DNA from: a bacterium
GTDB lineage: Bacteria; Oederibacteriota; JAAXVQ01; JAUVAV01
Reading direction: 5' to 3'
Assembly (NCBI GenBank): GCA_021108215.1
Contig: JAIORK010000045.1
Coordinates: 64,594 to 128,593, forward strand
DNA: 64,000 nt
This document shows positions 1 to 64,000 of the stretch, piece after piece; positions within the stretch are counted from its first letter, which is position 1; each line of letters starts with the position of its first letter. Both the position numbers and the translations under genes were made by a program. The notes beneath the pieces are model-generated. The model was not told the DNA's origin. It saw only the letters and a program-made list of their open reading frames with translations, and did not search any database.

Positions 1-409
1 CTGCCGGAAGTTGGATGCCGCAAACCGTCCCTTTTGACTGGTACTCTTTCCAACCTGAGCCGGAAAGATATCCGCGCACAATGGCTTCCACAGCCAAAGG
101 TTCGGCTTTTTTCACCAGCATGGAACGCGATTCCAGTATGCCCAACAGGGACTCATCTTTTATCAGATCTTGCAGCTTTCTCTGCGACAAATGGTTGGGA
201 ATAATTTCCTCAAACCGCTTAAACCAAAACCGGGAAATCCCGGTTAAAATACTGCCTTTCCCGGGAACATGGGTCGGCAAAATGACATCATAGGCTGAAA
301 TACGGTCCGAAGCCACCAAAAGCAGCTCCTCACCTGCATTATAAATATCTCTGACTTTTCCCTGTTTCACCATCTGCATGCCGGGTATCTCAATTATTTT
401 TTCAGGCAC
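1..409 (-). CDS. purC: Phosphoribosylaminoimidazole-succinocarboxamide synthase (SAICAR synthetase), N-terminal part; gene continues past window start
   Basis: Manual minus-strand translation from about 409 gives VPEKIIEIPGMQMVKQGKVRDIYNAGEELLLVASDRISAYDVILPTHVPGKGSILTGISRFWF, a classic SAICAR synthetase N-terminus. A GTG start at 409 is preceded by AAAGGGG; ATG alternatives are at 379 and 373. The listed 15..293 + ORF is antisense to this gene. Confidence 0.75.
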   Translation of the reverse strand, partial: MPEKIIEIPGMQMVKQGKVRDIYNAGEELLLVASDRISAYDVILPTHVPGKGSILTGISRFWFKRFEEIIPNHLSQRKLQDLIKDESLLGILESRSMLVKKAEPLAVEAIVRGYLSGSGWKEYQSKGTVCGIQLPA

Positions 410-473
410 ACTGTCCAACCCCTTTCATTATTTGTTTTTATAATGTTTCCGGACCATGGGTCGATCACGATTT

Positions 474-1795
474 TTAGCGGGGAATGTATAAAGGAATAAC
501 TTTTTTACGCCCCTTTTTCAGCACCACCTCAATCGGCGGAAGCGAAACCGTACTGCCGCGTACTGTCCGCAACCTGACCTCCAGGGAATGCTCACCTGCC
601 GACAGCGGTATTCGCAAAACATGAAACTTATTCGGCAATGTCCGCCAGGAACGGGTATCTGCCTGTTCCGTAGCCAGGGTATACACATTGGATAAAATAT
701 TTACTGCCAGATTATTCCCCGCAGCTTTTCTAACCTGGTAAGCCGCGATATATTTAGTGGTGGCGCGGGCAATCGCTTTGACCGAGATCAACCCGATCCG
801 CTGTTCCAGATTTTTATAAGCAATGGCATCGAGCGGCTCCATCATTTCGCTGGTCACCACAGTGCCATCCGCAAGTCCTACGCGAATATAATCCACCACA
901 TTTCTACGCGGCTTAAATGCCGGAAATGCAACTTTGAGCACATAAGGATTCCCGTCCGGGGTCCTAATCGGGGCTGCAATACGCTTGGTAATTTTTCCCG
1001 GAATCATGCCGTCATACACCACAATCATCACTTCACTGCGTTTGTGCGGACGTCTCCCGGCATCTAAAATATCCTTACCAAATTCTTTCCGCCACTGACG
1101 GTATTGATCATCAAACCCCATCCAGCGCGAGAGCCGGATAAGATCACTTTTGATCACTTCCGGTACCGGCATACCGTAGTGCTTCTCATATTTCCCAAAT
1201 GCCTTGTATGCCAATTTGTAGTCAATGTAAGCGCTATTGTATTCGCCGGTGGCCTCATGGGCAAACGCAGCCATATACCGGGCGAACGCATCCTCTTTAT
1301 AAATCGCTTCTTTCCCATACTTACCGGAAAGTTTAACCAGCCGTGTATTGACCTTGCGGGCCTCGACCAGCGCACTATTAAGCTTGTTCATATATAGAAA
1401 ATCGAGTTCTTTAAAAACATGCACCATGATCTGCTCAAAATCCTCTCCCACATAATCCATGGACATGTCATTGACAAGAAAGGAAGTGGCTGCCTGGGTC
1501 ACGCTGGTGCCGTACAATTCCTCAATCAATTGCTCAGCTGTATTGAGTTCCTTCACACTGGTTTTATAATCAGCCGTCCGCTGGAGCAGGCTTCCCCGCT
1601 CAAAATAGTAGATTAAGTTGTTGGCGCCGGAATACTGGCTTTTTTTCTTTTCCAACAACTCCAAAGCAGAAGCATAATCACCCTGCGATGTACTGTTGGC
1701 CAACTGAGTGGCGACGTGAATACCGCCGCACCCGGTCACAAGAAACGCCAACAGCACACTCGCAGGAAAAACAATGGCCAAACGTTGAATACACA
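474..1795 (-). CDS. Conserved lipoprotein (COG3014-like), last gene of a three-gene lipoprotein operon
   Basis: Long ORF. A GTG start at 1795 gives a lipoprotein signal peptide, MCIQRLAIVFPASVLLAFLVTGCGG (lipobox LVTGC), immediately after the upstream gene stop at 1801. The function call is weak, by family resemblance only. Confidence 0.5.
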
Positions 1796-1800
1796 CGTGA

Positions 1801-2403
1801 TTAGAAACGCGCGCCCGGACGTTTGATGAATTTCTTGATTTTCTTATTCCCGTACCAAATTTTAATATTGCGCTGCATATCCACCAATTCCATATCCACC
1901 TGGTAATAGAAGGTATGCTTGCCCCCCCGGGCATCCGTGATCTTGGAAATCGTACCTTGCATCATATAATCCGCACCGGTTTCAGCATACATTTCTTTGC
2001 GGGTTGAGTCAGACGAATATGTCTGCTGATCTTCACGCTCTGCGCGCATTTCATCCCGCTCACCCTTGCCTGTCACAAATTCAACCATGCCGGAATTGGT
2101 CAACTCTCTTTCAATATCTTTCTGGAAAGTATCAATGGCAATATGTTCGTCCGACTTATTTTTAATGGTCCCGACAATCACTTTCGGTGATTCGCCTCTG
2201 TGTTTTTTCATGTGCTTCCCCAACCAGGGACGCGTGAGAGCTTCTTTGACCATCTCTTCAGCAACCAGCTGAGAATCCGTATCATTCCAATTCCCGGACA
2301 GGTCCACCACCTCATCAGATGAAATACGCTTCACTTCCATGGAACAACTGCTCATCCCTGCAACCAACACCGCACCTGCCAACAATAACATCATCTTTTT
2401 CAT
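1801..2403 (-). CDS. LpoB-like lipoprotein (COG3417 family)
   Basis: Start MKKMMLLLAGAVLVAGMSSCS (lipobox) preceded by AGGAGGA. The C-terminal YQVDMELVDMQRNIKIW resembles the LpoB C-terminal domain. Confidence 0.55.
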   Translation of the reverse strand: MKKMMLLLAGAVLVAGMSSCSMEVKRISSDEVVDLSGNWNDTDSQLVAEEMVKEALTRPWLGKHMKKHRGESPKVIVGTIKNKSDEHIAIDTFQKDIERELTNSGMVEFVTGKGERDEMRAEREDQQTYSSDSTRKEMYAETGADYMMQGTISKITDARGGKHTFYYQVDMELVDMQRNIKIWYGNKKIKKFIKRPGARF

Positions 2404-2428
2404 GCAGACTTCCTCCTTGAGTATGTAT

Positions 2429-2962
2429 TTAGAAATTCCAATGCAAACCGAGCTGGGCCGAAGGCCAATTAATCTTATCATTGATTTGATAATAACTAAA
2501 CGGCTCTTGACTCTCGGTCAATGACTTAACAAACGTAAATGCCAGCGACAGGCCCAACCCGTCAGTAAAGAAATAACTCAGCCCGGCTGATCCAAATATG
2601 GCAAATATATTTTCTTTTGGTGAGGAATAATACAAAACAGGCCCGCCGCTAATAAACGGCGAAAATTTACCCGTCAAAAAATAGTATTTCAATGACAAAT
2701 CCAGTGAAAGACCGCTCATATACGTCCCGATACCGCCGCCAACAGCAACATTGGCAGTCGCAAACTTGTCATACTGAATACCCACCACCAGCGGCCCGCC
2801 GATTTGAATCCACAAATCCGTATCATTCACTTTCAAGGGGGAATTCTCCGCAATCATGGCTTCAACTTTTTCAGTCACCCGAGCCTGCGCCGAACCTGTC
2901 ATCCCTGCAATCATCACCAACGCAACCAGTGCCGTTGTCAGACGTAATTTCCAATTCATCAT
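2429..2962 (-). CDS. Secreted/outer-membrane protein with signal peptide, beta-rich
   Basis: N-terminal MMNWKLRLTTALVALVMIAGMTGSAQA signal peptide. Alternating hydrophobic pattern with Gly/aromatic-rich strands ending in F (LHWNF). Co-directional with and tightly spaced to the two lipoprotein genes. Confidence 0.45.
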   Translation of the reverse strand: MMNWKLRLTTALVALVMIAGMTGSAQARVTEKVEAMIAENSPLKVNDTDLWIQIGGPLVVGIQYDKFATANVAVGGGIGTYMSGLSLDLSLKYYFLTGKFSPFISGGPVLYYSSPKENIFAIFGSAGLSYFFTDGLGLSLAFTFVKSLTESQEPFSYYQINDKINWPSAQLGLHWNF

Positions 2963-3213
2963 AGCCTCCTCATTAATTTAAATAATCACTTTTTTTACAC
3001 GATCGACCTCTATTGTATCCATCGCGATAGTGTTAGACAAGAAAAATATTATTTTAACGGAAATTATTTATATCACGGCGGCCGTGCCGCTAAGTCCCCC
3101 ATACAAATCTCCTTCACCTGCTTTTTGATGGCCCGTAATATATAATTTAGACCTTAAAAAACAATTTTGGTTCTCCTCACTCAGGACTGTATTTTCTACA
3201 TACTTATAATCCA

Positions 3214-3522
3214 GTCGATCCTGAAAAAGTCAAATTGCAACTCATTACTCAATGAAGCCTGATCAAACGATTGAGCAAGTACGCTGCCGGGATTCGGATG
3301 ATACGATGATACCCTGCCTTCGTGGCCATTTTTTTTAGTGTCTATCCTCATCCCTGTTCCGACTTTTGTCCTTTGGCAGCTCACGCGGTCAATCGTTTGA
3401 GTAGGGAATGGTCGCGACCATTCCCTACTATCAGTGGCGACCTATGCGTGTTGTTGGACGCATAGGTCTTTTTTACTGTTTCTTCAACATTTCCAACACT
3501 TTTTGTGTTTTTCAGGATCGAC
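3214..3522 (+). mobile_element. MITE-like element copy A (full length, about 309 bp) with 15-bp terminal inverted repeats, internal REP hairpin and long-range stem
   Basis: 5' TIR GTCGATCCTGAAAAAG (3214-3229) and 3' TIR TTTTTCAGGATCGAC (3508-3522) are exact reverse complements. The body is shared at over 85% identity with copies at 8356, 21838 (reverse), 24893 and 60117. Internal REP at 3401-3428. CAAACGATTGA (3266) pairs with TCAATCGTTTG (3390). A downstream hairpin GACCTATGCGT/ACGCATAGGTC follows. Confidence 0.7.
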
Positions 3523-3578
3523 TATATAATTTCCCCGACTTGTGGCATAATGAGTCCACTTTTTTCAGGAGGCGTGTT

Positions 3579-4487
3579 TTGAAAAAAACGGTTCGCAAAA
3601 CCGAGTGGGTGACCAATGATTTCGGACATACGTATACGGGAACCCGCCTGTATGCAGGAAAATCTAAATTCCAGAATATGGAAATACATCGTAATCAAAC
3701 ATTCGGCACCATGCTTTTCCTGGACGGAAAAATCCAGATCTCGGAACGTGATGAAAACCGGTATCACCAATACCTCGTTGCAGCTCCCTTGCTGGCACAC
3801 CGCGCCCCTAAAAGCGTCTGTATTATCGGCGGCGGCGATTGTTTCTCCCTGGAAGAAGTTGCCAAGCACACCTCGCTTAAACGAATCTTGATGCTGGAAA
3901 TCGATAAAGGTGTGGTTAATTTTTGCACCCGCCATTACCCGGTTATTCAGAAAGTACGCAAAGATCCGAGAATCGAAATTATTTACCAGGATGCCCGGCA
4001 ATACCTTGAGACAACCCGGGAATCTTTTGACGTTTTAATCATTGATCTCACTGAGCCGCACGGCCCCTCCAAAATGCTTTATACCCGGGAATTTTACCGC
4101 ATCTGTCAAAAACACCTTACCCGTGGCGGAATTTTATCCATCCATACAGACAATCATTTTCTTTTCCCTACAAGTTTTGCCACGATCTACAAAACCCTCA
4201 CGAGTGTTTTCCCTCACATCCTCACCGCACGTGTGGATATGCCCTGTTTCGGTATGGGCTGGACCTACCGGATGGCATCTGCACAGCCGATCGCTTATCA
4301 GCGTTTGGTCACGAACACCAAGCACTTTCGCTCAAAAAAAATAAGTCTGGAGCACTTCACACCTTCAACCTATCTGGTCGAACCCACACCGGAAGAATTG
4401 AATGTGCTGAAAAAGCACGGACGCATTTCAACCGACCGGCGACCGTTTGATAAATTCGAATCCATGGAACAAAAAGTCACCCGCTAA
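3579..4487 (+). CDS. speE: Spermidine synthase-like polyamine aminopropyltransferase
   Basis: Motifs IIGGGDCFSLEEV and IIDLTEPHGPSKMLYTREFY are typical of SpeE. A TTG start at 3579 lies 7 nt after AGGAGG. The upstream part of the listed ORF (from 3408) lies inside MITE copy A and is not coding. Confidence 0.65.
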   Translation: MKKTVRKTEWVTNDFGHTYTGTRLYAGKSKFQNMEIHRNQTFGTMLFLDGKIQISERDENRYHQYLVAAPLLAHRAPKSVCIIGGGDCFSLEEVAKHTSLKRILMLEIDKGVVNFCTRHYPVIQKVRKDPRIEIIYQDARQYLETTRESFDVLIIDLTEPHGPSKMLYTREFYRICQKHLTRGGILSIHTDNHFLFPTSFATIYKTLTSVFPHILTARVDMPCFGMGWTYRMASAQPIAYQRLVTNTKHFRSKKISLEHFTPSTYLVEPTPEELNVLKKHGRISTDRRPFDKFESMEQKVTR

Positions 4488-5635
4488 TGACCCTTTTCCC
4501 GCAGCCAACCGTCACCGAACGTTTAAATAAAAAGCTGCCTGACCTGATTGCATTGTGGCGGGACCATTTCAACCTCCCCGGACCGCGCCATCGTCTACGC
4601 CTTCAGGAAACCACCGCCATCGCAAAAAAACTACGCCTCTTATCCCAGGGGTTGACCCGCGAACGAAAATTGGCCGGGAAAAATTATTTTTCCGATCCCT
4701 ATCAATTCGGTGCATACCTATTCTTTTTCTGGCCTGTTTCTTACGCCCAGGCGCGGTTCGTGCTGGACCCTCTCGTCCCGGGATTCAAGACCATCCTCGA
4801 GATGGGCTCCGGTGCTGCACCGCTGGGTACCGCCGCAGGCGACCTCAATGCCGGATCAGTCACCGCCCTGGATCGAAGCTCCGAAGCGCTCTTTTTTGCA
4901 AAAAAAATAATCCAGCAGCAAAAAAAGAAAATCACCACGACCCTCTGGCACGGCGGGACCACCCCCGCTTCCCTGCCAGGTCATTTTGATCTCATAAGTT
5001 TCCAGCATGTCCTCAATGAATTGTGGCCAAAAGATCCCGCCCGGGAACAAAGCATTCTTAAACTCCTTAAATCTGCGGCATCTCATCTCACACCCCGGGG
5101 TCAACTTCTCCTCATTGAGCCTGCGCTGACTGAGACCTCCCGGTGCCTCCTTAGGATCAGAAATGCTTTGCTGGACCAGGGATTCACACTTGCCGGGCCC
5201 TGTCTAACCCAAATGCATTGTCCCGCACTTTCTAAACCCAGTGACAGTTGTCATATTGATTGGCCCTGGTCTCCCCCTTCCCTGACCGAAGAGTTGGCCC
5301 GCTTATCCGGATTCAAAAAACATGATCTGAAAATGACATACTTTCTTTTTCATAAATCAGGCCCGCCCCCGCAAACCCCTTTGACCACGGGTTCATTCCT
5401 GATTGTCTCTGAACCCATGCTCTCAAAAAACAAGCGCATCCGGTTTATCGGGTGCGGACCTGCTGGCCGGCTCGGTCTTGCGCTGCATCCCAAAAACCGC
5501 GCTGCATCAAACGCGCTTTTTTTCACGCTCAAACGGGGCGACCACATCCGCATTCATGATTATGAATGCCAAGAAAACGGTATCCGGCTGCATCAGGGGT
5601 CTGGCGTCGAAGTGCTTTCGCGGGCAATAAAATAA
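4487..5635 (+). CDS. Putative class I SAM-dependent methyltransferase (Rsm22-like), translationally coupled to speE
   Basis: ATGA overlap with the speE stop. Methyltransferase motif I LEMGSGAAPLG is present. Function is uncertain. Confidence 0.45.
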   Translation: MTLFPQPTVTERLNKKLPDLIALWRDHFNLPGPRHRLRLQETTAIAKKLRLLSQGLTRERKLAGKNYFSDPYQFGAYLFFFWPVSYAQARFVLDPLVPGFKTILEMGSGAAPLGTAAGDLNAGSVTALDRSSEALFFAKKIIQQQKKKITTTLWHGGTTPASLPGHFDLISFQHVLNELWPKDPAREQSILKLLKSAASHLTPRGQLLLIEPALTETSRCLLRIRNALLDQGFTLAGPCLTQMHCPALSKPSDSCHIDWPWSPPSLTEELARLSGFKKHDLKMTYFLFHKSGPPPQTPLTTGSFLIVSEPMLSKNKRIRFIGCGPAGRLGLALHPKNRAASNALFFTLKRGDHIRIHDYECQENGIRLHQGSGVEVLSRAIK

Positions 5636-5660
5636 TTCATTTGACAGGACACACCCTTTA

Positions 5661-5694
5661 TGACAATATTTGAACAAATGTTCAAATATTGTCA
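5661..5694. promoter_or_regulatory. ArsR/SmtB-type 12-2-12 operator (perfect 16-2-16 inverted repeat) upstream of the permease/arsR operon
   Basis: TGACAATATTTGAACA aa TGTTCAAATATTGTCA is a perfect inverted repeat with the TGAACA-N2-TGTTCA core characteristic of SmtB/CzrA/ArsR-family operators. It lies 24 bp upstream of the permease start. Confidence 0.6.
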
Positions 5695-5717
5695 TTCGTA
5701 CATAAAAGGTGATTGCT

Positions 5718-6989
5718 ATGACCGCACTATTAAACTTTTTAACCGCCCTCTGGCAAATTATGCTTGAACTGTCGCTATGGCTTTTCCTCGGTGCCTTCCT
5801 GGCCGGTTTACTGAAACTTTTTCTTCCCAAAGGTTTTGTCAAACGTCATACCGGCAGCGGCAAAATCAGCAGTATCTTCAAAACCTCCCTGTTGGGTATA
5901 CCCTTGCCGCTCTGCTCTTGCGGTGTCTTGCCTGCCACCATCGGCATCAAAAAAGACGGTGCCGGCAATGGTGCTGCCGTCGGATTTCTCATCAGCACAC
6001 CTCAAACCGGTGTGGATTCCATTCTGGTCACCGCCTCATTCCTGGGATGGCCGCTGGCGCTCTTCAAAGTACTGGCTGCTTTTTTCACCGGAATTTTGGG
6101 AGGATTGGCTGTCCACACGACCGAACCGCGCCTGTCCGCACAGACTGCAACCAGTGAAACATCAATTGCGGCATTTAAAAATAAAACCCCGCTTTCGCGT
6201 TGGCGCCTTTTTTGGGATTTTTCCGTCCGGGAACTCATCGGCGGCATCTACCAATATCTTGCGATCGGACTTTTGGTCGCAGCATTGATCACTGTTTTGT
6301 TTCCTGCCAATGCCTTTACAAACATGCCGGCTTTGCAGGGACTCTGGGGCATGCTGGTCATGCTGGCAATTGCAATCCCGCTTTATGTCTGCACCACAGG
6401 TTCCGTACCGATTGTCGCTTCTTTGATCGCTGCCGGTCTGCCAATCGGCTCTGCGCTGGTATTTCTCATGGCAGGACCGGCCACCAATGCCGCCACCTTG
6501 GCTGCCATTCTCAAACATTTCGGCAAACGTATCACCGCCATTTATCTGGGAACCGTGGTCCTCGGCAGCATTGCCTTTGGATTACTTTTTCAATCATGTG
6601 GTGCTTCCCTGGTCAGCACCACTTTGCGAACGCATCACGAGCATCAACCGCTGATCATGGTGCTCCTCAATATGCTGGCTGCGGTCTGTCTTACCGGACT
6701 CATCGGGTATTGGTCCGGCAAAGACCTGACAGCATGGCTGCAACAGCACCGCAAGCACCCGGCACCCACCGACGAAATCCTTTCGCTGTATGTTTCGGGG
6801 ATGACCTGTAAAAAGTGCGTTGCCAAAATCCAAACCACACTCTTAAAAAACCGGCAGATCACCCAAGTTAAGATTGATCTTGATACCGAGACGGTCCGCA
6901 TCAGCGGTCACACATTGGATGAAAAAACCATTATCCGGCACATCCAGGCTGCCGGGTATCCGGCCGCAAAAACCAAGGGGATTTTATGA
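5718..6989 (+). CDS. Metal(loid) permease (COG0701/ArsP-like, two transporter repeats) with C-terminal heavy-metal-associated (HMA) domain
   Basis: Polytopic membrane protein with a PLPLCSCGVLP motif (ArsP-like Cys pair). The C-terminal GMTCKKCVAKIQTTL...VKIDLDTETVRISG is an HMA fold with CxxC. ATG at 5718 with AAAAGG RBS. Followed by an ArsR-family gene with a 4-nt overlap. Confidence 0.7.
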   Translation: MTALLNFLTALWQIMLELSLWLFLGAFLAGLLKLFLPKGFVKRHTGSGKISSIFKTSLLGIPLPLCSCGVLPATIGIKKDGAGNGAAVGFLISTPQTGVDSILVTASFLGWPLALFKVLAAFFTGILGGLAVHTTEPRLSAQTATSETSIAAFKNKTPLSRWRLFWDFSVRELIGGIYQYLAIGLLVAALITVLFPANAFTNMPALQGLWGMLVMLAIAIPLYVCTTGSVPIVASLIAAGLPIGSALVFLMAGPATNAATLAAILKHFGKRITAIYLGTVVLGSIAFGLLFQSCGASLVSTTLRTHHEHQPLIMVLLNMLAAVCLTGLIGYWSGKDLTAWLQQHRKHPAPTDEILSLYVSGMTCKKCVAKIQTTLLKNRQITQVKIDLDTETVRISGHTLDEKTIIRHIQAAGYPAAKTKGIL

Positions 6990-7285
6990 CCCGCAGCAAA
7001 AATAACAACCAAAAAAAGATAGAAGCTCTGGCTGATCTTTTTCACCATCTGAGCGATCCCAACCGTCTGCGTATCATGCTGCTCCTGGCAAAGAAGGAAC
7101 TCTCTGTCACCGAACTGACCCAACATCTGGAGGTGACACTTTCTGCTGTCTCGCATCAATTGAAGGTCTTACGGCAGGCCAATTTGGTTTCGCGACGCAG
7201 GGTCGGCCAGTCCAGTTTTTATCATTTATCCGATGCGCACATTCATCAACTGATTGCCATCGGCAAAAAACATGTCAATGAATAG
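6986..7285 (+). CDS. ArsR/SmtB family metalloregulatory transcriptional repressor
   Basis: Winged-HTH DPNRLRIMLLLAKKELSVTELTQHLEVTLSAVSHQLKVLRQANLV is a diagnostic ArsR/SmtB fold. ATGA-coupled to the permease. Confidence 0.85.
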   Translation: MTRSKNNNQKKIEALADLFHHLSDPNRLRIMLLLAKKELSVTELTQHLEVTLSAVSHQLKVLRQANLVSRRRVGQSSFYHLSDAHIHQLIAIGKKHVNE

Positions 7286-7385
7286 TCATGTTTTTCCCCG
7301 CTGCTGCGGCAATTAGATATTCAGACCAGACTTGTTTTACCCGTTACTTACGGTACAATGATCTCAACGTCCCAGGAGGCACCCC

Positions 7386-8171
7386 ATGACCCTACAAACA
7401 GATCTGACCTTCCCTGATACAACTTTTTTCAATCATCTCGAGCAGGCTTCACAAAAACTACTTCTATTGGATTTTGACGGCACCTTATCACCTTTTGTCG
7501 ATGACCGCTTCAAAGCCTTTCCCTATCCCGGCGTAACTGATCTTCTCTATGAAATTATTGCCAAACCCACTTCTCGCGTCGTGATTGTGACCGGTCGCCC
7601 CTTAAATGAAATTTTACCGCTGCTTAATATGCAGCCCAACCCGGAGATTTGGGGTTCGCATGGATGGCAGCATCTCTTGACAGACGGCACCACCGAAGAC
7701 TTCCCGCTTCCTGATGATATCCGGAACATTCTTGAAACCGTTAAAAATGATTTCCAAAGACAAATCCCGATTGAAAAAATGGATATCAAACCCAGCTCTG
7801 TGGCAGTCCACTGGCGAGGCCTGGATAACAAACAGCGCGAAACATTTTCAAAACACGCGCAAGCTGTGTGCGAGCCTTTTCAAAATCACGCCGGACTGGA
7901 ACTTCAGGCATTTGACGGCGGACTGGAACTCAGGGTAAAAGGCCGGGACAAAGGCACCTCGGTCAAAGCTATTTTAAAAGACTCTCCGAATGATATTTTT
8001 GCCACATTTTTAGGTGATGATAAAACGGATGAAGATGCCTTTGCCGCTTTGGGCAATGCCGGTCAGGGCATTTTGGTACGCAACGAGTTCCGCCCCACTG
8101 ATGCCGATTTTTGGATCCACCCGCCGGAAGAATTGCTGGATTTTCTGAGAAAATGGCGGGATGCCTGTTGA
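7386..8171 (+). CDS. otsB: Trehalose-6-phosphate phosphatase (HAD family)
   Basis: HAD motifs LLLDFDGTL and GDDKTDEDAF; length and pattern typical of OtsB. RBS CAGGAGG upstream. Confidence 0.7.
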   Translation: MTLQTDLTFPDTTFFNHLEQASQKLLLLDFDGTLSPFVDDRFKAFPYPGVTDLLYEIIAKPTSRVVIVTGRPLNEILPLLNMQPNPEIWGSHGWQHLLTDGTTEDFPLPDDIRNILETVKNDFQRQIPIEKMDIKPSSVAVHWRGLDNKQRETFSKHAQAVCEPFQNHAGLELQAFDGGLELRVKGRDKGTSVKAILKDSPNDIFATFLGDDKTDEDAFAALGNAGQGILVRNEFRPTDADFWIHPPEELLDFLRKWRDAC

Positions 8172-8213
8172 TGAGCTGGAGTTTTTCAAAAATATTATAC
8201 TGGCACTGATAAG

Positions 8214-8352
8214 CATCATCAGGTGTTAAGCTGATTTGATGCATCCGCAAGCGAAAACACGGCTCACATTCACGTGTGCTGTTTGGTGAAAAGGGATAAA
8301 TAGTTCTATTGAATCGCGCGTCTAAATCAAATCAGCTTAACACCTGATGATG
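8214..8352. repeat. Perfect 26-bp inverted repeat pair flanking 87 bp (small MITE-like unit) directly abutting MITE copy B
   Basis: CATCATCAGGTGTTAAGCTGATTTGA (8214-8239) and its exact reverse complement TCAAATCAGCTTAACACCTGATGATG (8327-8352). Confidence 0.6.
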
Positions 8353-8355
8353 CGC

Positions 8356-8615
8356 CCCTCCTGAAAAAATCAAATTGGAACTCATTTTTCGATAAAGCCT
8401 GGTCAAACGATTGAGCAAGTACGCTGCCGGGATTTGGATGATACGATGACACCTCGCCTTCGTGACCACTATTTTAGTGTCTATCCTCATCCCCGTTCCG
8501 TGCTTTGTCCTTTGGCAGCACACGCGATCAATCGTCTGAGTAGGGAATGGTCGCGACCATTCCCTACTATCGGTTGAAATCTGTGCGCACTGTTGAACGA
8601 GTACGCAGCATGGGT
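8356..8615 (+). mobile_element. MITE-like element copy B (3' truncated, degenerate 5' TIR)
   Basis: Aligns to copy A across the body. REP at 8540-8567. Followed by the X motif CTGTGCGCACTGTTGAACGAGTACGCAGC. The listed minus ORF 8332..8523 is an artefact of this conserved noncoding DNA. Confidence 0.65.
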
Positions 8616-8791
8616 CCGGTCCGGATTATCCTCTCTCCACCCATCATCATACCCTATGACTATATCTTTTTCACGACCCCGGTATGATCTCTTGCCCACC
8701 GCGTCCGGCGAATGCCGGATTCGCTGCAAGTGAGACCAACAATGCGCACAGGCCGACTTGGCGAAAAAATCCAGAATACTTTTTTTAGAAT

Positions 8792-8830
8792 AAAAAAAAG
8801 GGACCGGTTTTTCAACCGGTCCCTTTTTTG
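8792..8830. terminator. Bidirectional intrinsic terminator downstream of eno
   Basis: AAAAAAAGGGACCGGTT-TTTCAA-CCGGTCCCTTTTTTG: a GC-rich 10-bp stem flanked by an A-run and a T-run. Confidence 0.7.
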
Positions 8831-8841
8831 TCCTGATATAT

Positions 8842-10119
8842 TTATTTGCTTACAACATTTTTATAGACTGCTTTATCACCCAATTCATCTTCAATCTCAA
8901 GCAACCGGTTATATTTGGCGATCCGGTCGCTCCGGCTGGCAGACCCGGTCTTGATTTCCGCGCCGCCCATGGCCACTGCCAGATCGGCAATGAAAGTATC
9001 CTCAGTCTCACCGCTGCGGTGGGAGATAATATAATTCCAGCCCGCAGCCTTACATAAATTAATCGTATCGATTGTTTCAGAAATCGAACCGATCTGATTG
9101 ACTTTAACTAAAACTGCATTGGCCGCCTTCATTTCAATGCCCTTTTTAACAAATACCGGATTGGTCACCAACAAGTCATCACCCACAATTTGAATTTTGT
9201 CGCCAACTTCCGCTGTGAAACGTTTAAACCCGTCCCAATCATTTTCATCCAGTGCATCTTCAATTGATACGATCGGATACTTTTCAATCCATTGTGTCCA
9301 AAGCGCAATCATTTCGTCGGTTGTTTTGATCCCGCTGCCGGAATCCTTCAAATTGTACTTGCCATCTTCGTAGAAGGACGCAGTGGCCGGATCAAGCGCG
9401 ATGAAAATGTCCTTACCAGGTTCATAACCCGCCGCTTTAATCGCTTCGATAATAACATCACAGGCTTCTTCGTTGCTTTTCAAATTCGGTGCAAAACCAC
9501 CTTCATCACCTACCGCTGTTGAATAACCCTTTTTCTTAAGGATTTTCGCGAGATTATGAAAAACCTCGGCACCGGCACGCAATGCTTCTTTAAAAGACGG
9601 CAAACCCAAAGGCATGGCCATAAATTCCTGAAAATCCACACTGTTATCGGCATGTTGACCGCCATTAATGATGTTCATCATAGGTGCCGGTAAAATACAG
9701 GCATCATCACCGCCCAGATATTTATAAATCGGCATACCCTTGGACTGGGCACCGGCTGCAACCACTGCCATGGAGACACCCAAAATGGCATTGGCGCCGA
9801 ATTTTGCTTTATTCGGTGTGCCATCCAGATCAATCATGATTTTATCAATTGCCTTAAAATCCAGGGCATCCTTCCCAATGACCGCCTGGGCGATGGGACC
9901 ATTCACATTGGCCACGGCTTTGGTAGTTCCTTTTCCCAAATAGCGCGATTGATCGCCGTCACGCAGCTCAACCGCTTCATGCTCACCGGTCGAAGCGCCT
10001 GAAGGAACCGAAGCTTTGGCAACCACGCCATTTTCCAGTGTGACCATGACGCGAACAGTCGGATTACCGCGCGAATCCAAAATCTCCAATGCCTTCACTG
10101 CCTTAATTTTTGTTGACAT
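8842..10119 (-). CDS. eno: Enolase (phosphopyruvate hydratase)
   Basis: Full-length 425 aa with [18 protein letters not shown] and other enolase signatures. Confidence 0.95.
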
Positions 10120-10449
10120 ACTATCCTCCTGAAAATTCTCGTTTTTTCATACATATTCTATGGGTATCGCCCCAAACAAACCCGCGTATTGTATCCTCCG
10201 ACTATCTGAAATGCAAGTTTTTTTTGGACACGGTTCCGCTCTCTCTTAAAGGGACAAACTAATGAATTATGATTAGGTTTTTTCTTTTCCAACCGAAACT
10301 TTATCTATGAAACAACCCCGGAGCAAGCCCCAGGATATCCGGCAGCCTGCCCCGTGCGTCCTTTATTCAAACCCTGCCGTAATCGGCAGGGTTTGATAGG
10401 CGAAAGGGTATAAACAGAGCACCCTTAAAATCCGCGTCAGGAGTGTACT

Positions 10450-13400
10450 GTGTTCTCCCATCTGAGCCCCTATTTCATTATCAGTCTGGCCGCAATCGTA
10501 TTTTTGACCCTGATCTTTTCGGGCATATTACTCATGATCATTTTCTCCATCAACCGCGCCCTTAGCAAAAGAAGCTCAAAACTTGAAGCCGGCAATAAGC
10601 GTCTGGAAACGCGCTTAAGCGCGGCCGCCACGGATCTTTCTACGCTCCGTGATTTACTGCAAAAAGAAATCGATTGTCATCAACAAATTGACAAAGACCG
10701 GGAATTCCAGGACCGGCTGATGCGCGGCACCTCGGAAGCTACTGATCGTCTCCTCTCCATTTTCAGCTATGATGAAGATTATGCAATTGCCATGATGGAA
10801 ATTTTTGCAACCATAGGCCGCATTACCAACTATGACCGTGTCTATTTATGCGAAAACCACGATCTGCCCGGCAGCCACCACCTGGGATTCAGCCGCCGGT
10901 TCGAGTGGTGCCGCGAAGAAATCATCGAGACAATCAATGATGCTTCCTCAAAAAACTGCAGTTATCAGTCCGAAACCTTCTCCCGGTGGCACGGTACCCT
11001 CTCGTCGCGCAATCCCATCCACAGCCTCACTGCCGACGTTCCCCCTGCAGAACAAAATTATAATCTCGATTATGCTATCCATTCTTTCTTGTTGATTCCC
11101 ATTCATGTTGAGAATGGTTTTTGGGGATTTCTTGGATTTGATGATTGTCACACCAATCATCCCTGGAATAAAAATGAAGATTACCTGCTGACATCTTTGG
11201 CCGGCAACATTGCCAATGTCATCCAACGTAAACAAATCCACGAACAATTGCAACAGGCATTGGATATACCCAACACTATTCTGAAAAAAATGCCCTTCGG
11301 GGTCATCGTTTTCCAAAAAGACAATACCATCCGCAGTGTAAATGTGACTGCCGTCCAAATGCTGGGTGCGCAAAAGGAAGCGGACCTGATTCAGTATCCG
11401 ATTGATAAATTCATCCCAGAATACAGGGAATTTTTTCAAAACAACCCTCCCGGAACCCGGGAATTATTTCTACAACAGTTAAACCAGCAGAAATTGCCGG
11501 TTTTATGTACAGTCGTCCCGATTACGCTGGCCGGCGAAGAGGTTATTTTAACCTCGTTTGTCAACATTGTCGAAGTACACGAAGCCCGCCAGGACGCTGA
11601 AAAATCCAACAAATTATTGGCCGAATCTGTCCGGCAAGCCAATGATCTGGCCGTTTTGGCGGAACAAGCCAGTCTGGCCAAAACTGAATTTCTGGCCAAT
11701 ATGAGCCATGAAATCCGAACGCCGATGAATGCCATTATTGGCATGATTCAACTGGTCCTGGATACTGAGATGAACCCTGAACAACGTGATTATCTTGCCA
11801 AAGCCTTGTTGGCCTCTGATTCATTGCTGGGATTAATCAATGCCATTCTTGACTTTTCCAAGATTGAGTCCGGTTACCTGACCCTGGAGGAAATTGATTT
11901 TGACTTGCGTACTGTGGTCGAGACCGCCACCGAGACCCTGGCCGCCAAAGCAGCGGATAAAAATCTTGAACTTGCCTGCCGTGTCTCCCCAACCACACCA
12001 ACAACATTAATCGGCGATCCGGGCAGACTGCGGCAGATCATCCTCAACTTAACCGGCAATGCGATCAAATTCACCGACCAAGGCGAAATAATCCTATCGG
12101 TCGATATAAAAAGCGAATCTGAGAAAAAAGTCGAAATCGTCCTGAATATTTCTGATACCGGGATAGGGATTGCTCCGGAAAAACAGCAACTTATTTTCGA
12201 TACCTTCACCCAGGCCGACACCTCAACCACCCGGCGGTATGGCGGAACCGGTCTTGGATTATCCATCACCAAACAATTGGTTGAACTCATGGGCGGCAGC
12301 ATTACTCTGGATAGCCAGATCGGCCAGGGCAGCCAATTCACACTGACGATTCCCTTCGTGCTGCAAAGCCATCCGAAAACAGTGGAGCCTGCTCCGACTG
12401 TCCCGCTGGAAAACATGCGTGCCCTGATTGTAGACGACAATGCCATCAATCGTCAAATTTTCAGGGAAATTCTACAGAGCTGGAAAATGATCACTTCAGA
12501 AGCCGACAATGGCCGGATGGCCATCGATCAATTACAAGCAGCGTATCAGAAAGGCGAACCGTTCCATCTTTTGCTGCTGGATATTTTGATGCCCGAGATG
12601 GACGGATTTACCGTGGCAACCACCATTGCGCATGAGCCGTATTATCAAGACCTTAAAACTTTCATCGTCACCTCGGCAGGAATACGCGGCGATGGCGCCC
12701 GTTCACGCAAACTGGGAATTACCGGTTATCTGACCAAACCCATAAAAAAATCCGAACTATTCCATTCCCTTTCCGAAGGATTTAGTCAAAAACCAAAGCA
12801 GCTTGCCAAACCAACAATGATCACCAAGCATACGATCAAGGAACGCATTTCACGCTTAAATATTTTAGTAGTGGAAGACAATGCCATCAACCGGCAGCTC
12901 ATGCTCGCCTTATTGGGCAAACGCGGTGATGCTGTGGCAGAGGCGGAAGATGGCCTACAGGCACTCACCTGTATGACAGAACAACACTTTGACCTCATCT
13001 TGATGGATGTGCAAATGCCGCGCATGGATGGATTTGAGACCACCCGGGAAATCCGAAAACAGGAGCAAACGACCGGCGGACACATCCCGATCATTGCCAT
13101 GACCGCGCATGCCTTAAAAGGCGACCGCGAACACTGCCTGGAAGCAGGCATGGATGATTATATTTCCAAACCCATTGAGCGCAAATTGCTTTTTGAGCTG
13201 ATCGACAAGTATGCCCAAAGCATTCGCAGTGCCAAGCGGTCCCAAGCTGAATCATGGACTTCCAATCCACCGAAAGATGCCGTCATCACCGATGCGCCGG
13301 ATCTTCCCATCATCCATTTCAAGACAGCCTTGGACCGTGCCGACGGAGATAAAACACTGCTCAAGGACCTGTTAATTTCATTTTCCGATCAATCCCAAGC

Positions 13401-13647
13401 GACCTTGACAACATTGCAATCGCAGATAGAACTCGCGGACTACGATGCCATCCGAAAAACCGCGCACACACTCAAAGGCACGGCAGCCAATCTTTCCTGC
13501 GAACGTGTCCGGCAATATGCACAGTATATGGAAACCATGGCCAAATCAAACGCATCCTCTACCAAGCTTACGCAAACCCTGTCCACACTCCAACAGGAAG
13601 TGGTCTCCTTAAAAGAATACATCATGACCGATGCAATGCTGGTATAA
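10450..13647 (+). CDS. Hybrid sensor histidine kinase (TM, GAF/PAS-like sensor, HisKA, HATPase, two REC domains, Hpt)
   Basis: H-box [14 protein letters not shown]2 box [18 protein letters not shown], receivers with [14 protein letters not shown] and [16 protein letters not shown], and a C-terminal Hpt [13 protein letters not shown] start with CAGGAG RBS. Confidence 0.85.
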
Positions 13648-13705
13648 CTCCCCCCATTGAGCCGGCACTCCCGGTTTCGCACCTCATGCGGCTGCTCCTT
13701 GGCAT

Positions 13706-13746
13706 AAAAAAACGGCAGGTACGTCTTGGGTACCTGCCGTTTTTTT
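13706..13746. terminator. Bidirectional intrinsic terminator between the kinase gene and PPi-PFK
   Basis: AAAAAAACGGCAGGTAC-GTCTTG-GGTACCTGCCGTTTTTTT. Confidence 0.75.
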
Positions 13747-13763
13747 ACATTTCGCGTATTCAC

Positions 13764-15590
13764 TTAAAAAATGGAAATTGTATCTCCCAGATCAAATTTC
13801 AAGTCACCGTATCCCTGATTAAGCGCAACCAGTGCCGGCATCTGCATCGCTGCCGGTCCCCAGAGTTGACGCGGTCCGGGTGAGGAAAAATAATCCTCCG
13901 TGCTCCAACGTTCACGTACTGAAATAAAAAATTTATACGCCGGAGAATCGGTCTCGACCAGCGCCTTCTCAATCACCAATTCATCATTGCCGTGCCTGCG
14001 TTCCATAACAATCAAACCGGTCAAAGGTATGGCCAGTGCTTCTCCACCGCAGTCCAATGCATTAACTGCGACGATGTACCCGGTCTTCCCTGCCAAAGCC
14101 AGTGAGCCGGCAGTCAGACCCAAATTAAAAGTATAGGCGGCATCAAACCGGCTCGGGGCACCGCAGCGCCCTTCATAACCAAAAAAATGATGATTGGTGG
14201 AAAGCTTTGATTTCTGAAAACATACGATCTCCTCAGGGGTCAAGTCAATCTGACCTTCCGCTTGACCCACAAAGGACTCCGGCTCCACTTTCATTTCGTG
14301 CAAACGGGTATTCACCATCTCAATCAACAATTTTTCCGTGGGAATTTGCGAAACCTGAAGATTCCCATGCGAATCGCGGTCTAAAAGCAGCATATCCTCA
14401 AACTCATTCGGCAGCGAGGCCATCAATTTTGCTGAATCCGCTGATATTTTTCCGTAAATAAAATCTTTTTTCTCGTTTATACTATGAATTTCGCTTAGCA
14501 GCTTGGCTGATTTGGCCATCACTTCATTCAATTCACTAATCAGCCGCTTCATTTCCGGAATAAATTCAATCAATCCTTCGGGAATAAGCACCACACCGTG
14601 ATTGACGCCTTTGCCGGCCCGCCGGGCAATTGCCCGGCAGATAATATCCACAATTTGAGAAATAGAAAGCTGCTTCTCCGCTATCTCCTCGGAAATAAAC
14701 GCCACGGCCGGTTTGGTTTGAAGCGCCACTTCCAATGCCACATGGGATGCACTACGGCCCATGAGTTTTATAAAATGCCAGTATTTTCTGGAAGAAGGCG
14801 TATCCTGCAAAATATTTCCCACCAACTCGGCATAAATCTTGGTCGCTGTATCAAAACCAAATGAAATGGGCAACAACGTCCCGGCCTGTAAATCGCCATC
14901 AATGGTTTTGGGTACACCGATAACCTGAACGCCGCGCCCATCGGAATGTACATTTTCAAACAGATACTCCGCCAGGACGGCTGCGTTGGTATTGGAGTCA
15001 TCACCGCCCACCACGACCAAAGCATCAATCGCCTGATCATGACAGACTGCTTTTACCTGCTTGAACTGCTCATGATTCTTTATTTTTGTGCGGTCGGAAC
15101 CCAAAAAATCAAACCCCCCGGTATTGGCAATTCTTTTAATGGCTTCCTCTGAAACCTCAAACACATCACCTTCCAAAAGCCCTTTCGGACCTTGCCGGAT
15201 ACCCAACAAAGTATTGTCCGGGCCCAGTGCTTTTTTAATACCCACCAAAACATTATGCCCCCCCGCAGCAGGCCCGCCGGAAAACAAAACAGCCACGCGT
15301 TTTCCTTTTACCTGCGGACGATTACCGGTGCCGGCTTTAAGAACTGCGCTGGCCGTCCGGGGAAACAGCTTCGGAAATGCTTTTGCCACTTCACTAAAAT
15401 CACGATCCTGATCAATGACTTGATCGGATGGTTCAAATCCCGCCGGAGCAATCGTCCCTTGTTCCAAAAATACTTTTTTTACCGGCAAGGGCATCCGGCG
15501 TAATTCGGATTCAAACAGCGAATTATTTTTTTCCGTTTCCTCCCAGCTTTTTATTAATTCCGGGTTGGCTTTCATAGGACTTTTTGACAT
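13764..15590 (-). CDS. pfp: Pyrophosphate-dependent phosphofructokinase (long PFP type)
   Basis: FSGGPAAGGHNVLVGI matches the GGxAPGGHNV motif of PPi-PFKs. PFK fold throughout. 608 aa. Confidence 0.8.
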   Translation of the reverse strand: MSKSPMKANPELIKSWEETEKNNSLFESELRRMPLPVKKVFLEQGTIAPAGFEPSDQVIDQDRDFSEVAKAFPKLFPRTASAVLKAGTGNRPQVKGKRVAVLFSGGPAAGGHNVLVGIKKALGPDNTLLGIRQGPKGLLEGDVFEVSEEAIKRIANTGGFDFLGSDRTKIKNHEQFKQVKAVCHDQAIDALVVVGGDDSNTNAAVLAEYLFENVHSDGRGVQVIGVPKTIDGDLQAGTLLPISFGFDTATKIYAELVGNILQDTPSSRKYWHFIKLMGRSASHVALEVALQTKPAVAFISEEIAEKQLSISQIVDIICRAIARRAGKGVNHGVVLIPEGLIEFIPEMKRLISELNEVMAKSAKLLSEIHSINEKKDFIYGKISADSAKLMASLPNEFEDMLLLDRDSHGNLQVSQIPTEKLLIEMVNTRLHEMKVEPESFVGQAEGQIDLTPEEIVCFQKSKLSTNHHFFGYEGRCGAPSRFDAAYTFNLGLTAGSLALAGKTGYIVAVNALDCGGEALAIPLTGLIVMERRHGNDELVIEKALVETDSPAYKFFISVRERWSTEDYFSSPGPRQLWGPAAMQMPALVALNQGYGDLKFDLGDTISIF

Positions 15591-15715
15591 AAATAGTTCC
15601 TCCTGGCACTTCTACCGTACGATTATTGTTATTCCAAAATTGGGGGCTATTGTAGCGGAACCACGAATGAAAATCCAGAAAAATACGGGAAGTGTGTCCT
15701 TTTTTTTACAGTAGG

Positions 15716-15764
15716 GGCACGGCATCCCGCATACGCCGGACAAGCTGCCGTGCCCCTACGTTTC
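15716..15764. repeat. REP-like hairpin (GTAGGGGCACGGCA...TGCCGTGCCCCTAC) with a CGCCGGACAAG loop, downstream of pfkA
   Basis: 14-bp perfect stem beginning with GTAGGG, as in the other REPs. The loop resembles the CCGGCGAATGCCGG family. Preceded by a T-run, so it may terminate pfkA. Confidence 0.5.
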
Positions 15765-15779
15765 ATTTAAAACCACCCG

Positions 15780-16880
15780 CTAATCACCCAAACTGATATT
15801 ATTGCCGCGCGCAGTCTTGAGTAAAAAATTATCCGGCCCGATCAAATTATACGTATCAACCGCCTCTTCCAAAGCTACATCCACAATATCGGGATGCCGG
15901 TAAACCACCATGCGTCCAAATTTTCGCTCTTTTATCAATTCAACCGCCTTGACCCCGAATTGCGTAGCCAAAATCCGGTCAAAAGCACAGGGTGTGCCGC
16001 CTCTTTGTAGATGACCCAGCACAGTAACCCGCATACCGATACCATTCATACGTTTTTTCAATTCCTCCATCAACGCATAGCCGATGCCTCCCAGGCGGAC
16101 ATTTTTATAGCCGACTTCCGAACTTTCAGCGCTGACCACCTCGCCCTCTTTTGTCTTAGCACCTTCCGCAACAACGATAATCGCAAATCCCTTGCCGTTA
16201 TGAATTCTTTTTTTTAGTTTACCAACTACTTTTTCAATATCATACGGGACCTCGGGAATCAATACCACATCCGCACCGCCGGCAACCGCCGCCGAAAGGC
16301 CGATCCAGCCGGCATCCCGTCCCATCACCTCAAGAATCATGATCCGGTTATGACTGGCTGCTGTTGTGACCAGCTTATCCACGGCATCGGTCGCAATCTC
16401 AACTGCGGTCTGAAATCCGAATGTAAAATCCGTACAGGACAGATCATTATCAATGGTTTTGGGAACGCCGATGATATTCAACCCTTTCTTAAACAGACGA
16501 TTGGAAATATCCTGTGATCCATCGCCCCCTATATTGACTACCGCATCAATCTGCTGACATTGAATGCGCCGGATAAGATCATCTGAAGCATCAATTGTAT
16601 CCCAGGTACCATCCTGCTTTTTAACCGGCCAGTCAAATGGCGACCCTTTATTGGTCGTACCGATAATTGTTCCGCCGCGCACATGAATCCCCGCAACATT
16701 GGATCGATTCAGCGGCATAATCTCCATGGGTTCGCGCATAATGCCGGTAAAGGCATCCACCGAGCCGAGAACCTCCCAGTCTTCTTCCTGACTCGCCCGT
16801 TTAACAATCGAACGAATAACAGCATTTAATCCGGGACAATCACCCCCACCGGTTGTTACCAAAATCCGTTTCCCCATCAT
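15780..16880 (-). CDS. pfkA: ATP-dependent 6-phosphofructokinase
   Basis: RILVTTGGGDCPGLNAVIR, GGDGS and the PFK fold. Confidence 0.85.
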   Translation of the reverse strand: MMGKRILVTTGGGDCPGLNAVIRSIVKRASQEEDWEVLGSVDAFTGIMREPMEIMPLNRSNVAGIHVRGGTIIGTTNKGSPFDWPVKKQDGTWDTIDASDDLIRRIQCQQIDAVVNIGGDGSQDISNRLFKKGLNIIGVPKTIDNDLSCTDFTFGFQTAVEIATDAVDKLVTTAASHNRIMILEVMGRDAGWIGLSAAVAGGADVVLIPEVPYDIEKVVGKLKKRIHNGKGFAIIVVAEGAKTKEGEVVSAESSEVGYKNVRLGGIGYALMEELKKRMNGIGMRVTVLGHLQRGGTPCAFDRILATQFGVKAVELIKERKFGRMVVYRHPDIVDVALEEAVDTYNLIGPDNFLLKTARGNNISLGD

Positions 16881-17110
16881 GCCACCCCCGCTCCATTCAT
16901 TTGCCGGCTACTGCACGTCCCGCCGCCGGCTGGTTTTAACTTCCACACCCCGTTCCGGGATGTCCTGTACAATGCGCACAACATCTAACCGGCAATCCCG
17001 AAATACACCAAGCATACCCGCCTTCCACATCTGTTAGCTTCGACAGAATCCAGAAAACAGCTTAATGTATTTATTGTTTTTCAGTTCACTTTTTTTGCAG
17101 GAAAAAACTG

Positions 17111-18280
17111 TCAGGCTTTGCGATTTTTCCAAAATGGCGACATCGAACGCAGTTCCTCCACAATACCCGGCAGCACGGCGAGAACCGTATCAACATCCGC
17201 TTCCGTATTATAGCGCGAAAAGCTAAACCGGATCGAACCATGAATGGAGGTAAACGGAACCCCCATGGCCCGCAAAACATGACTCGGCTCCAAGGACCCG
17301 GAAGTACAGGCTGAGCCTGATGAGGCACAAATACCCTGATCGCTGAGTTTAAGTAAAATCGCCTCTCCCTCGATATAAGAAAAACTTATATTGGCGGTCG
17401 AAACCAGCCGTGCGGTGGCATCACCGTTGATATGCACTTCCGGAATGGTTTTTAGAATCCCCCGCTCCAAACGATCACGGAGTTTGGCCAATATAGCAGT
17501 TTCCTCAACTTGTTGTTTCATCGCCAATTCACAGGCCTTTCCCATTCCAACAATACCGGCTACATTTTCCGTACCCCCGCGCCGGCCGCGTTCCTGATGG
17601 CCGCCGATAATAAAAGGAACAAACCGGGTTCCCCGACGAATATATAAAATACCGACACCCTTGGCCGCATGCAGCTTATGCCCGGAGATGGATACCAAAT
17701 CCGCTTGTATGTGGCGCATATCCAACGAAAGTTTGCCCGGCGCCTGGACTGCGTCACAATGTAAGAGCGCACCCCGTTCTTTTACAATCTCAGCGATCTT
17801 GGCAATCGGGAAAACCGTGCCGGTCTCATTGTTGGCGTACATGACGGAAACCAGGGCGGTTTCCGGTGTGATCGCCTGGCGCAGGGCATCAAGATCAAGG
17901 GCTCCTTTGCTGTCAACCGCCAAATAGGTGACCCGATAGCCGCGATTTTCCAAATGCTTGCACAAACTTAAAATCGCCGGATGTTCCACACGGGTGGTGA
18001 TAATATGCCGTTTTTCCGGATAGGCTTCTAATACACCCCGCACAGCGGCATTATCCGACTCTGTCCCGCAGCTGGTAAACAAAACCTCTGTATCCTGGGA
18101 ATTAAATAACGCCGCAACCTTTTCACGCGCCTGCTCAACATCCTTCCCCAACTTCCCGCCAAATGTATGCATACTGGAAGGATTACCATAGTCCTCGCGA
18201 TAATACGGGAGCATGGTCTCTAAAACTTCAGGCGCGACCGCTGTGGTGGCATTGTTATCCAAATAGATAATTTTGTTCAT
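17111..18280 (-). CDS. nifS: Cysteine desulfurase (NifS/IscS family)
   Basis: PLP-lysine motif SGHKLHAAKG and the class V aminotransferase fold. Overlaps the nifU stop. Confidence 0.85.
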   Translation of the reverse strand: MNKIIYLDNNATTAVAPEVLETMLPYYREDYGNPSSMHTFGGKLGKDVEQAREKVAALFNSQDTEVLFTSCGTESDNAAVRGVLEAYPEKRHIITTRVEHPAILSLCKHLENRGYRVTYLAVDSKGALDLDALRQAITPETALVSVMYANNETGTVFPIAKIAEIVKERGALLHCDAVQAPGKLSLDMRHIQADLVSISGHKLHAAKGVGILYIRRGTRFVPFIIGGHQERGRRGGTENVAGIVGMGKACELAMKQQVEETAILAKLRDRLERGILKTIPEVHINGDATARLVSTANISFSYIEGEAILLKLSDQGICASSGSACTSGSLEPSHVLRAMGVPFTSIHGSIRFSFSRYNTEADVDTVLAVLPGIVEELRSMSPFWKNRKA

Positions 18281-19137
18281 TTTTTTATCTCCTCCACTTC
18301 AATATCAGGTTCCACAAATTCCCGGAGTTTTTGGCCCACAACATCCCGCAGCGTAAACTGAGACACCTGACAGCCTGCGCACATTCCCAAAAGTCTAACC
18401 TTCACCAGCTTACCCTCAATATCCACCAACTCTAAATCACCGCCGTCTTTTTGCAATTCCGGCCGCACTTCCCGATCCAGGGTTTCCTGGACCAATTGCA
18501 TGCGCCTGAGATTGGTCAGGGGTTTCGGCTCACCCGTCGTTTGAGGTATCTGCAAATTTTTCTTCACACGCTTGATAATTTCGTCAATTTTCCAATGACA
18601 GGAGGCACAGGCGCCGCCGGCTTTGGTATAATTGGTCACTTCTTCAATGGTGCTCAGGTTATTCTCAATGACCGCCCGCTCAATTTTTTTATCGGTGACC
18701 CCGAAACACTTACAAACAATTTCCGCCCCTTCTTCTTCCTCTTCTTTGACAAATTCTTTACCCCGGTAATTTGCAATCGCAGCTTCCAACGCTTCCATAC
18801 CCATCACGGAACAATGCATTTTTTCTTCAGGCAGACCGCCCAATTCTTCGGCAATATCCCGATTGGTTATTTTAGCGGCTTCATCCAGCGTCTTGCCAAT
18901 AACCATATCCGTTAAAACACTGGAGGAAGCAATTGCGCTCCCGCAACCAAATGTCTGAAATTTAGCCTCTAAAATTTTCTCTGACTGAGGTTCCACCTTC
19001 AAGGTCAGTTTTAATGCATCACCGCAAACCAGCGAACCAACTTCACCCAGCGCATTGGTATCAACGACCGTCCCCACATTGTGCGGCTCGAAAAAATGTT
19101 TTTTTACTTTATCAGTGTAGTCCCACATAATCATCAC
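18277..19137 (-). CDS. nifU: Fe-S cluster assembly scaffold NifU (N-terminal U-type, central 2Fe-2S, C-terminal Nfu domain)
   Basis: MWDYTDKVKKHFFEPHNVG start region, scaffold cysteines, C-terminal GMCAGCQVS. Start may be M4 (19128). Confidence 0.8.
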   Translation of the reverse strand: MMIMWDYTDKVKKHFFEPHNVGTVVDTNALGEVGSLVCGDALKLTLKVEPQSEKILEAKFQTFGCGSAIASSSVLTDMVIGKTLDEAAKITNRDIAEELGGLPEEKMHCSVMGMEALEAAIANYRGKEFVKEEEEEGAEIVCKCFGVTDKKIERAVIENNLSTIEEVTNYTKAGGACASCHWKIDEIIKRVKKNLQIPQTTGEPKPLTNLRRMQLVQETLDREVRPELQKDGGDLELVDIEGKLVKVRLLGMCAGCQVSQFTLRDVVGQKLREFVEPDIEVEEIKK

Positions 19138-19188
19138 GCTCCAAGTATCAGAATAGCTCCCATTTAATCATTCTCTTCATTATTTTCA

Positions 19189-20193
19189 TTATTTTTTTTG
19201 CTTTTTCTCAATCCAAATAAACCCAAAAACAATCCCGGCGCCCAGCAAGCCGGTAACCAATGTCGCGGTCTCATTGACCGTCCAAACTGCGGGTAACCGA
19301 TTGGCCAGATAGAGTGTTTCCTCGCCTACCGTGACACTGCTTTTAAACGGCCAGATTGCCCAAAGCGAGCCCAAAACCAATCCGAGCAAAAATGTCATGG
19401 TCTGATCATGCCATTTACGCAATAAAAAATTTAACAACCGTGTAAAGAGCAAAACCCCAATGCCGCAGCCCAGCGCAAAAACAACCAGCAAGAGAAAATC
19501 CCGGTAGGTGATGGCCTTGAGCACCTCAAAATAAACTCCCATGAGCAGTAAAATAAACGACCCTGAAATCCCCGGCAAAATCATTGCTGAAATAGCCACA
19601 GCACCTGCCGCAAACATCAGGACAAGATGCAGCACCTCATAGTTGGTGCTTTCCTTTGACACGGAAAAAACCGCAGAATTTTTTTTCTCCATTTTTATTT
19701 CAATTTTTTTTTGTTCCTTTGCCACCATGGCATCACCGCTCATGGTATTGGCAAGCATGATCACACCGCCCAAGGCAATGATGCCGGCCAATAACCCGGC
19801 CAGGGTCTGCTTTCGAATAAGCCGAAACGGCACCAGCGCAGAAACCACCACCAATCCAAAGAAAAATCCATAGGTCGGATCATGCTGCTGTTCGAGTAAA
19901 ATAGTCATCACATTGGCCAGCGCAACAATCGCCGCCACCGCTCCCATACCGGTCAGAGCAAGAAAAATCGCATCAATTCGTTTCATTTCTTCCAAAAATG
20001 CCGTTCCCGCAGTGCGCTTCATTTTTATCAAACCCAGGCAAATTTTGAAAGTTTCCAGGGAGATATTATGAATCGCCCCAATCAAACGCTCATAAATACC
20101 TAATACCAGCGCCATGGTACCGCCGGAAACACCGGGAATGATATTCGCCACCCCGATAACCGCACCTTTTAAAATAATCATCACAAACTTCAT
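19189..20193 (-). CDS. DUF368-family polytopic membrane protein (internal duplication; putative polyprenyl-phosphate transporter family)
   Basis: Two homologous halves with IPGVSGGTMALVLGIYE and LPGISGSFILLLMGVYFE. Start MKFVMIIL preceded by GAGGTGG. Confidence 0.5.
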   Translation of the reverse strand: MKFVMIILKGAVIGVANIIPGVSGGTMALVLGIYERLIGAIHNISLETFKICLGLIKMKRTAGTAFLEEMKRIDAIFLALTGMGAVAAIVALANVMTILLEQQHDPTYGFFFGLVVVSALVPFRLIRKQTLAGLLAGIIALGGVIMLANTMSGDAMVAKEQKKIEIKMEKKNSAVFSVSKESTNYEVLHLVLMFAAGAVAISAMILPGISGSFILLLMGVYFEVLKAITYRDFLLLVVFALGCGIGVLLFTRLLNFLLRKWHDQTMTFLLGLVLGSLWAIWPFKSSVTVGEETLYLANRLPAVWTVNETATLVTGLLGAGIVFGFIWIEKKQKK

Positions 20194-20414
20194 AACCACC
20201 TCGTCTTGCCGCTTGGTTTCCCCGGTTAAATCCACCGGGCATTTCCAAAAAATTTAAATTATTATACACGAACACGATAACGTGACAAGAATTTGTTTCT
20301 TGCCCATACAGCTTATTTCCAGGTAGAATATCTTTCTGCTCTTTTACGGTTATTCTTTGCTTGCGCCGGCCGATACTCGGGCAAAAGCATACATTACAAT
20401 CCAAGGAGACACCT

Positions 20415-21677
20415 ATGCGTATTTTACTGGCAGATGATGACCAGATCACCTTGCGGCTTTTGGAAAATTCCCTGAGACGCTCAAACTACGAAACCATCCT
20501 GGCCACGGATGGAGAGGCTGCCTGGAAAATCCTCACCACCCCGCCGATCCCGGAAATTGCATTGCTTGACTGGATGATGCCGGGTCTTGACGGAACCGAA
20601 ATCTGTCAGCGCCTCCGCACCCGGAATAAAGACGGTTTTGTTTATGCCATCTTAGTGACGTCCAACGACCGGCCCGAGGATATCACGGCCGGTTTGGATG
20701 CCGGTGCCAATGACTATATCACCAAACCATTTGATAAGGATGAATTAAAAAGCCGTATCGCAGTCGGTGTCCGGGTTGTCAGTTATGAAAAATCATTAAA
20801 AGCCGCCAATGAAAAACTGCTCAGTTATTCTTTGCAAATGGAAACACTGGCCCAGGAACGCGCCCAACAGCTTGTTCAGGCGGATCGAATGATTTCACTG
20901 GGAACCATGGCAGCCGGTATTGCCCACGAAATCAACAATCCCCTGACCATTGCACAGGGCAATGTCACCCTGATGAAAAATTTCTGGAACCACTTCGGCG
21001 AGAGTGCTTATTCTGAAAAATTCAACCAAACAAAATCACCGGAAAATTTCCATCCCACACCGAGTGATGTTGGCGAGATGATCCTGACAACAGAAAAAGC
21101 CATTAAACGTCTACGAAATATTGTCGATGGCATGCGCTCTTTTTCCCACGGACAAGGCGGCGAAGTGGAACTGCTTGACCAGGCCGCCTGTTTGAAAGAT
21201 GCCATTCAAATCTGTCTTCCCAAAACCAAGCATTTATGTCAGGTACGCAGTGAGATCGCAGACGTCCCTTTTCGTGTGATGGCCAATTCCGTCCAAATTA
21301 CACAGATCCTCGTTAATCTAATCGCCAATGCCGCTGATGCCCTGACAGGAACAAGCAAGGCTTCAATTACTATAAAAATCTTTCCGGAAAACAACCTGCT
21401 CAAAATAACTGTGCAAGACAACGGTCCGGGAATTCCAAATGAATCATTGAAAAAATTATGGAGCCCGTTTTTCACGACCAAACCCAAAGGCCAGGGCACA
21501 GGATTGGGATTATCGATCTGTTTGAAAATCGCACAGGACCATGGCGGTGACCTGCGGGTAAAATCAGAAATAGGTCACGGGACAACCTTCACGCTACTTT
21601 TACCGCCTGAAACCGAGCACAAAAAACAATTACAGGACCAAGTTGCGGAGCACTCCAGCGTTACCCTGAATACATAA
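20415..21677 (+). CDS. Hybrid response regulator-histidine kinase (N-terminal REC, HisKA, HATPase)
   Basis: REC ALLDWMMPGLDGTE, H-box HEINNPL, G-box [15 protein letters not shown] at 20415 follows AAGGAGA. Confidence 0.8.
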   Translation: MRILLADDDQITLRLLENSLRRSNYETILATDGEAAWKILTTPPIPEIALLDWMMPGLDGTEICQRLRTRNKDGFVYAILVTSNDRPEDITAGLDAGANDYITKPFDKDELKSRIAVGVRVVSYEKSLKAANEKLLSYSLQMETLAQERAQQLVQADRMISLGTMAAGIAHEINNPLTIAQGNVTLMKNFWNHFGESAYSEKFNQTKSPENFHPTPSDVGEMILTTEKAIKRLRNIVDGMRSFSHGQGGEVELLDQAACLKDAIQICLPKTKHLCQVRSEIADVPFRVMANSVQITQILVNLIANAADALTGTSKASITIKIFPENNLLKITVQDNGPGIPNESLKKLWSPFFTTKPKGQGTGLGLSICLKIAQDHGGDLRVKSEIGHGTTFTLLLPPETEHKKQLQDQVAEHSSVTLNT

Positions 21678-21837
21678 AAATCCCCAGATGGCGGCATTAT
21701 ACCGCTCGGCGGTCACCAAGCTTTTCCATTCCCGGCAACATTTCACTTCGTTTTTCATATTATGCAACAACTCTATTTTAAATAGTCAATCCCGAAAACA
21801 CGAAACGTATCGGGAATATTAAAAAAACAAAAAAAGA

Positions 21838-22126
21838 TCTGTGTGTGCTGTTGAACGAATAAGCTGCAGGGGTAGGGAATGGTCGCGACCATTCCCTACT
21901 CAGACGATTGATCGCGTGAGCTGCCAAAGGACAACGGTCGAAACGGGGATGCGGATAGACATAAAGTAACGGCCACGAAGGCGAAGTATCATCGTATCAT
22001 CCAACTCCCGGCATCCGGCATTCGCCGGACAAGTTACGCCGGGCAATGCCTGGCAGCGTACTTGCTCAATCGTTTAACCGGGCTTCATCGGGAAATGAGT
22101 TCCAATTTGATTTTTTCAAGATCAAC
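21838..22126 (-). mobile_element. MITE-like element copy C (reverse orientation) carrying a nested 42-bp CCGGCGAATGCCGG-type insertion
   Basis: Reverse complement aligns to copies A, B and D. REP at 21872-21899. Degenerate TIR TTTTTTCAAGATCAAC at 22111-22126. Shares the insertion AGGCATTGCCCGGCGTAACTTGTCCGGCGAATGCCGGATGCCGG with copy D. Confidence 0.65.
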
Positions 22127-22171
22127 TAAAAAATGCTTAGAGGCTGGCTCGCCTGTTTGACAACCCTATAA

Positions 22172-24796
22172 TCAGAGCGGAAAGTTTTTACGAAGATATT
22201 TGATTTCATCCTGCCGGGTAATTATTTTTCTTTCCAACCGCAACGCCAGCATTTTTTTTAATATCCGCTCATACACCGGACCGGGAGTGTACCCCATTTT
22301 TTTCAAATCCCGGCCGGTGGTATAAATTTTCACGTCCCGCCAGCGCGTCAAATACTTCCGAATAAGCTGTCCGGCAGGTTGTTTGCGATTTCGGTTCATT
22401 TCATACAGCAAAACCTCAACCGGAATATTTTTGAGACGGCGGACCGTCCCCATCGCTTGGGCACCGGCCATTTTCCCCAGCGCATCCACTGCCCGGTCAC
22501 CTGTTTTTTTTTGGACCAGCATCATCTCGGTTATTTTTTTAGGAAACTGACAGCGCTTGGCAAGCTCCAACATCTGAACAGTGCTCAACGGCGTCAGCAA
22601 GGTCATTAAATAGACTGCCGACTGATCAATTTCGTCTTCAAGAAACAAAATAACAAAAGCAAACGTTTCCCATACCGTCTCAACATGTGCCAGGACTTTT
22701 TTCATTGATTTCAGCGCCGGATGAATCCAAGGCCACAAACGCAACTGATCCAGACAGCGCAGCGCTTTTAAAGGTTGATCCTCCTTTAAAATCAGCATAA
22801 GTTCATCAAAGAGACGCGGCCGGGAAAGTTTTCCCATTAAATCACGTTTGAGCGCATGCTGAATATAACGCCGGGTATCCGGTTCAATGGCAAACCCAAA
22901 TCGCTGAGAAAAACGGATTGCCCTAAAAATCCGCGTCGGATCATCCACAAAACTTAAGGCATATAAAACCCGGATCAACCCGGCATGTAAGTCGTGCAAT
23001 CCGCCAAAATAATCCACCAATTCACCAAAGCGCCCGGGATTGATGCTGATGGCCATTGCATTAACTGTAAAATCGCGCCGAAACAGATCATATTTCAAGC
23101 TGGCCGCCTCCACCTGGGGCAACGCCGCCGGCGATACATAATATTCAGTCCGGGCTGAAGCAACATCAATCACGAAACTTCCGCGACAGTGAATTTTTGC
23201 AGTACCAAAACGTTCATGCGATTTTGCATGACCGCCTACCCGTTCGGCCAAAACCGCTGCATAGGCAATCCCATCGCCTTCGACCATGATATCCACATCA
23301 AGATTTTCCACCTGGAGTATAATATCACGCACAAATCCCCCAACCACATACGCCTTGATTCCCATGTGATCGGCAACCTCACCTGCGGTATGCAACAATG
23401 TCACCACACGCTCCGGCAAACGTTCCTGCAGCATGCGTCGAATTTGAGCACGGTCAAGCGGCCCTTCCTCCCAGGATGAAAAATAAGATTTTATAACAGG
23501 ATAAAATTCTTCCTCGCGGCCATGGCGCAAAATATCACTCTTGGTCACAATGCCGCAAATTTTGCCTTTTGTCACGATCGGCAGATAACTAATATTTTTA
23601 TCAATCATTTTTCGGCGGACACTCGACAGTGTTTCTTCCGGACCGGCAGTGACCGGCTGCGACCGCATAACCTCTTGAACAATCACCTGTTCCAGTCCAT
23701 GATGATATGCTTTGTCCAGGTCATGCAGTGTGACAATACCCACAAGTTGGTTTTTGTCAGTCACCGGCAATCCGGAATGCCTGAAACGCATCATCATTTT
23801 CCTGGCTTGCACGACCGTGGCAGCTGCCGTTACCGAAACCACCGGCGCGCTCATGATGGATGCCATAACAGCGGTCTTGGGAATCTCATGTTTAAGCCGC
23901 GCCAATAATTTACGGCGCAGTCCTGAAATATCGGTGTTTTTCAAAACCGCCGACGCGGCAGTGGCATGTCCGCCACCTTGAAATGCAGTGAGAATTTTCC
24001 CGCCATCCACACCGGGAAAACTGCTGCGTGCAATCACATAAGTGCGCGCATGCATTCGACAGAGGGCAAACAACACCGGAAGATTTTCCAATTCTTTAAT
24101 ACGATTGACAATCACCGCCAAATCCTCGATAAAAACTTCCCGTTGTGCCTGCACCAGACTAATTTCAACACCCTGGATGACGCGGGTAATGCGCGATTTA
24201 ATCAGATCCTCAAAAAGCAGTTGCTGTTCCTTGCGAAACGGCCGTTTCATGTATTCACTGACAATCGTAAGGTCCGCGCCCTGAGAAATCAAAAAACCTG
24301 CCGCAGCTAAATCTTCCGAACAGGTCGATGTATAGGTAAAATTCCCGGTCTCCTCGTACAGCCCCAATGCCAACAGGGTCGCTTCCATGGCAGTCAGGAT
24401 AATTTTCTTTTCTTGCAGCGCCTGAATGAGGATGGTGGTATTGGCTCCCACCTTTTTACAATACCGGCCGTGAGTACCCAGTCTGTTTTTTTTGTCCGGA
24501 TGATGATCATAACTGATTATCACCGGTGTCCCCTGATCAAGCAGTCGTCTAAATTCACCCAGCCTTTCCGCTGTGCTGACATCCACCAGAATAATTTTCT
24601 CAAATAGTTTGTTTCTTAAAAATCTGGCTTTGACCAACTTCGGAAATAAATCGGGATATTGTTTTATAAAATCACGTACGTTGTACTCCTGGGAACCAGG
24701 CAAAAAAATGTGCGCATTAGGGTACAGTTTGCCGGCTGCCAAAACAGATGCCAGGCCGTCAAAATCCGCATTGATGTGGGTCAGAATCAATTCCAT
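22172..24796 (-). CDS. Multidomain CCA-adding/poly(A) polymerase-family nucleotidyltransferase fused to DHH phosphoesterase and a CBS pair
   Basis: N-terminal DHH motifs (DFDGLASV, ISYDHHPD), two CBS domains, then GGFVRDIILQVENLDVDIMVEG (PolyA_pol head). Confidence 0.75.
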   Translation of the reverse strand: MELILTHINADFDGLASVLAAGKLYPNAHIFLPGSQEYNVRDFIKQYPDLFPKLVKARFLRNKLFEKIILVDVSTAERLGEFRRLLDQGTPVIISYDHHPDKKNRLGTHGRYCKKVGANTTILIQALQEKKIILTAMEATLLALGLYEETGNFTYTSTCSEDLAAAGFLISQGADLTIVSEYMKRPFRKEQQLLFEDLIKSRITRVIQGVEISLVQAQREVFIEDLAVIVNRIKELENLPVLFALCRMHARTYVIARSSFPGVDGGKILTAFQGGGHATAASAVLKNTDISGLRRKLLARLKHEIPKTAVMASIMSAPVVSVTAAATVVQARKMMMRFRHSGLPVTDKNQLVGIVTLHDLDKAYHHGLEQVIVQEVMRSQPVTAGPEETLSSVRRKMIDKNISYLPIVTKGKICGIVTKSDILRHGREEEFYPVIKSYFSSWEEGPLDRAQIRRMLQERLPERVVTLLHTAGEVADHMGIKAYVVGGFVRDIILQVENLDVDIMVEGDGIAYAAVLAERVGGHAKSHERFGTAKIHCRGSFVIDVASARTEYYVSPAALPQVEAASLKYDLFRRDFTVNAMAISINPGRFGELVDYFGGLHDLHAGLIRVLYALSFVDDPTRIFRAIRFSQRFGFAIEPDTRRYIQHALKRDLMGKLSRPRLFDELMLILKEDQPLKALRCLDQLRLWPWIHPALKSMKKVLAHVETVWETFAFVILFLEDEIDQSAVYLMTLLTPLSTVQMLELAKRCQFPKKITEMMLVQKKTGDRAVDALGKMAGAQAMGTVRRLKNIPVEVLLYEMNRNRKQPAGQLIRKYLTRWRDVKIYTTGRDLKKMGYTPGPVYERILKKMLALRLERKIITRQDEIKYLRKNFPL

Positions 24797-24892
24797 AGTT
24801 ACTATTATAGCCTTCTGTCGGTATATTTTCCCATAGAAATACCATTGATGAAATTGACGTCAGGGTAACAAACCTGCCGAGATAATATTAGT

Positions 24893-25167
24893 ATCGATCC
24901 TGAAAAAGTAAAATCAGAACTCATTTACCGATGAAGCCCGGTTAAACAATTGAGCAAGTACGCTGCCAGGCATTGCCCGGCGTAACTTGTCCGGCGAATG
25001 CCGGATGCCGGGATTCGGATGATACGATGATGCTCGCCTTCGTGGCCGCTATTTTAGTGTCTATCCTCATCCCCGTTCCGACCTTTGTCCTTTGGCAGCT
25101 CACGCGATCAATCGTTTGACCAGGCGATAGTAGGGAATGGTCGCGACCATTCCCTACTATCGGTGAA
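24893..25167 (+). mobile_element. MITE-like element copy D (intact 5' TIR, 3' truncated at the xerD stop) with a nested 42-bp insertion
   Basis: 5' TIR ATCGATCCTGAAAAAG at 24893-24908. REP at 25130-25157. Nested CCGGCGAATGCCGG at 24991-25004. Confidence 0.65.
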
Positions 25168-25188
25168 GACCGACTACACTCTCACCGC

Positions 25189-26130
25189 CTACGCCCGCGG
25201 GTGAAATTGCTTGTGCACGTTTTGCAGCCGTCTCCGGTCAACGTGAGTATAGATCTGGGTGGTGCCGATATCTGCGTGACCCAACATTTCCTGAACAATC
25301 CGCAGGTCCGCACCCCCGGCCAGCAGATGCGTGGCAAAAGAATGACGCAGTGTATGCGGTGAAATGGTTTTCGTAATCCCGGCCTTTCGGGCGTAACGTT
25401 TTAACAATTTCCAGAAACCAACACGCGAAAAACCCCGCCCTGGCCGGGAAAGAAAAAGCGGAACCGATGCTGCTTGCGTCCCCCGCATCTCTAAATAACG
25501 GCGGGTAATCGCCAACGCTGCCATGCCGATGGGAACCAGGCGTTCCTTCCGCCCTTTCCCCTTCACCAAAACATACCCCTCATCCCAGTGAATTTGACCG
25601 GGTACGACAGTCACCAGCTCGGAAACACGCATCCCGGTGGCATAGAGCATCTCCAGCATGGCACGATCCCGGACACCATTTCTCATCTTCAACTCCGGCG
25701 TACGCAAAAAATGCTCAACTTCAGCAACACTAAGGACATCCGGCAGTTTTTTCCACAACCGGTAGGATTCAAAATCCTCGGTCGGATCATACGCCGCAGT
25801 TCCCTCGGTTTTCAAGAACCGATGCAGGCCGCGCAAAGAGACCAAGACACGTACGATGGTTGCCGATGCCTTGGTTTGTTGCTGTAAACTTCCTAAAAAA
25901 TTCTGAATGTATTCTCTGCCCGGCGGTTGCCGGGGAGCAAAAGAAATTTTCCGTAATGCCAGATAGGCGAGGTATTGCTGAATATCCCCCTGATAGGCTG
26001 CCAATGTCAGGGGCGAGAGCCCTTTTTCCGCAGAAAGATATTCTGTAAATTCAAGCAACCAGTCCGGAATGTTTTTTGGGGATTTGGGGTTCATAGAAAT
26101 ATCATAGCGCATCTGCACAGCCGCGACCAC
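25189..26130 (-). CDS. xerD: Tyrosine site-specific recombinase XerC/XerD
   Basis: HTLRHSFATHLLAGGADLRIVQEMLGHADIGTTQIYTHV catalytic region (R..HxxR..Y). Confidence 0.85.
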   Translation of the reverse strand: MVAAVQMRYDISMNPKSPKNIPDWLLEFTEYLSAEKGLSPLTLAAYQGDIQQYLAYLALRKISFAPRQPPGREYIQNFLGSLQQQTKASATIVRVLVSLRGLHRFLKTEGTAAYDPTEDFESYRLWKKLPDVLSVAEVEHFLRTPELKMRNGVRDRAMLEMLYATGMRVSELVTVVPGQIHWDEGYVLVKGKGRKERLVPIGMAALAITRRYLEMRGTQAASVPLFLSRPGRGFSRVGFWKLLKRYARKAGITKTISPHTLRHSFATHLLAGGADLRIVQEMLGHADIGTTQIYTHVDRRRLQNVHKQFHPRA

Positions 26131-26360
26131 ACCTTTTCAACACCGTTGCCGCCTGTCAGGTGAGCCGAGTGTGACAGAATCATTTCCCATCCACCAACAT
26201 CAAAAAAAACGAGAAATACTGTTTATTTTGCAAAATATTTTAAAGAAAAATAAACCAACAGGCCGATAAAAAGAATACGTATCAACCCGGAAGCGATCTT
26301 GTGAACCCCTTCCATCTGACGCCGTCTTCTGCGAGCGCGTTCTTCAGTATCCATATCTCT

Positions 26361-27077
26361 TTATTTCCTTGCCAGCGCATTGTGATAGTACCATGACAAC
26401 CGGTCAATTTGCAGCCGGGACAAAACACGTCCAAAGGCATCCTGGTCTTTTTCAGAAGCAAATTTAAATACAGCACCATGGCGGTATCCAAAAAGACGGT
26501 TCCCTTTGACCCACATCACCTGCATATAATAATTTAAATTTTCCATGTCAGATGTCACTGCTTGAAATAAATCTCCGACCCCAAACTGCGTCCCCTGCGG
26601 CAGCCGGCGGGATGCTGAAAAACCGATTCCCGAAGGACTCATATCCTGTATCACCGCCTTCAGCCGGCTGATGATCTTGCCATCAGGCTGGGTAATATTT
26701 TTAAAACTGCAGGGCCGTCTCAAGTCAAAGCGGTAAAAGAGCCGCCGCTGCGCGCATAAAATCTCCCCATTGTGTTGGAGCGTAATATTGGAATTTTTTC
26801 CCTTCTCAATTTTATGAATCGTACCTTCTATATAGTACATTTTATCCGCACCTATTTTGGTTACCTGGACCGGCAAACCCGGTTCCACACGAATAAGTTC
26901 CCAAAATTTTTCCGGCAAATTGAGCGTCAAGGTTTGATTCTCACTCATTGTCACGACCGGATGAAACGTAACCGGATTCGCGGTGTCTGGATTGGTCAGG
27001 CCGATTTCATCGCCGCTTTGAATGATCTGATCAACCGGCTTCAACGCAACGTGGGGATCACGCAATTTAAATGCCAC
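26361..27077 (-). CDS. PilZ domain protein (c-di-GMP receptor, YcgR-like two-domain architecture)
   Basis: RRLFYRFDL (RxxxR) and DMSPSGIGF (DxSxxG) PilZ signatures. Confidence 0.65.
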   Translation of the reverse strand: MAFKLRDPHVALKPVDQIIQSGDEIGLTNPDTANPVTFHPVVTMSENQTLTLNLPEKFWELIRVEPGLPVQVTKIGADKMYYIEGTIHKIEKGKNSNITLQHNGEILCAQRRLFYRFDLRRPCSFKNITQPDGKIISRLKAVIQDMSPSGIGFSASRRLPQGTQFGVGDLFQAVTSDMENLNYYMQVMWVKGNRLFGYRHGAVFKFASEKDQDAFGRVLSRLQIDRLSWYYHNALARK

Positions 27078-27191
27078 AGGAAGCTCCTTTTATGGATACG
27101 GTCCAATTATTCACTTGGAGTATCGGCAAAACACGGTATCTTTTAACCCCATCATACACCATTGTACAATGTTTCTACTTTCCGATCATGC

Positions 27192-28178
27192 TTATTCCTT
27201 GGTCCAAATCCTGGTATTAAGGTCCATCTCCGCCACGATCGATTCCACCAATGCAAACAAGCCATACATTTCTTCCATATCCTCCAGCCGGACACCGGAG
27301 CTAAAAAGCCGCGGTTCAAACAGCGCTTTGCCAAAAGAGACCGCCACATATACCCGGCTGCCTAAAAAAGAGAGATAAACCGGCCGTTTCATTGTCTCCC
27401 TCAGCCGGGTAAGATTTTGCATGATTTTTGGTGTCAGGATGTACCGGGGTTCAATCTGGTCCAATCCGTAAACCACAAATTTTTTCTCAAAAGCCGGGTC
27501 TTCCATCTTCACCAGTGTCCCCCGACTCTTGTTCATGGCTTGCAGATGCTTCCCCAGTGATCCAAACAAAGACTCGGCCGTATCGGGCAAAACAAAGGTC
27601 TTGCCTTTAATATGCTTATTAAAATCAGCATGAAAAAACAGGCCTTTGAAAATAGTATGCCATTGCTCCCGCCGGTTGCCCTTGCTGTCATAGGAAACGG
27701 TTTTGTACTGGGTATGCAATTCGGAAAATTCAAAATCTGTCTTGCCAATCTTCCCGCCAATCAGGTCATCGCCTTTGTAGCGATCCACCCGTTGCCGAAA
27801 AAGCTCACTGCCAAAATAAACATCCCGATCAATAAACCGGTCATACGCATACTTCCAGTCCTTATTGTAGAGTTTTAAAATTTCAGCAACCACTTGTTCT
27901 TTAAACAACTTCCGGTATACACGATAGCGCTTGCCACTAATGACCACAGCGACGATAAAAATGCCAAGAATGACGAGCCAGGTAATTATCGTCGCGGCCT
28001 GAGTTGTCCCCAAAAGCCGAAACATGTTCAGCATCTTGGCCAGGATAAAAAAAACTCCTAAGACACCCAAGGTTGCCCAGACCGGTTTCATCACTTGCTT
28101 GCGAACCGTCTCCAGTGCCTGCAGCCGGGTTTTCAGTTCATTGTCGAAAAGATCCTTAATATGATTATCGTCTTCCAT
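27192..28178 (-). CDS. DUF3137-like membrane protein (family commonly paired with LemA)
   Basis: Two N-terminal TM helices followed by a roughly 250-aa soluble domain, immediately downstream of lemA. The family assignment is from memory of the architecture and the LemA pairing. Confidence 0.45.
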   Translation of the reverse strand: MEDDNHIKDLFDNELKTRLQALETVRKQVMKPVWATLGVLGVFFILAKMLNMFRLLGTTQAATIITWLVILGIFIVAVVISGKRYRVYRKLFKEQVVAEILKLYNKDWKYAYDRFIDRDVYFGSELFRQRVDRYKGDDLIGGKIGKTDFEFSELHTQYKTVSYDSKGNRREQWHTIFKGLFFHADFNKHIKGKTFVLPDTAESLFGSLGKHLQAMNKSRGTLVKMEDPAFEKKFVVYGLDQIEPRYILTPKIMQNLTRLRETMKRPVYLSFLGSRVYVAVSFGKALFEPRLFSSGVRLEDMEEMYGLFALVESIVAEMDLNTRIWTKE

Positions 28179-28196
28179 TGACCGCCCCTCTCCGGT

Positions 28197-28853
28197 TTAT
28201 GCCTTAAACATATCACCCACATTGACATTTTGGCGTTCTGCTTGTGTGATCTCAAAAACCTGCTTACGTTTGTATCTCATCATGCCGGCAATAATACTGG
28301 AAGGAAACATTTCAACACCGTTGTTGTACTCGGTCACGGTTGCATTGAAAGCCCGCCGGGCTGCTGAAATTTGGGATTCCACTTCATTCAAGCTTCTTTG
28401 CAACTGCATAAAATTTTCATTGGCTTTTAAATCCGGATAGTTTTCAACTGCCACCATCAAGCCCTTGACGGATTGTGTAATCTGGTTGTCCAGCACAACT
28501 TTTTCATCAGAATTCAGCGTCCCGGAAACAGCGCGGCTCCTGAGTTCAGTCAATTTTTCCAGAGTGTCTCTCTCATGCTGCATGTAATTCTTGACAGCTG
28601 AAATTAAATTCGGAATCAAATCATACCGCTTTTTCAATTGCGCATCAATCCCGCCAAAAGTATTTTCCACCGCATTCTTCTTGGCAACCAAACCATTATA
28701 GATACCAAGAATAATCAACAATCCCAAACCGACAGCACCTATTAGTACCATAAGGCCTATCCCCATATCCATCCTCCTTTTGGACAACATTTTATTTTTC
28801 CAGCCATTCCGCCCACCGGAAACACAGCTGTACTCATCCCCCGGCGAGTACAA
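28197..28853 (-). CDS. lemA: LemA family protein
   Basis: N-terminal TM helix plus YNGLVAKKNAVENTFGGIDAQLKKRYDLIPNLISAVKNY, the LemA signature (YN.LV...W..ID.QL+RR.DLIPNLV). Confidence 0.85.
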   Translation of the reverse strand: MYSPGDEYSCVSGGRNGWKNKMLSKRRMDMGIGLMVLIGAVGLGLLIILGIYNGLVAKKNAVENTFGGIDAQLKKRYDLIPNLISAVKNYMQHERDTLEKLTELRSRAVSGTLNSDEKVVLDNQITQSVKGLMVAVENYPDLKANENFMQLQRSLNEVESQISAARRAFNATVTEYNNGVEMFPSSIIAGMMRYKRKQVFEITQAERQNVNVGDMFKA

Positions 28854-28883
28854 CTTAAAAAACGAATCATCTCACCGGTTTGA

Positions 28884-29483
28884 TCAAAGCGGCAGTATGA
28901 CATCGCCTTGACTTCCACGTATTGCCGTAGGAATCAAACCGGTCAAAACCTCCATGACGGCAACGATAAAAACAATGACAATAACCAAATACAGCATACG
29001 CACAACCAATCCTTCCCATTGCACCAGCCGGCGCCGGGCTTTTCCAAAAACAGATGCCAGGAGCAACACCACCATCAACAGTGGGACCAGCTGACGCGAT
29101 TGAAAAACAAAATCATCTAAGATTAGAAAGTAAAGTGTCAAAGGAAAGACAATAAGAACAACCATCGCCAGATGGCATATAAAAAATGTATTCCACTGAA
29201 AAGCATCCCCAACGGAAGCAACGTGGAGGCGGCCGGCTGCGTTGCGCTGTCCGACTACAAAAAAAAGTGTGATATTTATAAAAACAACCCAAACCGTCGC
29301 AAACGCAATCAGATGATAATTATTGTTAAAATTAAAAGGATTGTCAGACGTAAGCAGATAATAGACTGTTACAAAATAAAGAATTTGCAGAACAAACATA
29401 ATCAGCAGCACGATCCCGGGTCCATACCACGGCGATCCGGGTAAATTTTTTTTTTGTGCTCCCTGAAATTCTTGCCGGTCCAT
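28884..29483 (-). CDS. Polytopic membrane protein of unknown function
   Basis: Five to six hydrophobic helices. Co-directional and tightly spaced in the SLT-LemA-DUF3137-PilZ gene string. Confidence 0.45.
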   Translation of the reverse strand: MDRQEFQGAQKKNLPGSPWYGPGIVLLIMFVLQILYFVTVYYLLTSDNPFNFNNNYHLIAFATVWVVFINITLFFVVGQRNAAGRLHVASVGDAFQWNTFFICHLAMVVLIVFPLTLYFLILDDFVFQSRQLVPLLMVVLLLASVFGKARRRLVQWEGLVVRMLYLVIVIVFIVAVMEVLTGLIPTAIRGSQGDVILPL

Positions 29484-29666
29484 ACCGTCTCCTTCACAGG
29501 TGATATATCATTATGCGCGAAGGACTAAAGCAAATCAATTAAGAAAATAAATATTAATGTTTCGGGTTATCTGATTGCCGGCAACGTCACCTTTTGTAGA
29601 TACCTTCATCCTTGCAATCCCCTGCGTACGACTTATTCCATCAATCCAAAACCAGCTTACCTTGAT

Positions 29667-30527
29667 TCATTTATTCTCTTCAAGAATGCGAATCATTTTG
29701 TACCCTTCCGAATACCCCGAAACACTCCCCGCAACGAATGACGGAGATAAAAACACCTCAGCCGCACGTGAAGCGGCCAAAGGAACCCCTTGATTTCTCA
29801 AAATAAAATAGCGCGTTGTATTCCGGCCTTGTTTCATCTGCCGAACCATGGCTTTTTCCCATGGTTTTTCCAAAATCAACGAGTAAATTTTTTCAGGATA
29901 GATCCATGACCGTCTAAAGCCATTGTAAGCCTTCAATGTCATATCCAACTCACTGTGGTTGGCCAAATCATACTTTGCTTCGATCCGCAGCCAGTCTTTT
30001 CTTCTGCGTAAATACCGGATATACTCCCGTTTTTTTTCCAGCATGCGAATGCCGGCCTCAATATTATAAATAGGATCTATCTTGATTTTTTCCAGATCCC
30101 AAAGTGAAGCATCCAGACAGTGCGAGTCCTCATTAATCTGCATAATACCCACGTCATATGTTTTCCGCTTATTTCCCGCCCGGCGGACGACGGTTCCGTT
30201 CACCAGCGGGCGCCCCTGCACATCTGTTTGCCGCCACTCGCTTTCATACCAGGCAATCGCCTTCACCATTTCAACAGGAAAATCCGTCCGAGCAGTCTCA
30301 AATTTTCGGTTCATCATCGCAAAATTCCGGGTTTGCCAGGTTGATAAAATTTCCGGACGCTTGGCTGCGTCGTGACGCAATGTCTGTCCGGCTTGCCCAT
30401 TGAATCCGGCATAGGTGCTGGACCAGGGAGCATATATCAGGAGCACGGTACCCAACACACTAAATACCCCTATTTTTATCATCACCCATAAACCCCAGCC
30501 AAGTCGTGGGTTACCATTTTTATGCAT
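29667..30527 (-). CDS. Lytic transglycosylase-like (SLT domain) protein with N-terminal TM/signal
   Basis: IAWYESEWRQ ... YDVGIMQIN resembles the SLT catalytic ES...GLMQ motif pair. Confidence 0.5.
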   Translation of the reverse strand: MHKNGNPRLGWGLWVMIKIGVFSVLGTVLLIYAPWSSTYAGFNGQAGQTLRHDAAKRPEILSTWQTRNFAMMNRKFETARTDFPVEMVKAIAWYESEWRQTDVQGRPLVNGTVVRRAGNKRKTYDVGIMQINEDSHCLDASLWDLEKIKIDPIYNIEAGIRMLEKKREYIRYLRRRKDWLRIEAKYDLANHSELDMTLKAYNGFRRSWIYPEKIYSLILEKPWEKAMVRQMKQGRNTTRYFILRNQGVPLAASRAAEVFLSPSFVAGSVSGYSEGYKMIRILEENK

Positions 30528-30640
30528 TTATCTTTTCCTCTGTTTTTCTACCCTCGGGATACTCTCTATGAAAAAAACGTGACAGGATGTCGTTGCTTGA
30601 GACTCTATCTTATCCATAAATTTTTGACACAAAAAAAGAG

Positions 30641-30671
30641 CGGATACTTTCCCGCTCTTTTTCAGGCACCA
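30641..30671. terminator. Bidirectional intrinsic terminator downstream of the MFS transporter gene
   Basis: AAAAAAAGAGCGG-ATACTTT-CCCGCTCTTTTT. Confidence 0.65.
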
Positions 30672-30763
30672 CCCTATCATTTTCATGATTTTATGTCAAT
30701 TCAAATGAAGCCAACAAATGCATCACCGGACGTGCACTTTATACCCGCGCTTTTTTGCCATCC

Positions 30764-31984
30764 TTACAGATCACTGCCTTCCTGCCAGTCTCCGGAATGT
30801 TTTTCTGATTTCTTTTCCCGCAGATAAATGATAAACGGCAGGGCCAACAAACTTAAAAACGGCGTCCACTGGTAAACTTGACGAAGACTAAACCAATCAC
30901 TGAAAAAACCGACAATCAAGACTGCCAAACCGGCCCCGAACAGACGCATGGACATGTATATTCCATTCATCAAACCAGGCTGATCCGTCCGTGTCTCATT
31001 GACAATTGCCAGCAAAGCCGGTTCCGGCGCAAACATCACAATGCCAAGAAAAAACAGGCTGATATACTGAGCCGGGCCGGAAGTTATTAAAAAAAACAGC
31101 ATAAAAATTATTGATAAAACCACGGACCAGCCTAAAACATTCCGTTTTCCCAACCGGTCCGCCCAATTCCCCGCCAAAGCAACCCCCAGTGTGCCGCTAA
31201 GTTGAAGCAATGACAATGCCATACCGCCGACCCAAATGGTTTCTCCCTTTTGTAAAAGATATACCGGCAAAAAAGCGGTCATGGCTGATTTAAGCAGGCT
31301 GCGAAAAAAAACAAATCCGCCCAAACCAATGAACAACCGGTTATACTGCATAAAAAAACCAGCGACATCATGGTACAGATGGTTCCCGGTACGTTTGGGT
31401 GCTTTTTTCGGATTGTCATGGGTAAACACCAACAGTACCAACGAGGCGGTCAATCCAAAAAACACCAACCGCCAGGTCCCTTCCAGTGTCCAAAAAGAAA
31501 TCGCGCTGATAATAATCAAAGGACCGCTCATGCGTGCCAGTTCTCCACCAATCATAAACCAGCTCATGCCCAGGCTGATTCGCTTGCCCGAGTCTTTTTT
31601 AATAAAAATCGGTGCCGGAACATGAAATGCGGATGACCCGACTCCCATGACCAGAAGCAAAAGCAGCAGCATTCCATAATTGGGTGCCAGACCGAGCAGA
31701 CTCATGCTCACACCTGTCAGTGCCGGCGCCGCCACCATCACATAGCGCATAGAAATCCGATCAGCGATCAAACCCATCACCGGATTTGTCAGTGAGGGGA
31801 TGCGCTGCGCAAACGCCAGCATGGCGGCCATGCCATACCCAATGGCAAGTTTGTCAATCAAAAACGGGAGCAAAGGTGCTAAAAACGAAGAATAAACATC
31901 ATGAATATAATGACCATAGGAGACGGCAAAAATACCGGACCAGCGCATTGAACGCTCCGGTTTGCCTGATACTTTTTTTGACAT
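30764..31984 (-). CDS. MFS transporter
   Basis: Twelve predicted TM helices and MFS loop motifs. Probable start MSKKVSGKPERSMRWSG (the listed ORF extends further upstream). Confidence 0.7.
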   Translation of the reverse strand: MSKKVSGKPERSMRWSGIFAVSYGHYIHDVYSSFLAPLLPFLIDKLAIGYGMAAMLAFAQRIPSLTNPVMGLIADRISMRYVMVAAPALTGVSMSLLGLAPNYGMLLLLLLVMGVGSSAFHVPAPIFIKKDSGKRISLGMSWFMIGGELARMSGPLIIISAISFWTLEGTWRLVFFGLTASLVLLVFTHDNPKKAPKRTGNHLYHDVAGFFMQYNRLFIGLGGFVFFRSLLKSAMTAFLPVYLLQKGETIWVGGMALSLLQLSGTLGVALAGNWADRLGKRNVLGWSVVLSIIFMLFFLITSGPAQYISLFFLGIVMFAPEPALLAIVNETRTDQPGLMNGIYMSMRLFGAGLAVLIVGFFSDWFSLRQVYQWTPFLSLLALPFIIYLREKKSEKHSGDWQEGSDL

Positions 31985-32354
31985 CACGACAATCCCAACT
32001 TCCTTAAAAATCCCAACCACTTCAGCATACAAAAACAGCATTATACGCATCTAATATATAATTGCGAATAAAAAAACCTGCACCTGCCATTAATTGCTGC
32101 AATCCGGCACCCAGATAAGCCGGGATCATGAGTGAGCGAACCATATACACCATCTTGGTATAGAGTGCGCCCAAAGCCAGTGCTTTAAAAACCTGATCTT
32201 CTTTGGCCAGCCCGTCGGCCAGTGCCATATCAACAACTTTCTCGCCTTTTTTGGCCAACAGGTTGACATATTTAATCGCCTTGGCAGCACTGATAAATTA
32301 CAATCGGCTTTTTAACTATAGTGAGTTGAAGAAACGCGCCCGGGTGTTTTTATC

Positions 32355-32383
32355 GTAGGGAACGGTTTCAAACCGTTCCCTAC
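32355..32383. repeat. REP element GTAGGGAACGGTTTCAAACCGTTCCCTAC (short-loop variant), preceded by the 28-nt direct repeat at 32324-32351
   Basis: Perfect 11-bp stem, 7-nt loop, 5' GTAG. Identical to the copy inside the RAYT gene. Confidence 0.8.
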
Positions 32384-32423
32384 AAACCCGTCCCCGTCCT
32401 ACCTGCGCCCCACCACCCATGCC

Positions 32424-32960
32424 CTACGGAATCTTTCCTTCCCATTCCGGATTTTCTTCATCTTCCGCCCACTTCAATGGATTATTTTGAATGTATTTTC
32501 TAATGCTATGCAATTCCCTGTCATTACGGATAATACGGTCGTAATAAGATTTTTGCCAAACCGGCAACCCCTGCGTTTGGCGTAATTGATTGATCGTTTT
32601 CGATGCATATGTTTTAAAACCACGTACGATTTCCGGCAACCCGTGGTGTTGTGTTTCATTCGTCGTAGGGAACGGTTTCAAACCGTTCCCTACAAAATTC
32701 GTGATAACAATAATTCCGTGTAAATGATTAGGCATAATCACATATTCATCCAATCGACAATGTCCATAATGGTGCGGCGGTTTTTCCCAATACGTCATCG
32801 CAATTTCCCCATATTCATTCAGTTTTATTTTACCATTTATTATTTCCCCGAATAAGCATTCCCGAGTATGTGTACACAAAGTAATAAAATACGCACCTGC
32901 GGCAGAATAATCATAATCCAACAGACGATTCCTTTTGCGTTCACGCATAATTGTTTTCAT
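32424..32960 (-). CDS. REP-associated tyrosine transposase (RAYT; IS200-like Y1 HUH transposase)
   Basis: HuH motif MPNHLHGIIVI and catalytic Tyr region WQKSYYDRIIRND...IRKYIQNNPLKW. Size and pattern are typical of TnpA_REP. Flanked by REPs. An internal 29-nt REP copy at 32665-32693 is translated in-frame. Confidence 0.8.
   Translation of the reverse strand: MKTIMRERKRNRLLDYDYSAAGAYFITLCTHTRECLFGEIINGKIKLNEYGEIAMTYWEKPPHHYGHCRLDEYVIMPNHLHGIIVITNFVGNGLKPFPTTNETQHHGLPEIVRGFKTYASKTINQLRQTQGLPVWQKSYYDRIIRNDRELHSIRKYIQNNPLKWAEDEENPEWEGKIP
32665..32693. repeat. REP copy located inside the RAYT coding sequence (encodes NFVGNGLKPFP)
   Basis: 29/29 identity to the REP at 32355, including the shared flanks TC...AAA. 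Confidence 0.8.
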
Positions 32961-33094
32961 ATCCCTGCCCTTTTTGTCGTGCTAATTTTTGTTCCTGCTC
33001 AGGCCAGCGCGCTTTTTTCAGATTAAGATGTTTACTCACATTTTTATTATCATCAAATTTCTCATTAAACTGTTTTTCTTTCAGCCGCACCTCT

Positions 33095-33625
33095 CTATTT
33101 CTTCCTGAATCCAATAGGTTTATTTTTCTTTTTGAGCGTTACAGGTAATTTGAGCATTTCATCAATAATGCCATCTATCCTGGTGATACGCTTGTCATGA
33201 TTAATCTGTTTCGCTTCCACTCGATTAAGATGTTTGTAGAGATCCTTGTGAATAACACTCCATTCACGTAATTTGGTGAAAGTACGCATGATTTGAATAT
33301 TAATCTGAATAGCCAGTTCATTTTGCAGCACGGTCGAAAGCATTGACACACCATTCTCAGTAAACGCGAATGGCAAATACTTGGAATGGCGTCCTTTCTC
33401 TAAGGTGCCAAATTGGCACCTTAGAGAAACCGTTTCTTCCTTTGTTAAGACGAGTAAAAAATCATCCGGAAAACGGCTGATATTTCTTTTCACCTGTCTT
33501 TTTAATTGTCTCGTTTCCACCCCATACAATTCCGCCAAATCCTGATCAAGCAAGACCTTTTTTCCACGAATAAAATGAATTTTTGATTGAATCGAGTCGA
33601 TGGGTACAATAATTTTTTCCGGCAT
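33095..33625 (-). CDS. ORF6N-domain (KilA-N-like DNA-binding) protein
   Basis: IHFIRGKKVLLDQDLAELYGVETRQLKRQVKRNISRFPDDFLLVLTKEE and YLPFAFTENGVSMLSTVL match the ORF6N domain consensus. Contains a 17-bp perfect hairpin at 33397-33431. Confidence 0.65.
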   Translation of the reverse strand: MPEKIIVPIDSIQSKIHFIRGKKVLLDQDLAELYGVETRQLKRQVKRNISRFPDDFLLVLTKEETVSLRCQFGTLEKGRHSKYLPFAFTENGVSMLSTVLQNELAIQINIQIMRTFTKLREWSVIHKDLYKHLNRVEAKQINHDKRITRIDGIIDEMLKLPVTLKKKNKPIGFRKK

Positions 33626-33765
33626 GAGTCCTCCATATTCGCGTGATATGGAGTTAGACTAAAAATCCCTAAATTTCATGCAAATAAAATCACCTTGGCT
33701 CAAAATATTTCTATTACGGTATTTAGTTGAAGAAACGCGCCCGGGTGTTTTTGTAAGACCTAGTC

Positions 33766-33814
33766 GTAGGGAACGGTCAGCTTGCCTGACGAATGCCGGG
33801 CGACCGTTCCCTAC
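33766..33814. repeat. REP element, long-loop variant (GTAGGGAACGGTC-[AGCTTGCCTGACGAATGCCGGGC]-GACCGTTCCCTAC), preceded by the 28-nt direct repeat at 33725-33752
   Basis: Same stem as the other REPs, with a nested CGAATGCCGGGC-type insertion in the loop. Near-identical copies at 42205 and 43326. Confidence 0.8.
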
Positions 33815-33914
33815 GGTAGTTCAAATAATCAAACAAGTGTGTTAATTAAACATTTAAACTCCGGCACAAATCATTTCTATTGCCGTATTACCGAACTACG
33901 TCCCGTATTCCGCA

Positions 33915-34313
33915 TCAGCTTGATAAAAGACCGGATTTTTCCAGCGCATCAACTAATTTTTTCTCGTCAAATGGTTTACGCACATATCCGGCAATCTGCC
34001 CTTCAAATACGCGCATTGCATACTTGGGATTATTGGAAGCGGTCAACATAATGATTTTAATTTCCTTGATCCCTCTGCAAACCCGGGGATGCTCCATCTG
34101 CCGGATGGTTTTCAATGTCTCAATCCCATCCATTCCGGGCATCATGAGATCAAGAAAAACACAATCCACATCCTCTTCGGCAGACCAGTACCTTTTGATA
34201 ATTTCAATCGCTTCCGCGCCTGACAGTGCTTTTTCACATTCGCCATAGGGTCTCAGAAAACATTCGACCAATTCACAAATATCCGGTTCATCGTCAATAA
34301 TCAAAATCCGCAT
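33915..34313 (-). CDS. Orphan single-domain response regulator receiver (CheY-like)
   Basis: MRILIIDDEPD ... FLDLMMPGMDGIE ... KPF. ATG at 34313 follows AGGGGGA. Confidence 0.8.
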   Translation of the reverse strand: MRILIIDDEPDICELVECFLRPYGECEKALSGAEAIEIIKRYWSAEEDVDCVFLDLMMPGMDGIETLKTIRQMEHPRVCRGIKEIKIIMLTASNNPKYAMRVFEGQIAGYVRKPFDEKKLVDALEKSGLLSS

Positions 34314-34601
34314 AAATATCCCCCTGTCGAGCATCCTTGCAGGCCATGTATATGCCGCCAATCTGCTATAATATCATTCACCCATTCCAAAGTATCGACA
34401 TTTTGGCGCATTTTATTACAGGTACAACACTCCTTCTTCAGACTATGTTCGGTGCCGAAGTTCGAATGTTCGAATAACTCCCCACCCTCACCCTGCCCTC
34501 TCCCCTCAAGGGAGAGGGTTCATTGAAAAAAATCCGGGAACCTTGCTTTTTTTATCTCTCGCAAAGCCGCTAAGCGCAAAATCATTTTAAGGTGTGAAAA
34601 T

Positions 34602-35009
34602 TTATTCAATGGTGAGGTGTTTGATAACTTTTTTGATTGTCTTTCTCGTAAAATCAATATATTCCCTGCATTCTTTGCGGGTCGGATCAATACCGCCGTC
34701 GTATAAATCAAGATTTCGCTTGGTTCGCATAAGGTTTCCCATGGTCACCACATCTTTGCTCTTTAATATTTCTCCCATTTTCTCAATAATTTTCATATGG
34801 TGACCCGGTACGCTGCGGGTATGCACTTGATGATTCGCCAACAAGGCGATCCCGGCTTTCAAAAATGCTGAATAGGCATAATTAAATTTAACAGAGGCAA
34901 AGGTATCTTTTTCGGCAATATCCAGATCCTTGAGCGCATTTCTGTAATACTGCTGCACCTGCTCACTGGTATACTTCTGCTTCCGAAAAAAACGCTCTTC
35001 AAATTTCAT
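34602..35009 (-). CDS. HEPN domain protein (toxin-like partner of the upstream MNT)
   Basis: 135 aa, helical, with candidate Rx4HH motif (HTRSVPGHH). ATGA-coupled to the MNT gene, as in HEPN/MNT modules. Confidence 0.5.
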   Translation of the reverse strand: MKFEERFFRKQKYTSEQVQQYYRNALKDLDIAEKDTFASVKFNYAYSAFLKAGIALLANHQVHTRSVPGHHMKIIEKMGEILKSKDVVTMGNLMRTKRNLDLYDGGIDPTRKECREYIDFTRKTIKKVIKHLTIE

Positions 35010-35554
35010 ACATCAATCTTGATATACTTTTTTTTAAGAATGTCTGTAACCAATGGTTCTTTTTTCTTTTTCCGGCTGAGAAACTCTTTTTCATCCATAT
35101 GAATGACATTGATTTCCCGATTGATCTCTTTTTGAATGCTATTCATTTTGCGTTGCACATCGAGTACTTTATGGTTTCCGATAACCATAAGATCAACATC
35201 ACTCCGGTTATCCATTGTTCCATTGGCATATGAGCCGAAGATAATCGCTGTTTTGGCACCCTTGACATGTTCAAGCATTTTCCCGACCTTTTGTTCAAAC
35301 CCAGTTTGCTTTAATACGATTTTTTTATATTCACTGAGAAAGGGATATTTTTTATTAAGCGCATATAATTTCAAATTCCCCCGCATTTTGCTCTGCAATA
35401 TCCCTTCGCGCTGGAGTTCATTTAATTTTTTCACCAAATTGCGTTTATCCAATAAAAGCGTACTTTGAAGTTCATTAACATAAAGCTCTTCCGTATCATT
35501 CAAAAAAAAGTAATTCAAAACAGCTTGCGTTATTTTGGACCGTAAGGATATCAT
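35006..35554 (-). CDS. Minimal nucleotidyltransferase (MNT) with N-terminal wHTH
   Basis: IIFGSYANGTMDNRSDVDLMVIG is the MNT GS...DxD signature. Pairs with the HEPN gene. Confidence 0.75.
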   Translation of the reverse strand: MISLRSKITQAVLNYFFLNDTEELYVNELQSTLLLDKRNLVKKLNELQREGILQSKMRGNLKLYALNKKYPFLSEYKKIVLKQTGFEQKVGKMLEHVKGAKTAIIFGSYANGTMDNRSDVDLMVIGNHKVLDVQRKMNSIQKEINREINVIHMDEKEFLSRKKKKEPLVTDILKKKYIKIDV

Positions 35555-35565
35555 CCCTAAAACCT

Positions 35566-35606
35566 CCGGTGTAATTATTTACACCGATAAGTGTATATTA
35601 TTACAC
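35566..35606. promoter_or_regulatory. Tandem palindromic operator-like sites immediately upstream of the MNT/HEPN operon
   Basis: CCGGTGTAATTATTTACACCG (35566-35586) and GTGTATATTATTACAC (35591-35606). Two GTGTAA-N4-TTACAC inverted repeats within 50 bp of the MNT start, consistent with TA autoregulation. Confidence 0.45.
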
Positions 35607-35888
35607 CGCATGTTTCAAGCTGATTTCCATCCTCGTTTTCGTCTATTCATATATTTAAGACTCATTTCCGAATGTTTTCTTGCATATTATTTTTTCATTT
35701 TCACACAGGTGGAGAAAGAGTGATTCCAGGCATGATTTCGTACAATCAGGGGATCAAAGAAGCAGCGTTTGGTTTTATCCTATTATTTTGCTTTTCCTTG
35801 CGCTCTTCGCGCCTTGGCGTGAGGGTGATTTATACTTAGGTCGAGTAGCCCAGGGGAATCTCACCCCTAGGCTACTCGACCCAATTAA

Positions 35889-36817
35889 TTAAAATTTCAC
35901 ACTGAAGGTGAAGAGGTTCTCGGTCTCAAAATCCTCTTCTTCCCAAAATTGCGGCCGCAGGGCGTAATCCAGTACAAAATCGACCTTGCCTGCCTTGAAC
36001 CGAAAACCCACTCCTGCGGAAAATCCATTGACCGATGCATTGGCGGAATATTCATAGCCCATTCGCAGGGCCAGCATCCGGCGGAACCAATACTCCGCTC
36101 CCAAATGCAGCAGGATGTTTTCCTCCGGCACCAGATAATCTACATCCAGCACGGTATTCAGTGTATGCCGGCCTTCCTCCAGGGGCGTATAGCAAGCACC
36201 GACAAGCACCTTCATCGGGAGCGGATCTTCGGCCTCACTAAACTTCACCGGTGTGCCCAAATTGCGCAGCGCCAGCCCGATGGTCAGAAGCCGGCTCATC
36301 TCATACTGGGTTCCCAGATCCAAGGAAAGCGCTGTGGTATCCACCGGCCCGAGTTCCATCACAACCATTTTAATATTGACGCCCATACTGAATCCGGCCA
36401 CAACCGGCCGGGCAAAACTCAGTCCGTAAACCATATCCTTGACATTCACCGTCGCTTCGCCTGCCACATGATTGTCAATCACCGGCTGGGCACGGTAAAG
36501 TATCTGCGCGCCTACAGAACCGAGCCCGGGTGCGATGATGACCGCATTGAGCCGTTCGGCGGAAATCCCTTCGAATCCGCCAACATGCATCAGCATAATC
36601 TCATTTTTTTCAATATTATGCACACCGGCAGGATTCACCTCAAGTGCGGCAATATCACCGGAACAGCCGGCAAAGGCATTCCCCATGGCGGCGGCCCGGG
36701 CACCGTTTTGCTGCTGCAATATTTGTGCGCCGCTGGTCCCGGCACCGGCAAACCCCCGGGCGCTCAAAACGGTAAGCGTTAAAATCATCAGTGAACAAAC
36801 AACGTATTTCTTCATCA
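35889..36817 (-). CDS. T9SS-associated outer-membrane beta-barrel protein (PorQ/PorV-like)
   Basis: Start MKKYVVCSLMILTLTVLSA (signal peptide) after GGAGG. AAAMGNAFAGCSGDIAALEVNPAG motif shared with the PorP/SprF and PorV families. Terminal aromatic F. The long + strand ORF 35949..36782 is antisense and rejected. Confidence 0.5.
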
Positions 36818-37191
36818 TGCCTCCAATAAAATTTATCGTGCTAGTGCGAACACGATGGACAGCCTGCCCCGCGAATGCGGGGTAAACCCGTGAATTTTTA
36901 TAAAACATATTATAAATATATTGCATCACTGTTTACAAGGATTATTATTCATCTCAGCTTTTAAAAATCTTATCCACAAATTTCCACGGTGTTCATATTT
37001 TTTTCTTATGCCCTGCTCTTTGACATCAAAACAGACAATTCGCAGGATCGGCAAAGAATGTTTTTTTAGTTTATATCCATTATTTAATAGTTTCATTTCT
37101 TTGCGTGCTTTTTCGCTTCGCGGCTTAGCGTGAGATGTTTTTATTTTCGCTTTTACCCTATGGGTCGTCGTTCGGGTTGATTCGCGAAAGA

Positions 37192-39111
37192 TCACTTCTC
37201 TTTCAAAATTTCCATCTGGATCTCAACCCGCCGGTTTTTAGAGCGAAGGTGTTCCCGCTTGCTTTTAATAAGCAGACGCTCCTTACCAAACCCCGTGGTT
37301 TTCAATTCCCAATTGACAATCCCCATCCTCCGCATGTGCGCCTTGACCTCCTGGGCGCGCTTGCGGCTGATATTATGATTGGCCCATTCACTACCCACTT
37401 CATCAGCATGCCCCTGAATGGTCACCTTAATTTTTTCTCCCTGCTGTTGGTAGATCTCAACCGCTTTGGCAATCTTGTCCTCCATCTCAGTGGTGATCTC
37501 CGTATCATTGAAATCAAAAAGAATTTTAAGAATCCTGAATCGCACATGTCCTTCACGCGGAGCCAGCATTTTGGCAGGTATGGCAATAATATCATTTTTC
37601 ACCATGGCTTTGCCCCCGGTCTTGGAAACAAACCGGATCTCATAGACATAGTTACGCTTGGGAGACACCCACCGGCCTTTGCTGTCTTTGCCGTCCCATA
37701 CCACTTTGCCGGGCAAGGTTTTTTCCCCTCTGAGCACCCTAACCGTTTTGCCGGTTTTGGCGTCCCGAATCCTGATGCCCCAGGTCTTGATCTGATCTAG
37801 ATATTCTTCAAATCGAAATACCGCTCCCGCGCACACGCCGTACCCCAGTTTTTTAAAAAACAACTGACGCACCGGTTTTTGCACCGGCCAGACCTGGTTC
37901 TCGATCTTCACACCTTTTTCAGTCATATATTCAAATGAATAGGAAAATTGCCCCTGCGCGACCTTTTTACCGTATTTATCCGTTCCATCCCATACCATCC
38001 GCTTAGGCACCGCTTTACCGATATATTTAAACGTACGAACAACATTCCCTTGCTTGTCCTTAACTTTAAATGTAAACCCTTTAATCTTAAAATTCCGCTG
38101 TGAGGTTTTTGGGATAAACACCATTTTGCCCACTTGTTCACGCGTCTGAATTTTAAGCCGCGGTGCGGAAGGAACAAAGGGGGTTGGGACAGGCGTCGGT
38201 GTCGCCGGTTTTTCCGTGAAACGGTACCCCAGACTGACATGATGAACATTCCCCAAAAAACCGGATGGTTCAAAAACATAATCCAGATAAAAATCCTGCC
38301 AGGCAAACCCGGCGCCGGCCGTGAGTCCGGCAAACTTGCCCAAATTGGCCAGGGTGCCCGGTCCATTGCGCCAACCGGCGCGAAGTAAAAAATAGGGTAT
38401 CGGTTGATACTCAACCCCGCCGGCCAGATAACTTTCATCATCGCGCGGCAAGACTATATCAAAGGTCAACACCAGATTCTCAACTGCCTGAGCACAAAAG
38501 CCTGTCCGAACCTCCATGCCCAACGGATCACCGGCCGTGGTCTCGCCTGCATGTAAAACCGTTACACCCACATTAAGTCCGGGATGGAATTCCCAGACCA
38601 GCCCCAAATCTCCGCCCAGACCGTGAATTTGGGCAATATAGAGATCCTGATATAGATATTCCAGATTCAATCCAAAGGCCAGTTTCCGCCATTGGTAGGC
38701 ATAACCGATTTTCAAATCCATATCTTTGGTTGAAAAAAGTTCCAGAGAATTCCCGTCGCGATCATATCCCTCAATATTGGTTGTCTGAGAATAAATAAAG
38801 CCAAGACCTACCGTGCCTCCGGCCGTGGGAATGGCGGCCCCAAAAAACCCCACCTCGGTATCGGTCCAGTGCTGACGAAAAGAAATTTCTGCATTGAAAT
38901 ACGGATAGCGTGCCAGTGCGGCAGGATTCCACCAAAGACCCTCTTGCCCCCGCGACGCCGCTACACCGGCATTGCCCATGGCCAGTAACCGCGAAGAAGC
39001 CGGTTGCGAGAGCATCACAGCCGCAGATGTGCCTGTCTCTTGAAGCGTACCTGCATATGCCGGGATGGTGATAAAAAGCATGATGACGAAAAAATAGCGT
39101 TGCTTCTTCAA
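37192..39111 (-). CDS. PorP/SprF-like outer-membrane barrel fused to two FlgD-Ig/T9SS-like domains and a C-terminal OmpA peptidoglycan-binding domain
   Basis: N-terminal signal peptide plus LLAMGNAGVAASRGQEGLWWNPAALA barrel motif. Two internal repeats with VWDGTDKYGKK and VVWDGKDSKGRW. C-terminal OmpA-like domain (GHADEVGSEWANHNISRKRA). Confidence 0.6.
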   Translation of the reverse strand: MKKQRYFFVIMLFITIPAYAGTLQETGTSAAVMLSQPASSRLLAMGNAGVAASRGQEGLWWNPAALARYPYFNAEISFRQHWTDTEVGFFGAAIPTAGGTVGLGFIYSQTTNIEGYDRDGNSLELFSTKDMDLKIGYAYQWRKLAFGLNLEYLYQDLYIAQIHGLGGDLGLVWEFHPGLNVGVTVLHAGETTAGDPLGMEVRTGFCAQAVENLVLTFDIVLPRDDESYLAGGVEYQPIPYFLLRAGWRNGPGTLANLGKFAGLTAGAGFAWQDFYLDYVFEPSGFLGNVHHVSLGYRFTEKPATPTPVPTPFVPSAPRLKIQTREQVGKMVFIPKTSQRNFKIKGFTFKVKDKQGNVVRTFKYIGKAVPKRMVWDGTDKYGKKVAQGQFSYSFEYMTEKGVKIENQVWPVQKPVRQLFFKKLGYGVCAGAVFRFEEYLDQIKTWGIRIRDAKTGKTVRVLRGEKTLPGKVVWDGKDSKGRWVSPKRNYVYEIRFVSKTGGKAMVKNDIIAIPAKMLAPREGHVRFRILKILFDFNDTEITTEMEDKIAKAVEIYQQQGEKIKVTIQGHADEVGSEWANHNISRKRAQEVKAHMRRMGIVNWELKTTGFGKERLLIKSKREHLRSKNRRVEIQMEILKEK

Positions 39112-39155
39112 TTCCTTCTCCTAAAAAAATGCTTCATCTAAAAAATATAAATGCC

Positions 39156-39290
39156 TATCCACAGATTACGCAGATTACGCAGATTAAAATACTTTTAGGG
39201 TAAAGATATTACTGTTTTAAATATCCTACAATTTTAATCCTGCCTGGCTTTCCTATTTTCAATCTGTGAAATCTGCGTAATCTGTGGATA
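39156..39290. repeat. Inverted repeat (21 bp perfect, about 30 bp total) containing tandem CAGATTACG 9-mers, in the cargo-porP intergenic region
   Basis: TATCCACAGATTACGCAGATTACGCAGATT (39156-39185) and AATCTGTGAAATCTGCGTAATCTGTGGATA (39261-39290). Confidence 0.5.
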
Positions 39291-39307
39291 ACGATTTTCA
39301 TCGTGCC

Positions 39308-42094
39308 TCATGGGATGATCACCAGTTTCCATTTACTCACATCATTGTCTTGACGCATGACCACCAAATAGGTCCCGGGCGCCAGCAGCCTGTCAAAACG
39401 GTTTTTCCCCTGCCAGGCAACCCGGCCCTGCCCGGCATGCATATATTCGTCCAAAAGTGTTATCAACCGCTTCCCCCGCATATCATAGACCTCAATTGAA
39501 CCTTGCGCCGAACGAGGCACTTCATAAACCACTGTCATGGTTTCGCCGCGCTTTACCGGATTGGGATATGCATACGCCCTGATCTTGGGCGGTTTGATAT
39601 CATTCATCACAATGCGTTCGTATTGCACCGTGGTAGGCCCCCAATTAAGCACCCTTTCCTGACGAACATAGCGGTCCGAGGGATCCACTGCGGACAAGGT
39701 ATAGGCCTCATCCTGTGGAATTGGCACCAAAATACGGTAGTTGCCGTTAATATCGGAATAGGTCTCCCCAATCAGGTCTCCGTTTTGGCGGCGCAACTGT
39801 AGCCGGATATCAGGGAGCGGTTGGGTTGTGTCTTCAGCAAAAACATCACCGTAAATACCGGATTGAAATTCGACGAATACGGTATTAAAAATTACCGCTG
39901 CTGCCGTCGCTGTAATCACCCGCGTACCCACTTCCGTGGAACGCAACTCAACCTGATAGGTGCCGGGATTAAACGAATCTTCCTGAAACGTTGAAAGATC
40001 GATATCATACTGCCCGCCGCTGCCGGTGAAAATAAACTGGTCAACGGTCATCCCGAAAATCAGTGTCCCGTCCGTTTCCCGCATCGTGATGCGGATCAAA
40101 GAATAATCCTGCGGCTGGCCCGAAGCCAGAACAGGTGAAGTAGCTGTCATAAGACTGCTTTGTGCCAGGGGGGTGGCTGTCCAGCGCATCTGACCTGAGG
40201 CGTCATCGCTGCGTCCGCCGTAAACAATGCCGGTGCTATCATACCAGTCTCCCCACTCCACCACGCGCAGATAAAACGGATAGGTCCTCCCGTCCAGGGA
40301 ACTGCGCGAGACAGTAATCCGGAAATTCTGTATGGCACCGAAAAATATGCTGTTATCAATGAAATACAGACCGGCCGTGCCGGTCACCTGCATCGGGTAA
40401 TCCGGCGAATCAATCACACCGGTTGGTTCAATCGCCGAATTGTAATTGGTGTCTTCCAGATAGAAATATAAATGCTGCGTCGGGATGGCTGCCACGGGCT
40501 GGTTTTGACTGTTGCGCAAATGCACAGTCACATTGATGGTATTGCCTTCTGTTTCAACGGTTGTATTCGGAACCAGGTTGATATGGTGCCAAAGTCCTGC
40601 ATCACCTGTTTCAAAACACCCCGTATCCGGATAAAGGTTCCCGGTATACGGGCGGGGCTGACCGTTATAATCGCTTGCCGGTGCGTTATGATTCTCATAC
40701 ATCATCGTCCCGAAACCTTCCCAGGAAACAGTCCCGCTGTCCGGAATAAAAGGATCGGTGGTAAAGGTTATTGGATAACACTTACTTTCACCCAGAGAGT
40801 CCTGACCGGTTCTGCTATTCCACTCTTTCATATTCGGAATATCCTCATCTATTGCCAATTCGGGAACATACTTGGCAAACAACTGGCCCGGACGAGGATA
40901 AATAAAGTTATAGCCGCTCTGCCAGGGAGGCGGGCTCCCGCTGGGAAACAAAGGTGTGAAATCATAGGTTATTTGCGGACCGCCGACACCTCCGTTGTCA
41001 ACAATCAGATTATTGAAAATAACCGTCTCGATGCACTCCTCATGAATCTTGATACCAACTTCCCGGTTCCCTTTGATACAATTATTAACAATCATAGCAT
41101 TGCGGGCATCATTTAGTTCTATCGCGGTCACGTTGAGCACGAACCAACTGTTCTGAATAACCGTATTCCAATTATTATCCAGATAAATTCCAATAGCCGT
41201 ACCGGATAAACCGCAACTGTCAATCGTGATATCCGAAGAATCCGGTGCCAGTTCAAATCCGTATGTCAAGGCGTCATGATCCGTCTGATACAACCCGCAG
41301 CGTTCAAATACCGCTTGGTTGGTCTGGGTTGCGTAGACCAGCGGCTGCGGCGTAGGCGTGGCTGTCGGGGGAGTTGATGGATGCCAGGCAGTAAACACGC
41401 AATTTTCAAAAAGAACATCCTGGCTCTGTTCCAACCGGATATTACGGACAACACCCGTGTTCAAACCGGTCTGATCATCAAAATAGACATCGCAATCATT
41501 CCAAGTAACGTTATGACTGTTGAATATCCGGACAATACTTTCCAACGTGCTGCCCGCCGACATCATCGTATAATCCATTTTCACTTTGATAAAATATACC
41601 GGATTACAATTATCAATATCCACCATGGTGGTAAAATTATTCATGTTATTGGTTTGCATACCCAATTCCTGAAACACAATCGTCGTCGTACAGTTAATGG
41701 CGCTTATCAAATCATCAGCAAGATTAAGGTCGGTATTGCGGATAATCACATTGGCGGGAAGCATGGATGTGAAAAACATCGCCGTTGCATCTCCCCGCAA
41801 TTCCACATAAGACAAATTTTTATAACTCAAAACAATTTGACCTGACTGGTGCACACCCGGCGAGAGCAGCACACGGGCATTGGCGGTATTGGCGGCTGAC
41901 TCAAGTGCATCCAGGGCCTGCACCGCGCGGGTCACACTTCCAAATGCGGTTGCTTCCGTAAGGCCGTCATGACTGTCCCATCCGCTCACTGAAACATAAA
42001 AATTAACCAGACTGTTTGTCGGAGTTGCCGCTTCAATTGCAGGTGCTAAGAAAAAAAGCAGCACTGCAAAAACCATGAAAACTGTTCTTCGCAT
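39308..42094 (-). CDS. Large secreted right-handed beta-helix protein with CarboxypepD_reg-like domain and T9SS C-terminal sorting domain
   Basis: Signal peptide. Parallel beta-helix repeats (NCIKGNREVGIKIHEECIETVIFNNLIVDNGG). IRLQLRRQNGDLIGETYSDINGNYRIL. C-terminal YPNPVKRGETMTVVYEV...GTYLVVM matches the T9SS CTD. Confidence 0.7.
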   Translation of the reverse strand: MRRTVFMVFAVLLFFLAPAIEAATPTNSLVNFYVSVSGWDSHDGLTEATAFGSVTRAVQALDALESAANTANARVLLSPGVHQSGQIVLSYKNLSYVELRGDATAMFFTSMLPANVIIRNTDLNLADDLISAINCTTTIVFQELGMQTNNMNNFTTMVDIDNCNPVYFIKVKMDYTMMSAGSTLESIVRIFNSHNVTWNDCDVYFDDQTGLNTGVVRNIRLEQSQDVLFENCVFTAWHPSTPPTATPTPQPLVYATQTNQAVFERCGLYQTDHDALTYGFELAPDSSDITIDSCGLSGTAIGIYLDNNWNTVIQNSWFVLNVTAIELNDARNAMIVNNCIKGNREVGIKIHEECIETVIFNNLIVDNGGVGGPQITYDFTPLFPSGSPPPWQSGYNFIYPRPGQLFAKYVPELAIDEDIPNMKEWNSRTGQDSLGESKCYPITFTTDPFIPDSGTVSWEGFGTMMYENHNAPASDYNGQPRPYTGNLYPDTGCFETGDAGLWHHINLVPNTTVETEGNTINVTVHLRNSQNQPVAAIPTQHLYFYLEDTNYNSAIEPTGVIDSPDYPMQVTGTAGLYFIDNSIFFGAIQNFRITVSRSSLDGRTYPFYLRVVEWGDWYDSTGIVYGGRSDDASGQMRWTATPLAQSSLMTATSPVLASGQPQDYSLIRITMRETDGTLIFGMTVDQFIFTGSGGQYDIDLSTFQEDSFNPGTYQVELRSTEVGTRVITATAAAVIFNTVFVEFQSGIYGDVFAEDTTQPLPDIRLQLRRQNGDLIGETYSDINGNYRILVPIPQDEAYTLSAVDPSDRYVRQERVLNWGPTTVQYERIVMNDIKPPKIRAYAYPNPVKRGETMTVVYEVPRSAQGSIEVYDMRGKRLITLLDEYMHAGQGRVAWQGKNRFDRLLAPGTYLVVMRQDNDVSKWKLVIIP

Positions 42095-42204
42095 ATCCCC
42101 CCCATTTGCCTAAAAAAACCAACACCGTCTGTATTATATAAAATAACAAAACCAATGTCCTCTTTTTTTCGACTCAATTACTCTTTTTTTAGTTCCGAAA
42201 ATTT

Positions 42205-42253
42205 ATTCATCACCGTAGGGAATGGTCAGCTTACCTGGCGAATGCCGGGCGAC
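42205..42253. repeat. REP element, long-loop variant (GTAGGGAATGGTC-[AGCTTACCTGGCGAATGCCGGGC]-GACCATTCCCTAC)
   Basis: Same family as 33766 and 43326. In the cargo/fba divergent intergenic region. Confidence 0.8.
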
Positions 42254-42381
42254 CATTCCCTACTTTAAGTGCATTGAATTTCTCCGCAGAATTCAGTTGC
42301 CTTTTCGCATGCTTTGACTATAATGTCAGCCGAACTCAAAGTGCCGTCTGGGCGCCAATCAATACTAAAGGAGTCACCATT

Positions 42382-43311
42382 ATGCCGTTAGTCGGAAGTC
42401 AGGAAATGTTTAAAAAAGCTTATACAGGTGGTTATGCAATCGGAGGATTCAATGTTAATAACATGGAAATCCTCCAGGGCATCGTCGATGCCGCAACCGA
42501 GACAAACTCACCGCTGATTCTTCAGGTCAGTGCCGGCGCACGCAAATATGCCCGTCACGAATACCTAATCAAACTGGTGGAAGCTGCATTGCAAACAACG
42601 GAGATCCCCATTGTTCTGCATCTGGATCATGGCGAAGATTTTGAAATCTGCAAATCCTGCGTTGATGGCGGGTTCTCTTCGGTGATGGTCGATGCCTCCT
42701 CGCGCAGTTTCGAAGACAACATTGCTGAAACAAAAAAAGTTGTTGAGTACGCGCATGCCAAAGGCGTCTCAGTCGAAGCCGAGCTGGGAACCCTGGCCGG
42801 GGTTGAAGATGACGTCAATGTCAGTGCGGAAGATGCTTCCTACACCAACCCGGACCAGGTTAAAGAATTCGTGGAAAAAACCGGGGTGGACTCCCTGGCA
42901 ATTGCCATCGGCACTTCTCACGGCGCCTATAAATTTAAAGGCGAAGCCAAACTGGATTTTGACCGTCTGGAAAAAATCTCCAAACTGGTTCCGGGTTTCC
43001 CGATCGTGCTGCATGGCTCCTCCTCGGTTCCTGAAAATCTGGTTGCCCAGTGCAACAAGTTCGGCGGTGACTTGCCGGGTGCCAAAGGCGTGCCGGAAGA
43101 AATGCTCCGCAAAGCGGCCACCAGCGCGGTCTGCAAAATCAACATTGATACAGACCTGCGTCTGGCCATGACCGCCACCATCCGAAAAGTTTTTGCTGAA
43201 AAACCGAGCGAATTTGACCCGCGTAAATATCTCGGCCCGGGCCGGGATGCCATCAAAGAGATCGTAAAACATAAAATCATCAATGTGCTTGGTTCCAACG
43301 ATAAAATTTAA
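42382..43311 (+). CDS. fba: Fructose-bisphosphate aldolase class II
   Basis: MPLVGSQEMFKKAYTGGYAIGGFNV, LHLDHGEDFE and HGSSSVPE motifs. ATG at 42382 follows AAGGAG. Confidence 0.9.
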   Translation: MPLVGSQEMFKKAYTGGYAIGGFNVNNMEILQGIVDAATETNSPLILQVSAGARKYARHEYLIKLVEAALQTTEIPIVLHLDHGEDFEICKSCVDGGFSSVMVDASSRSFEDNIAETKKVVEYAHAKGVSVEAELGTLAGVEDDVNVSAEDASYTNPDQVKEFVEKTGVDSLAIAIGTSHGAYKFKGEAKLDFDRLEKISKLVPGFPIVLHGSSSVPENLVAQCNKFGGDLPGAKGVPEEMLRKAATSAVCKINIDTDLRLAMTATIRKVFAEKPSEFDPRKYLGPGRDAIKEIVKHKIINVLGSNDKI

Positions 43312-43325
43312 GACAATCGTTTTTT

Positions 43326-43374
43326 GTAGGGGACGGTCAGCTTGCCTGGCGAATGCCGGGCGACCGTTCCCTAC
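43326..43374. repeat. REP element, long-loop variant (GTAGGGGACGGTC-[AGCTTGCCTGGCGAATGCCGGGC]-GACCGTTCCCTAC)
   Basis: Directly downstream of the fba stop. Confidence 0.8.
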
Positions 43375-43593
43375 AAAAATTCACGCCAATTTGAACAAAC
43401 ATACGGAATTCCGATGCATCCCCTCAGGAGTTCCCTAACAATATTTCATGTTTTTAGTTTCCCTTCCGATGCTGGTTTTACCAGATTGGGCAAAACGAAT
43501 AAAACCCAAAAACCCAAGCAAGCGGGGTGATTAAGGTCCACGGACATCCCCCACCGGGACTCCGGGACCGTAAGAAGGCAAGGTGATACCATC

Positions 43594-45774
43594 ATGGGTG
43601 AAATTTTAAAAAAATTCAACCGACTCAAACAAGATATACTGAAAGACCATACCCCGCATTACGACACGACCAAAACAATTATCCAAATCGGCTCCGCCAC
43701 GTGCGAAAATGCCGCCGGCGCCGAAGACGTCAGGGCTGAATTCAATAAATTGATCATAGCCTCCGGCCGCAATGATATCATTATCAAACAGACCGGATGT
43801 ACCGGCCGCTGTGCGCAGGAACCGATTGTGGGTGTCTTTGCCCCCGGACAATTCCCGATCAAATATGGTCAGGTCTTGGTTCCTCAGGTCCAGGAAATTT
43901 TCCAGAAACATGTTCTCAACGGCGAACCGGTCGTCAGTATGATTTTAGACAAAACAACCCAAAACCTGTATACCAGCTTGGTAACCTTTTCTTCACTTTC
44001 CACTGTCGCGACCGACCTGCCTAAAAAATGGGTGAAACGCTTCCACGACCGGCTGAAAACCAAGGGACTCAAACCAGATTCAATCCGCGCTTATGAGGGC
44101 GGATGCCTGGGGCTGCATCCCGTGGGCGGCGAAGGCGACAAAATCGGCATGATGGTTTTCCCTGAAAAAGTTGTCTACACCTTGAGCACCACCGAAGAAT
44201 TGGACAAAATCATTCACTCACATTTTGTGGAACACAAAGTCTATGACGAACTATTGGCGGATATCGACCCGCTCATCAACCGTTTCTTCTCGCTCTACGG
44301 CGATGTCGCTTTTTTCAATAAACAAACCCGGCTGACTCTCCGCAACAGCGGTATTATCGATCCGGAAAATTTAGCGGACTATATTGCCAATGACGGCTTT
44401 GAAGCCCTGGCCACGGTTTTGGATAAAAATGATCCGGATTGGGTCATTTCCGAAATAACCCGGTCCGGGTTGCGCGGACGCGGCGGCGGCGGATATCCCA
44501 CCGGACGCAAATGGAAAGACGCCATCATCAATCCGGATAAAACCAGATATGTCATCTGCAATGCCGACGAAGGTGATCCCGGTGCCTACATGGACCGCAG
44601 TACCCTGGAAGGCGATCCCTTCAGTATTGTCCACGGTATGATAATCGGCGCTTTTGCCATCCGTGCCCAAAAGGGCTTCCTCTATGTTCGCGCTGAATAT
44701 CCGCTCGCCATCAAACGCCTGGAAATCGCGATTGACCAATGCCGCAAAGTTAATCTATTGGGTAAAAATATCCTGGGATCAGGATTTGATTTCGATCTGG
44801 AAATCCGGCTTGGTGCCGGCGCTTTTGTCTGCGGCGAAGAAACCGCGCTCATGCTTTCGATTGAAGGCAAGCGGGGGCAGCCCCGTCTGCGCCCTCCTTA
44901 TCCAACCCAATCCGGACTTTGGGGACATCCGACCGTACTCAACAATGTCGAGACCTGGTCCAATATTCCGATCATCATCCGGCACGGCGCTGATTGGTTT
45001 TCCCGCATCGGTACTGAAAAAAGCAAAGGCACCAAAGTTTTTGCTTTGGCCGGGAAAATTAAAAATTCCGGATTGGTCGAGGTTCCCATGGGAACCACTT
45101 TACGCGAGATTATCTATGACATTGGCGGCGGTGTCGAAGATGGTCACACACTCAAAGCCGTCCAGACCGGTGGTCCGTCCGGCGGATGTATTCCTGCCGA
45201 CAAAATCGATACCCCGGTTGATTACGACAGCTTGGCCGCCGTCGGGTCCATTATGGGTTCGGGCGGAATGATTGTACTCGATGATAGAGACTGCATGGTA
45301 TCCACTGCGAAATTTTTCCTGGAATTCACCCAGGATGAGTCCTGCGGCAAGTGTGTCCCCTGCCGCGAAGGGACTTTACGCATGCTTGAAATCCTCGAAA
45401 GAATTACCGACGGCCGCGGTACCATGGCGGATCTGGACAAACTAGAGCGCCTGGGCAATTTAATCAAAAAAACGTCTTTGTGCGGGCTCGGCCAAAGTGC
45501 ACCCAATCCGGTATTGAACGCCTTAAAAAATTTCCGGCGGGAATTTGAAGTCCATGTCAAAGAAAAACACTGCCCCACACAACGTTGCACCAAACTGGTC
45601 AAATTTGATATCAATCCGGAAGCTTGTACCGGCTGCACACTCTGCGCCCGGCGTTGTCCGGTTGCCTGCATATCCGGGACCGCACGCCAACCCCATGTCA
45701 TTGACCAATCACGCTGCATCAAATGCGGCGAATGTTTTAATGTCTGCAAATTTGATGCAGTCATCAAGCATTAA
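43594..45774 (+). CDS. hydB: [FeFe]-hydrogenase NAD(P)-binding flavoprotein subunit (HydB/HndC-like; N-terminal 2Fe-2S Trx-like domain, NuoF core, two 4Fe-4S)
   Basis: GLRGRGGGGYPTGRKW (NuoF). C-terminal CTGCTLCARRCP and CIKCGECFNVC ferredoxin motifs. Confidence 0.85.
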   Translation: MGEILKKFNRLKQDILKDHTPHYDTTKTIIQIGSATCENAAGAEDVRAEFNKLIIASGRNDIIIKQTGCTGRCAQEPIVGVFAPGQFPIKYGQVLVPQVQEIFQKHVLNGEPVVSMILDKTTQNLYTSLVTFSSLSTVATDLPKKWVKRFHDRLKTKGLKPDSIRAYEGGCLGLHPVGGEGDKIGMMVFPEKVVYTLSTTEELDKIIHSHFVEHKVYDELLADIDPLINRFFSLYGDVAFFNKQTRLTLRNSGIIDPENLADYIANDGFEALATVLDKNDPDWVISEITRSGLRGRGGGGYPTGRKWKDAIINPDKTRYVICNADEGDPGAYMDRSTLEGDPFSIVHGMIIGAFAIRAQKGFLYVRAEYPLAIKRLEIAIDQCRKVNLLGKNILGSGFDFDLEIRLGAGAFVCGEETALMLSIEGKRGQPRLRPPYPTQSGLWGHPTVLNNVETWSNIPIIIRHGADWFSRIGTEKSKGTKVFALAGKIKNSGLVEVPMGTTLREIIYDIGGGVEDGHTLKAVQTGGPSGGCIPADKIDTPVDYDSLAAVGSIMGSGGMIVLDDRDCMVSTAKFFLEFTQDESCGKCVPCREGTLRMLEILERITDGRGTMADLDKLERLGNLIKKTSLCGLGQSAPNPVLNALKNFRREFEVHVKEKHCPTQRCTKLVKFDINPEACTGCTLCARRCPVACISGTARQPHVIDQSRCIKCGECFNVCKFDAVIKH

Positions 45775-45792
45775 TATTTCACGCAAAGGATC

Positions 45793-47553
45793 GTGACCAT
45801 GAAAACAATCAACTTAATCATTGATAACATGCCTGTCAGCGTTTCTGAACAAACCACAATTATGGAAGCGGCGCAAACCACGGGAATCCATATCCCGCGT
45901 TTGTGCTACCATCCTGATCTCTCCGTCGAGGGTGCCTGCCGTATCTGTATCGTCGAAGTTGAAGGCGCGCGGACTTTCCAAACCTCCTGTTCCACCCTTG
46001 TCCGGGAGGGTATGCAAGTACGCACCAATTCGCCTGAAATACGCCAGGCGCGCAGAGACTTGGTTGAGCTGATTTTAGACAACCATCCGCGCGAATGTCA
46101 GACCTGCGAGCGGGACGGTCAGTGCGAATTGCAGGATTTGGCCTACTCACTCGGTGTCAGGGAACGCCTGTTCGAGGGTGAGCGCAAACGCTTTGAACAG
46201 GAAAGTTCGAGCCTTTCCGTTGTGCGTGATTCGGAAAAATGCATTCTCTGCCACCGCTGTATCCGGGTTTGTTCCGAGATTCAGGGGGTCCATAACCTGA
46301 GCCAGCTGCATCGCGGGGTTAAAACCGTGGTCGCGCCGGCATTTGAAGCACCGCTGGCGAACTCGGTCTGTATCAATTGCGGACAGTGCATCAATGTCTG
46401 CCCGACCGCCGCGTTTTTAGAGAAACGTTCCACAGATGATGTCTGGCAGGCGTTGGCAGATCCAAAAAAACATGTGGTTGCCCAAATCGCACCTTCAATC
46501 CGGGCAGCGATCGGGGAAGGATTCGGCATGGCACCTGGAACCCCGGCCACGTTGCAAACTGTGACGGCGTTGCGCCGCCTGGGATTTGACGCAGTTTTTG
46601 ACACTAATTTCGGCGCTGACCTGACAGTGGTGGAAGAAGCCCATGAATTTGTCCACCGTTTGGAAAAAAACGAGAATCTGCCGTTGCTCACTTCCTGTTC
46701 CCCGGGTTGGATTAAATATATGGAGCACTTCTTTCCGGAGCTGATTCCTCACGCATCCACATGCCGGTCCCCCATGACTATGCTCTCGGCATTGCTGAAA
46801 ACATATTATGCGGAATTAAAAAACATTGATCCCAATGACATTTATGTTGTAGGAATCATGCCGTGTACAGCTAAAAAATTTGAGATCCAGCGTCCGGAGC
46901 ACCGTACGGAAAACGGTGTCCCGCTGACAGATGAAGTCCTGACCACCCGCGAACTGATCTGGATGATCAAAGCTTATGGCATTGATTTCGGCAAATTGCC
47001 GGAAGACGAATTTGATGCACCGCTGGGTTTTTCCTCCGGTGCAGCGGATATTTTCGGTGCCACCGGCGGTGTAATGGAAGCGGCCTTAAGAACAGCTGTG
47101 GAAAAAGTTACCGGCCAACCACTCAAGAATATCAACTTCACCCAGGTGCGCGATGCCGAAGGACTCAAAGAGGCATCCCTTGAGGTTGGCGGCAAAACCC
47201 TGAATGTGGCGGTGGCCAACGGATTGACCAATGCCCGGATCATCCTGGAAAAAGTCAAAGCCGGCGAAAAGCAGTACCATCTGATTGAACTCATGGCCTG
47301 CCCGGGTGGATGCATCGGCGGCGGCGGACAGCCCTACCCGCCTGAAGGCCACTACATTTTGGACAAAGAAATTTTAAAAAAACGCGCGCAAGCGCTTTAT
47401 TCGATTGATCAAAAAAAGCAGGTACGCAAGTCGCATGAAAATCCTTATATCAAAGACCTGTATGATAAGTATCTTAAAAAACCGGGCAGTGAATTGGCGC
47501 ACAAACTGCTGCATACCAAGTACGAGTCCCGTTTCCCGAGAGGTGTCAAATGA
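45793..47553 (+). CDS. hydA: [FeFe]-hydrogenase catalytic subunit HydA
   Basis: H-cluster motifs TSCSPGW, MPCTAKKFE and MACPGGCIGGGGQP. N-terminal 2Fe-2S and ferredoxin-like domains. Confidence 0.9.
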   Translation: MTMKTINLIIDNMPVSVSEQTTIMEAAQTTGIHIPRLCYHPDLSVEGACRICIVEVEGARTFQTSCSTLVREGMQVRTNSPEIRQARRDLVELILDNHPRECQTCERDGQCELQDLAYSLGVRERLFEGERKRFEQESSSLSVVRDSEKCILCHRCIRVCSEIQGVHNLSQLHRGVKTVVAPAFEAPLANSVCINCGQCINVCPTAAFLEKRSTDDVWQALADPKKHVVAQIAPSIRAAIGEGFGMAPGTPATLQTVTALRRLGFDAVFDTNFGADLTVVEEAHEFVHRLEKNENLPLLTSCSPGWIKYMEHFFPELIPHASTCRSPMTMLSALLKTYYAELKNIDPNDIYVVGIMPCTAKKFEIQRPEHRTENGVPLTDEVLTTRELIWMIKAYGIDFGKLPEDEFDAPLGFSSGAADIFGATGGVMEAALRTAVEKVTGQPLKNINFTQVRDAEGLKEASLEVGGKTLNVAVANGLTNARIILEKVKAGEKQYHLIELMACPGGCIGGGGQPYPPEGHYILDKEILKKRAQALYSIDQKKQVRKSHENPYIKDLYDKYLKKPGSELAHKLLHTKYESRFPRGVK

Positions 47554-48056
47554 CGACAGAAATAAAAAGCACACTGCATGCCGATATTATTACCTTTATT
47601 GAGGAATGCCTGCAAAAGGAACATTCCGAAAGCTACCTCATGGCTGTTTTACATAAAGTCCAGGACCAATATGGTTACTTATCCCAGGAGCACATGTATG
47701 AAGTTGCCCAGCGGCTTCAAGTTCCTGCTTCAACGGTGAGCGGTGTTTCCACTTTTTACCATTTCTTCCGATTGAAACCACGCGGACGACATACCATCTC
47801 AGTCTGTATGGGGACTGCCTGTTTTGTGAAAAGTGCGGACAAAATACTGGAAGCTTTTCAGACAGAACTGGGAATCAAGATGGGCGAAACCACCAAGGAC
47901 AACATGTTCTCTTTGGAAAACACCCGCTGCCTCGGCGTCTGCGGTCTGGCACCGGTCGTCACCATTGACGGCAAAGTCTTCTCGCGGGTGACGCCCCAGC
48001 AGGTTACGGAAATGATAAATCATACTCTGGCTGAGGATACTGAGAAAAAAACGTAA
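47550..48056 (+). CDS. hydC: [FeFe]-hydrogenase NuoE-like 2Fe-2S subunit (HydC/HndA-like)
   Basis: CMGTACFVKSADK ... CLGVCGLAPV thioredoxin-like 2Fe-2S pattern. ATGA-coupled to hydA. Confidence 0.85.
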   Translation: MTTEIKSTLHADIITFIEECLQKEHSESYLMAVLHKVQDQYGYLSQEHMYEVAQRLQVPASTVSGVSTFYHFFRLKPRGRHTISVCMGTACFVKSADKILEAFQTELGIKMGETTKDNMFSLENTRCLGVCGLAPVVTIDGKVFSRVTPQQVTEMINHTLAEDTEKKT

Positions 48057-48118
48057 CCCAAAACAACAAAAAAATCATATCACGCAAAGTCGCCAAGTCT
48101 GCAAAGTAAAACAATCGA

Positions 48119-48196
48119 ATAAAAAAACCACAGGCTTACCCGGCACCCGGCATTCGCCGGGCAAGTACGCCGGGCAGGCTGCCTGTGGTTTTTTTA
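48119..48196. terminator. Bidirectional terminator (hydC/rfbC) with a nested CCCGGCATTCGCCGGG palindrome in its loop
   Basis: AAAAAAACCACAGGC ... GCCTGTGGTTTTTTT outer stem. The inner CCCGGCATTCGCCGGG lies at 48146-48161. Confidence 0.65.
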
Positions 48197-48276
48197 TCTA
48201 TATTTTTATTTACCTGTACGGTTTCAATTTTATCCAACCCTTCATTTGTGACAATTCTCGGATGAATATTTATATT

Positions 48277-48813
48277 TTATATATCCTTCAACAGCGGATT
48301 GTTTTTGTCTTTTTCAGAAAAACGATACGCAACATCCAGTACGGGCCACTGAATATTTATCTCCGGATCATTCCACAAAACCCCTCGATCATATTCAGAA
48401 AAATAGTGCTCGGATACTTTGTAGACCACATCAGTATCCTCTGCCAAAGAACAAAAACCATGAGCAAAATCCGGCGGTATATAAAGCATATATTTATTTT
48501 CCTCACTCAATACTTCACTTACCCACTGACCGCGTGTGGGCGAATCCTTACGAATATCCACCGCGACATCAAAAACAGCGCCACGCACCACGCGCACCAA
48601 TTTACCCTGTCCGTGAGGTGCCGCCTGAAAATGCAACCCCCGCAATACGCCTTTGGCGCTGCGGCTATGATTGTCTTGCACAAATTCATCAAAAATTCCA
48701 TTTTCAGCGAATCGTTGTTTGTGATAACTCTCCAGGAAAAATCCCCGCACATCATCCAATTGCTTTGGTTTGATTAAACAGACTTCCTTAAGCTGTAAGG
48801 GAACAAATTGCAT
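48277..48813 (-). CDS. rfbC: dTDP-4-dehydrorhamnose 3,5-epimerase
   Basis: Cupin RmlC pattern: RGLHFQ, YIPPDFAHGF, 178 aa. Confidence 0.85.
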   Translation of the reverse strand: MQFVPLQLKEVCLIKPKQLDDVRGFFLESYHKQRFAENGIFDEFVQDNHSRSAKGVLRGLHFQAAPHGQGKLVRVVRGAVFDVAVDIRKDSPTRGQWVSEVLSEENKYMLYIPPDFAHGFCSLAEDTDVVYKVSEHYFSEYDRGVLWNDPEINIQWPVLDVAYRFSEKDKNNPLLKDI

Positions 48814-48928
48814 CAGCTTTTACACCTCCTGAATTCATCTTCCTAAAATTATAACACAAATCACTTTCCATTTGACCCCGGGACGTGAGCCAGCTACAAT
48901 CAACCAATCCACTTCCCGGAGGTATTTT

Positions 48929-49537
48929 TTGAACACTGTATGGATTGGCCTCATTCTTCTGGCAGTCGTCACCGCAGCCGTCAAGGGCACCATGCCCGAA
49001 GTATCCAAAGCTGCATTTGATTATGCTAAAATCGCGGTTGAACTTTCCCTGGGTCTGGTCGGAACTATGGCACTTTTTCTGGGACTTATGAAAATTGCCC
49101 AGGATGCCGGTATGATCCAGGCCCTGGCGCGACTGCTGCGCCCTTTATTCAAATTTCTTTTCCCCAAAGTTCCCAGCGACCACCCGGCCCTCGGAGCCAT
49201 TGCCCTAAATATGGGTGCCAATATGCTGGGCTTGGGTGATGCCGCCACCCCCATGGGACTCAAGGCCATGCAGGAATTGCAGAAATTAAACCCGTCCAAA
49301 GATACTGCCACAGATGCCATGTGCACTTTTTTAGCCCTCAATTCAAGCTCGGTCCAGTTGGTACCTGTTATGGTAATTGGATTGCGCGCATCCTCAGGTT
49401 CACAAAACCCATCCGAAATCATTATCGCTGCGATTATAGCCACCACCTGTTCCACGATCGTAGCCATCACGGCAGCCAAATTTTTTTCCCGTCTGCCCTA
49501 CTTTAAAAAATCTCATCCCCCGGGAGGCGAACCATGA
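48929..49537 (+). CDS. spmA: Spore-maturation-protein-A-like nucleoside-recognition (Gate) domain membrane protein
   Basis: Family pattern. A TTG start at 48929 lies 6 nt after GGAGG. Partner spmB immediately downstream with a 4-nt overlap. Confidence 0.65.
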   Translation: MNTVWIGLILLAVVTAAVKGTMPEVSKAAFDYAKIAVELSLGLVGTMALFLGLMKIAQDAGMIQALARLLRPLFKFLFPKVPSDHPALGAIALNMGANMLGLGDAATPMGLKAMQELQKLNPSKDTATDAMCTFLALNSSSVQLVPVMVIGLRASSGSQNPSEIIIAAIIATTCSTIVAITAAKFFSRLPYFKKSHPPGGEP

Positions 49538-50067
49538 AAGATTTTCTCGCGCTCGCTTCCAACTGGGTGGTACCTTTGCTTCTTTTGGGCATTCCACTTT
49601 ATGCCTATGCTTTCCGCAAGGTCAATGTTTATGAGAGCTTCATTGACGGAGCCAAAGAGGGCTTTTGGATCGGGGTCAAAATTATTCCCTATCTGGTGGC
49701 CATCCTGGTAGCCATCGGAATGTTCCGCGCCAGCGGTGCCATGCACCTGCTGGTCACCTTGCTCAAACCCCTTACGGTTTGGACCGGTTTCCCGGCGGAA
49801 GCGTTGCCGGTTGCCCTGTTGCGGCCTTTGTCCGGCTCAGGCACCTTGGGTCTGATCTCAGATATTTTCAACACATTGGGCCCGGATGGATTTGTCGGGA
49901 AATTGGTAAGTGTGATTGAAGGGAGTACGGAAACCACTTTTTATGTATTAGCAATTTATTTTGGCTCTATTGCAATCCGCAAGACCCGGCATGCCTTGCC
50001 GGCATCTTTGCTCGGGGATCTTACCGGGGTGGTGGCTGCCTTTATTGTCTGCAGCCTGCTTTTTTAA
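49534..50067 (+). CDS. spmB: Spore-maturation-protein-B-like membrane protein
   Basis: Paired SpmA/SpmB architecture, polytopic. Confidence 0.65.
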   Translation: MKDFLALASNWVVPLLLLGIPLYAYAFRKVNVYESFIDGAKEGFWIGVKIIPYLVAILVAIGMFRASGAMHLLVTLLKPLTVWTGFPAEALPVALLRPLSGSGTLGLISDIFNTLGPDGFVGKLVSVIEGSTETTFYVLAIYFGSIAIRKTRHALPASLLGDLTGVVAAFIVCSLLF

Positions 50068-50068
50068 C

Positions 50069-50992
50069 ATGGCCGAAATGGTTCGTGCGCCTCAGCTTAC
50101 TTTAGGTGATACCATTGCCTTGCTTTCACCCGCCTCCCCGCCGCCGCGTGGTGGAATCCCCCGCGCCATGACCCAATTGCGTCAATTGGGATTTCATCCG
50201 GTTCTGGGAAAAAACGCCGAAAAACGTACCGGCTATCTGGCTGGAACCGACCGGCAGCGGACACGCGATTTCCAGGACATGCTTACTAAAAAAACTATAA
50301 AAGCAATTTTTTGTACTCGCGGGGGATACGGTATCTCCCGTCTGCTGGAACAACTGGATTTGCGCTGTGTGAGACAACAGCCAAAAATTATTGTCGGTTA
50401 TTCAGACCTTACACTGCTTCATCTGGCATTGCAAAAAGCCGGCCTGATCAGTTTTTGGGGTCCCATGCCTGCCAGTGCAACCGGTTTAAGCCCCTTTGCC
50501 GCCACCTGGATGAAAAAAGCCCTCTATCAATCCCAACCCATCGGACTACTGCCACCGGGAAAAGCGGCTCTGTTTCGCGGATCGTGTCAAGGCCGCCTCA
50601 CCGGCGGCACCTTAAGTCTTCTGGCGGCCAGCATAGGGACGCCCTATGAAATAAAAACAAAAGATAGAATTGTGTTTCTCGAGGATATTGGTGAAGAACC
50701 TTACCGATTGGACCGTTTGTTGACCCAATTACTGGCAGCAGGTAAGTTGACGGATGCGGCAGGCATTGTCCTGGGTGAATTTCGTGCCTGCCAACCTGCG
50801 TCACAACACAAGCGACTAAGCTTTACTGTGCAGGAAGTCCTGACAGACCGGCTTGTTCCTTTACGCATCCCGGTAATTTCCGGATTTCCAATCGGGCATA
50901 TCCCGGACCAGGTCACGCTCCCGTATGGTGTGCCGGCCAAACTAAACGCACACACTCGCAGCCTGGAAATCCTCGAACCGGCCGTGAAATAA
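50069..50992 (+). CDS. ldcA: LD-carboxypeptidase (peptidase S66, LdcA-like)
   Basis: GYSDLTLLHLAL (Ser nucleophile context) and SGFPIGHIPDQ. Start MAEMVRAPQ after the spmB stop. Confidence 0.75.
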   Translation: MAEMVRAPQLTLGDTIALLSPASPPPRGGIPRAMTQLRQLGFHPVLGKNAEKRTGYLAGTDRQRTRDFQDMLTKKTIKAIFCTRGGYGISRLLEQLDLRCVRQQPKIIVGYSDLTLLHLALQKAGLISFWGPMPASATGLSPFAATWMKKALYQSQPIGLLPPGKAALFRGSCQGRLTGGTLSLLAASIGTPYEIKTKDRIVFLEDIGEEPYRLDRLLTQLLAAGKLTDAAGIVLGEFRACQPASQHKRLSFTVQEVLTDRLVPLRIPVISGFPIGHIPDQVTLPYGVPAKLNAHTRSLEILEPAVK

Positions 50993-51159
50993 TTACAACC
51001 ATCTTGTCCGCGAATTCGAACCAAAATCTCAAACATATCCACAAATGTACACAAATAAAAACGAATAAAGCAAAAGAAAAGAAATCAACCCTAAAATATT
51101 TTAAGGGTTTGAATTTATTTGTATTGATTCGTGGATAGCTTTGATTTTTTTTTAGCGGA

Positions 51160-51360
51160 TCATTCTTTTTCTCGGGTATTCCATCCCAGGGAGGAATAGA
51201 GGGCGCAGACACCGGCCAGCGCAGTAATCAATAAATAGGCGGCAATCAATAACAATAACGCATTGAGCGCACTTCGCGGCTCGCGGGTAAACGCGGTAAT
51301 ACCACAAACCGTTCCTAAAAAAAAACGAATCCCTTTATCCAAAACACCGATATTTTTCAT
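51160..51360 (-). CDS. DUF2892 (YgaP-like) small membrane protein
   Basis: 66 aa with GIRFFLGTVCGITAF...LLLIAAYLLITALAGVCALYSSLGWNT family pattern. 1-nt overlap with the upstream gene. Confidence 0.55.
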   Translation of the reverse strand: MKNIGVLDKGIRFFLGTVCGITAFTREPRSALNALLLLIAAYLLITALAGVCALYSSLGWNTREKE

Positions 51361-51944
51361 TATTTAATCAGGGCAACCCTAAAGCGTTTATGGAGTTTTT
51401 TACCCTTTACCATGACAATATACACACCCGATGCAACGGTCTCGCCCTGTTCATTTTTCCCATCCCACTCCGGAATAATATCACGTGTCACGGTTTCTTT
51501 GTCCAGCAGGGTTTTAATGTGGGTTCCGCTCTGGCTAAAAACTTTGATCGTCACCGCTTCGTGCAACGTATTCAAATAATTTATCCGGAGCGTTTCACCG
51601 CGCAGGGGGTAAAAATAATTGTGATTGATACTCACCAGCACGTTAATCACCTCGGTATTTGTCGGGGTAATTGTACTGGTAGGCGAAATCGTGGATGTTT
51701 GGGTAATCGTGGGGGTCAGTGTAATCGTCGGGGTCATTGTATACGTCTGGGAAATTGTCGCAGTCGGTGTGACCGTCGGCGTCAGTGTATCGGTTTGAGT
51801 AATCGTCGGCGTCAGTGTAATCGTCGGAGTGATCGTTTCTGTCATCGTCAACGTAGGCGTAAACGTCTCGGTCGAAGCTGCCAACACATTGCCGGCATTT
51901 GCTCCGGCGAACATTATCAATAAAAACAAGACCATCTTTTTCAT
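51360..51944 (-). CDS. Secreted Thr/Pro-repeat protein with T9SS-type C-terminal sorting domain
   Basis: Signal peptide, (TPTITLTPTITQT)n low-complexity linker, C-terminal YPLRGETLRINY...WDGKNEQGETVASGVYIVMV (Por_Secre_tail-like). Confidence 0.6.
   Translation of the reverse strand: MKKMVLFLLIMFAGANAGNVLAASTETFTPTLTMTETITPTITLTPTITQTDTLTPTVTPTATISQTYTMTPTITLTPTITQTSTISPTSTITPTNTEVINVLVSINHNYFYPLRGETLRINYLNTLHEAVTIKVFSQSGTHIKTLLDKETVTRDIIPEWDGKNEQGETVASGVYIVMVKGKKLHKRFRVALIK
51640..51900. repeat. Tandem roughly 36-39-nt coding repeats (Thr/Pro-rich) inside the CTD protein gene
   Basis: Reiterated GTCGGCGTCAGTGTAATCGTCGG-like units on the + strand, encoding TPTITLTPTITQT variants. Confidence 0.6.
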
Positions 51945-52054
51945 GCATGCACCTCAGGGAAAAACCTCTGGTTAAGGCTTTGACTATTTTTTAGATTCTC
52001 AAGTATAAATGTCCAATTCATGAAAAGCAATGACAAATTCATCCGCAACGTCGT

Positions 52055-53080
52055 TTATTCTATAATCGGGCTCAAAGAAAATTGATAGTCTTGTTGCTCA
52101 ACCAATTTCCAGTTTTCTTCTCCGGTTTGAAGACCATATTTTTTTTCAATGAACATGCTGCCTTCCCGGGGACGTCCTTGTTGGGAGTCAAAAAGCACCT
52201 CACCTTCAACTTTAAACCGGCTTTCCTGAAAATTGATTTTTTCAAATTCCGTTATTCCCATCTGTTTACCCAGCTGGGTCAGCTCATCACCGCTAAATTC
52301 CATCTCACTGTTAAAAACAATGACCAAGCCCCGGTCCAAATCGGATTTGAGTTTAAACACAGTTGTCAAGGGATGGTCCCAGGCAACAACCTGGGGCGCT
52401 GCAACACCTTGGTATGTCCATTGCCTGCCAACCCAGACAGCCTCCTCGGATAAAATCGTCATGAGTACCGGCGGAATTTTAATGGTTTTGACGACAATTT
52501 TTCCGATCGCGCGGTTTTTACCCAGAAGCTGTATCAATTCATGATTAAAATTCAATTGACTTCCCTGGGGTGCTGTCTGGTTTTGCTGAACACCTTGCGC
52601 ATCAATTGTGACAATCGCCAAAGGCCGGCTAACCAGCTCCTGATAGCGCTCAAATTCTTCTGTTGTAAAATAGTCCTCAAACCCTTCAGAAGTACCGAAC
52701 CAAGTGATTTCCCCGTTTTGCGGACTTAATTCCAAACTAAAATGACCCGCATTGTCATGAATGCTAATATTGACAAGATGATACCGGGCGCGAATTCCAC
52801 TCTCGGATGTCGGCTCAGTGCTTAAACGAAACGCTGCCGCCACATTCACGATATCCGTTTTTTCCAGAAAAGCCTTCCCCTGATGCGCCTTTACCAATCT
52901 ATCGGTAAAGGTATATTTGGCCTCTACCCGGTAATTTCCCTGATCAAAAAACCGGTAACGTAATTGGTATTGCCTGGCAGGATCGCCCGGCGCACAGGCT
53001 GCCAGCCCCCAACAAAAAAAAATGATCGCTATCCAATGAATCTGTCTCAATGAAAATACCCCCTTGTAATGCTCAGGCAA
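52055..53080 (-). CDS. Lipoprotein of unknown function
   Basis: N-terminal IIFFCWGLAACAPG lipobox. No recognisable domain. Confidence 0.45.
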   Translation of the reverse strand: MPEHYKGVFSLRQIHWIAIIFFCWGLAACAPGDPARQYQLRYRFFDQGNYRVEAKYTFTDRLVKAHQGKAFLEKTDIVNVAAAFRLSTEPTSESGIRARYHLVNISIHDNAGHFSLELSPQNGEITWFGTSEGFEDYFTTEEFERYQELVSRPLAIVTIDAQGVQQNQTAPQGSQLNFNHELIQLLGKNRAIGKIVVKTIKIPPVLMTILSEEAVWVGRQWTYQGVAAPQVVAWDHPLTTVFKLKSDLDRGLVIVFNSEMEFSGDELTQLGKQMGITEFEKINFQESRFKVEGEVLFDSQQGRPREGSMFIEKKYGLQTGEENWKLVEQQDYQFSLSPIIE

Positions 53081-53420
53081 TCAGTTTAAAATTCCCGGCC
53101 GCAGGTTGCAAGATTTTTTTAAATAAAAAAAACATTTTATCCAAATTAAAAAATACGACAACTAACAGGATCGCCCTAAGTGCTGATTTTAAAGAAAAAA
53201 ACTTGTCCGGCGGATGCGGGACGCACCACAAGTTCTGATGGAACATCAGGAGACTTTATCGTCAAATCCTGCTCTAGCGTATGGACACAGTATCAGTTTT
53301 CCTTTAAAAATCAGTACTTAGGGTGAACAGAAAACAGCGTGTTTTATAACTCGGACATCCGTGTAAAAAAAAGGAAAAAATGTCAAAACTGGGGAAACTG
53401 CTTCCGAAAGGTTATGAAAA

Positions 53421-53792
53421 CTATACTTCATTCAATATTTTTTTAATTTCCCTCTCCAGTTCACGCGGTTCAAACGGTTTGGTTAAATAAGCGGTCGCAC
53501 CCGCATCCTTGCCTTTTTGAATATTACTCGGGTCAGCCAATACGGTCAGAAGCATGACGGGGATTGCTTTGGTGGCATCCTCGCTTTTCAACCGGCGGCA
53601 TATCTCATACCCGTCAAAACCAGGCATCATGACATCTAAAATGATCAAATCCGGGTGAAAGGTTTCAAGCTTTTCCAACAATTCACTCCCATCTTTTGCC
53701 AATGCAACGGAATAATTATTGAAGGCCAATATTTTTTCAACCAGACCCAGAATATCTTTTTCATCATCGACAACAATAATCTTTTTTTTCAC
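53421..53792 (-). CDS. Single-domain response regulator receiver (CheY-like)
   Basis: MKKKIIVVDDEKD ... LIILDVMMPGFDGYE ... TKPF. Confidence 0.85.
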   Translation of the reverse strand: MKKKIIVVDDEKDILGLVEKILAFNNYSVALAKDGSELLEKLETFHPDLIILDVMMPGFDGYEICRRLKSEDATKAIPVMLLTVLADPSNIQKGKDAGATAYLTKPFEPRELEREIKKILNEV

Positions 53793-54006
53793 ACTTTCCT
53801 CCCAGGCGCATTTTCCTGCCGCCTAATAAATCATCCCCGCACTCCCCCACAGTACGCCGGGCAAGAGTGCGGAGTATTCAGGTAACTCTCACCCTTTATC
53901 CCTCTCCCTAAAAAGGAGAGTGGATGCGGTAACCCCGGACTAAAGTCCGGGGACTACTTTGATATATTGATAGAATCGGAAAATTTCGCCTATCCATTAG
54001 TTTTTT

Positions 54007-54864
54007 TCAACAAATACCAATCCCCCAACCGGTCGGTCCCAGATGCGTCCCGATGACACCGCCGATTTTTACTTGGGTTATATGACCAAAATCAAAGGCG
54101 AGTGATGTCATGGCCTTCTGCAACACAACGCCATAGTCCTCAACCATCGCCGTTAGCAGTACCACCTGATGACAAACGCCGTATTTTTCTATATGCGCCC
54201 GGGCCAGCTTTGCCATCATCCGGCAGGCCGCTTCCACGGAACGCGCTTTATTAATCACCTCAATCTCTCCGCTATTTTCATGCAATGCCATCAACGGCCG
54301 AATACCGAGATATTTTCCGATCAAAGCCCGGGCCTTGCCGATCCGGCCGCCGCGCTGCAACGACTCAAGACTGTCTACAGAAAAATAAATGGCAGTCCGC
54401 GGAAGCTGCATGATTATTTTCTCAATAACCGCATCAAATCCCATACCGTTTTTAACCAATTGATTGGCATATCGGACCAAAGCCCCCAGCGAACCGGTCG
54501 TGGTTTTTGAATCAATCACCTTGATTTTCATTTCCGGCACCATCGTGGCCGCGACGGTCGCGGATTGTGCGGTCCCGGAAAATTTCCGGGTGATATGAAT
54601 ACAAACAATCTGTGTATAGCCCTCTTTCTGAAGTTCCTGAAAAAGATTTAAAAATTTCCCCGGCGGCGGCTGTGACGTTGTGGGATGTTTTTTTGCTGTT
54701 TGTAATTTTTCATAAAACTGCGCCGGGGATAAATCAACCCCATCCAAAACCTCCTCTTCACCGAAATAAATACTGAGCGGAACCATATAAATGCCTTCCT
54801 CGGTTAAAAGGGTCCGGGGTAGATCGCAGGTGCTGTCAGTTACAATCGCAATACGGTCGGCCAT
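54007..54864 (-). CDS. DegV family fatty-acid-binding protein (FakB-like)
   Basis: IAIVTDSTCDLP start and DegV fold pattern. Downstream of a DAK2-domain gene, as in FakA/FakB-type pairs. Confidence 0.8.
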   Translation of the reverse strand: MADRIAIVTDSTCDLPRTLLTEEGIYMVPLSIYFGEEEVLDGVDLSPAQFYEKLQTAKKHPTTSQPPPGKFLNLFQELQKEGYTQIVCIHITRKFSGTAQSATVAATMVPEMKIKVIDSKTTTGSLGALVRYANQLVKNGMGFDAVIEKIIMQLPRTAIYFSVDSLESLQRGGRIGKARALIGKYLGIRPLMALHENSGEIEVINKARSVEAACRMMAKLARAHIEKYGVCHQVVLLTAMVEDYGVVLQKAMTSLAFDFGHITQVKIGGVIGTHLGPTGWGIGIC

Positions 54865-54933
54865 GATCGCCTCCTGTAAAAATATCCGTCCGATACTAAA
54901 AACCGGATGGAATCGATTTGATTGCTCATTTGT

Positions 54934-55878
54934 TCAGCTGTCACTATCCACAAATGCGTGCTTGTGCTGTGCTTCCATATCATCAACTTTTTTCCAGGTG
55001 ATATGACCCAGCCGGGAAATCTTTTTAAAAATGGTTTCAGCATTCTTCGTATGCATATGCACCTTGAATAATCCGCGCTCCGCTGAAGCAATCATGAGTT
55101 CTTCGCCCATTGGCTGCAGGACCGCTGTCAGCTCACTCCGCGTCAATTTTTCACCATGGATTATAAACTCCGCACAATATTTATATTCTGAAATTTTAAC
55201 AGGACGCGCCGACCGGGCGGCAGCCGGCATCAAGGGTGTATGTATTGCCGCCTCGGCTTGAAGTGATTGCCGGAAATTAAACCGCACCATACCTTCAAGA
55301 AAATACACCAAACCCATCCCGCCGGCATCCACGACATTATTATCTTTAAGAACTTTTAATTGTTTAGGCGTATTTTCCAATGCCCTTTCCGCCCCCCGCC
55401 AGGCGGAAACCATGACATCAATCAGGTTCCGGCTTTTCCGTGCCTCTTCAACCGCCTCTTTGGCTGCCGCCTCACCGACGCTCAAAATCGTACCTTCCAC
55501 CGGATTGTCAATTCTTTCTCTTGCCCGAGTGCTCCCTACTTGAAAAGCCAGTGCCAAATCCCGGGCGGAGAGTGATTTTTTATCCCCGACCGCTTCTGCA
55601 AAACCGGCAAAAAAACCGGATAGAATCATGCCTGAGCATCCCCGGCCGCCCATCAGCGTACCGCGTGCCGCTGCCCAGGCCACCTCCGAAGCACTGCCGC
55701 CCTGCACACTCTCAATTTCTTTTCGGGCTGCTTGCAGCGCATGATGCATATTTTTTCCGGTGTCTCCATCCGGAACAGGAAAAACATTCATCTTATCAAG
55801 ATGCTGTCTGAAATGTCCAAACCAGGCGATCCCTGCCAGAAGTGCATTTTTAATACGCCGACCATGGAGCATTTTCAC
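54934..55878 (-). CDS. DAK2 (DhaL-like) domain protein
   Basis: VFPVPDGDTGKNM DAK2 signature. GTG start at 55878 lies 8 nt after GGAGGA (the listed ORF begins further upstream). Confidence 0.65.
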   Translation of the reverse strand: MKMLHGRRIKNALLAGIAWFGHFRQHLDKMNVFPVPDGDTGKNMHHALQAARKEIESVQGGSASEVAWAAARGTLMGGRGCSGMILSGFFAGFAEAVGDKKSLSARDLALAFQVGSTRARERIDNPVEGTILSVGEAAAKEAVEEARKSRNLIDVMVSAWRGAERALENTPKQLKVLKDNNVVDAGGMGLVYFLEGMVRFNFRQSLQAEAAIHTPLMPAAARSARPVKISEYKYCAEFIIHGEKLTRSELTAVLQPMGEELMIASAERGLFKVHMHTKNAETIFKKISRLGHITWKKVDDMEAQHKHAFVDSDS

Positions 55879-56022
55879 CGGGTATTTCCTCCAAAAAAAC
55901 AGATTTAGGAATAGCATGCATTATACCAGACTGAGACCCGGCATAAAAGGTTTCTCCACGATGCTGCCTAAAAAAAAAGCGAGGGTCAAAAACCCTCGCT
56001 TTTTAAAAATACCTGCCTTGCA

Positions 56023-56385
56023 TTACACTACTTTTATCGGCACCCGGTTTTCCCATACACCATGCAAATTACACCTGGCCCGGACCACCAGCTCTGCAGA
56101 TTCATTTAATTTAACCGTAAAAGAAACCGGTGTACTGGAGACCGTTGCGCTCATCTCTGCCCGTCCTAAATAGCCTTCATTGGCATAGAGTTCAACCCAC
56201 TGTATCCAATGGCCGCCTTCATCCGGATGCGGTAAATGCTTACCCAGAGTAATGGTCACAACAAAAGCCTCGCGTGCCTTCACCTGGGCCGGTACCTGAA
56301 TATCCGGCACATGCTTTTTTTCCAGGTCCGTCATGGCAGCCGGATCTTTGACCCGGTTGATCCCATTAAAAAGCGGTTCATTCAT
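56023..56385 (-). CDS. sor: Superoxide reductase (neelaredoxin/desulfoferrodoxin centre II type)
   Basis: His4Cys ligand pattern: KHVPDI, HPDEGGHWIQW, CNLHGVW. Confidence 0.75.
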   Translation of the reverse strand: MNEPLFNGINRVKDPAAMTDLEKKHVPDIQVPAQVKAREAFVVTITLGKHLPHPDEGGHWIQWVELYANEGYLGRAEMSATVSSTPVSFTVKLNESAELVVRARCNLHGVWENRVPIKVV

Positions 56386-56398
56386 ACTGCACCCCCGC

Positions 56399-57235
56399 TT
56401 ATTTCAAACTAAGCATAGGAACCGTATCGCCGCCCATCACAGTAACCGGCAGCTTACCGTCCCATTTCTTGATCCATTCCAAAGACACAATATCCTTGGT
56501 AACCTGCATACGGATCAAGCGCTGCTTTTCAGCTTCCGCCTGCGCTTCCAGAATAACCTGTTCTTTATACTCCATCGCCTGCCTTTTTTTATACTCAGCA
56601 GTCTTGATCTTCTGCTCTTCAATCTGTTTTTGCTCAACCACGCGGTTAAATTCCGCAGAAAATTCAATATCCGTCAGATTGACATCCTCAACAATAATAT
56701 TGTACACAGCCAGCTTTTTTTTCAAGATATCGGCAATCACAGCTTTTAATTTAGGCCGCTCAACAATAATATTTTCCACCGGGAACAGCGCTGTACCGGC
56801 TTTGACCGCTTCCTGAATCGCCGGGTCAATCACCTTCCGTTCAAAATCCACGCCCACTTCCTGGTAAAGCGTGGAAACTTTCTGGCCGTCCAAATGGTAG
56901 TTGACCACGGTCCGCAAATTGACTTCCTGCAAATCCTTGGAAGCACCCTGACTGATCCGGTCCATTTTCTGGGTTTTAATATCAAATTTCACCACATTTT
57001 CAATAGCCGGAATCTTGAAATTCAGACCTTCCTGCATGACTACAATCTTCACCCCGGAAAGACGCGAGAAAACCACACCGCGTTCACCCGGACCAATGAT
57101 TGCAATCGGGTTGAGAACAAACAGCAGGATTAAAATTGCGCCAATAACGGCAATCCCGCCGAACCCCTTGATTGAATCTTTGTTAAATGGTTTTTTCATT
57201 TCAAATTCTTCCATAATTTTTTCCTCCTTTTTCAT
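56399..57235 (-). CDS. SPFH/band-7 (prohibitin-like) membrane protein
   Basis: N-terminal TM plus SPFH core and a C-terminal coiled coil (QAEAEKQRLIRMQ). Confidence 0.8.
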   Translation of the reverse strand: MKKEEKIMEEFEMKKPFNKDSIKGFGGIAVIGAILILLFVLNPIAIIGPGERGVVFSRLSGVKIVVMQEGLNFKIPAIENVVKFDIKTQKMDRISQGASKDLQEVNLRTVVNYHLDGQKVSTLYQEVGVDFERKVIDPAIQEAVKAGTALFPVENIIVERPKLKAVIADILKKKLAVYNIIVEDVNLTDIEFSAEFNRVVEQKQIEEQKIKTAEYKKRQAMEYKEQVILEAQAEAEKQRLIRMQVTKDIVSLEWIKKWDGKLPVTVMGGDTVPMLSLK

Positions 57236-57420
57236 TTACAAAATCTTTCAGGCAAGTATAGCGATTTAGACCAAGAAGTCAACTATTATCGGACACATTC
57301 GGATAATTAATCAAAAAAACTACCTCAATCAAAATATCTCTATATGAGTAGCCCGAAAAAATCAACCCAACGTTCGAGTACCCACCAACCAGCCTATTTA
57401 CTACATATAATATTTCGATT

Positions 57421-58461
57421 TTATGTTTTCGTTCCTCTTCCTAAATTTGCAATGATTTTATCTTTTAATTCATTCTTAAAATCCTGCATATTATCTGGAG
57501 TCCAGTCAATGTGCGGATACTGTCTGGTATCAAACGGCAGTTTCTTATTATCCAGATGATCCTTGCGGCAGGTCCAGATAATAGGTAAATTCAGTCCATA
57601 AGCAAATCCCGCTTCATAATAAATATTTGCCCTGTACCCCTTTTTTTCCGGGAACGTGGTATCTGCAATAATAAACCGTGCTTGTCTGATTTTCGCCATA
57701 ATCCTGTCACATATTTTCTCATTAATCCCGCCTTCCAAATCACCATCCAAGTCAAAACCGGAATCTTTAATTACTTCGCTCACAGCTTTTAAGTATGCTT
57801 TCATATTTTCACAATCATTCGTGTCGTCATCTTCTCCCGGAAACCAGCGTACTAGAAAAACCACATTACTATTGATATTTATTCCCGAACCCTGCAATCG
57901 TTCCCAGGCTTTTGAGGTGAGAATTATTTCCCATATTTCCATTTCTCTTCTTTCTGCTCGTGGGCTTGGCAGATTTCCAGCACCATCCCCAGAGCCATAG
58001 CCGTACCCGCCTCCGCTTCTATCCTTACTATCGGAGATCAATCCCTCGGCCAACAACTCCTCGAGATAAAATTTCAATTCATCCTGATTTTGACAATGGG
58101 CCAACGGATAATCTTTTGCAGGTTTAATCTTAAGAACATGTCCTGGATGAAGCGTTAATGAACCCAGCGCATTAAGAAATTTTTTCATTTTTTCAAGAAC
58201 AGTTAAATTTTTATGTTGATCAATAATTTCTTGGTAGGTGTATGAATCCAAATAAAATAGCTTTCGATTTTCCAAGGTGTTTTCACGAACAACTCCCGAA
58301 AGAACCCAGCGATCTTGAACACCTGAAATAATTGTTTTCGCCCGACTTGAAACCTCATACTTACCGCAGCGCGGGCATTCGAATTGTATTTTATTACTTG
58401 ATCGCGGTTGCTCATGATTGGTTTCTGCATTACCGTCGCATAATATGCATTTATGACTCAT
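57421..58461 (-). CDS. Uncharacterised protein: N-terminal zinc ribbon, Gly-rich linker, C-terminal Rossmannoid domain resembling nucleoside 2-deoxyribosyltransferase (NDT) and TIR folds (candidate defence effector)
   Basis: CILCDG-x19-CPRCGK zinc ribbon, SGGGYGYGSGDGAGN linker, and a C-terminal VVFLVRWFPGEDDD ... ARFIIADTT ... ANIYYEAGFAYGLNLPIIW. The last motif matches the catalytic-Glu motif E-x-G-[YF]-A...G-x-P-[IV] of the NDT/DNPH1 and TIR-like assemblage. AT-rich gene downstream of abiEii. Confidence 0.5.
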   Translation of the reverse strand: MSHKCILCDGNAETNHEQPRSSNKIQFECPRCGKYEVSSRAKTIISGVQDRWVLSGVVRENTLENRKLFYLDSYTYQEIIDQHKNLTVLEKMKKFLNALGSLTLHPGHVLKIKPAKDYPLAHCQNQDELKFYLEELLAEGLISDSKDRSGGGYGYGSGDGAGNLPSPRAERREMEIWEIILTSKAWERLQGSGININSNVVFLVRWFPGEDDDTNDCENMKAYLKAVSEVIKDSGFDLDGDLEGGINEKICDRIMAKIRQARFIIADTTFPEKKGYRANIYYEAGFAYGLNLPIIWTCRKDHLDNKKLPFDTRQYPHIDWTPDNMQDFKNELKDKIIANLGRGTKT

Positions 58462-58527
58462 AATTTTTTCCTCCCATCATGAACGTCTATTCCTCAGAAA
58501 TCAAAACCTGGCAGCAGCCTCTGCCGT

Positions 58528-59442
58528 TCATCGCCACGGTCCTGAGGCATGCCATGTTTTTTTAAATTCCCGCCCTTTCCCTATCGCTTCCAGCGGCTTA
58601 ATCAGGAATTTTTCAATTTCGGCAGCCGTGTTACGCAATTTTTCCGGCGCATTCCTTATACCTTCTTTTTCCAAAAATGCCTTCCACAGTGTCTGGCGGT
58701 CAGATCTCTCATCGTATATTTCCCCATCAAATATCGGCTTATGAATAGGTAAAGATGTCTTGCGATGACTAAACGTGCTATTCAATGCCTGGGCCAACTT
58801 ACTCCCATCAAATTCGAACTGACGCAGCATTAGCCAAATATCGTAAAAATCTTTCATACGGCTGTTCAAAAGACCAAGTTTTACCATCGCTTCAAATTTC
58901 TCGCTAATCACGCTTTCCGCAGGATACACCTTAAGGCGGGGCCTGGGAAAATCCAGAATTACGGGGTAGTCAATGGCTTTTGGTTTTGGACAAATTACAT
59001 CACCAAACCCGACATCAACCTGGATCGCAATGCGGGCACGATCCAAAAAAACCAGGAATTTAACCCGGACACCTTCATAATCCGCGTCTTCCTTTATCTT
59101 CCGCCCTTTGACTGTAGCAGCATCAAACTCAAGTCCATCCGGCAGTACTGGAAACACGCAAATATCCTTGATTATTTTTTCAATACTTTCCACTTGATTG
59201 TCAAACCGGGCTAAAAAATCTATATCACGGGTCGCCCTTCTTTCCGTAACCTGCCAGGCAATAAACGTAAGTGCCCCTTTGAGTATAAATTTGTCTGCAT
59301 ATTGGGATTGGCTAAACCTGTAAAGAAATCTTTCCATTCCAAAATATTGCAATATTTCAGAAAATGAACAACCGGTTTCTTTCGCCTTGTTTTGTAGCTT
59401 GGCCCGGACAGAGGCTTCCAGATTTTTTACGTCCGCTTTCAT
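58528..59442 (-). CDS. abiEii: AbiEii/AbiGii-family nucleotidyltransferase toxin (type IV TA, abortive infection)
   Basis: FILKGALTF ... ERRATRDIDFLARF matches the AbiEii (DUF1814) KGG.AL...R.T.DIDF signature. 304 aa. Confidence 0.75.
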   Translation of the reverse strand: MKADVKNLEASVRAKLQNKAKETGCSFSEILQYFGMERFLYRFSQSQYADKFILKGALTFIAWQVTERRATRDIDFLARFDNQVESIEKIIKDICVFPVLPDGLEFDAATVKGRKIKEDADYEGVRVKFLVFLDRARIAIQVDVGFGDVICPKPKAIDYPVILDFPRPRLKVYPAESVISEKFEAMVKLGLLNSRMKDFYDIWLMLRQFEFDGSKLAQALNSTFSHRKTSLPIHKPIFDGEIYDERSDRQTLWKAFLEKEGIRNAPEKLRNTAAEIEKFLIKPLEAIGKGREFKKTWHASGPWR

Positions 59443-60038
59443 AGAATCGCTTCCAGTACTGGTTTTATGATTCTGTCAACACGGCAAAGCTTGGCATATT
59501 GCATAATCTCTTTGGGCTTTGCTTTTTTTTCCAGGACAGCACCTTTGAGGGCATCTCGCGCCACATTCACGCCTATTCTATTACGGAATTTAAAGCAATC
59601 TGCAATGGTCTTAGCAAGACTATAAACTTTGATCTTATGACCTCCGATTTCAAATTCTTCGATCCCGGCTTCCCATGTCCGGGGAGCAAAGCGATAAAAC
59701 CTTACCAGTGGATATTTTATTCGATTGGCATGGGTTCCCTGGAGAATAGCTATATCCACTTTGTGAGGTATCTCATTGGTTGCTTCATGAAATGCTAATG
59801 CAGAAATAAGGCAAATAACGCCTCTGGGTGCTTGGCGCGATGCTATAACCAAATCCGGATGAGAACCATAATTGTTATTGGTTAGCTGGTATAGACCCCG
59901 GGCGATCTTTTCTATTTTCCCTTCTTTCTCAAGCAGGTTGAGGGAATCCGGATGAAATCCAGCTTCCAAAACAGCAGAAAACCGGACTATACCGCCGTTA
60001 TTCCAGATAAATTTTATACATTCATGTATTTTAGCCAA
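59439..60038 (-). CDS. abiEi: AbiEi-like antitoxin/transcriptional regulator
   Basis: 199 aa. 4-nt overlap with abiEii. wHTH-like N-terminal region. Palindromic operator-like sequences upstream (60045-60100). Confidence 0.6.
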   Translation of the reverse strand: MAKIHECIKFIWNNGGIVRFSAVLEAGFHPDSLNLLEKEGKIEKIARGLYQLTNNNYGSHPDLVIASRQAPRGVICLISALAFHEATNEIPHKVDIAILQGTHANRIKYPLVRFYRFAPRTWEAGIEEFEIGGHKIKVYSLAKTIADCFKFRNRIGVNVARDALKGAVLEKKAKPKEIMQYAKLCRVDRIIKPVLEAIL

Positions 60039-60116
60039 TATTTAATCTCCGTATGTTTTATTAATACTTGTTTGTAAGTATATATACTTTATACGGATAT
60101 GTCAACTGCTTTTTCA

Positions 60117-60389
60117 AATGCGATGATACCTCGCCCTCGTTGACCACTTTTTTAGTATCTATCCTCATCCCCATTCCGTACTTTGTCCTTTGGCAGCTCA
60201 CGCGATCAATCGTTTGAATAGGGAATGGTCGCGACCATTCCCTACTATCGATGGAGGCCTGTGCGCATTGTTTCACTCCTATGCTGCAAAGAGGCCTTCT
60301 GATTTATCGTGCTAGTGCGAACACGATAACATCCCCTTTTTACTGTTTCTTCAATAGTCACAATGCTTTTTATGTTTTTCAGGATCGAC
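60117..60389 (+). mobile_element. MITE-like element copy E (5' truncated; intact 3' TIR) abutting the AbiE island
   Basis: Aligns to copy A from GATGATAC through to the 3' TIR TTTTTCAGGATCGAC (60375-60389). REP at 60218-60245 (5' G to A). The listed minus ORF 60061..60276 is an artefact. Confidence 0.65.
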
Positions 60390-60441
60390 CAATTAAATTT
60401 CCAACAGGAATCAATTTAATCCCTGTCGGAAATAATCAGGA

Positions 60442-63081
60442 TTATTTCTCCGGCGCGGCAATGGAAAGTAAATATTTATCCGGATGAAACCATTTTCGGG
60501 CGGCAGCTGTCATCTGCTTAAACGTAACCGCCCGAATACGCCGGGCATACTCCGCAATATAATCCTTACCCAGCTGATGATATTCAATCTCCCGGTTCAA
60601 ATAAGCAATACCCGTATTGGTCTCCATCCCCATCGCCAAGCCGCCTGCCAGCCGCTCCTGTGTATCGATCAGCAGATGCCGCTTTATCCTGCCGGTTTGC
60701 AGCCGCCGGATTTGCTCCAAAGCTATTTTAACTGCTGCGTCAACTTTTTCCGGTTCTGTCTGAAATACAATGCACCAGGGACGGTTGCCGCGGGAAACGC
60801 GAAACTGCGAATAAATCGAGTATGTCAATCCGGCCCGGTCCCGCACTTCCTGCATCAGCAGGCTGGAAAGCCCGGCCCCGCCCAAAATCTGGTTGGCAAC
60901 AAACGCCGGATAATAATCAGGATGATCGCGGTGAAGGCCCTGATGCCCCAGCACCACAATGCTCTCATGTTTGCCCGGCAACCGGTGGATATGACCTTTG
61001 GATTTCATAACAGGTGCCATCTCCAAAGCAGTATTGAAATAATCCGGTGATTGGTTCCCGCTTGACTGCCATTGACCCAAATATTTTTCCATCAGTTGCC
61101 TGACCTTCTCCGGTTCTACATCCCCGGCAATCGAGAAAATAGCTTTTTCAGGACTGATCGCTGCCTGATGATACGCCAGCAAGTCCTGGCGTGTCATTTT
61201 CGGAATCCCTTTGGCAGCCGTCAGAAGACTGCGCCGCATGGGATGTCCTGCGGGATAAGCCATTTCATAAAAATGCTGCCACGCCTGCATATCGGAATTT
61301 TGCCGGACACTGTGACAGACTGCCAAAATTTCCTGCCCCGCCTTGTGCCGCTCTATCTCGGGAAAAACCGGTTTGATAAAATTTTCACCCAACACACGGA
61401 ACATAAGCGGTAAATCTTCGCACAGTGTCTCTCCGGTGATTTGAAGTTCTTCGCGCCGCGCTGTATAGAGTAACTGCGTTCCTTTAAACTCCAGGTCAGC
61501 GGCAATTTTATTGGCATCCCGCCAAAGTGATCCCCGATCCAGCATATGTGCATGCATCAGTGCCATCCCCGGTTTTTCCTGCGGCTCGGCCACAACACCA
61601 CCTTGAACCAGGCCGGAAAGCACCACCATGGGATTGCCGGGATTTGGATGAACCAGTAAAGTTGCTTGGTTGGATAAAATATATTTGGTGCAGCCATGAG
61701 AAAATTTTTCACTATGGCAACGGGACATTTTCTTTCCGGCAACCGAAGTCCGAACCGGCGCCTGCCGGCTTCGGGTCGGCGCGGCCGTTGCAATGCTGCA
61801 CGATTTCGCTTTTAATGCTTTGAGTGGAACCGTCTTCATTTTGACGCCATGCGGAAAAAAACGTCCAATCGTCATATTGGCCGGAATCAAATACTTCCCG
61901 GCAACTTCCTGAAGCTGCTTTGGAGTCACCTTGGCGACCGCCTGGAGATAGCGCTCGGGGATACGCCAGTCTTTGGCAACGGTCTCATAAAACCCCAGCA
62001 TCAAGGCTTGGTCGGTAATGCTATCCTTGGAAAAAACCAGCTGGGCACGGGTTTGATTAACTGCTTTGACGCATTCATGTTTCCGGATCAATTGTTCCCG
62101 CACCGTCGCAAATTCTTTTAAAAACACCTCCTCAACCTGTTGGGGATGTACTGCATTTTGACAAATAGCACGAAACGTCCACACACCCGGATCGATCATT
62201 TCATACGGTGAGGCATAAACATCCGTTGCCAGTCCCCGGTCAACCAATGACCGGTATAGCCGTGCTGTTTTGCCTTTGGCAAGCACATCACTTAAAACTG
62301 AGAGTGCAAAGTGGTCTTTATGACCAGCCGGGGGAATCAATAGATTGACCTGCACCATGGGCGCAGGGCCGTGATCTTCCATCACCACTTGATTCAAGCC
62401 ATGGGCAAGTTCCGCCGGATAACAGGGTTGGGCCGGTGCCTGGCCGCGGGCAATGCCGCTGAAATGCTTTTTTACATAACCGGCCAGAATTTTCTCCTCA
62501 TAGTCTCCCACCACCACCAGCACCGCATTGGACGGCGTGTAGTGCGCCCGGTAAAAATTCACCAATTGTTCCCGGGAAAGCTTCTCCACTTCCTCTTTCC
62601 AGCCGATCACCGGACGGCGGTAGGGATGATTGATCCAGGTCTGAGCATTCATCAGATCACGAAAGCGCACATGCGGATGGTTTTTATTCCCATCCAGTTC
62701 AGAAAGAATCACACTGCGCTCCTTGTGTACTTCACGCGGGTCCAGCAATGCATTGGACATGCGGTCCGCCTGTATGCGCAGCACCAATTCCAAATGCTCA
62801 GACGGCACAGTCTCATAATAAGCTGTATAATCATAACTGGTAAACGCATTTTGCTGACCGCCGGTACGCTCAATCAACCGGGAAATGTCCCCCTGGGGAA
62901 ACGCGGCCGTGCCTTTGAACAACATGTGTTCTAAAAAATGCGCCAACCCGGACTGCCCCTTACTCTCATTGCGCGCACCTACGCGGTACCACAAAAAAAC
63001 CGAGACCACCGGCATGGCACTGATTTTCTTCGTAAGAACCTTCAATCCATTCTGTAGTATTCTTTGTTTAACCCTTGGCAC
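60442..63081 (-). CDS. Tandem M16-family (pitrilysin-like) zinc metallopeptidase
   Basis: Inverted zincin motif HFLEHMLFKGT. Two M16 active/inactive unit pairs in 879 aa. Confidence 0.85.
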   Translation of the reverse strand: MPRVKQRILQNGLKVLTKKISAMPVVSVFLWYRVGARNESKGQSGLAHFLEHMLFKGTAAFPQGDISRLIERTGGQQNAFTSYDYTAYYETVPSEHLELVLRIQADRMSNALLDPREVHKERSVILSELDGNKNHPHVRFRDLMNAQTWINHPYRRPVIGWKEEVEKLSREQLVNFYRAHYTPSNAVLVVVGDYEEKILAGYVKKHFSGIARGQAPAQPCYPAELAHGLNQVVMEDHGPAPMVQVNLLIPPAGHKDHFALSVLSDVLAKGKTARLYRSLVDRGLATDVYASPYEMIDPGVWTFRAICQNAVHPQQVEEVFLKEFATVREQLIRKHECVKAVNQTRAQLVFSKDSITDQALMLGFYETVAKDWRIPERYLQAVAKVTPKQLQEVAGKYLIPANMTIGRFFPHGVKMKTVPLKALKAKSCSIATAAPTRSRQAPVRTSVAGKKMSRCHSEKFSHGCTKYILSNQATLLVHPNPGNPMVVLSGLVQGGVVAEPQEKPGMALMHAHMLDRGSLWRDANKIAADLEFKGTQLLYTARREELQITGETLCEDLPLMFRVLGENFIKPVFPEIERHKAGQEILAVCHSVRQNSDMQAWQHFYEMAYPAGHPMRRSLLTAAKGIPKMTRQDLLAYHQAAISPEKAIFSIAGDVEPEKVRQLMEKYLGQWQSSGNQSPDYFNTALEMAPVMKSKGHIHRLPGKHESIVVLGHQGLHRDHPDYYPAFVANQILGGAGLSSLLMQEVRDRAGLTYSIYSQFRVSRGNRPWCIVFQTEPEKVDAAVKIALEQIRRLQTGRIKRHLLIDTQERLAGGLAMGMETNTGIAYLNREIEYHQLGKDYIAEYARRIRAVTFKQMTAAARKWFHPDKYLLSIAAPEK

Positions 63082-63276
63082 AAGTCATCTCCTTTTCAAT
63101 CCAAGCATCTGTCATAGCACATTTCACCCGTCCTAGGGCAGATAAAATTCCCAAAAACAAAATAATCATCCCCGCACTCTTGCCCGGCGAATGCCGGGTG
63201 AACGCGGGGATGATTATTAATCGTGATACACCGGGCCTGTCTCTCCACAATTAAAAAGTAGAGACGCCCTCCCTTT

Positions 63277-63999
63277 TTAGTTGTTTTTCTTATGCTTACG
63301 GTATGCTCTTTTAATGGCTTTTTTATTCTTCATTATTTTGTTTCTGTTTTTATACAAATATTTGGATAATTTCGGATGTTTGGCTAAAAACGCCCGGTTC
63401 CGGAAAAGCTCTTTTGCTACCTTAGGATGTGCCACCAACCAGCGCCGCTGGCGGTATAACTGTTTCGCAACACCCGGATGTTGATTAAGCCAATAACGAT
63501 TGGCATAGGCTGCCTGCGCCACTTTGGGATGGTTATACAGCCAATCTCGATTGGCATAAACAGCTTTTGCAACTTCAGGATGATTATTTAAATAAACCCG
63601 GTTTTTATAAACCTCAATTGCAACCGCAGGATGGCTATTTAAAAATTCACGATAGTGATATATCTTTTTGGCCACTTCGGGATGATTGTTTAAATAAACC
63701 CGGTTGGCATAGGCTGCTTTGGCAACTTCCGGATGGGCTGCAAGCCATTTTTTATCTGCATAGATTGCTTCCGCAACTTTCGGATGCCCTTCCAGCCACT
63801 GCGCATTTTTCACCAGTGCTTTGGCAACTTTCGGATGTCCTTCCAACCAGACCAAATCAGCATCAGTAATGCCGGGATGCTTCGTGCGCAATTCCTCCAA
63901 AGCCTGTTTTTCCAGAGCATCCCGATTTTGTTTTTCCCACTGTTTTTGTGCTTTCACTTCATCCAAAGACAACTGCCCGTCCCCATCCTTGTCCGCCAT
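63277..63999 (-). CDS. Repeat protein with about 12 tandem 14-aa HP(E/K)VAK..Y.NR.WL units and an N-terminal EF-hand-like DKDGDGQLSLDE loop; possibly continues past window end
   Basis: Highly regular 42-nt coding periodicity and a K-rich C-terminus. The ORF reaches the window edge (63999). Confidence 0.5.
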   Translation of the reverse strand: MADKDGDGQLSLDEVKAQKQWEKQNRDALEKQALEELRTKHPGITDADLVWLEGHPKVAKALVKNAQWLEGHPKVAEAIYADKKWLAAHPEVAKAAYANRVYLNNHPEVAKKIYHYREFLNSHPAVAIEVYKNRVYLNNHPEVAKAVYANRDWLYNHPKVAQAAYANRYWLNQHPGVAKQLYRQRRWLVAHPKVAKELFRNRAFLAKHPKLSKYLYKNRNKIMKNKKAIKRAYRKHKKNN

Positions 64000-64000
64000 C

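Follow-up and report, generated by a model that had tools for sequence, protein, structure and literature searches.

A probable MITE-like repeat family with nested palindromic modules in intergenic DNA of an uncultured bacterial lineage

Several families of non-coding repeats with terminal inverted repeats are generally known from bacteria, among them the Correia/NEMIS elements of Neisseria, ERIC of enterobacteria and RUP of Streptococcus pneumoniae. They are intergenic and multi-copy, often lie near gene starts or stops and fold over their full length into a long hairpin; Correia elements also have TA flanks. REP/REPIN-RAYT systems consist of GTAG-headed, extremely conserved extragenic palindromes and a RAYT gene, and the BIMEs of E. 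coli are mosaics of several short palindromic modules. Members of the IS200/IS605 family have no terminal inverted repeats and carry subterminal hairpins at both ends. The non-autonomous PATEs, some of which contain guide-RNA scaffolds, derive from this family.

The repeat family described here occurs in a 64,000-nt stretch of bacterial DNA (the window), which matches positions 64589-128588 of a 167-kb contig from a metagenome (ENA ERZ26872896, NODE_16). With Correia/NEMIS, ERIC and RUP it has all the features just named in common, possibly including the TA flanks of the Correia elements. It differs from them by a length two to three times theirs (about 310 nt), by its nested REP and hairpin modules and by having no known parent transposon; the comparison is one of descriptions, and no sequence similarity is expected. 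It resembles the REP/REPIN-RAYT systems in its extremely conserved, GTAG-headed extragenic palindrome of 28 nt and in the presence of a RAYT-like gene flanked by REP variants, and the BIMEs in being a mosaic. However, its 310-nt body is not built of REPs, has inverted repeats of its own and exists in a REP-less copy (L007). Non-autonomy, strong secondary structure and a Y1 (HUH) relative in the host are shared with the PATEs. Unlike these, the element has inverted repeats, and its sole REP hairpin lies in its interior; genes for TnpB or IscB were not seen.

We regard the family as probably a decaying composite MITE-like repeat that was once moved in trans and that holds a nested REP and a small hairpin repeat. 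The preliminary description of this DNA had called the repeats MITE-like and had suggested either a structured small RNA or an IS200/IS605-like derivative mobilized by the RAYT. The name MITE-like proved apt: the element is non-coding and short (309 and 342 nt in the complete copies, below the limit of about 600 bp for MITEs), it has terminal inverted repeats, its copies lie at unrelated intergenic loci and it is absent from the matching sites of relatives. The derivation from IS200/IS605 through the RAYT was not supported, as terminal inverted repeats are present, the strong hairpins (core and REP, Table 1) are internal, one copy (contigs L007 and L008) has no REP, and REPs occur without the element.

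Copies, boundaries and genomic setting

Five copies in the window, A to E, were recovered alike by a repeat search, by BLASTN and by an nhmmer profile (E-values between 3e-103 and 2e-68), at essentially the positions proposed before (Table 1). Neither further fragments in the window (nhmmer profile from the copies) nor further copies in an additional 15 kb flanking the window were found. A scan of metagenomes with the element gave four contigs, all from the same species. L005 matches the copy C locus with 99.5% identity and is thus from the same species; L006 holds a new copy truncated at its 5' end; L007 and L008 hold a new copy with a complete body that has no REP. The preliminary description had expected hundreds of copies genome-wide; the evidence consists of seven distinct loci, the five in the window and those of L006 and L007, together with short-read contigs that end within copies.

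L007 and L008 are JGI contigs from sister samples and share the element copy and its 3' flank (L008 1400-1420, L007 873-915). They diverge upstream of …TTCCCGATGAAGCC, where L008 runs into coding sequence and has no 5' inverted repeat. This difference is either an assembly chimera at the repeat or a real rearrangement between copies.

Logan short-read contigs terminate inside the REP of copies A and E, at the site of the insert in copy B, and within copies C and D, the usual behaviour of an assembly at a multi-copy repeat. Every sampled strain of the same species has the same copies, with no presence/absence polymorphism among them. A conserved core 21-mer had no exact match in 185,579 species-representative genomes, copy A had no BLASTN match in a plasmid collection, and a shorter 19-base core pattern was absent from the viral contigs scanned.

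Table 1. Positions of the repeat copies, their parts and related features (window coordinates unless a contig is named)
Feature	Position	Strand	Remarks
Copy A	3214..3522	+	complete, 309 nt; both inverted repeats
Copy A, 5' inverted repeat	3214-3229		GTCGATCCTGAAAAAG
Copy A, core hairpin	3264-3399		closing stem 3264-3275 / 3389-3399
Copy A, REP	3401-3428		
Copy A, terminator-like hairpin	3439-3468		followed by T-run
Copy A, 3' inverted repeat	3507-3522		
Copy B	8356 (approx.)..8627	+	core intact; 3' end and 3' inverted repeat missing
Copy B, REP	8540-8567		intact
Copy C	21785..22126	-	complete, 342 nt; both inverted repeats degenerate
Copy C, REP	21872-21899		
Copy C, 42-nt nested insert	about 22014-22055		direct repeat TGCCRGG on flanks
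Copy D	24893..25173 (approx.)	+	5' inverted repeat kept; 3' part missing
Copy D, 42-nt insert	about 24964-25005		
Copy D, REP proper	25130-25157		
Copy E	60118..60389	+	5'-truncated, begins within left arm of core
Copy E, REP	60218-60245		ATAG replacing GTAG
Copy E, 3' inverted repeat	60374-60389		intact; tail longer
RAYT-like gene	32424..32960	-	partial match to IS200-like Y1_Tnp (C-terminal half of Pfam domain), E = 3.7e-5
REP variant inside RAYT-like frame	32665-32693		
REP variant beside RAYT-like gene	32355-32383		
Solo module of about 40 nt, as nested in C and D	48139..48176	-	in loop of terminator-like hairpin
Small hairpin motif	33786-33799, 42235-42248, 43346-43359, 15726-15739 (-), 63184-63197		
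Small hairpin motif	48147-48160 (-), 8705-8718, 36868-36881, 53207-53220		also in inserts of C and D
Small hairpin motif outside the window	L006 4804-4817; L007 763-776 and 963-976		

In copy A the arms of the inverted repeat span 29 nt with 83% complementarity and contain a perfect 15-nt core, GTCGATCCTGAAAAA. Both complete copies, A and C, have inverted repeats at both ends, and four others have the repeat at their surviving end; it is the 5' repeat that is retained in D and L007 and the 3' repeat in E. The first bases of the 5' repeat of copy B are lost, and TCCTGAAAAAA is its sole remainder. Copy A had been taken for the only one with both repeats. Copy C has them too, in the degenerate forms GTTGATCTTGAAAAAA and TTTTCGGGATTGAC, and its extent is therefore 21785-22126 and not 21838-22126, i. 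e. about 53 nt longer than assumed.

At six ends the boundaries are sharp and lie in common at the inverted repeats. Upstream of their 5' ends the copies are dissimilar in sequence, and thus the 5' boundary sits at the inverted repeat. The 3' boundary is slightly uncertain, since copies A and C match in 13 of 15 positions (GAcTTGTgGCATAAT) about 20 nt past the 3' repeat (p ~0.01, uncorrected). The matching sequence, GA(C/G)TTGT(G/T)GCATAAT at 3530-3552 and 21757-21777 (-), resembles an extended -10 promoter element, and the one at copy A precedes the speE start by about 30 nt. Either two AT-rich targets happen to agree here, or the element has a promoter that points outward.

Most copy ends read TA-GTCGATCC...GGATCGAC-TA. 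The dinucleotide TA stands before the 5' end of C, D and L007 and after the 3' end of A and C; on the left side of A and on the right side of E it is replaced by CA, and both ends are present in two copies only. Duplication of TA is typical of IS630/Tc1-type elements or Correia elements. The flanking TA could accordingly be a target duplication or, equally, a part of the repeat. A longer target duplication (5-9 bp) was sought in A and C and was inconsistent between them.

All copies are intergenic and non-coding, occur in every orientation relative to the neighbouring genes and are flanked by unrelated housekeeping genes. Copy A lies upstream of speE on the same strand, with 56 nt between its end and the start of this gene (3579), so that it does supply the upstream region of this gene as had been proposed; its terminator-like hairpin is 105 nt upstream of the start. 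Copy B lies between convergent genes and copy C directly past the stop of a same-strand gene. Copies D and E are antisense between tandem genes. Their ends are about 16 nt from the stop of a xerC-like gene and 53 nt from that of an M16 peptidase gene, respectively, in line with the earlier remark that both abut gene stops. An AbiEi/AbiEii toxin-antitoxin pair (58528-60038, minus strand) adjoins the truncated 5' side of copy E. Any effect of the element on neighbouring genes would be incidental, through the terminator-like hairpin of copy A or through long hairpins in read-through transcripts.

Six-frame translation revealed no reading frame that is conserved among the copies. A 295-aa concatenation of stop-free translated element frames matched no protein at E up to 0.01 among 5.8 billion, and spurious ORFs over the element are missing from the protein collection. 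A small peptide was considered and rejected: the 27-aa frame of copy A is lost in copy B, where the start is ATA, and stops after four codons in C and D. A tRNA-derived origin was likewise rejected, there being no tRNA or tmRNA genes in the window.

Nested palindromes and the REP/RAYT system

The element is a set of nested palindromes. The outer inverted repeats pair mutually, and inside them lies a hairpin of about 135 nt that is held together at its base by a 12-bp stem (CAAACGATTGAG / TCAATCGTTTG). The three conserved body segments named in the preliminary description were all found, and this stem is the pairing that it had drawn between the end of the third and the first. The left arm of the core can be aligned with the reverse complement of the right arm (…GCTGCC…GGGAT..GGATGA…). 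The long core hairpin is thus explained by arms that are an old inverted DNA duplication, and no RNA function is needed. An identity of over 85% applies to the core only; over the whole length the window copies are 72-86% identical in pairwise comparison.

The nested REP is a GTAG-headed palindrome of 28 nt, GTAGGGAATGGTCGCGACCATTCCCTAC, and is present in all five window copies. It had been described as perfect, which is true of four copies; copy E reads ATAG for GTAG. With 10 extra nt (CCAGGCGATA), the REP stem of copy D forms a palindrome of 38 nt. L006 has a REP lengthened in the same way, and the two extensions show a compensated difference (CGAT…ATCG vs CGCC…GGCG). L007 has no REP, and …GGTTGAG is joined directly to ACCTGTACG….

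The second nested module is a small hairpin of about 20-42 nt that contains CCGGCGAATGCCGG. Its 42-nt form is the insert previously reported for copies C and D, which was seen in both, flanked by direct repeats of TGCCRGG. A 21-nt version occupies the same site in L007, and copies A and B have no insert. The module was also found alone (48139-48176) and in the tail of L006; the solo occurrence means that it is separable from the element. The small hairpin motif, (C)TTGYCCGGCGAATGCCGGRTG, occupies the loops of larger hairpins with stems of unrelated sequence (among them REP arms, ATAATCATCCCCGC and CCACAGGC), and at 36868 it reads CCCGCGAATGCGGG, with a compensated flip of G-C to C-G. A constant loop with variable stems is the reverse of an ordinary REP. 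Judged from these patterns, the motif may represent either a terminator module or another family of repeats; with low probability, the CCGGCGAATGCCGG hairpin is a second, undescribed kind of structured repeat.

The hairpin tail, which had been called variable, is strong and terminator-like in copy A (z = -5.4) and of moderate strength in E, whereas B, C and L007 do not have it, and a conserved terminator tail was rejected as its strong form occurs in A only. A third separable module, the short ATCGTGCTAGTGCGAACACGAT palindrome, is common to the tails of E (60296-60325) and L006 (about 4845-4870, minus strand) and to window positions 36835-36856. At this last, unrelated site near 36.8 kb the small hairpin motif follows directly.

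Smaller palindromic repeats are therefore nested in the element, namely the CCGGCGAATGCCGG module and a REP of GTAG type (28 nt) that belongs to the resident RAYT system, and the modularity is directly visible in the REP-less L007 with its 21-nt insert version, in the insert-less copies A and B, in solo REPs and in solo inserts.

The RAYT-like gene (Table 1) has one REP variant of the type GTAGGGAACGGTTTCAAACCGTTCCCTAC inside its frame and one beside it. The next gene, at 33095-33625, encodes an ORF6N-domain protein. The block 32323-33814 is bracketed by the direct repeat AGTTGAAGAAACGCGCCCGGGTGTTTTT, with a REP after each repeat copy. The RAYT-like gene, which may be degenerate, lies outside the 310-bp element and is the probable source system of its REP; with such a gene present in the window, a relation of the nested REP to RAYT is plausible. 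For the 28-nt module taken alone, an extragenic palindrome and a RAYT-like gene with REP variants are what a REP-RAYT system has.

Ten REP-type palindromes occur in the window, where none is expected by chance. Variants with other inner stems or with loop insertions lie at 32355, 32665, 33766, 42215, 43326 and 15720. L007 has at about 745-830 a REP with the outer arms GTAGGGAAC…GTTCCCTAC, a different inner stem and a nested loop insert. The related contig L020 (52% protein identity) has a REP of the same type at 6177-6204 (GTAGGGAACAGGCATGCCTGTTCCCTAC), again with the outer arms GTAGGGAAC…GTTCCCTAC and a different inner stem. REPs that match the window pattern exactly were found in three IMG/VR viral contigs (L022, L023, L024), from which the element is absent. 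REPs thus occur in L020 and in viral contigs without the element, which indicates that the REP system is older and more widespread than the lineage-specific 310-nt element.

Conservation is uneven along the element. Differences from the consensus amount to 0.6% in the REP (1/168), 2.9% in the 34 nt before it (core-right), 3.8% in the left base of the core, 9% in the leader, 11% in the 5' inverted repeat (11-18% for the inverted repeats overall) and 28% in the tail. The REP differs significantly from the body (5' repeat through core-right, 6.4%; Fisher p = 0.0007), and the effect for core-right is modest (p = 0.02). Termini that are less conserved than the core base and the REP are the reverse of what would be expected from selection for transposase recognition alone. 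This unevenness keeps alive a reading in which the central part of the repeat is maintained by RAYT or by selection on a hairpin.

In its RAYT form this reading holds that the repeat was maintained or spread by RAYT and REP, that the unit consists of the REP and the adjacent core base, in the manner of a BIME or REPIN, and that the outer repeats are incidental. Besides the near invariance of the REP and the conservation of the 34 nt beside it, the compensated extension of the REP stem in D and L006, the RAYT-like gene with its REP variants and the retention of core-right and REP in every window copy despite other losses speak for it. However, this region is central, so that random truncation from either end would also keep it. 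The full body exists without the REP in L007/L008, and REPs exist without the element, as variants in the window, in the three viral contigs and, in a related GTAGGGAAC-type form, in the distant L020. The RAYT-like frame itself has an internal REP and matches the C-terminal half of the Pfam domain only. REPINs are formed by two inverted REPs with a spacer and measure about 100 bp in total (bioRxiv 10.1101/2021.07.10.451892). Each element here has one REP palindrome; with this single, internal REP and the REP-less copy, the whole 310-nt element does not fall under REPINs or REP-RAYT repeats. On these grounds we think maintenance or spread by RAYT rather unlikely.

It is a still longer shot that the base of the core hairpin together with the REP (3264-3290 and 3366-3428 in copy A) is a functional DNA or RNA module kept by selection or by RAYT while its vehicle decays. 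If this were true, the repeat would be a composite of a fused DDE-type MITE and a RAYT-dependent unit, maintained by RAYT in a candidate phylum without cultured members. The MITE-like reading that we prefer explains neither how the nested REP stays nearly invariant nor why fewer changes have accumulated at the foot of the core hairpin than in the inverted repeats.

The core hairpin and the question of a structured RNA

A different origin of the family would be that the core of about 135 nt has its own function, either as a structured non-coding RNA or as a structured site in single-stranded DNA, and that its gene was multiplied; it might be the scaffold of a guide RNA, a small regulatory RNA or a hairpin bound by a protein. 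The fold is indeed very stable (z = -10.2), conservation of its basal stem region exceeds that of the leader and the inverted repeats about threefold, and in copy A a canonical terminator follows the core and the REP. Yet the reverse strand folds equally well (z = -12.1), as expected for a DNA palindrome.

The preliminary description could not match the element to a known RNA family, and a search with Rfam agrees with this: nothing in the whole window reached a gathering threshold, and when E-values of up to 10 were allowed copy A matched OmrA-B only, with 15.7 bits against a threshold of 40. This match is at chance level (E = 2.4) and covers the REP and the terminator of copy A. That no Rfam family matches is in itself weak evidence against an RNA, because the lineage is unstudied.

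The consensus fold of five sequences has 52 pairs, of which 96% are formed. The conserved structure that had been put forward gains no support from covariation: none of the 52 pairs is changed on both sides, a count that comes from five sequences and has low power. Seven changes break a pair and six are wobble-compatible, which is near the neutral expectation, and shuffles gave the same picture as was observed. In B, C, D and L007 the long-range stem has mismatches without compensation, four different ones in all. The element strand of copy A showed no promoter-like site; a conserved promoter was not found either, and the terminator is not conserved. The copies, three of the five in the window truncated, stand in every orientation relative to the genes. 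Furthermore, the element is absent from about 45 kb of relatives, as against about one copy per 13 kb here.

The structured small RNA of the preliminary description is hence disfavoured by the missing Rfam match, the lack of compensatory pairs, the stem mismatches, the inconsistent orientation and the lack of a promoter-like site. Within the limits of five to seven sequences, the comparison of the copies speaks against a structured RNA, and we hold a multiplied RNA gene or single-stranded DNA site to be very improbable.

Insertion history and significance of the family

In the large protein collection, the closest relatives of the CBS/polyA-polymerase protein encoded beside the element have 48-58% identity, and the only one with an informative name comes from candidate division FCPU426 (53%). 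Deltaproteobacteria, NC10 and similar groups follow with about 40%. Among the 185,579 species-representative genomes the best relatives of the polyA-polymerase protein have 34-36% identity, and no close genome was found there. Judged by these protein similarities, the host is probably an uncultured lineage related to FCPU426.

The gene order PilZ-XerC-CBS/polyA-polymerase (window 22172-24796, minus strand) is kept in three related contigs (L017, L018 and L020; 52-58% identity). Measured between called genes, their spacers between XerC and polyA-polymerase are 236, 162 and 0 nt long, vs 393 nt here, where the spacer holds copy D. Those downstream of polyA-polymerase are 3-210 nt long, vs 495 nt here, where the spacer holds copy C. 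A profile search of the relatives' loci, about 45 kb, did not recover the element, of which the density in the window would predict about 3.5 copies. An alignable empty site was not found. Since the matching spacers are short and free of the element, copies C and D are probably lineage-specific insertions.

These spacers also bear on the idea that the copies are not mobile at all and are what remains of a single intergenic region that underwent segmental duplication or recombination long ago. Such an origin would fit the truncation of most copies and the fact that neither a transposase nor a clear target duplication was found. It does not fit the unrelated 5' flanks and unrelated flanking housekeeping genes, the sharp boundaries shared by six ends at the inverted repeats, or the short and empty matching sites in the relatives, and we find it hardly credible.

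In the preferred MITE-like reading, the ancestor would have been an imperfect palindrome of about 250 nt, with outer inverted repeats of 15-30 nt that begin GTCGATCCTGAAAAA and inner arms that derive from an old inverted duplication. It would have been moved in trans by a putative transposase that recognized the inverted repeats, and would have inserted into AT-rich intergenic DNA, possibly at TA. In the window and its flanks neither the cognate transposase nor a full-length parent element was found, and a DDE transposase is absent from both. Decay of the copies is evident: one end is missing from five of the seven (among them B, D and E, three of the five in the window), the inverted repeats are mutated and the stem mismatches are uncompensated. 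With this share of truncated copies and inverted repeats that are 11-18% off the consensus, they look old.

For the host organism, the family explains why short-read assemblies break at the sites of the element. It also calls for caution, as the long hairpin should not be taken for an RNA gene. The family marks the intergenic DNA of an uncultured FCPU426-related lineage and is of little import beyond annotation. Three kinds of palindromic repeat are clearly nested in one another, and the near-invariant REP inside a decaying carrier could serve the study of how REPs are maintained.

Follow-up and report, generated by a model that had tools for sequence, protein, structure and literature searches.

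A candidate single-protein abortive-infection gene beside a separable AbiE module in an AT-rich insert

An AT-rich insert of 2.9 kb carries an AbiE pair and a third gene, ORF3, which we consider with a probability of roughly 0.55 to be two separable modules, adjacent by chance, with ORF3 an independent, autoinhibited single-protein abortive-infection candidate. ORF3 belongs to a very large, so far uncharacterised family with a putative TIR/NDT-like N-glycosidase domain. AbiE is ordinary here, and the value of the locus lies in ORF3, whose family (some 5,000 clusters at 50% identity) is unstudied. Should ORF3 prove to combine a sensor and a NADase or nucleotidase effector in one self-contained protein, it would represent a further branch of the TIR/NDT-based immune repertoire and provide a compact (~310 aa) system for winged-helix/zinc-ribbon gating of a TIR-like enzyme. 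The locus also carries a caution: adjacent, co-directional and apparently co-transcribed defence genes need not form one system.

Layout and borders of the insert

The window, that is, the whole 64-kb stretch of DNA analysed, was examined for open reading frames, and all three co-directional island genes lay on the minus strand between a SPFH gene and an M16 peptidase gene. The following features define the island and its borders:

56399-57235: SPFH/Band_7 gene, flank of the ORF3 side
57255-57282, minus strand: promoter-like site of the downstream SPFH gene, TTGACT-16-TATACT, 10 of 12 consensus positions
57421-58461, minus strand: ORF3, 346 aa
58528-59442, minus strand: abiEii, DUF1814 nucleotidyltransferase toxin, 304 aa
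59439-60038, minus strand: abiEi, antitoxin/autorepressor, 199 aa, TTG start
60118-60402: MITE copy E; its first ~88 nt, and with them the left terminal inverted repeat, are missing
60442-63081: M16 peptidase gene, flank of the abiEi side
3213-3535, 8359-8603, 21872-22127 (reverse complement) and 24896-25171: the other MITE copies, from alignment

The overlap of abiEi and abiEii is 4 nt (59439-59442) and the gap between abiEii and ORF3 is 66 nt (58462-58527), and the coordinates of the arrangement described in the first-pass annotation were thereby reproduced. Gene GC was 0.396, 0.435 and 0.423 in the island compared to 0.512 in the M16 gene. The contrast of about 40% with about 52% GC reported earlier was therefore roughly right for the island (0.396-0.435) and the M16 side, but the SPFH flank reached only 0.442. 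GC3 gave a clearer compositional signal than gene GC: ORF3 had the lowest value among 50 genes (0.352) and abiEi stood at 0.365; the mean over the window was 0.495 ± 0.056.

Alignment within the window revealed five copies of a MITE-like element of about 320 bp with terminal inverted repeats. Homology to copy E ends 13 nt short of the abiEi -35 box, in agreement with the earlier observation that the island starts at this truncated copy. The missing ~88 nt were looked for at the opposite end of the island and were not found there. Truncated copy E marks the M16-proximal border of the insert, and the SPFH promoter-like site marks its SPFH-proximal limit. Being AT-rich and repeat-bordered, the insert is accessory in nature, as had been proposed.

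The AbiE pair and its relation to ORF3

AbiEi matched PF13338 (1.5e-7, 31.9 bits; cut-off 25) and, over its full length, the PADLOC AbiEi model (2.3e-66). AbiEii matched PF08843 (1.4e-42, 146.7 bits; cut-off 22.5) and the PADLOC AbiEii model (1.6e-100), and the earlier identification of the pair is thus well founded. Nucleotidyltransferase motifs I-IV, as defined in PMC3985639 (hG[G/S/A], DhD, K..A...R and the motif IV Asp), are intact in AbiEii: KGA at 55-57, DID at 73-75, KFEAMVKLGLLNSR at 182-195 and KDFYD at 197-201. Ala or Ser is tolerated at the motif I position (PMC3985639). By sequence, the pair is a canonical, ordinary type IV TA/Abi module.

The control region and the gap downstream of abiEii contain three further features:

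60077-60105, minus strand: abiE promoter-like site, TTGACA-17-TATACT, 11 of 12 consensus positions
60045-60100: imperfect inverted repeat, candidate AbiEi operator, arms 60045-60069 and 60076-60100
58510-58525, minus strand: weak hairpin with a 5-bp stem, then AGGTTTTGAT, in the abiEii-ORF3 gap

The promoter-like site was the top scorer of a 3.5-kb scan; the TTG start of abiEi follows ~39 nt downstream, with the RBS GGAG 8 nt ahead of it. The inverted repeat covers the stretch from the -10 box to the RBS; its 25-nt arms are complementary at 18 of 25 positions and separated by a 6-nt spacer. It was significant against dinucleotide shuffles (p = 0.001-0.006), and its 14-bp perfect core, taken alone, was not (p = 0.15). 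It is a candidate operator, and the abiE operator of S. agalactiae has a matching layout, with arms of 23 nt, 4 mismatches and a spacer of 3 nt (PMC3985639). At the sequence level, a significant repeat over a near-consensus promoter agrees with the earlier suggestion that these palindromes are autoregulatory. By homology and layout, after the S. agalactiae system, AbiEi would most likely bind the 25-nt inverted repeat and repress the TTGACA-17-TATACT promoter, and would also counteract the GTP-binding nucleotidyltransferase toxin AbiEii.

The first-pass annotation had raised ORF3 as a third AbiE component. A genuine three-gene AbiE variant, in which ORF3 serves as an extra effector or sensor working with AbiEi and AbiEii, would account for the co-direction and close spacing of the genes, the low GC3 of all three, and the presence of the same arrangement in four assemblies of this organism. 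These assemblies represent one locus at 99.6-99.99% nucleotide identity, however, and are therefore not independent evidence. The gap also speaks for such a variant: it holds the weak hairpin alone, and a sigma-70-like promoter was sought within its 66 nt and not found, so ORF3 is probably co-transcribed with abiE here. Such co-transcription leaves room for regulatory coupling of ORF3. The hairpin may be a leaky terminator, a possibility of doubtful significance since terminator-like sites in the region were no more common than in shuffles (4 found, 3.5 expected). In this organism the abiE promoter may supply read-through transcription of ORF3, which on our reading does not depend on AbiE.

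The comparative evidence makes the three-gene variant highly improbable. Relatives of this AbiE pair were found by tblastn at 0 of 84 ORF3-homologue loci, using one query per protein, so that divergent AbiE subfamilies could be missed. ORF3 homologues had no conserved neighbour, the most frequent occurring in 7 of the 84 loci, and the 142 immediate neighbours matched 122 Pfam families, each no more than three times; PF08843 was absent from the listed neighbour families and accordingly accounts for at most 2 of the 142. The closest ORF3 homologue, P0002 (62% identity), stands by itself under a TTGACA promoter of its own, and the RBS region was the sole upstream stretch conserved between the two loci (p = 0.02). 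The closest AbiE pair (82-84% identity) has no ORF3 nearby; past a gap of ~1 kb, the next gene encodes an unrelated protein of the DUF7309 family. Two of the pair's four contigs came from samples that also yielded P0002 contigs. AbiE is, in addition, experimentally self-sufficient and bicistronic (PMC3985639). The neighbourhood survey thus spoke against co-occurrence with abiE, the nearest relatives of each module being unlinked, and the evidence favours what had been the fallback reading, an independent single-gene defence.

Domains, family and genomic contexts of ORF3

ORF3 divides into the following parts, all on the minus strand:

58470-58475, minus strand: RBS GGGAGG, 8 nt ahead of the ATG
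58348-58461, minus strand: three-stranded zinc ribbon, residues 1-38, ligands C5, C8, C29 and C32
57886-58347, minus strand: helical region and MarR-like winged helix, residues 39-192
57421-57876, minus strand: TIR/NDT-like alpha/beta domain, residues 196-346 and stop

AF2 models were confident (pLDDT 85.6 for whole ORF3 and 89.0 for the N-terminal half). The zinc ribbon (C-x2-C...C-x2-C) and the Rossmannoid domain were recognised in the first-pass annotation; the MarR-like winged helix between them was missed. The supposed Gly-rich linker is indeed Gly-rich and disordered (residues 151-163, pLDDT <50) but is an insertion (residues ~151-176) within the winged-helix wing. C5 was kept in 42 of 42 aligned members and C8, C29 and C32 each in 34-35; two CxxC motifs were present in 185 of 262 relatives.

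The C-terminal alpha/beta domain contains ANIYYEAGFAYGLNLPIIW. Residues F202, Y281, E283, A284, G285, F310, D311, R313, Q314 and W320 are invariant in the family domain, E283 (codon at 57613-57615) across the 42-sequence alignment, and a [YF][YF]EAG motif occurred in 239 of 262 relatives. Profile alignment placed YYEAG on the catalytic Glu motif of Rcl, in line with the NDT/DNPH1 alignment proposed earlier. In structure comparison the fold fell at the NDT/TIR boundary, with TIR folds scoring as well as NDT: the domain has the Y-E-x-G motif after the fourth strand of an NDT-like fold, and it also matches the TIR fold, the catalytic Glu being conserved. In the NDT family a catalytic Tyr sits in strand 1 (Y7 in the NDT of L. 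leichmannii, Y13 in Rcl). The ORF3 family has FVAMWF as its strand 1, including the invariant Phe202, a stretch that the Rcl profile alignment does not reach.

The PADLOC model PDLC00733 'Effector/TIR' (CBASS) matched ORF3 at 2.4e-8 and all 42 aligned members (best E = 4e-16). Pfam TIR, TIR_2 and DUF1863 gave no match to ORF3 at E <= 0.1. PF05014 matched weakly in 37 of 42 aligned members (best E = 6.6e-7); it scored 16.3 bits on ORF3 and up to 25.9 bits on ten relatives scanned singly, all below the 28.8-bit Pfam gathering cut-off. The fold fits NAD+ hydrolysis, nucleotide N-glycosidase or transferase activity alike and does not separate them. ORF3 departs from nearly invariant positions (A204V, M205R, H309P), and this copy could therefore have altered activity.

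The family comprises 5,140 representative clusters at 50% identity. A dedicated model was sought in Pfam and NCBIfam and none was found; PADLOC gives only the domain-level match. The architecture of zinc ribbon, winged helix and TIR/NDT-like domain was present in 230 of 262 relatives. Mean pairwise identity was 25% in the N-terminal half compared to 54.5% in the C-terminal domain; the N-terminal half evolves much faster than the enzyme domain. The phyletic pattern is patchy: the family spans many phyla of bacteria and one MAG with an archaeal label, and extends to prophages and megaplasmids. Conjugative megaplasmids, temperate phages and a phage-like Leptospira plasmid are among the carriers of members and domain relatives, and many members are chromosomal singletons. 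Canonical members were matched by phrog_16139 at 1e-52. Database labels read 'nucleoside 2-deoxyribosyltransferase' (several homologues, by JGI and PGAP) or 'hypothetical'; they are assigned automatically at domain level and are probably misleading.

Of 11 annotated homologue contexts, 7 hold R-M, TA, TIR/SEFIR, STAND-type, integrase or transposase genes. The conflict-type neighbours include R-M systems, a TIR_2 protein, a SEFIR protein, MNT-HEPN, PIN, AAA_15, nSTAND3, integrases and transposases. The neighbourhoods of the remaining 4 are plainly of the housekeeping kind. The defence-context signal is descriptive. In a rough control, R-M/integrase/transposase markers were seen at 12 of 50 ORF3 loci and 0 of 11 control loci (p = 0.07), with markers derived from the ORF3 loci themselves. 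More distant domain relatives are found at lysogeny or moron positions of prophages; the one in prophage 315.2 lies within the lysogeny module, co-oriented with the repressor, a position that would fit expression in the lysogen to exclude other phages, that is, defence.

Proposed role, rival readings and known systems

In the mechanism we propose, ORF3 would normally be autoinhibited. The fast-evolving zinc-ribbon and winged-helix half would recognise a sign of infection, be it a nucleic acid or a protein of the phage, and this binding would bring the conserved C-terminal domains together as dimers or oligomers. The invariant Glu283 site would then cleave the N-glycosidic bond of NAD+ or a nucleotide, depleting an essential metabolite and aborting the infection. 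A wider proposal, held tentatively and at somewhat less than even odds, is that the family represents a widespread, previously unrecognised single-protein abortive-infection system, with N-half sensing and a promoter-capture add-on. In such a system the hypervariable N-terminal half would itself detect a nucleic acid or protein of the phage and would activate an N-glycosidase acting on NAD+ or nucleotides, in a domain that carries the invariant Y-Y-E-A-G and F-D-T-R-Q-Y motifs. In the bolder add-on, ORF3 expression in this organism may have been captured by the AbiEi-repressed promoter, with derepression at infection also releasing ORF3.

ORF3 might instead be a one-component transcription factor with a DNA-binding N-terminal half, a non-cleaving, nucleotide-sensing TIR/NDT/SLOG-like C-terminal domain and no defence role. 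We regard this as unlikely: the putative DNA-binding half is the fast-evolving one and the C-terminal domain the conserved one, which would be the reverse of usual regulators, the invariant Glu aligns exactly with the NDT/DNPH1/TIR catalytic motif, no target operon is conserved nearby, and the nearest profile match is to a CBASS effector that is an enzyme. The mobile and variable contexts, together with the plasmid and phage members noted above, are consistent with a selfish-element or counter-defence gene, either an addiction toxin or a destroyer of immune signalling nucleotides, and an action of TIR/NDT-like folds on ADPR-derived signals would be plausible. The absence of a conserved antitoxin-like partner, the many chromosomal singletons, the position in prophage 315.2, which would fit defence, and a sensor-plus-effector architecture that mirrors defence proteins leave this reading with a small share of the probability, at about one chance in eight. 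A metabolic nucleoside 2-deoxyribosyltransferase or dNMP hydrolase for nucleotide salvage is what the database names imply, but these are automatic domain-level labels, and such a role is very unlikely given the PF05014 scores below cut-off, the equally good scores of TIR folds, the patchy phyletic pattern, the variable and often mobile contexts and the foreign-like GC3. Classical NDT/DNPH1 chains are, moreover, single-domain, ~130-165 aa, and have neither zinc ribbon nor winged helix.

Similar to the AbiE systems of S. agalactiae and Lactococcus, the module described here places the antitoxin gene ahead of the toxin gene, with 4 nt of overlap, and its promoter lies no more than ~60 bp from the start and is covered by long, imperfect inverted repeats; AbiEi has a winged-helix domain and AbiEii is a DUF1814 nucleotidyltransferase with motifs I-IV. 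Motif I is KGA here and not GG, and nothing essential differs; the downstream ORF3 is no part of the described system.

Compared to CBASS and other TIR NADases (SARM1, SPARTA TIR-APAZ, ThsB, Cap12), ORF3 has a zinc ribbon and a winged helix as its sensor. A CD-NTase, SAVED/STING, Argonaute or ThsA partner was sought in the window and the homologue neighbourhoods and none was found. Assignment as a CBASS effector was rejected: the window neighbours are AbiE and SPFH, no partner is conserved in 84 loci, and the N-terminal half is a zinc ribbon and MarR-like wHTH with no SAVED/STING-type sensing domain. The Retron-Eco1 (Ec86) effector combines an NDT-like domain with a DNA-contacting lobe (bioRxiv 10.1101/2023.08.16.553469), and in ORF3 the domain order is reversed. 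We rejected a retron NDT-type effector, as neither a reverse transcriptase ORF nor an msr/msd RNA was found near ORF3, Rfam giving no match of any kind in 55500-61500 at E <= 0.1; PDLC00733 being the sole PADLOC match of ORF3, none of PADLOC's retron-effector models matched. From the NDT superfamily (DNPH1/Rcl, MilB/BcmB CMP hydrolases, nucleoside 2-deoxyribosyltransferases), ORF3 differs in its score below the Pfam cut-off, its added N-terminal modules, the invariant HFDTRQY motif and its mobile/accessory context.

Swarozyc is a single protein that joins a TIR-like NADase of the DUF4062 family, catalytic Glu included, to a helix-turn-helix/winged sensor that binds phage portal; it is proposed to be autoinhibited and phage-activated, and depletes NAD+ (bioRxiv 10.64898/2026.05.01.722283). 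DUF4062/PF13271 was sought and found neither in ORF3 nor in its relatives, except for 1 of 42 (E = 0.0078), and membership was rejected on the basis of this different domain family. By its sequence, ORF3 would nevertheless follow the same logic on paper, a TIR-like domain fused to a winged-helix-type sensor, with the domain order reversed (sensor N-terminal) and an extra zinc ribbon.

Layout and probable acquisition of the island

The island consists of three minus-strand ORFs flanked by an M16 peptidase gene and an SPFH/Band_7 gene. The placement of these ORFs in the first-pass annotation matched the reproduced coordinates exactly.

Island genes and flanks
56399-57235, flanking SPFH/Band_7 gene (beyond it, desulfoferrodoxin and a Dak2/DegV pair); GC3 0.523
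57421-58461, minus strand, ORF3, 346 aa, 66 nt from abiEii; GC3 0.352 (window minimum)
58528-59442, minus strand, abiEii, 304 aa, 4-nt overlap with abiEi; GC3 0.426
59439-60038, minus strand, abiEi, 199 aa, TTG start, GGAG RBS; GC3 0.365
60442-63081, flanking M16 peptidase gene; GC3 0.545

The identical island arrangement was seen in each of four assemblies with 99.6-99.99% identity to the window; these represent the same organism and provide no independent evidence. One of them splits the M16 peptidase (L141 2362-5001, corresponding to 60442-63081 in the window), at 99.9% identity, into ORFs of 275 and 601 aa, reflecting either a frameshift/nonsense variant or an assembly error. A 240-aa protein made of tandem 'HP.VAK..Y.NR.WL' repeats is encoded at 63277-63999 (1444-2163 in loci L139 and L141). 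This was the sole near-island gene to differ among the near-identical assemblies (95.4% vs 100% protein identity), and it therefore looks like a variable repeat protein.

Base composition was compared with that of 50 window genes, which had a mean GC of 0.467 ± 0.04 and a mean GC3 of 0.495 ± 0.056. One other clearly low-GC cluster was found in the window (32424-35554, gene GC 0.35-0.40). Its content is of mobile/TA type: an IS200-like Y1 transposase fragment, an ORF6N (KilA-N-like) protein, and a Polbeta/NTP_transf_2 nucleotidyltransferase (35006-35554) with a 4-nt overlap with a 135-aa partner (34602-35009), the latter two being a candidate MNT/HEPN-like TA module. Because this second cluster also carries mobile/TA-type genes, low GC tracks accessory DNA in this genome.

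A MITE-like element of ~320 bp with 22-nt terminal inverted repeats GTCGATCCTGAAAAAGTCAAAT is present in five copies, every one of which contains the perfect palindrome GTAGGGAATGGTCGCGACCATTCCCTAC; copies C and D have an additional ~42-nt insertion. Shorter palindromic units, GTAGGGAACGGTC...GACCGTTCCCTAC, make up a second family with the same ends.

Repeat families
3213-3535, 8359-8603, 21872-22127 (reverse complement), 24896-25171 and 60118-60402, MITE-like copies
33766-33823, 42215-42272 and 43326-43383, related shorter palindromic units

Copy E (60118-60402) lacks the first ~88 nt common to the other four copies. The end of its homology and the -35 box of abiEi are 13 nt apart, in agreement with the earlier observation that the island starts at a truncated repeat; the missing ~88 nt were not found at the SPFH-side border. 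Base composition and the broken repeat give good support to horizontal acquisition of the island, as first suggested. Genome comparison does not prove it, since no empty site was found through SPFH relatives in metagenomes, these relatives were at most 59% identical and showed no synteny with M16, SOR or DegV, and Rfam and tRNA scans of the island borders gave no match. The exact SPFH product was sought in database records, and none was on record.

Architecture and spread of the ORF3 family

Confident AlphaFold models (pLDDT 85.6 for the whole protein, 89.0 for residues 1-192) predict that ORF3 is a three-part protein. A three-stranded zinc ribbon (residues 1-38; C5, C8, C29, C32) precedes a MarR-like winged helix, and residues 196-346 form an alpha/beta domain at the NDT/TIR boundary. 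The NCBI version (P0001, K8S19_10605) starts at Met63 and is 284 aa long, which removes the zinc ribbon. As the ribbon is conserved in homologues, homologue alignments favour the 346-aa form, as do the ENA/Logan gene callers, which called 346 aa on near-identical contigs too.

The NDT/TIR-like assignment of the C-terminal domain made at first pass was borne out. Foldseek matched ORF3 to SPARTA TIR-APAZ (2.6e-4) and DNPH1 (9.5e-4), and a family profile alignment placed its YYEAG over the catalytic GYELG of Rcl. The PADLOC CBASS 'Effector/TIR' model matched ORF3 at 2.4e-8 and all 42 aligned relatives (best 4e-16); the match to PF05014 was below threshold only. Residues F202, Y281, E283, A284, G285, F310, D311, R313, Q314 and W320 were invariant in the 42-sequence alignment. 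Mean pairwise identity in the family was 25% in the N-terminal half and 54.5% in the C-terminal domain. From this contrast in sequence we infer a fusion of variable sensor and conserved effector; a fast N-terminal half with a conserved C-terminal domain would be the opposite of typical one-component regulators.

An exhaustive search returned 5,140 representative clusters at E <= 1e-3, of which 2,705 remained at E <= 1e-10, and relatives occurred in at least 560 species-representative genomes. All three modules were found in 230 of the 262 relatives retrieved (median length 310 aa), and [YF][YF]EAG in 239. Taxa represented include Planctomycetota, Omnitrophota, Chloroflexota, Acidobacteriota, Pseudomonadota and Bacteroidota, together with one MAG labelled as a Methanobacteriota archaeon; family members are also carried by conjugative megaplasmids of Bacillus mycoides. 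Pfam, NCBIfam and PADLOC contain no model for the family as such, an NCBIfam search with all three island proteins gave no meaningful match, and literature searches returned no description of the architecture or of an NDT/TIR-like third AbiE gene. PHROG 16139 (unknown function) matched canonical members at 1e-52.

A tblastn search of a phage collection with the window ORF3 gave no match, and a more canonical member found C-terminal-domain relatives only. Two distant domain relatives retain the catalytic Glu: SpyM3_0974 of Streptococcus prophage 315.2 (L147 3860-4639), located in the lysogeny module between repressor and cro, and gp16 of S. aureus phage SA13 (L148 3995-4645), a reverse-oriented moron. 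In both, the TIR/NDT-like domain is N-terminal, with FYEFG or FYELG and PFD motifs, and is followed by unrelated C-terminal extensions. Annotated as hypothetical proteins of temperate phages, they are candidates for uncharacterised prophage defence genes.

Genomic contexts and the relation of ORF3 to AbiE

The first-pass annotation offered two readings of ORF3: a third component of AbiE, or an independent single-gene defence. The three-gene system was not supported. No match to the window AbiEi or AbiEii was found by tblastn across 84 ORF3-homologue loci (0/84). ORF clustering within 8 kb on either side showed no conserved neighbour: the most widely shared cluster reached 7 of the 84 loci, and the commonest were large generic paralogue families, R-M subunits, integrases and transposases. 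Among 142 immediate neighbours there were 122 Pfam families, each seen at most three times. P0002, the closest homologue at 62% identity, stands alone beside ychF, AT-rich upstream and with its own TTGACA promoter. The closest AbiE pair (82-84% identity) adjoins SIR2_2 and DUF7309 genes without ORF3, and P0002 contigs were likewise recovered from the samples behind two of its four contigs. Because the closest relative of each module stands without the other, AbiE and ORF3 are two separable units, and their side-by-side position is a peculiarity of this organism.

Transcription from the abiE promoter probably continues into ORF3 in the window. The 66-nt gap between abiEii and ORF3 holds no sigma-70-like promoter and a weak hairpin only; on its downstream side ORF3 is followed only by a G-U-rich hairpin with a T-run (fold z-score -0.8). 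Such read-through is a regulatory accident or convenience and not evidence of a shared mechanism. We also considered insertion of abiE behind an ancestral ORF3 promoter. Similarity between the abiEi and P0002 promoters was not significant (p = 0.125), the RBS alone being conserved (p = 0.02), and this scenario was discarded.

In a related population (L143 95-661 and 4225-5738; L144-L146), the 84%-identical AbiE pair is preceded at ~3.5 kb by a SIR2_2-domain gene and followed by DUF7309/DUF6930 and DUF3800 genes. These surroundings look like another small defence island.

Annotated contexts of ORF3-family genes
Window: AbiE
L137: type III R-M and TIR_2 protein
L133: SEFIR protein and large methyltransferase; phage-like plasmid
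L149: AAA_15, MNT-HEPN, PIN, HsdR-like
L150: nSTAND3, AAA_15, resolvase, RadC
L138: transposase and AAA_15/DUF3226
L132: ArpU regulator and integrase
L135: ImmA/HTH pair, otherwise hypothetical genes
L136, L151, L081: singletons, housekeeping neighbours only

Defence, TA or mobile genes were present in 7 of the 11 annotated contexts, the window included; the other four were the three housekeeping singletons and L135. In a crude control, R-M/integrase/transposase markers were seen at 12/50 ORF3 loci vs 0/11 control loci (p = 0.07), an enrichment that is suggestive only, given 11 control loci and markers biased by their derivation from ORF3 loci. Two TIR-type genes are in tandem in L137, a Bacteroidota MAG, where the TIR_2 protein (9921-10847) follows the ORF3-family gene by 15 nt within the type III R-M cluster. 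A separate stand-alone PF05014 NDT gene (L149 12408-12878) lies ~3.4 kb from one homologue, and in L151 (6939-9053) another homologue follows nadA (quinolinate synthase, NAD biosynthesis) at a distance of 76 nt. These last two proximities may be coincidence, yet they are notable given the chemistry proposed below.

Based on the contexts, the phage relatives and the contrast in N- and C-terminal divergence, we propose that ORF3 is an autoinhibited single-protein abortive-infection enzyme. The resting protein would be autoinhibited; a cue, the presumed trigger, would be bound by the zinc-ribbon and winged-helix half and lead to oligomerisation. Glu283 would then cut the N-glycosidic bond of its putative substrate, NAD+ or a nucleotide. 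What the analysis established is the fold, the motifs, the size of the family, the absence of a conserved partner and the contexts of mobile or defence type; catalysis, substrate, trigger and defence phenotype are inferences. The argument for a defence role is contextual, drawn from gene neighbourhoods, and the AbiE part of the island is ordinary. ORF3 is best filed under the theme of single-protein defence by TIR/NDT effectors, and its large, unstudied family deserves experimental test.

The AbiE pair

The original AbiEi/AbiEii call was correct. AbiEii matched PF08843 (146.7 bits) and the PADLOC AbiEii model (1.6e-100) with motifs I-IV intact, and AbiEi matched the PADLOC AbiEi model (2.3e-66). 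This subfamily is extremely abundant (7,567 matches at E <= 1e-30). Numerous homologues labelled as different phyla are 69-72% identical, as would be expected of a mobile module.

The top promoter-like site of the region is TTGACA-17-TATACT at 60105-60077. It is overlapped by an imperfect inverted repeat (25-nt arms, 18/25 complementary, 6-nt spacer) that has the -10 box at one end and the RBS at the other and was significant against dinucleotide shuffles (p = 0.001-0.006). A 14-bp perfect palindrome was not significant by itself (p = 0.15); only the long imperfect repeat was.

In S. agalactiae, abiE is a bicistronic operon with a 4-nt overlap; its promoter lies no more than about 60 bp from the start, and AbiEi binds 23-nt inverted repeats (PMC3985639). 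Judged by sequence, the window AbiE pair is canonical, sharing the overlap, promoter position and inverted-repeat layout of this archetype (PMC3985639).
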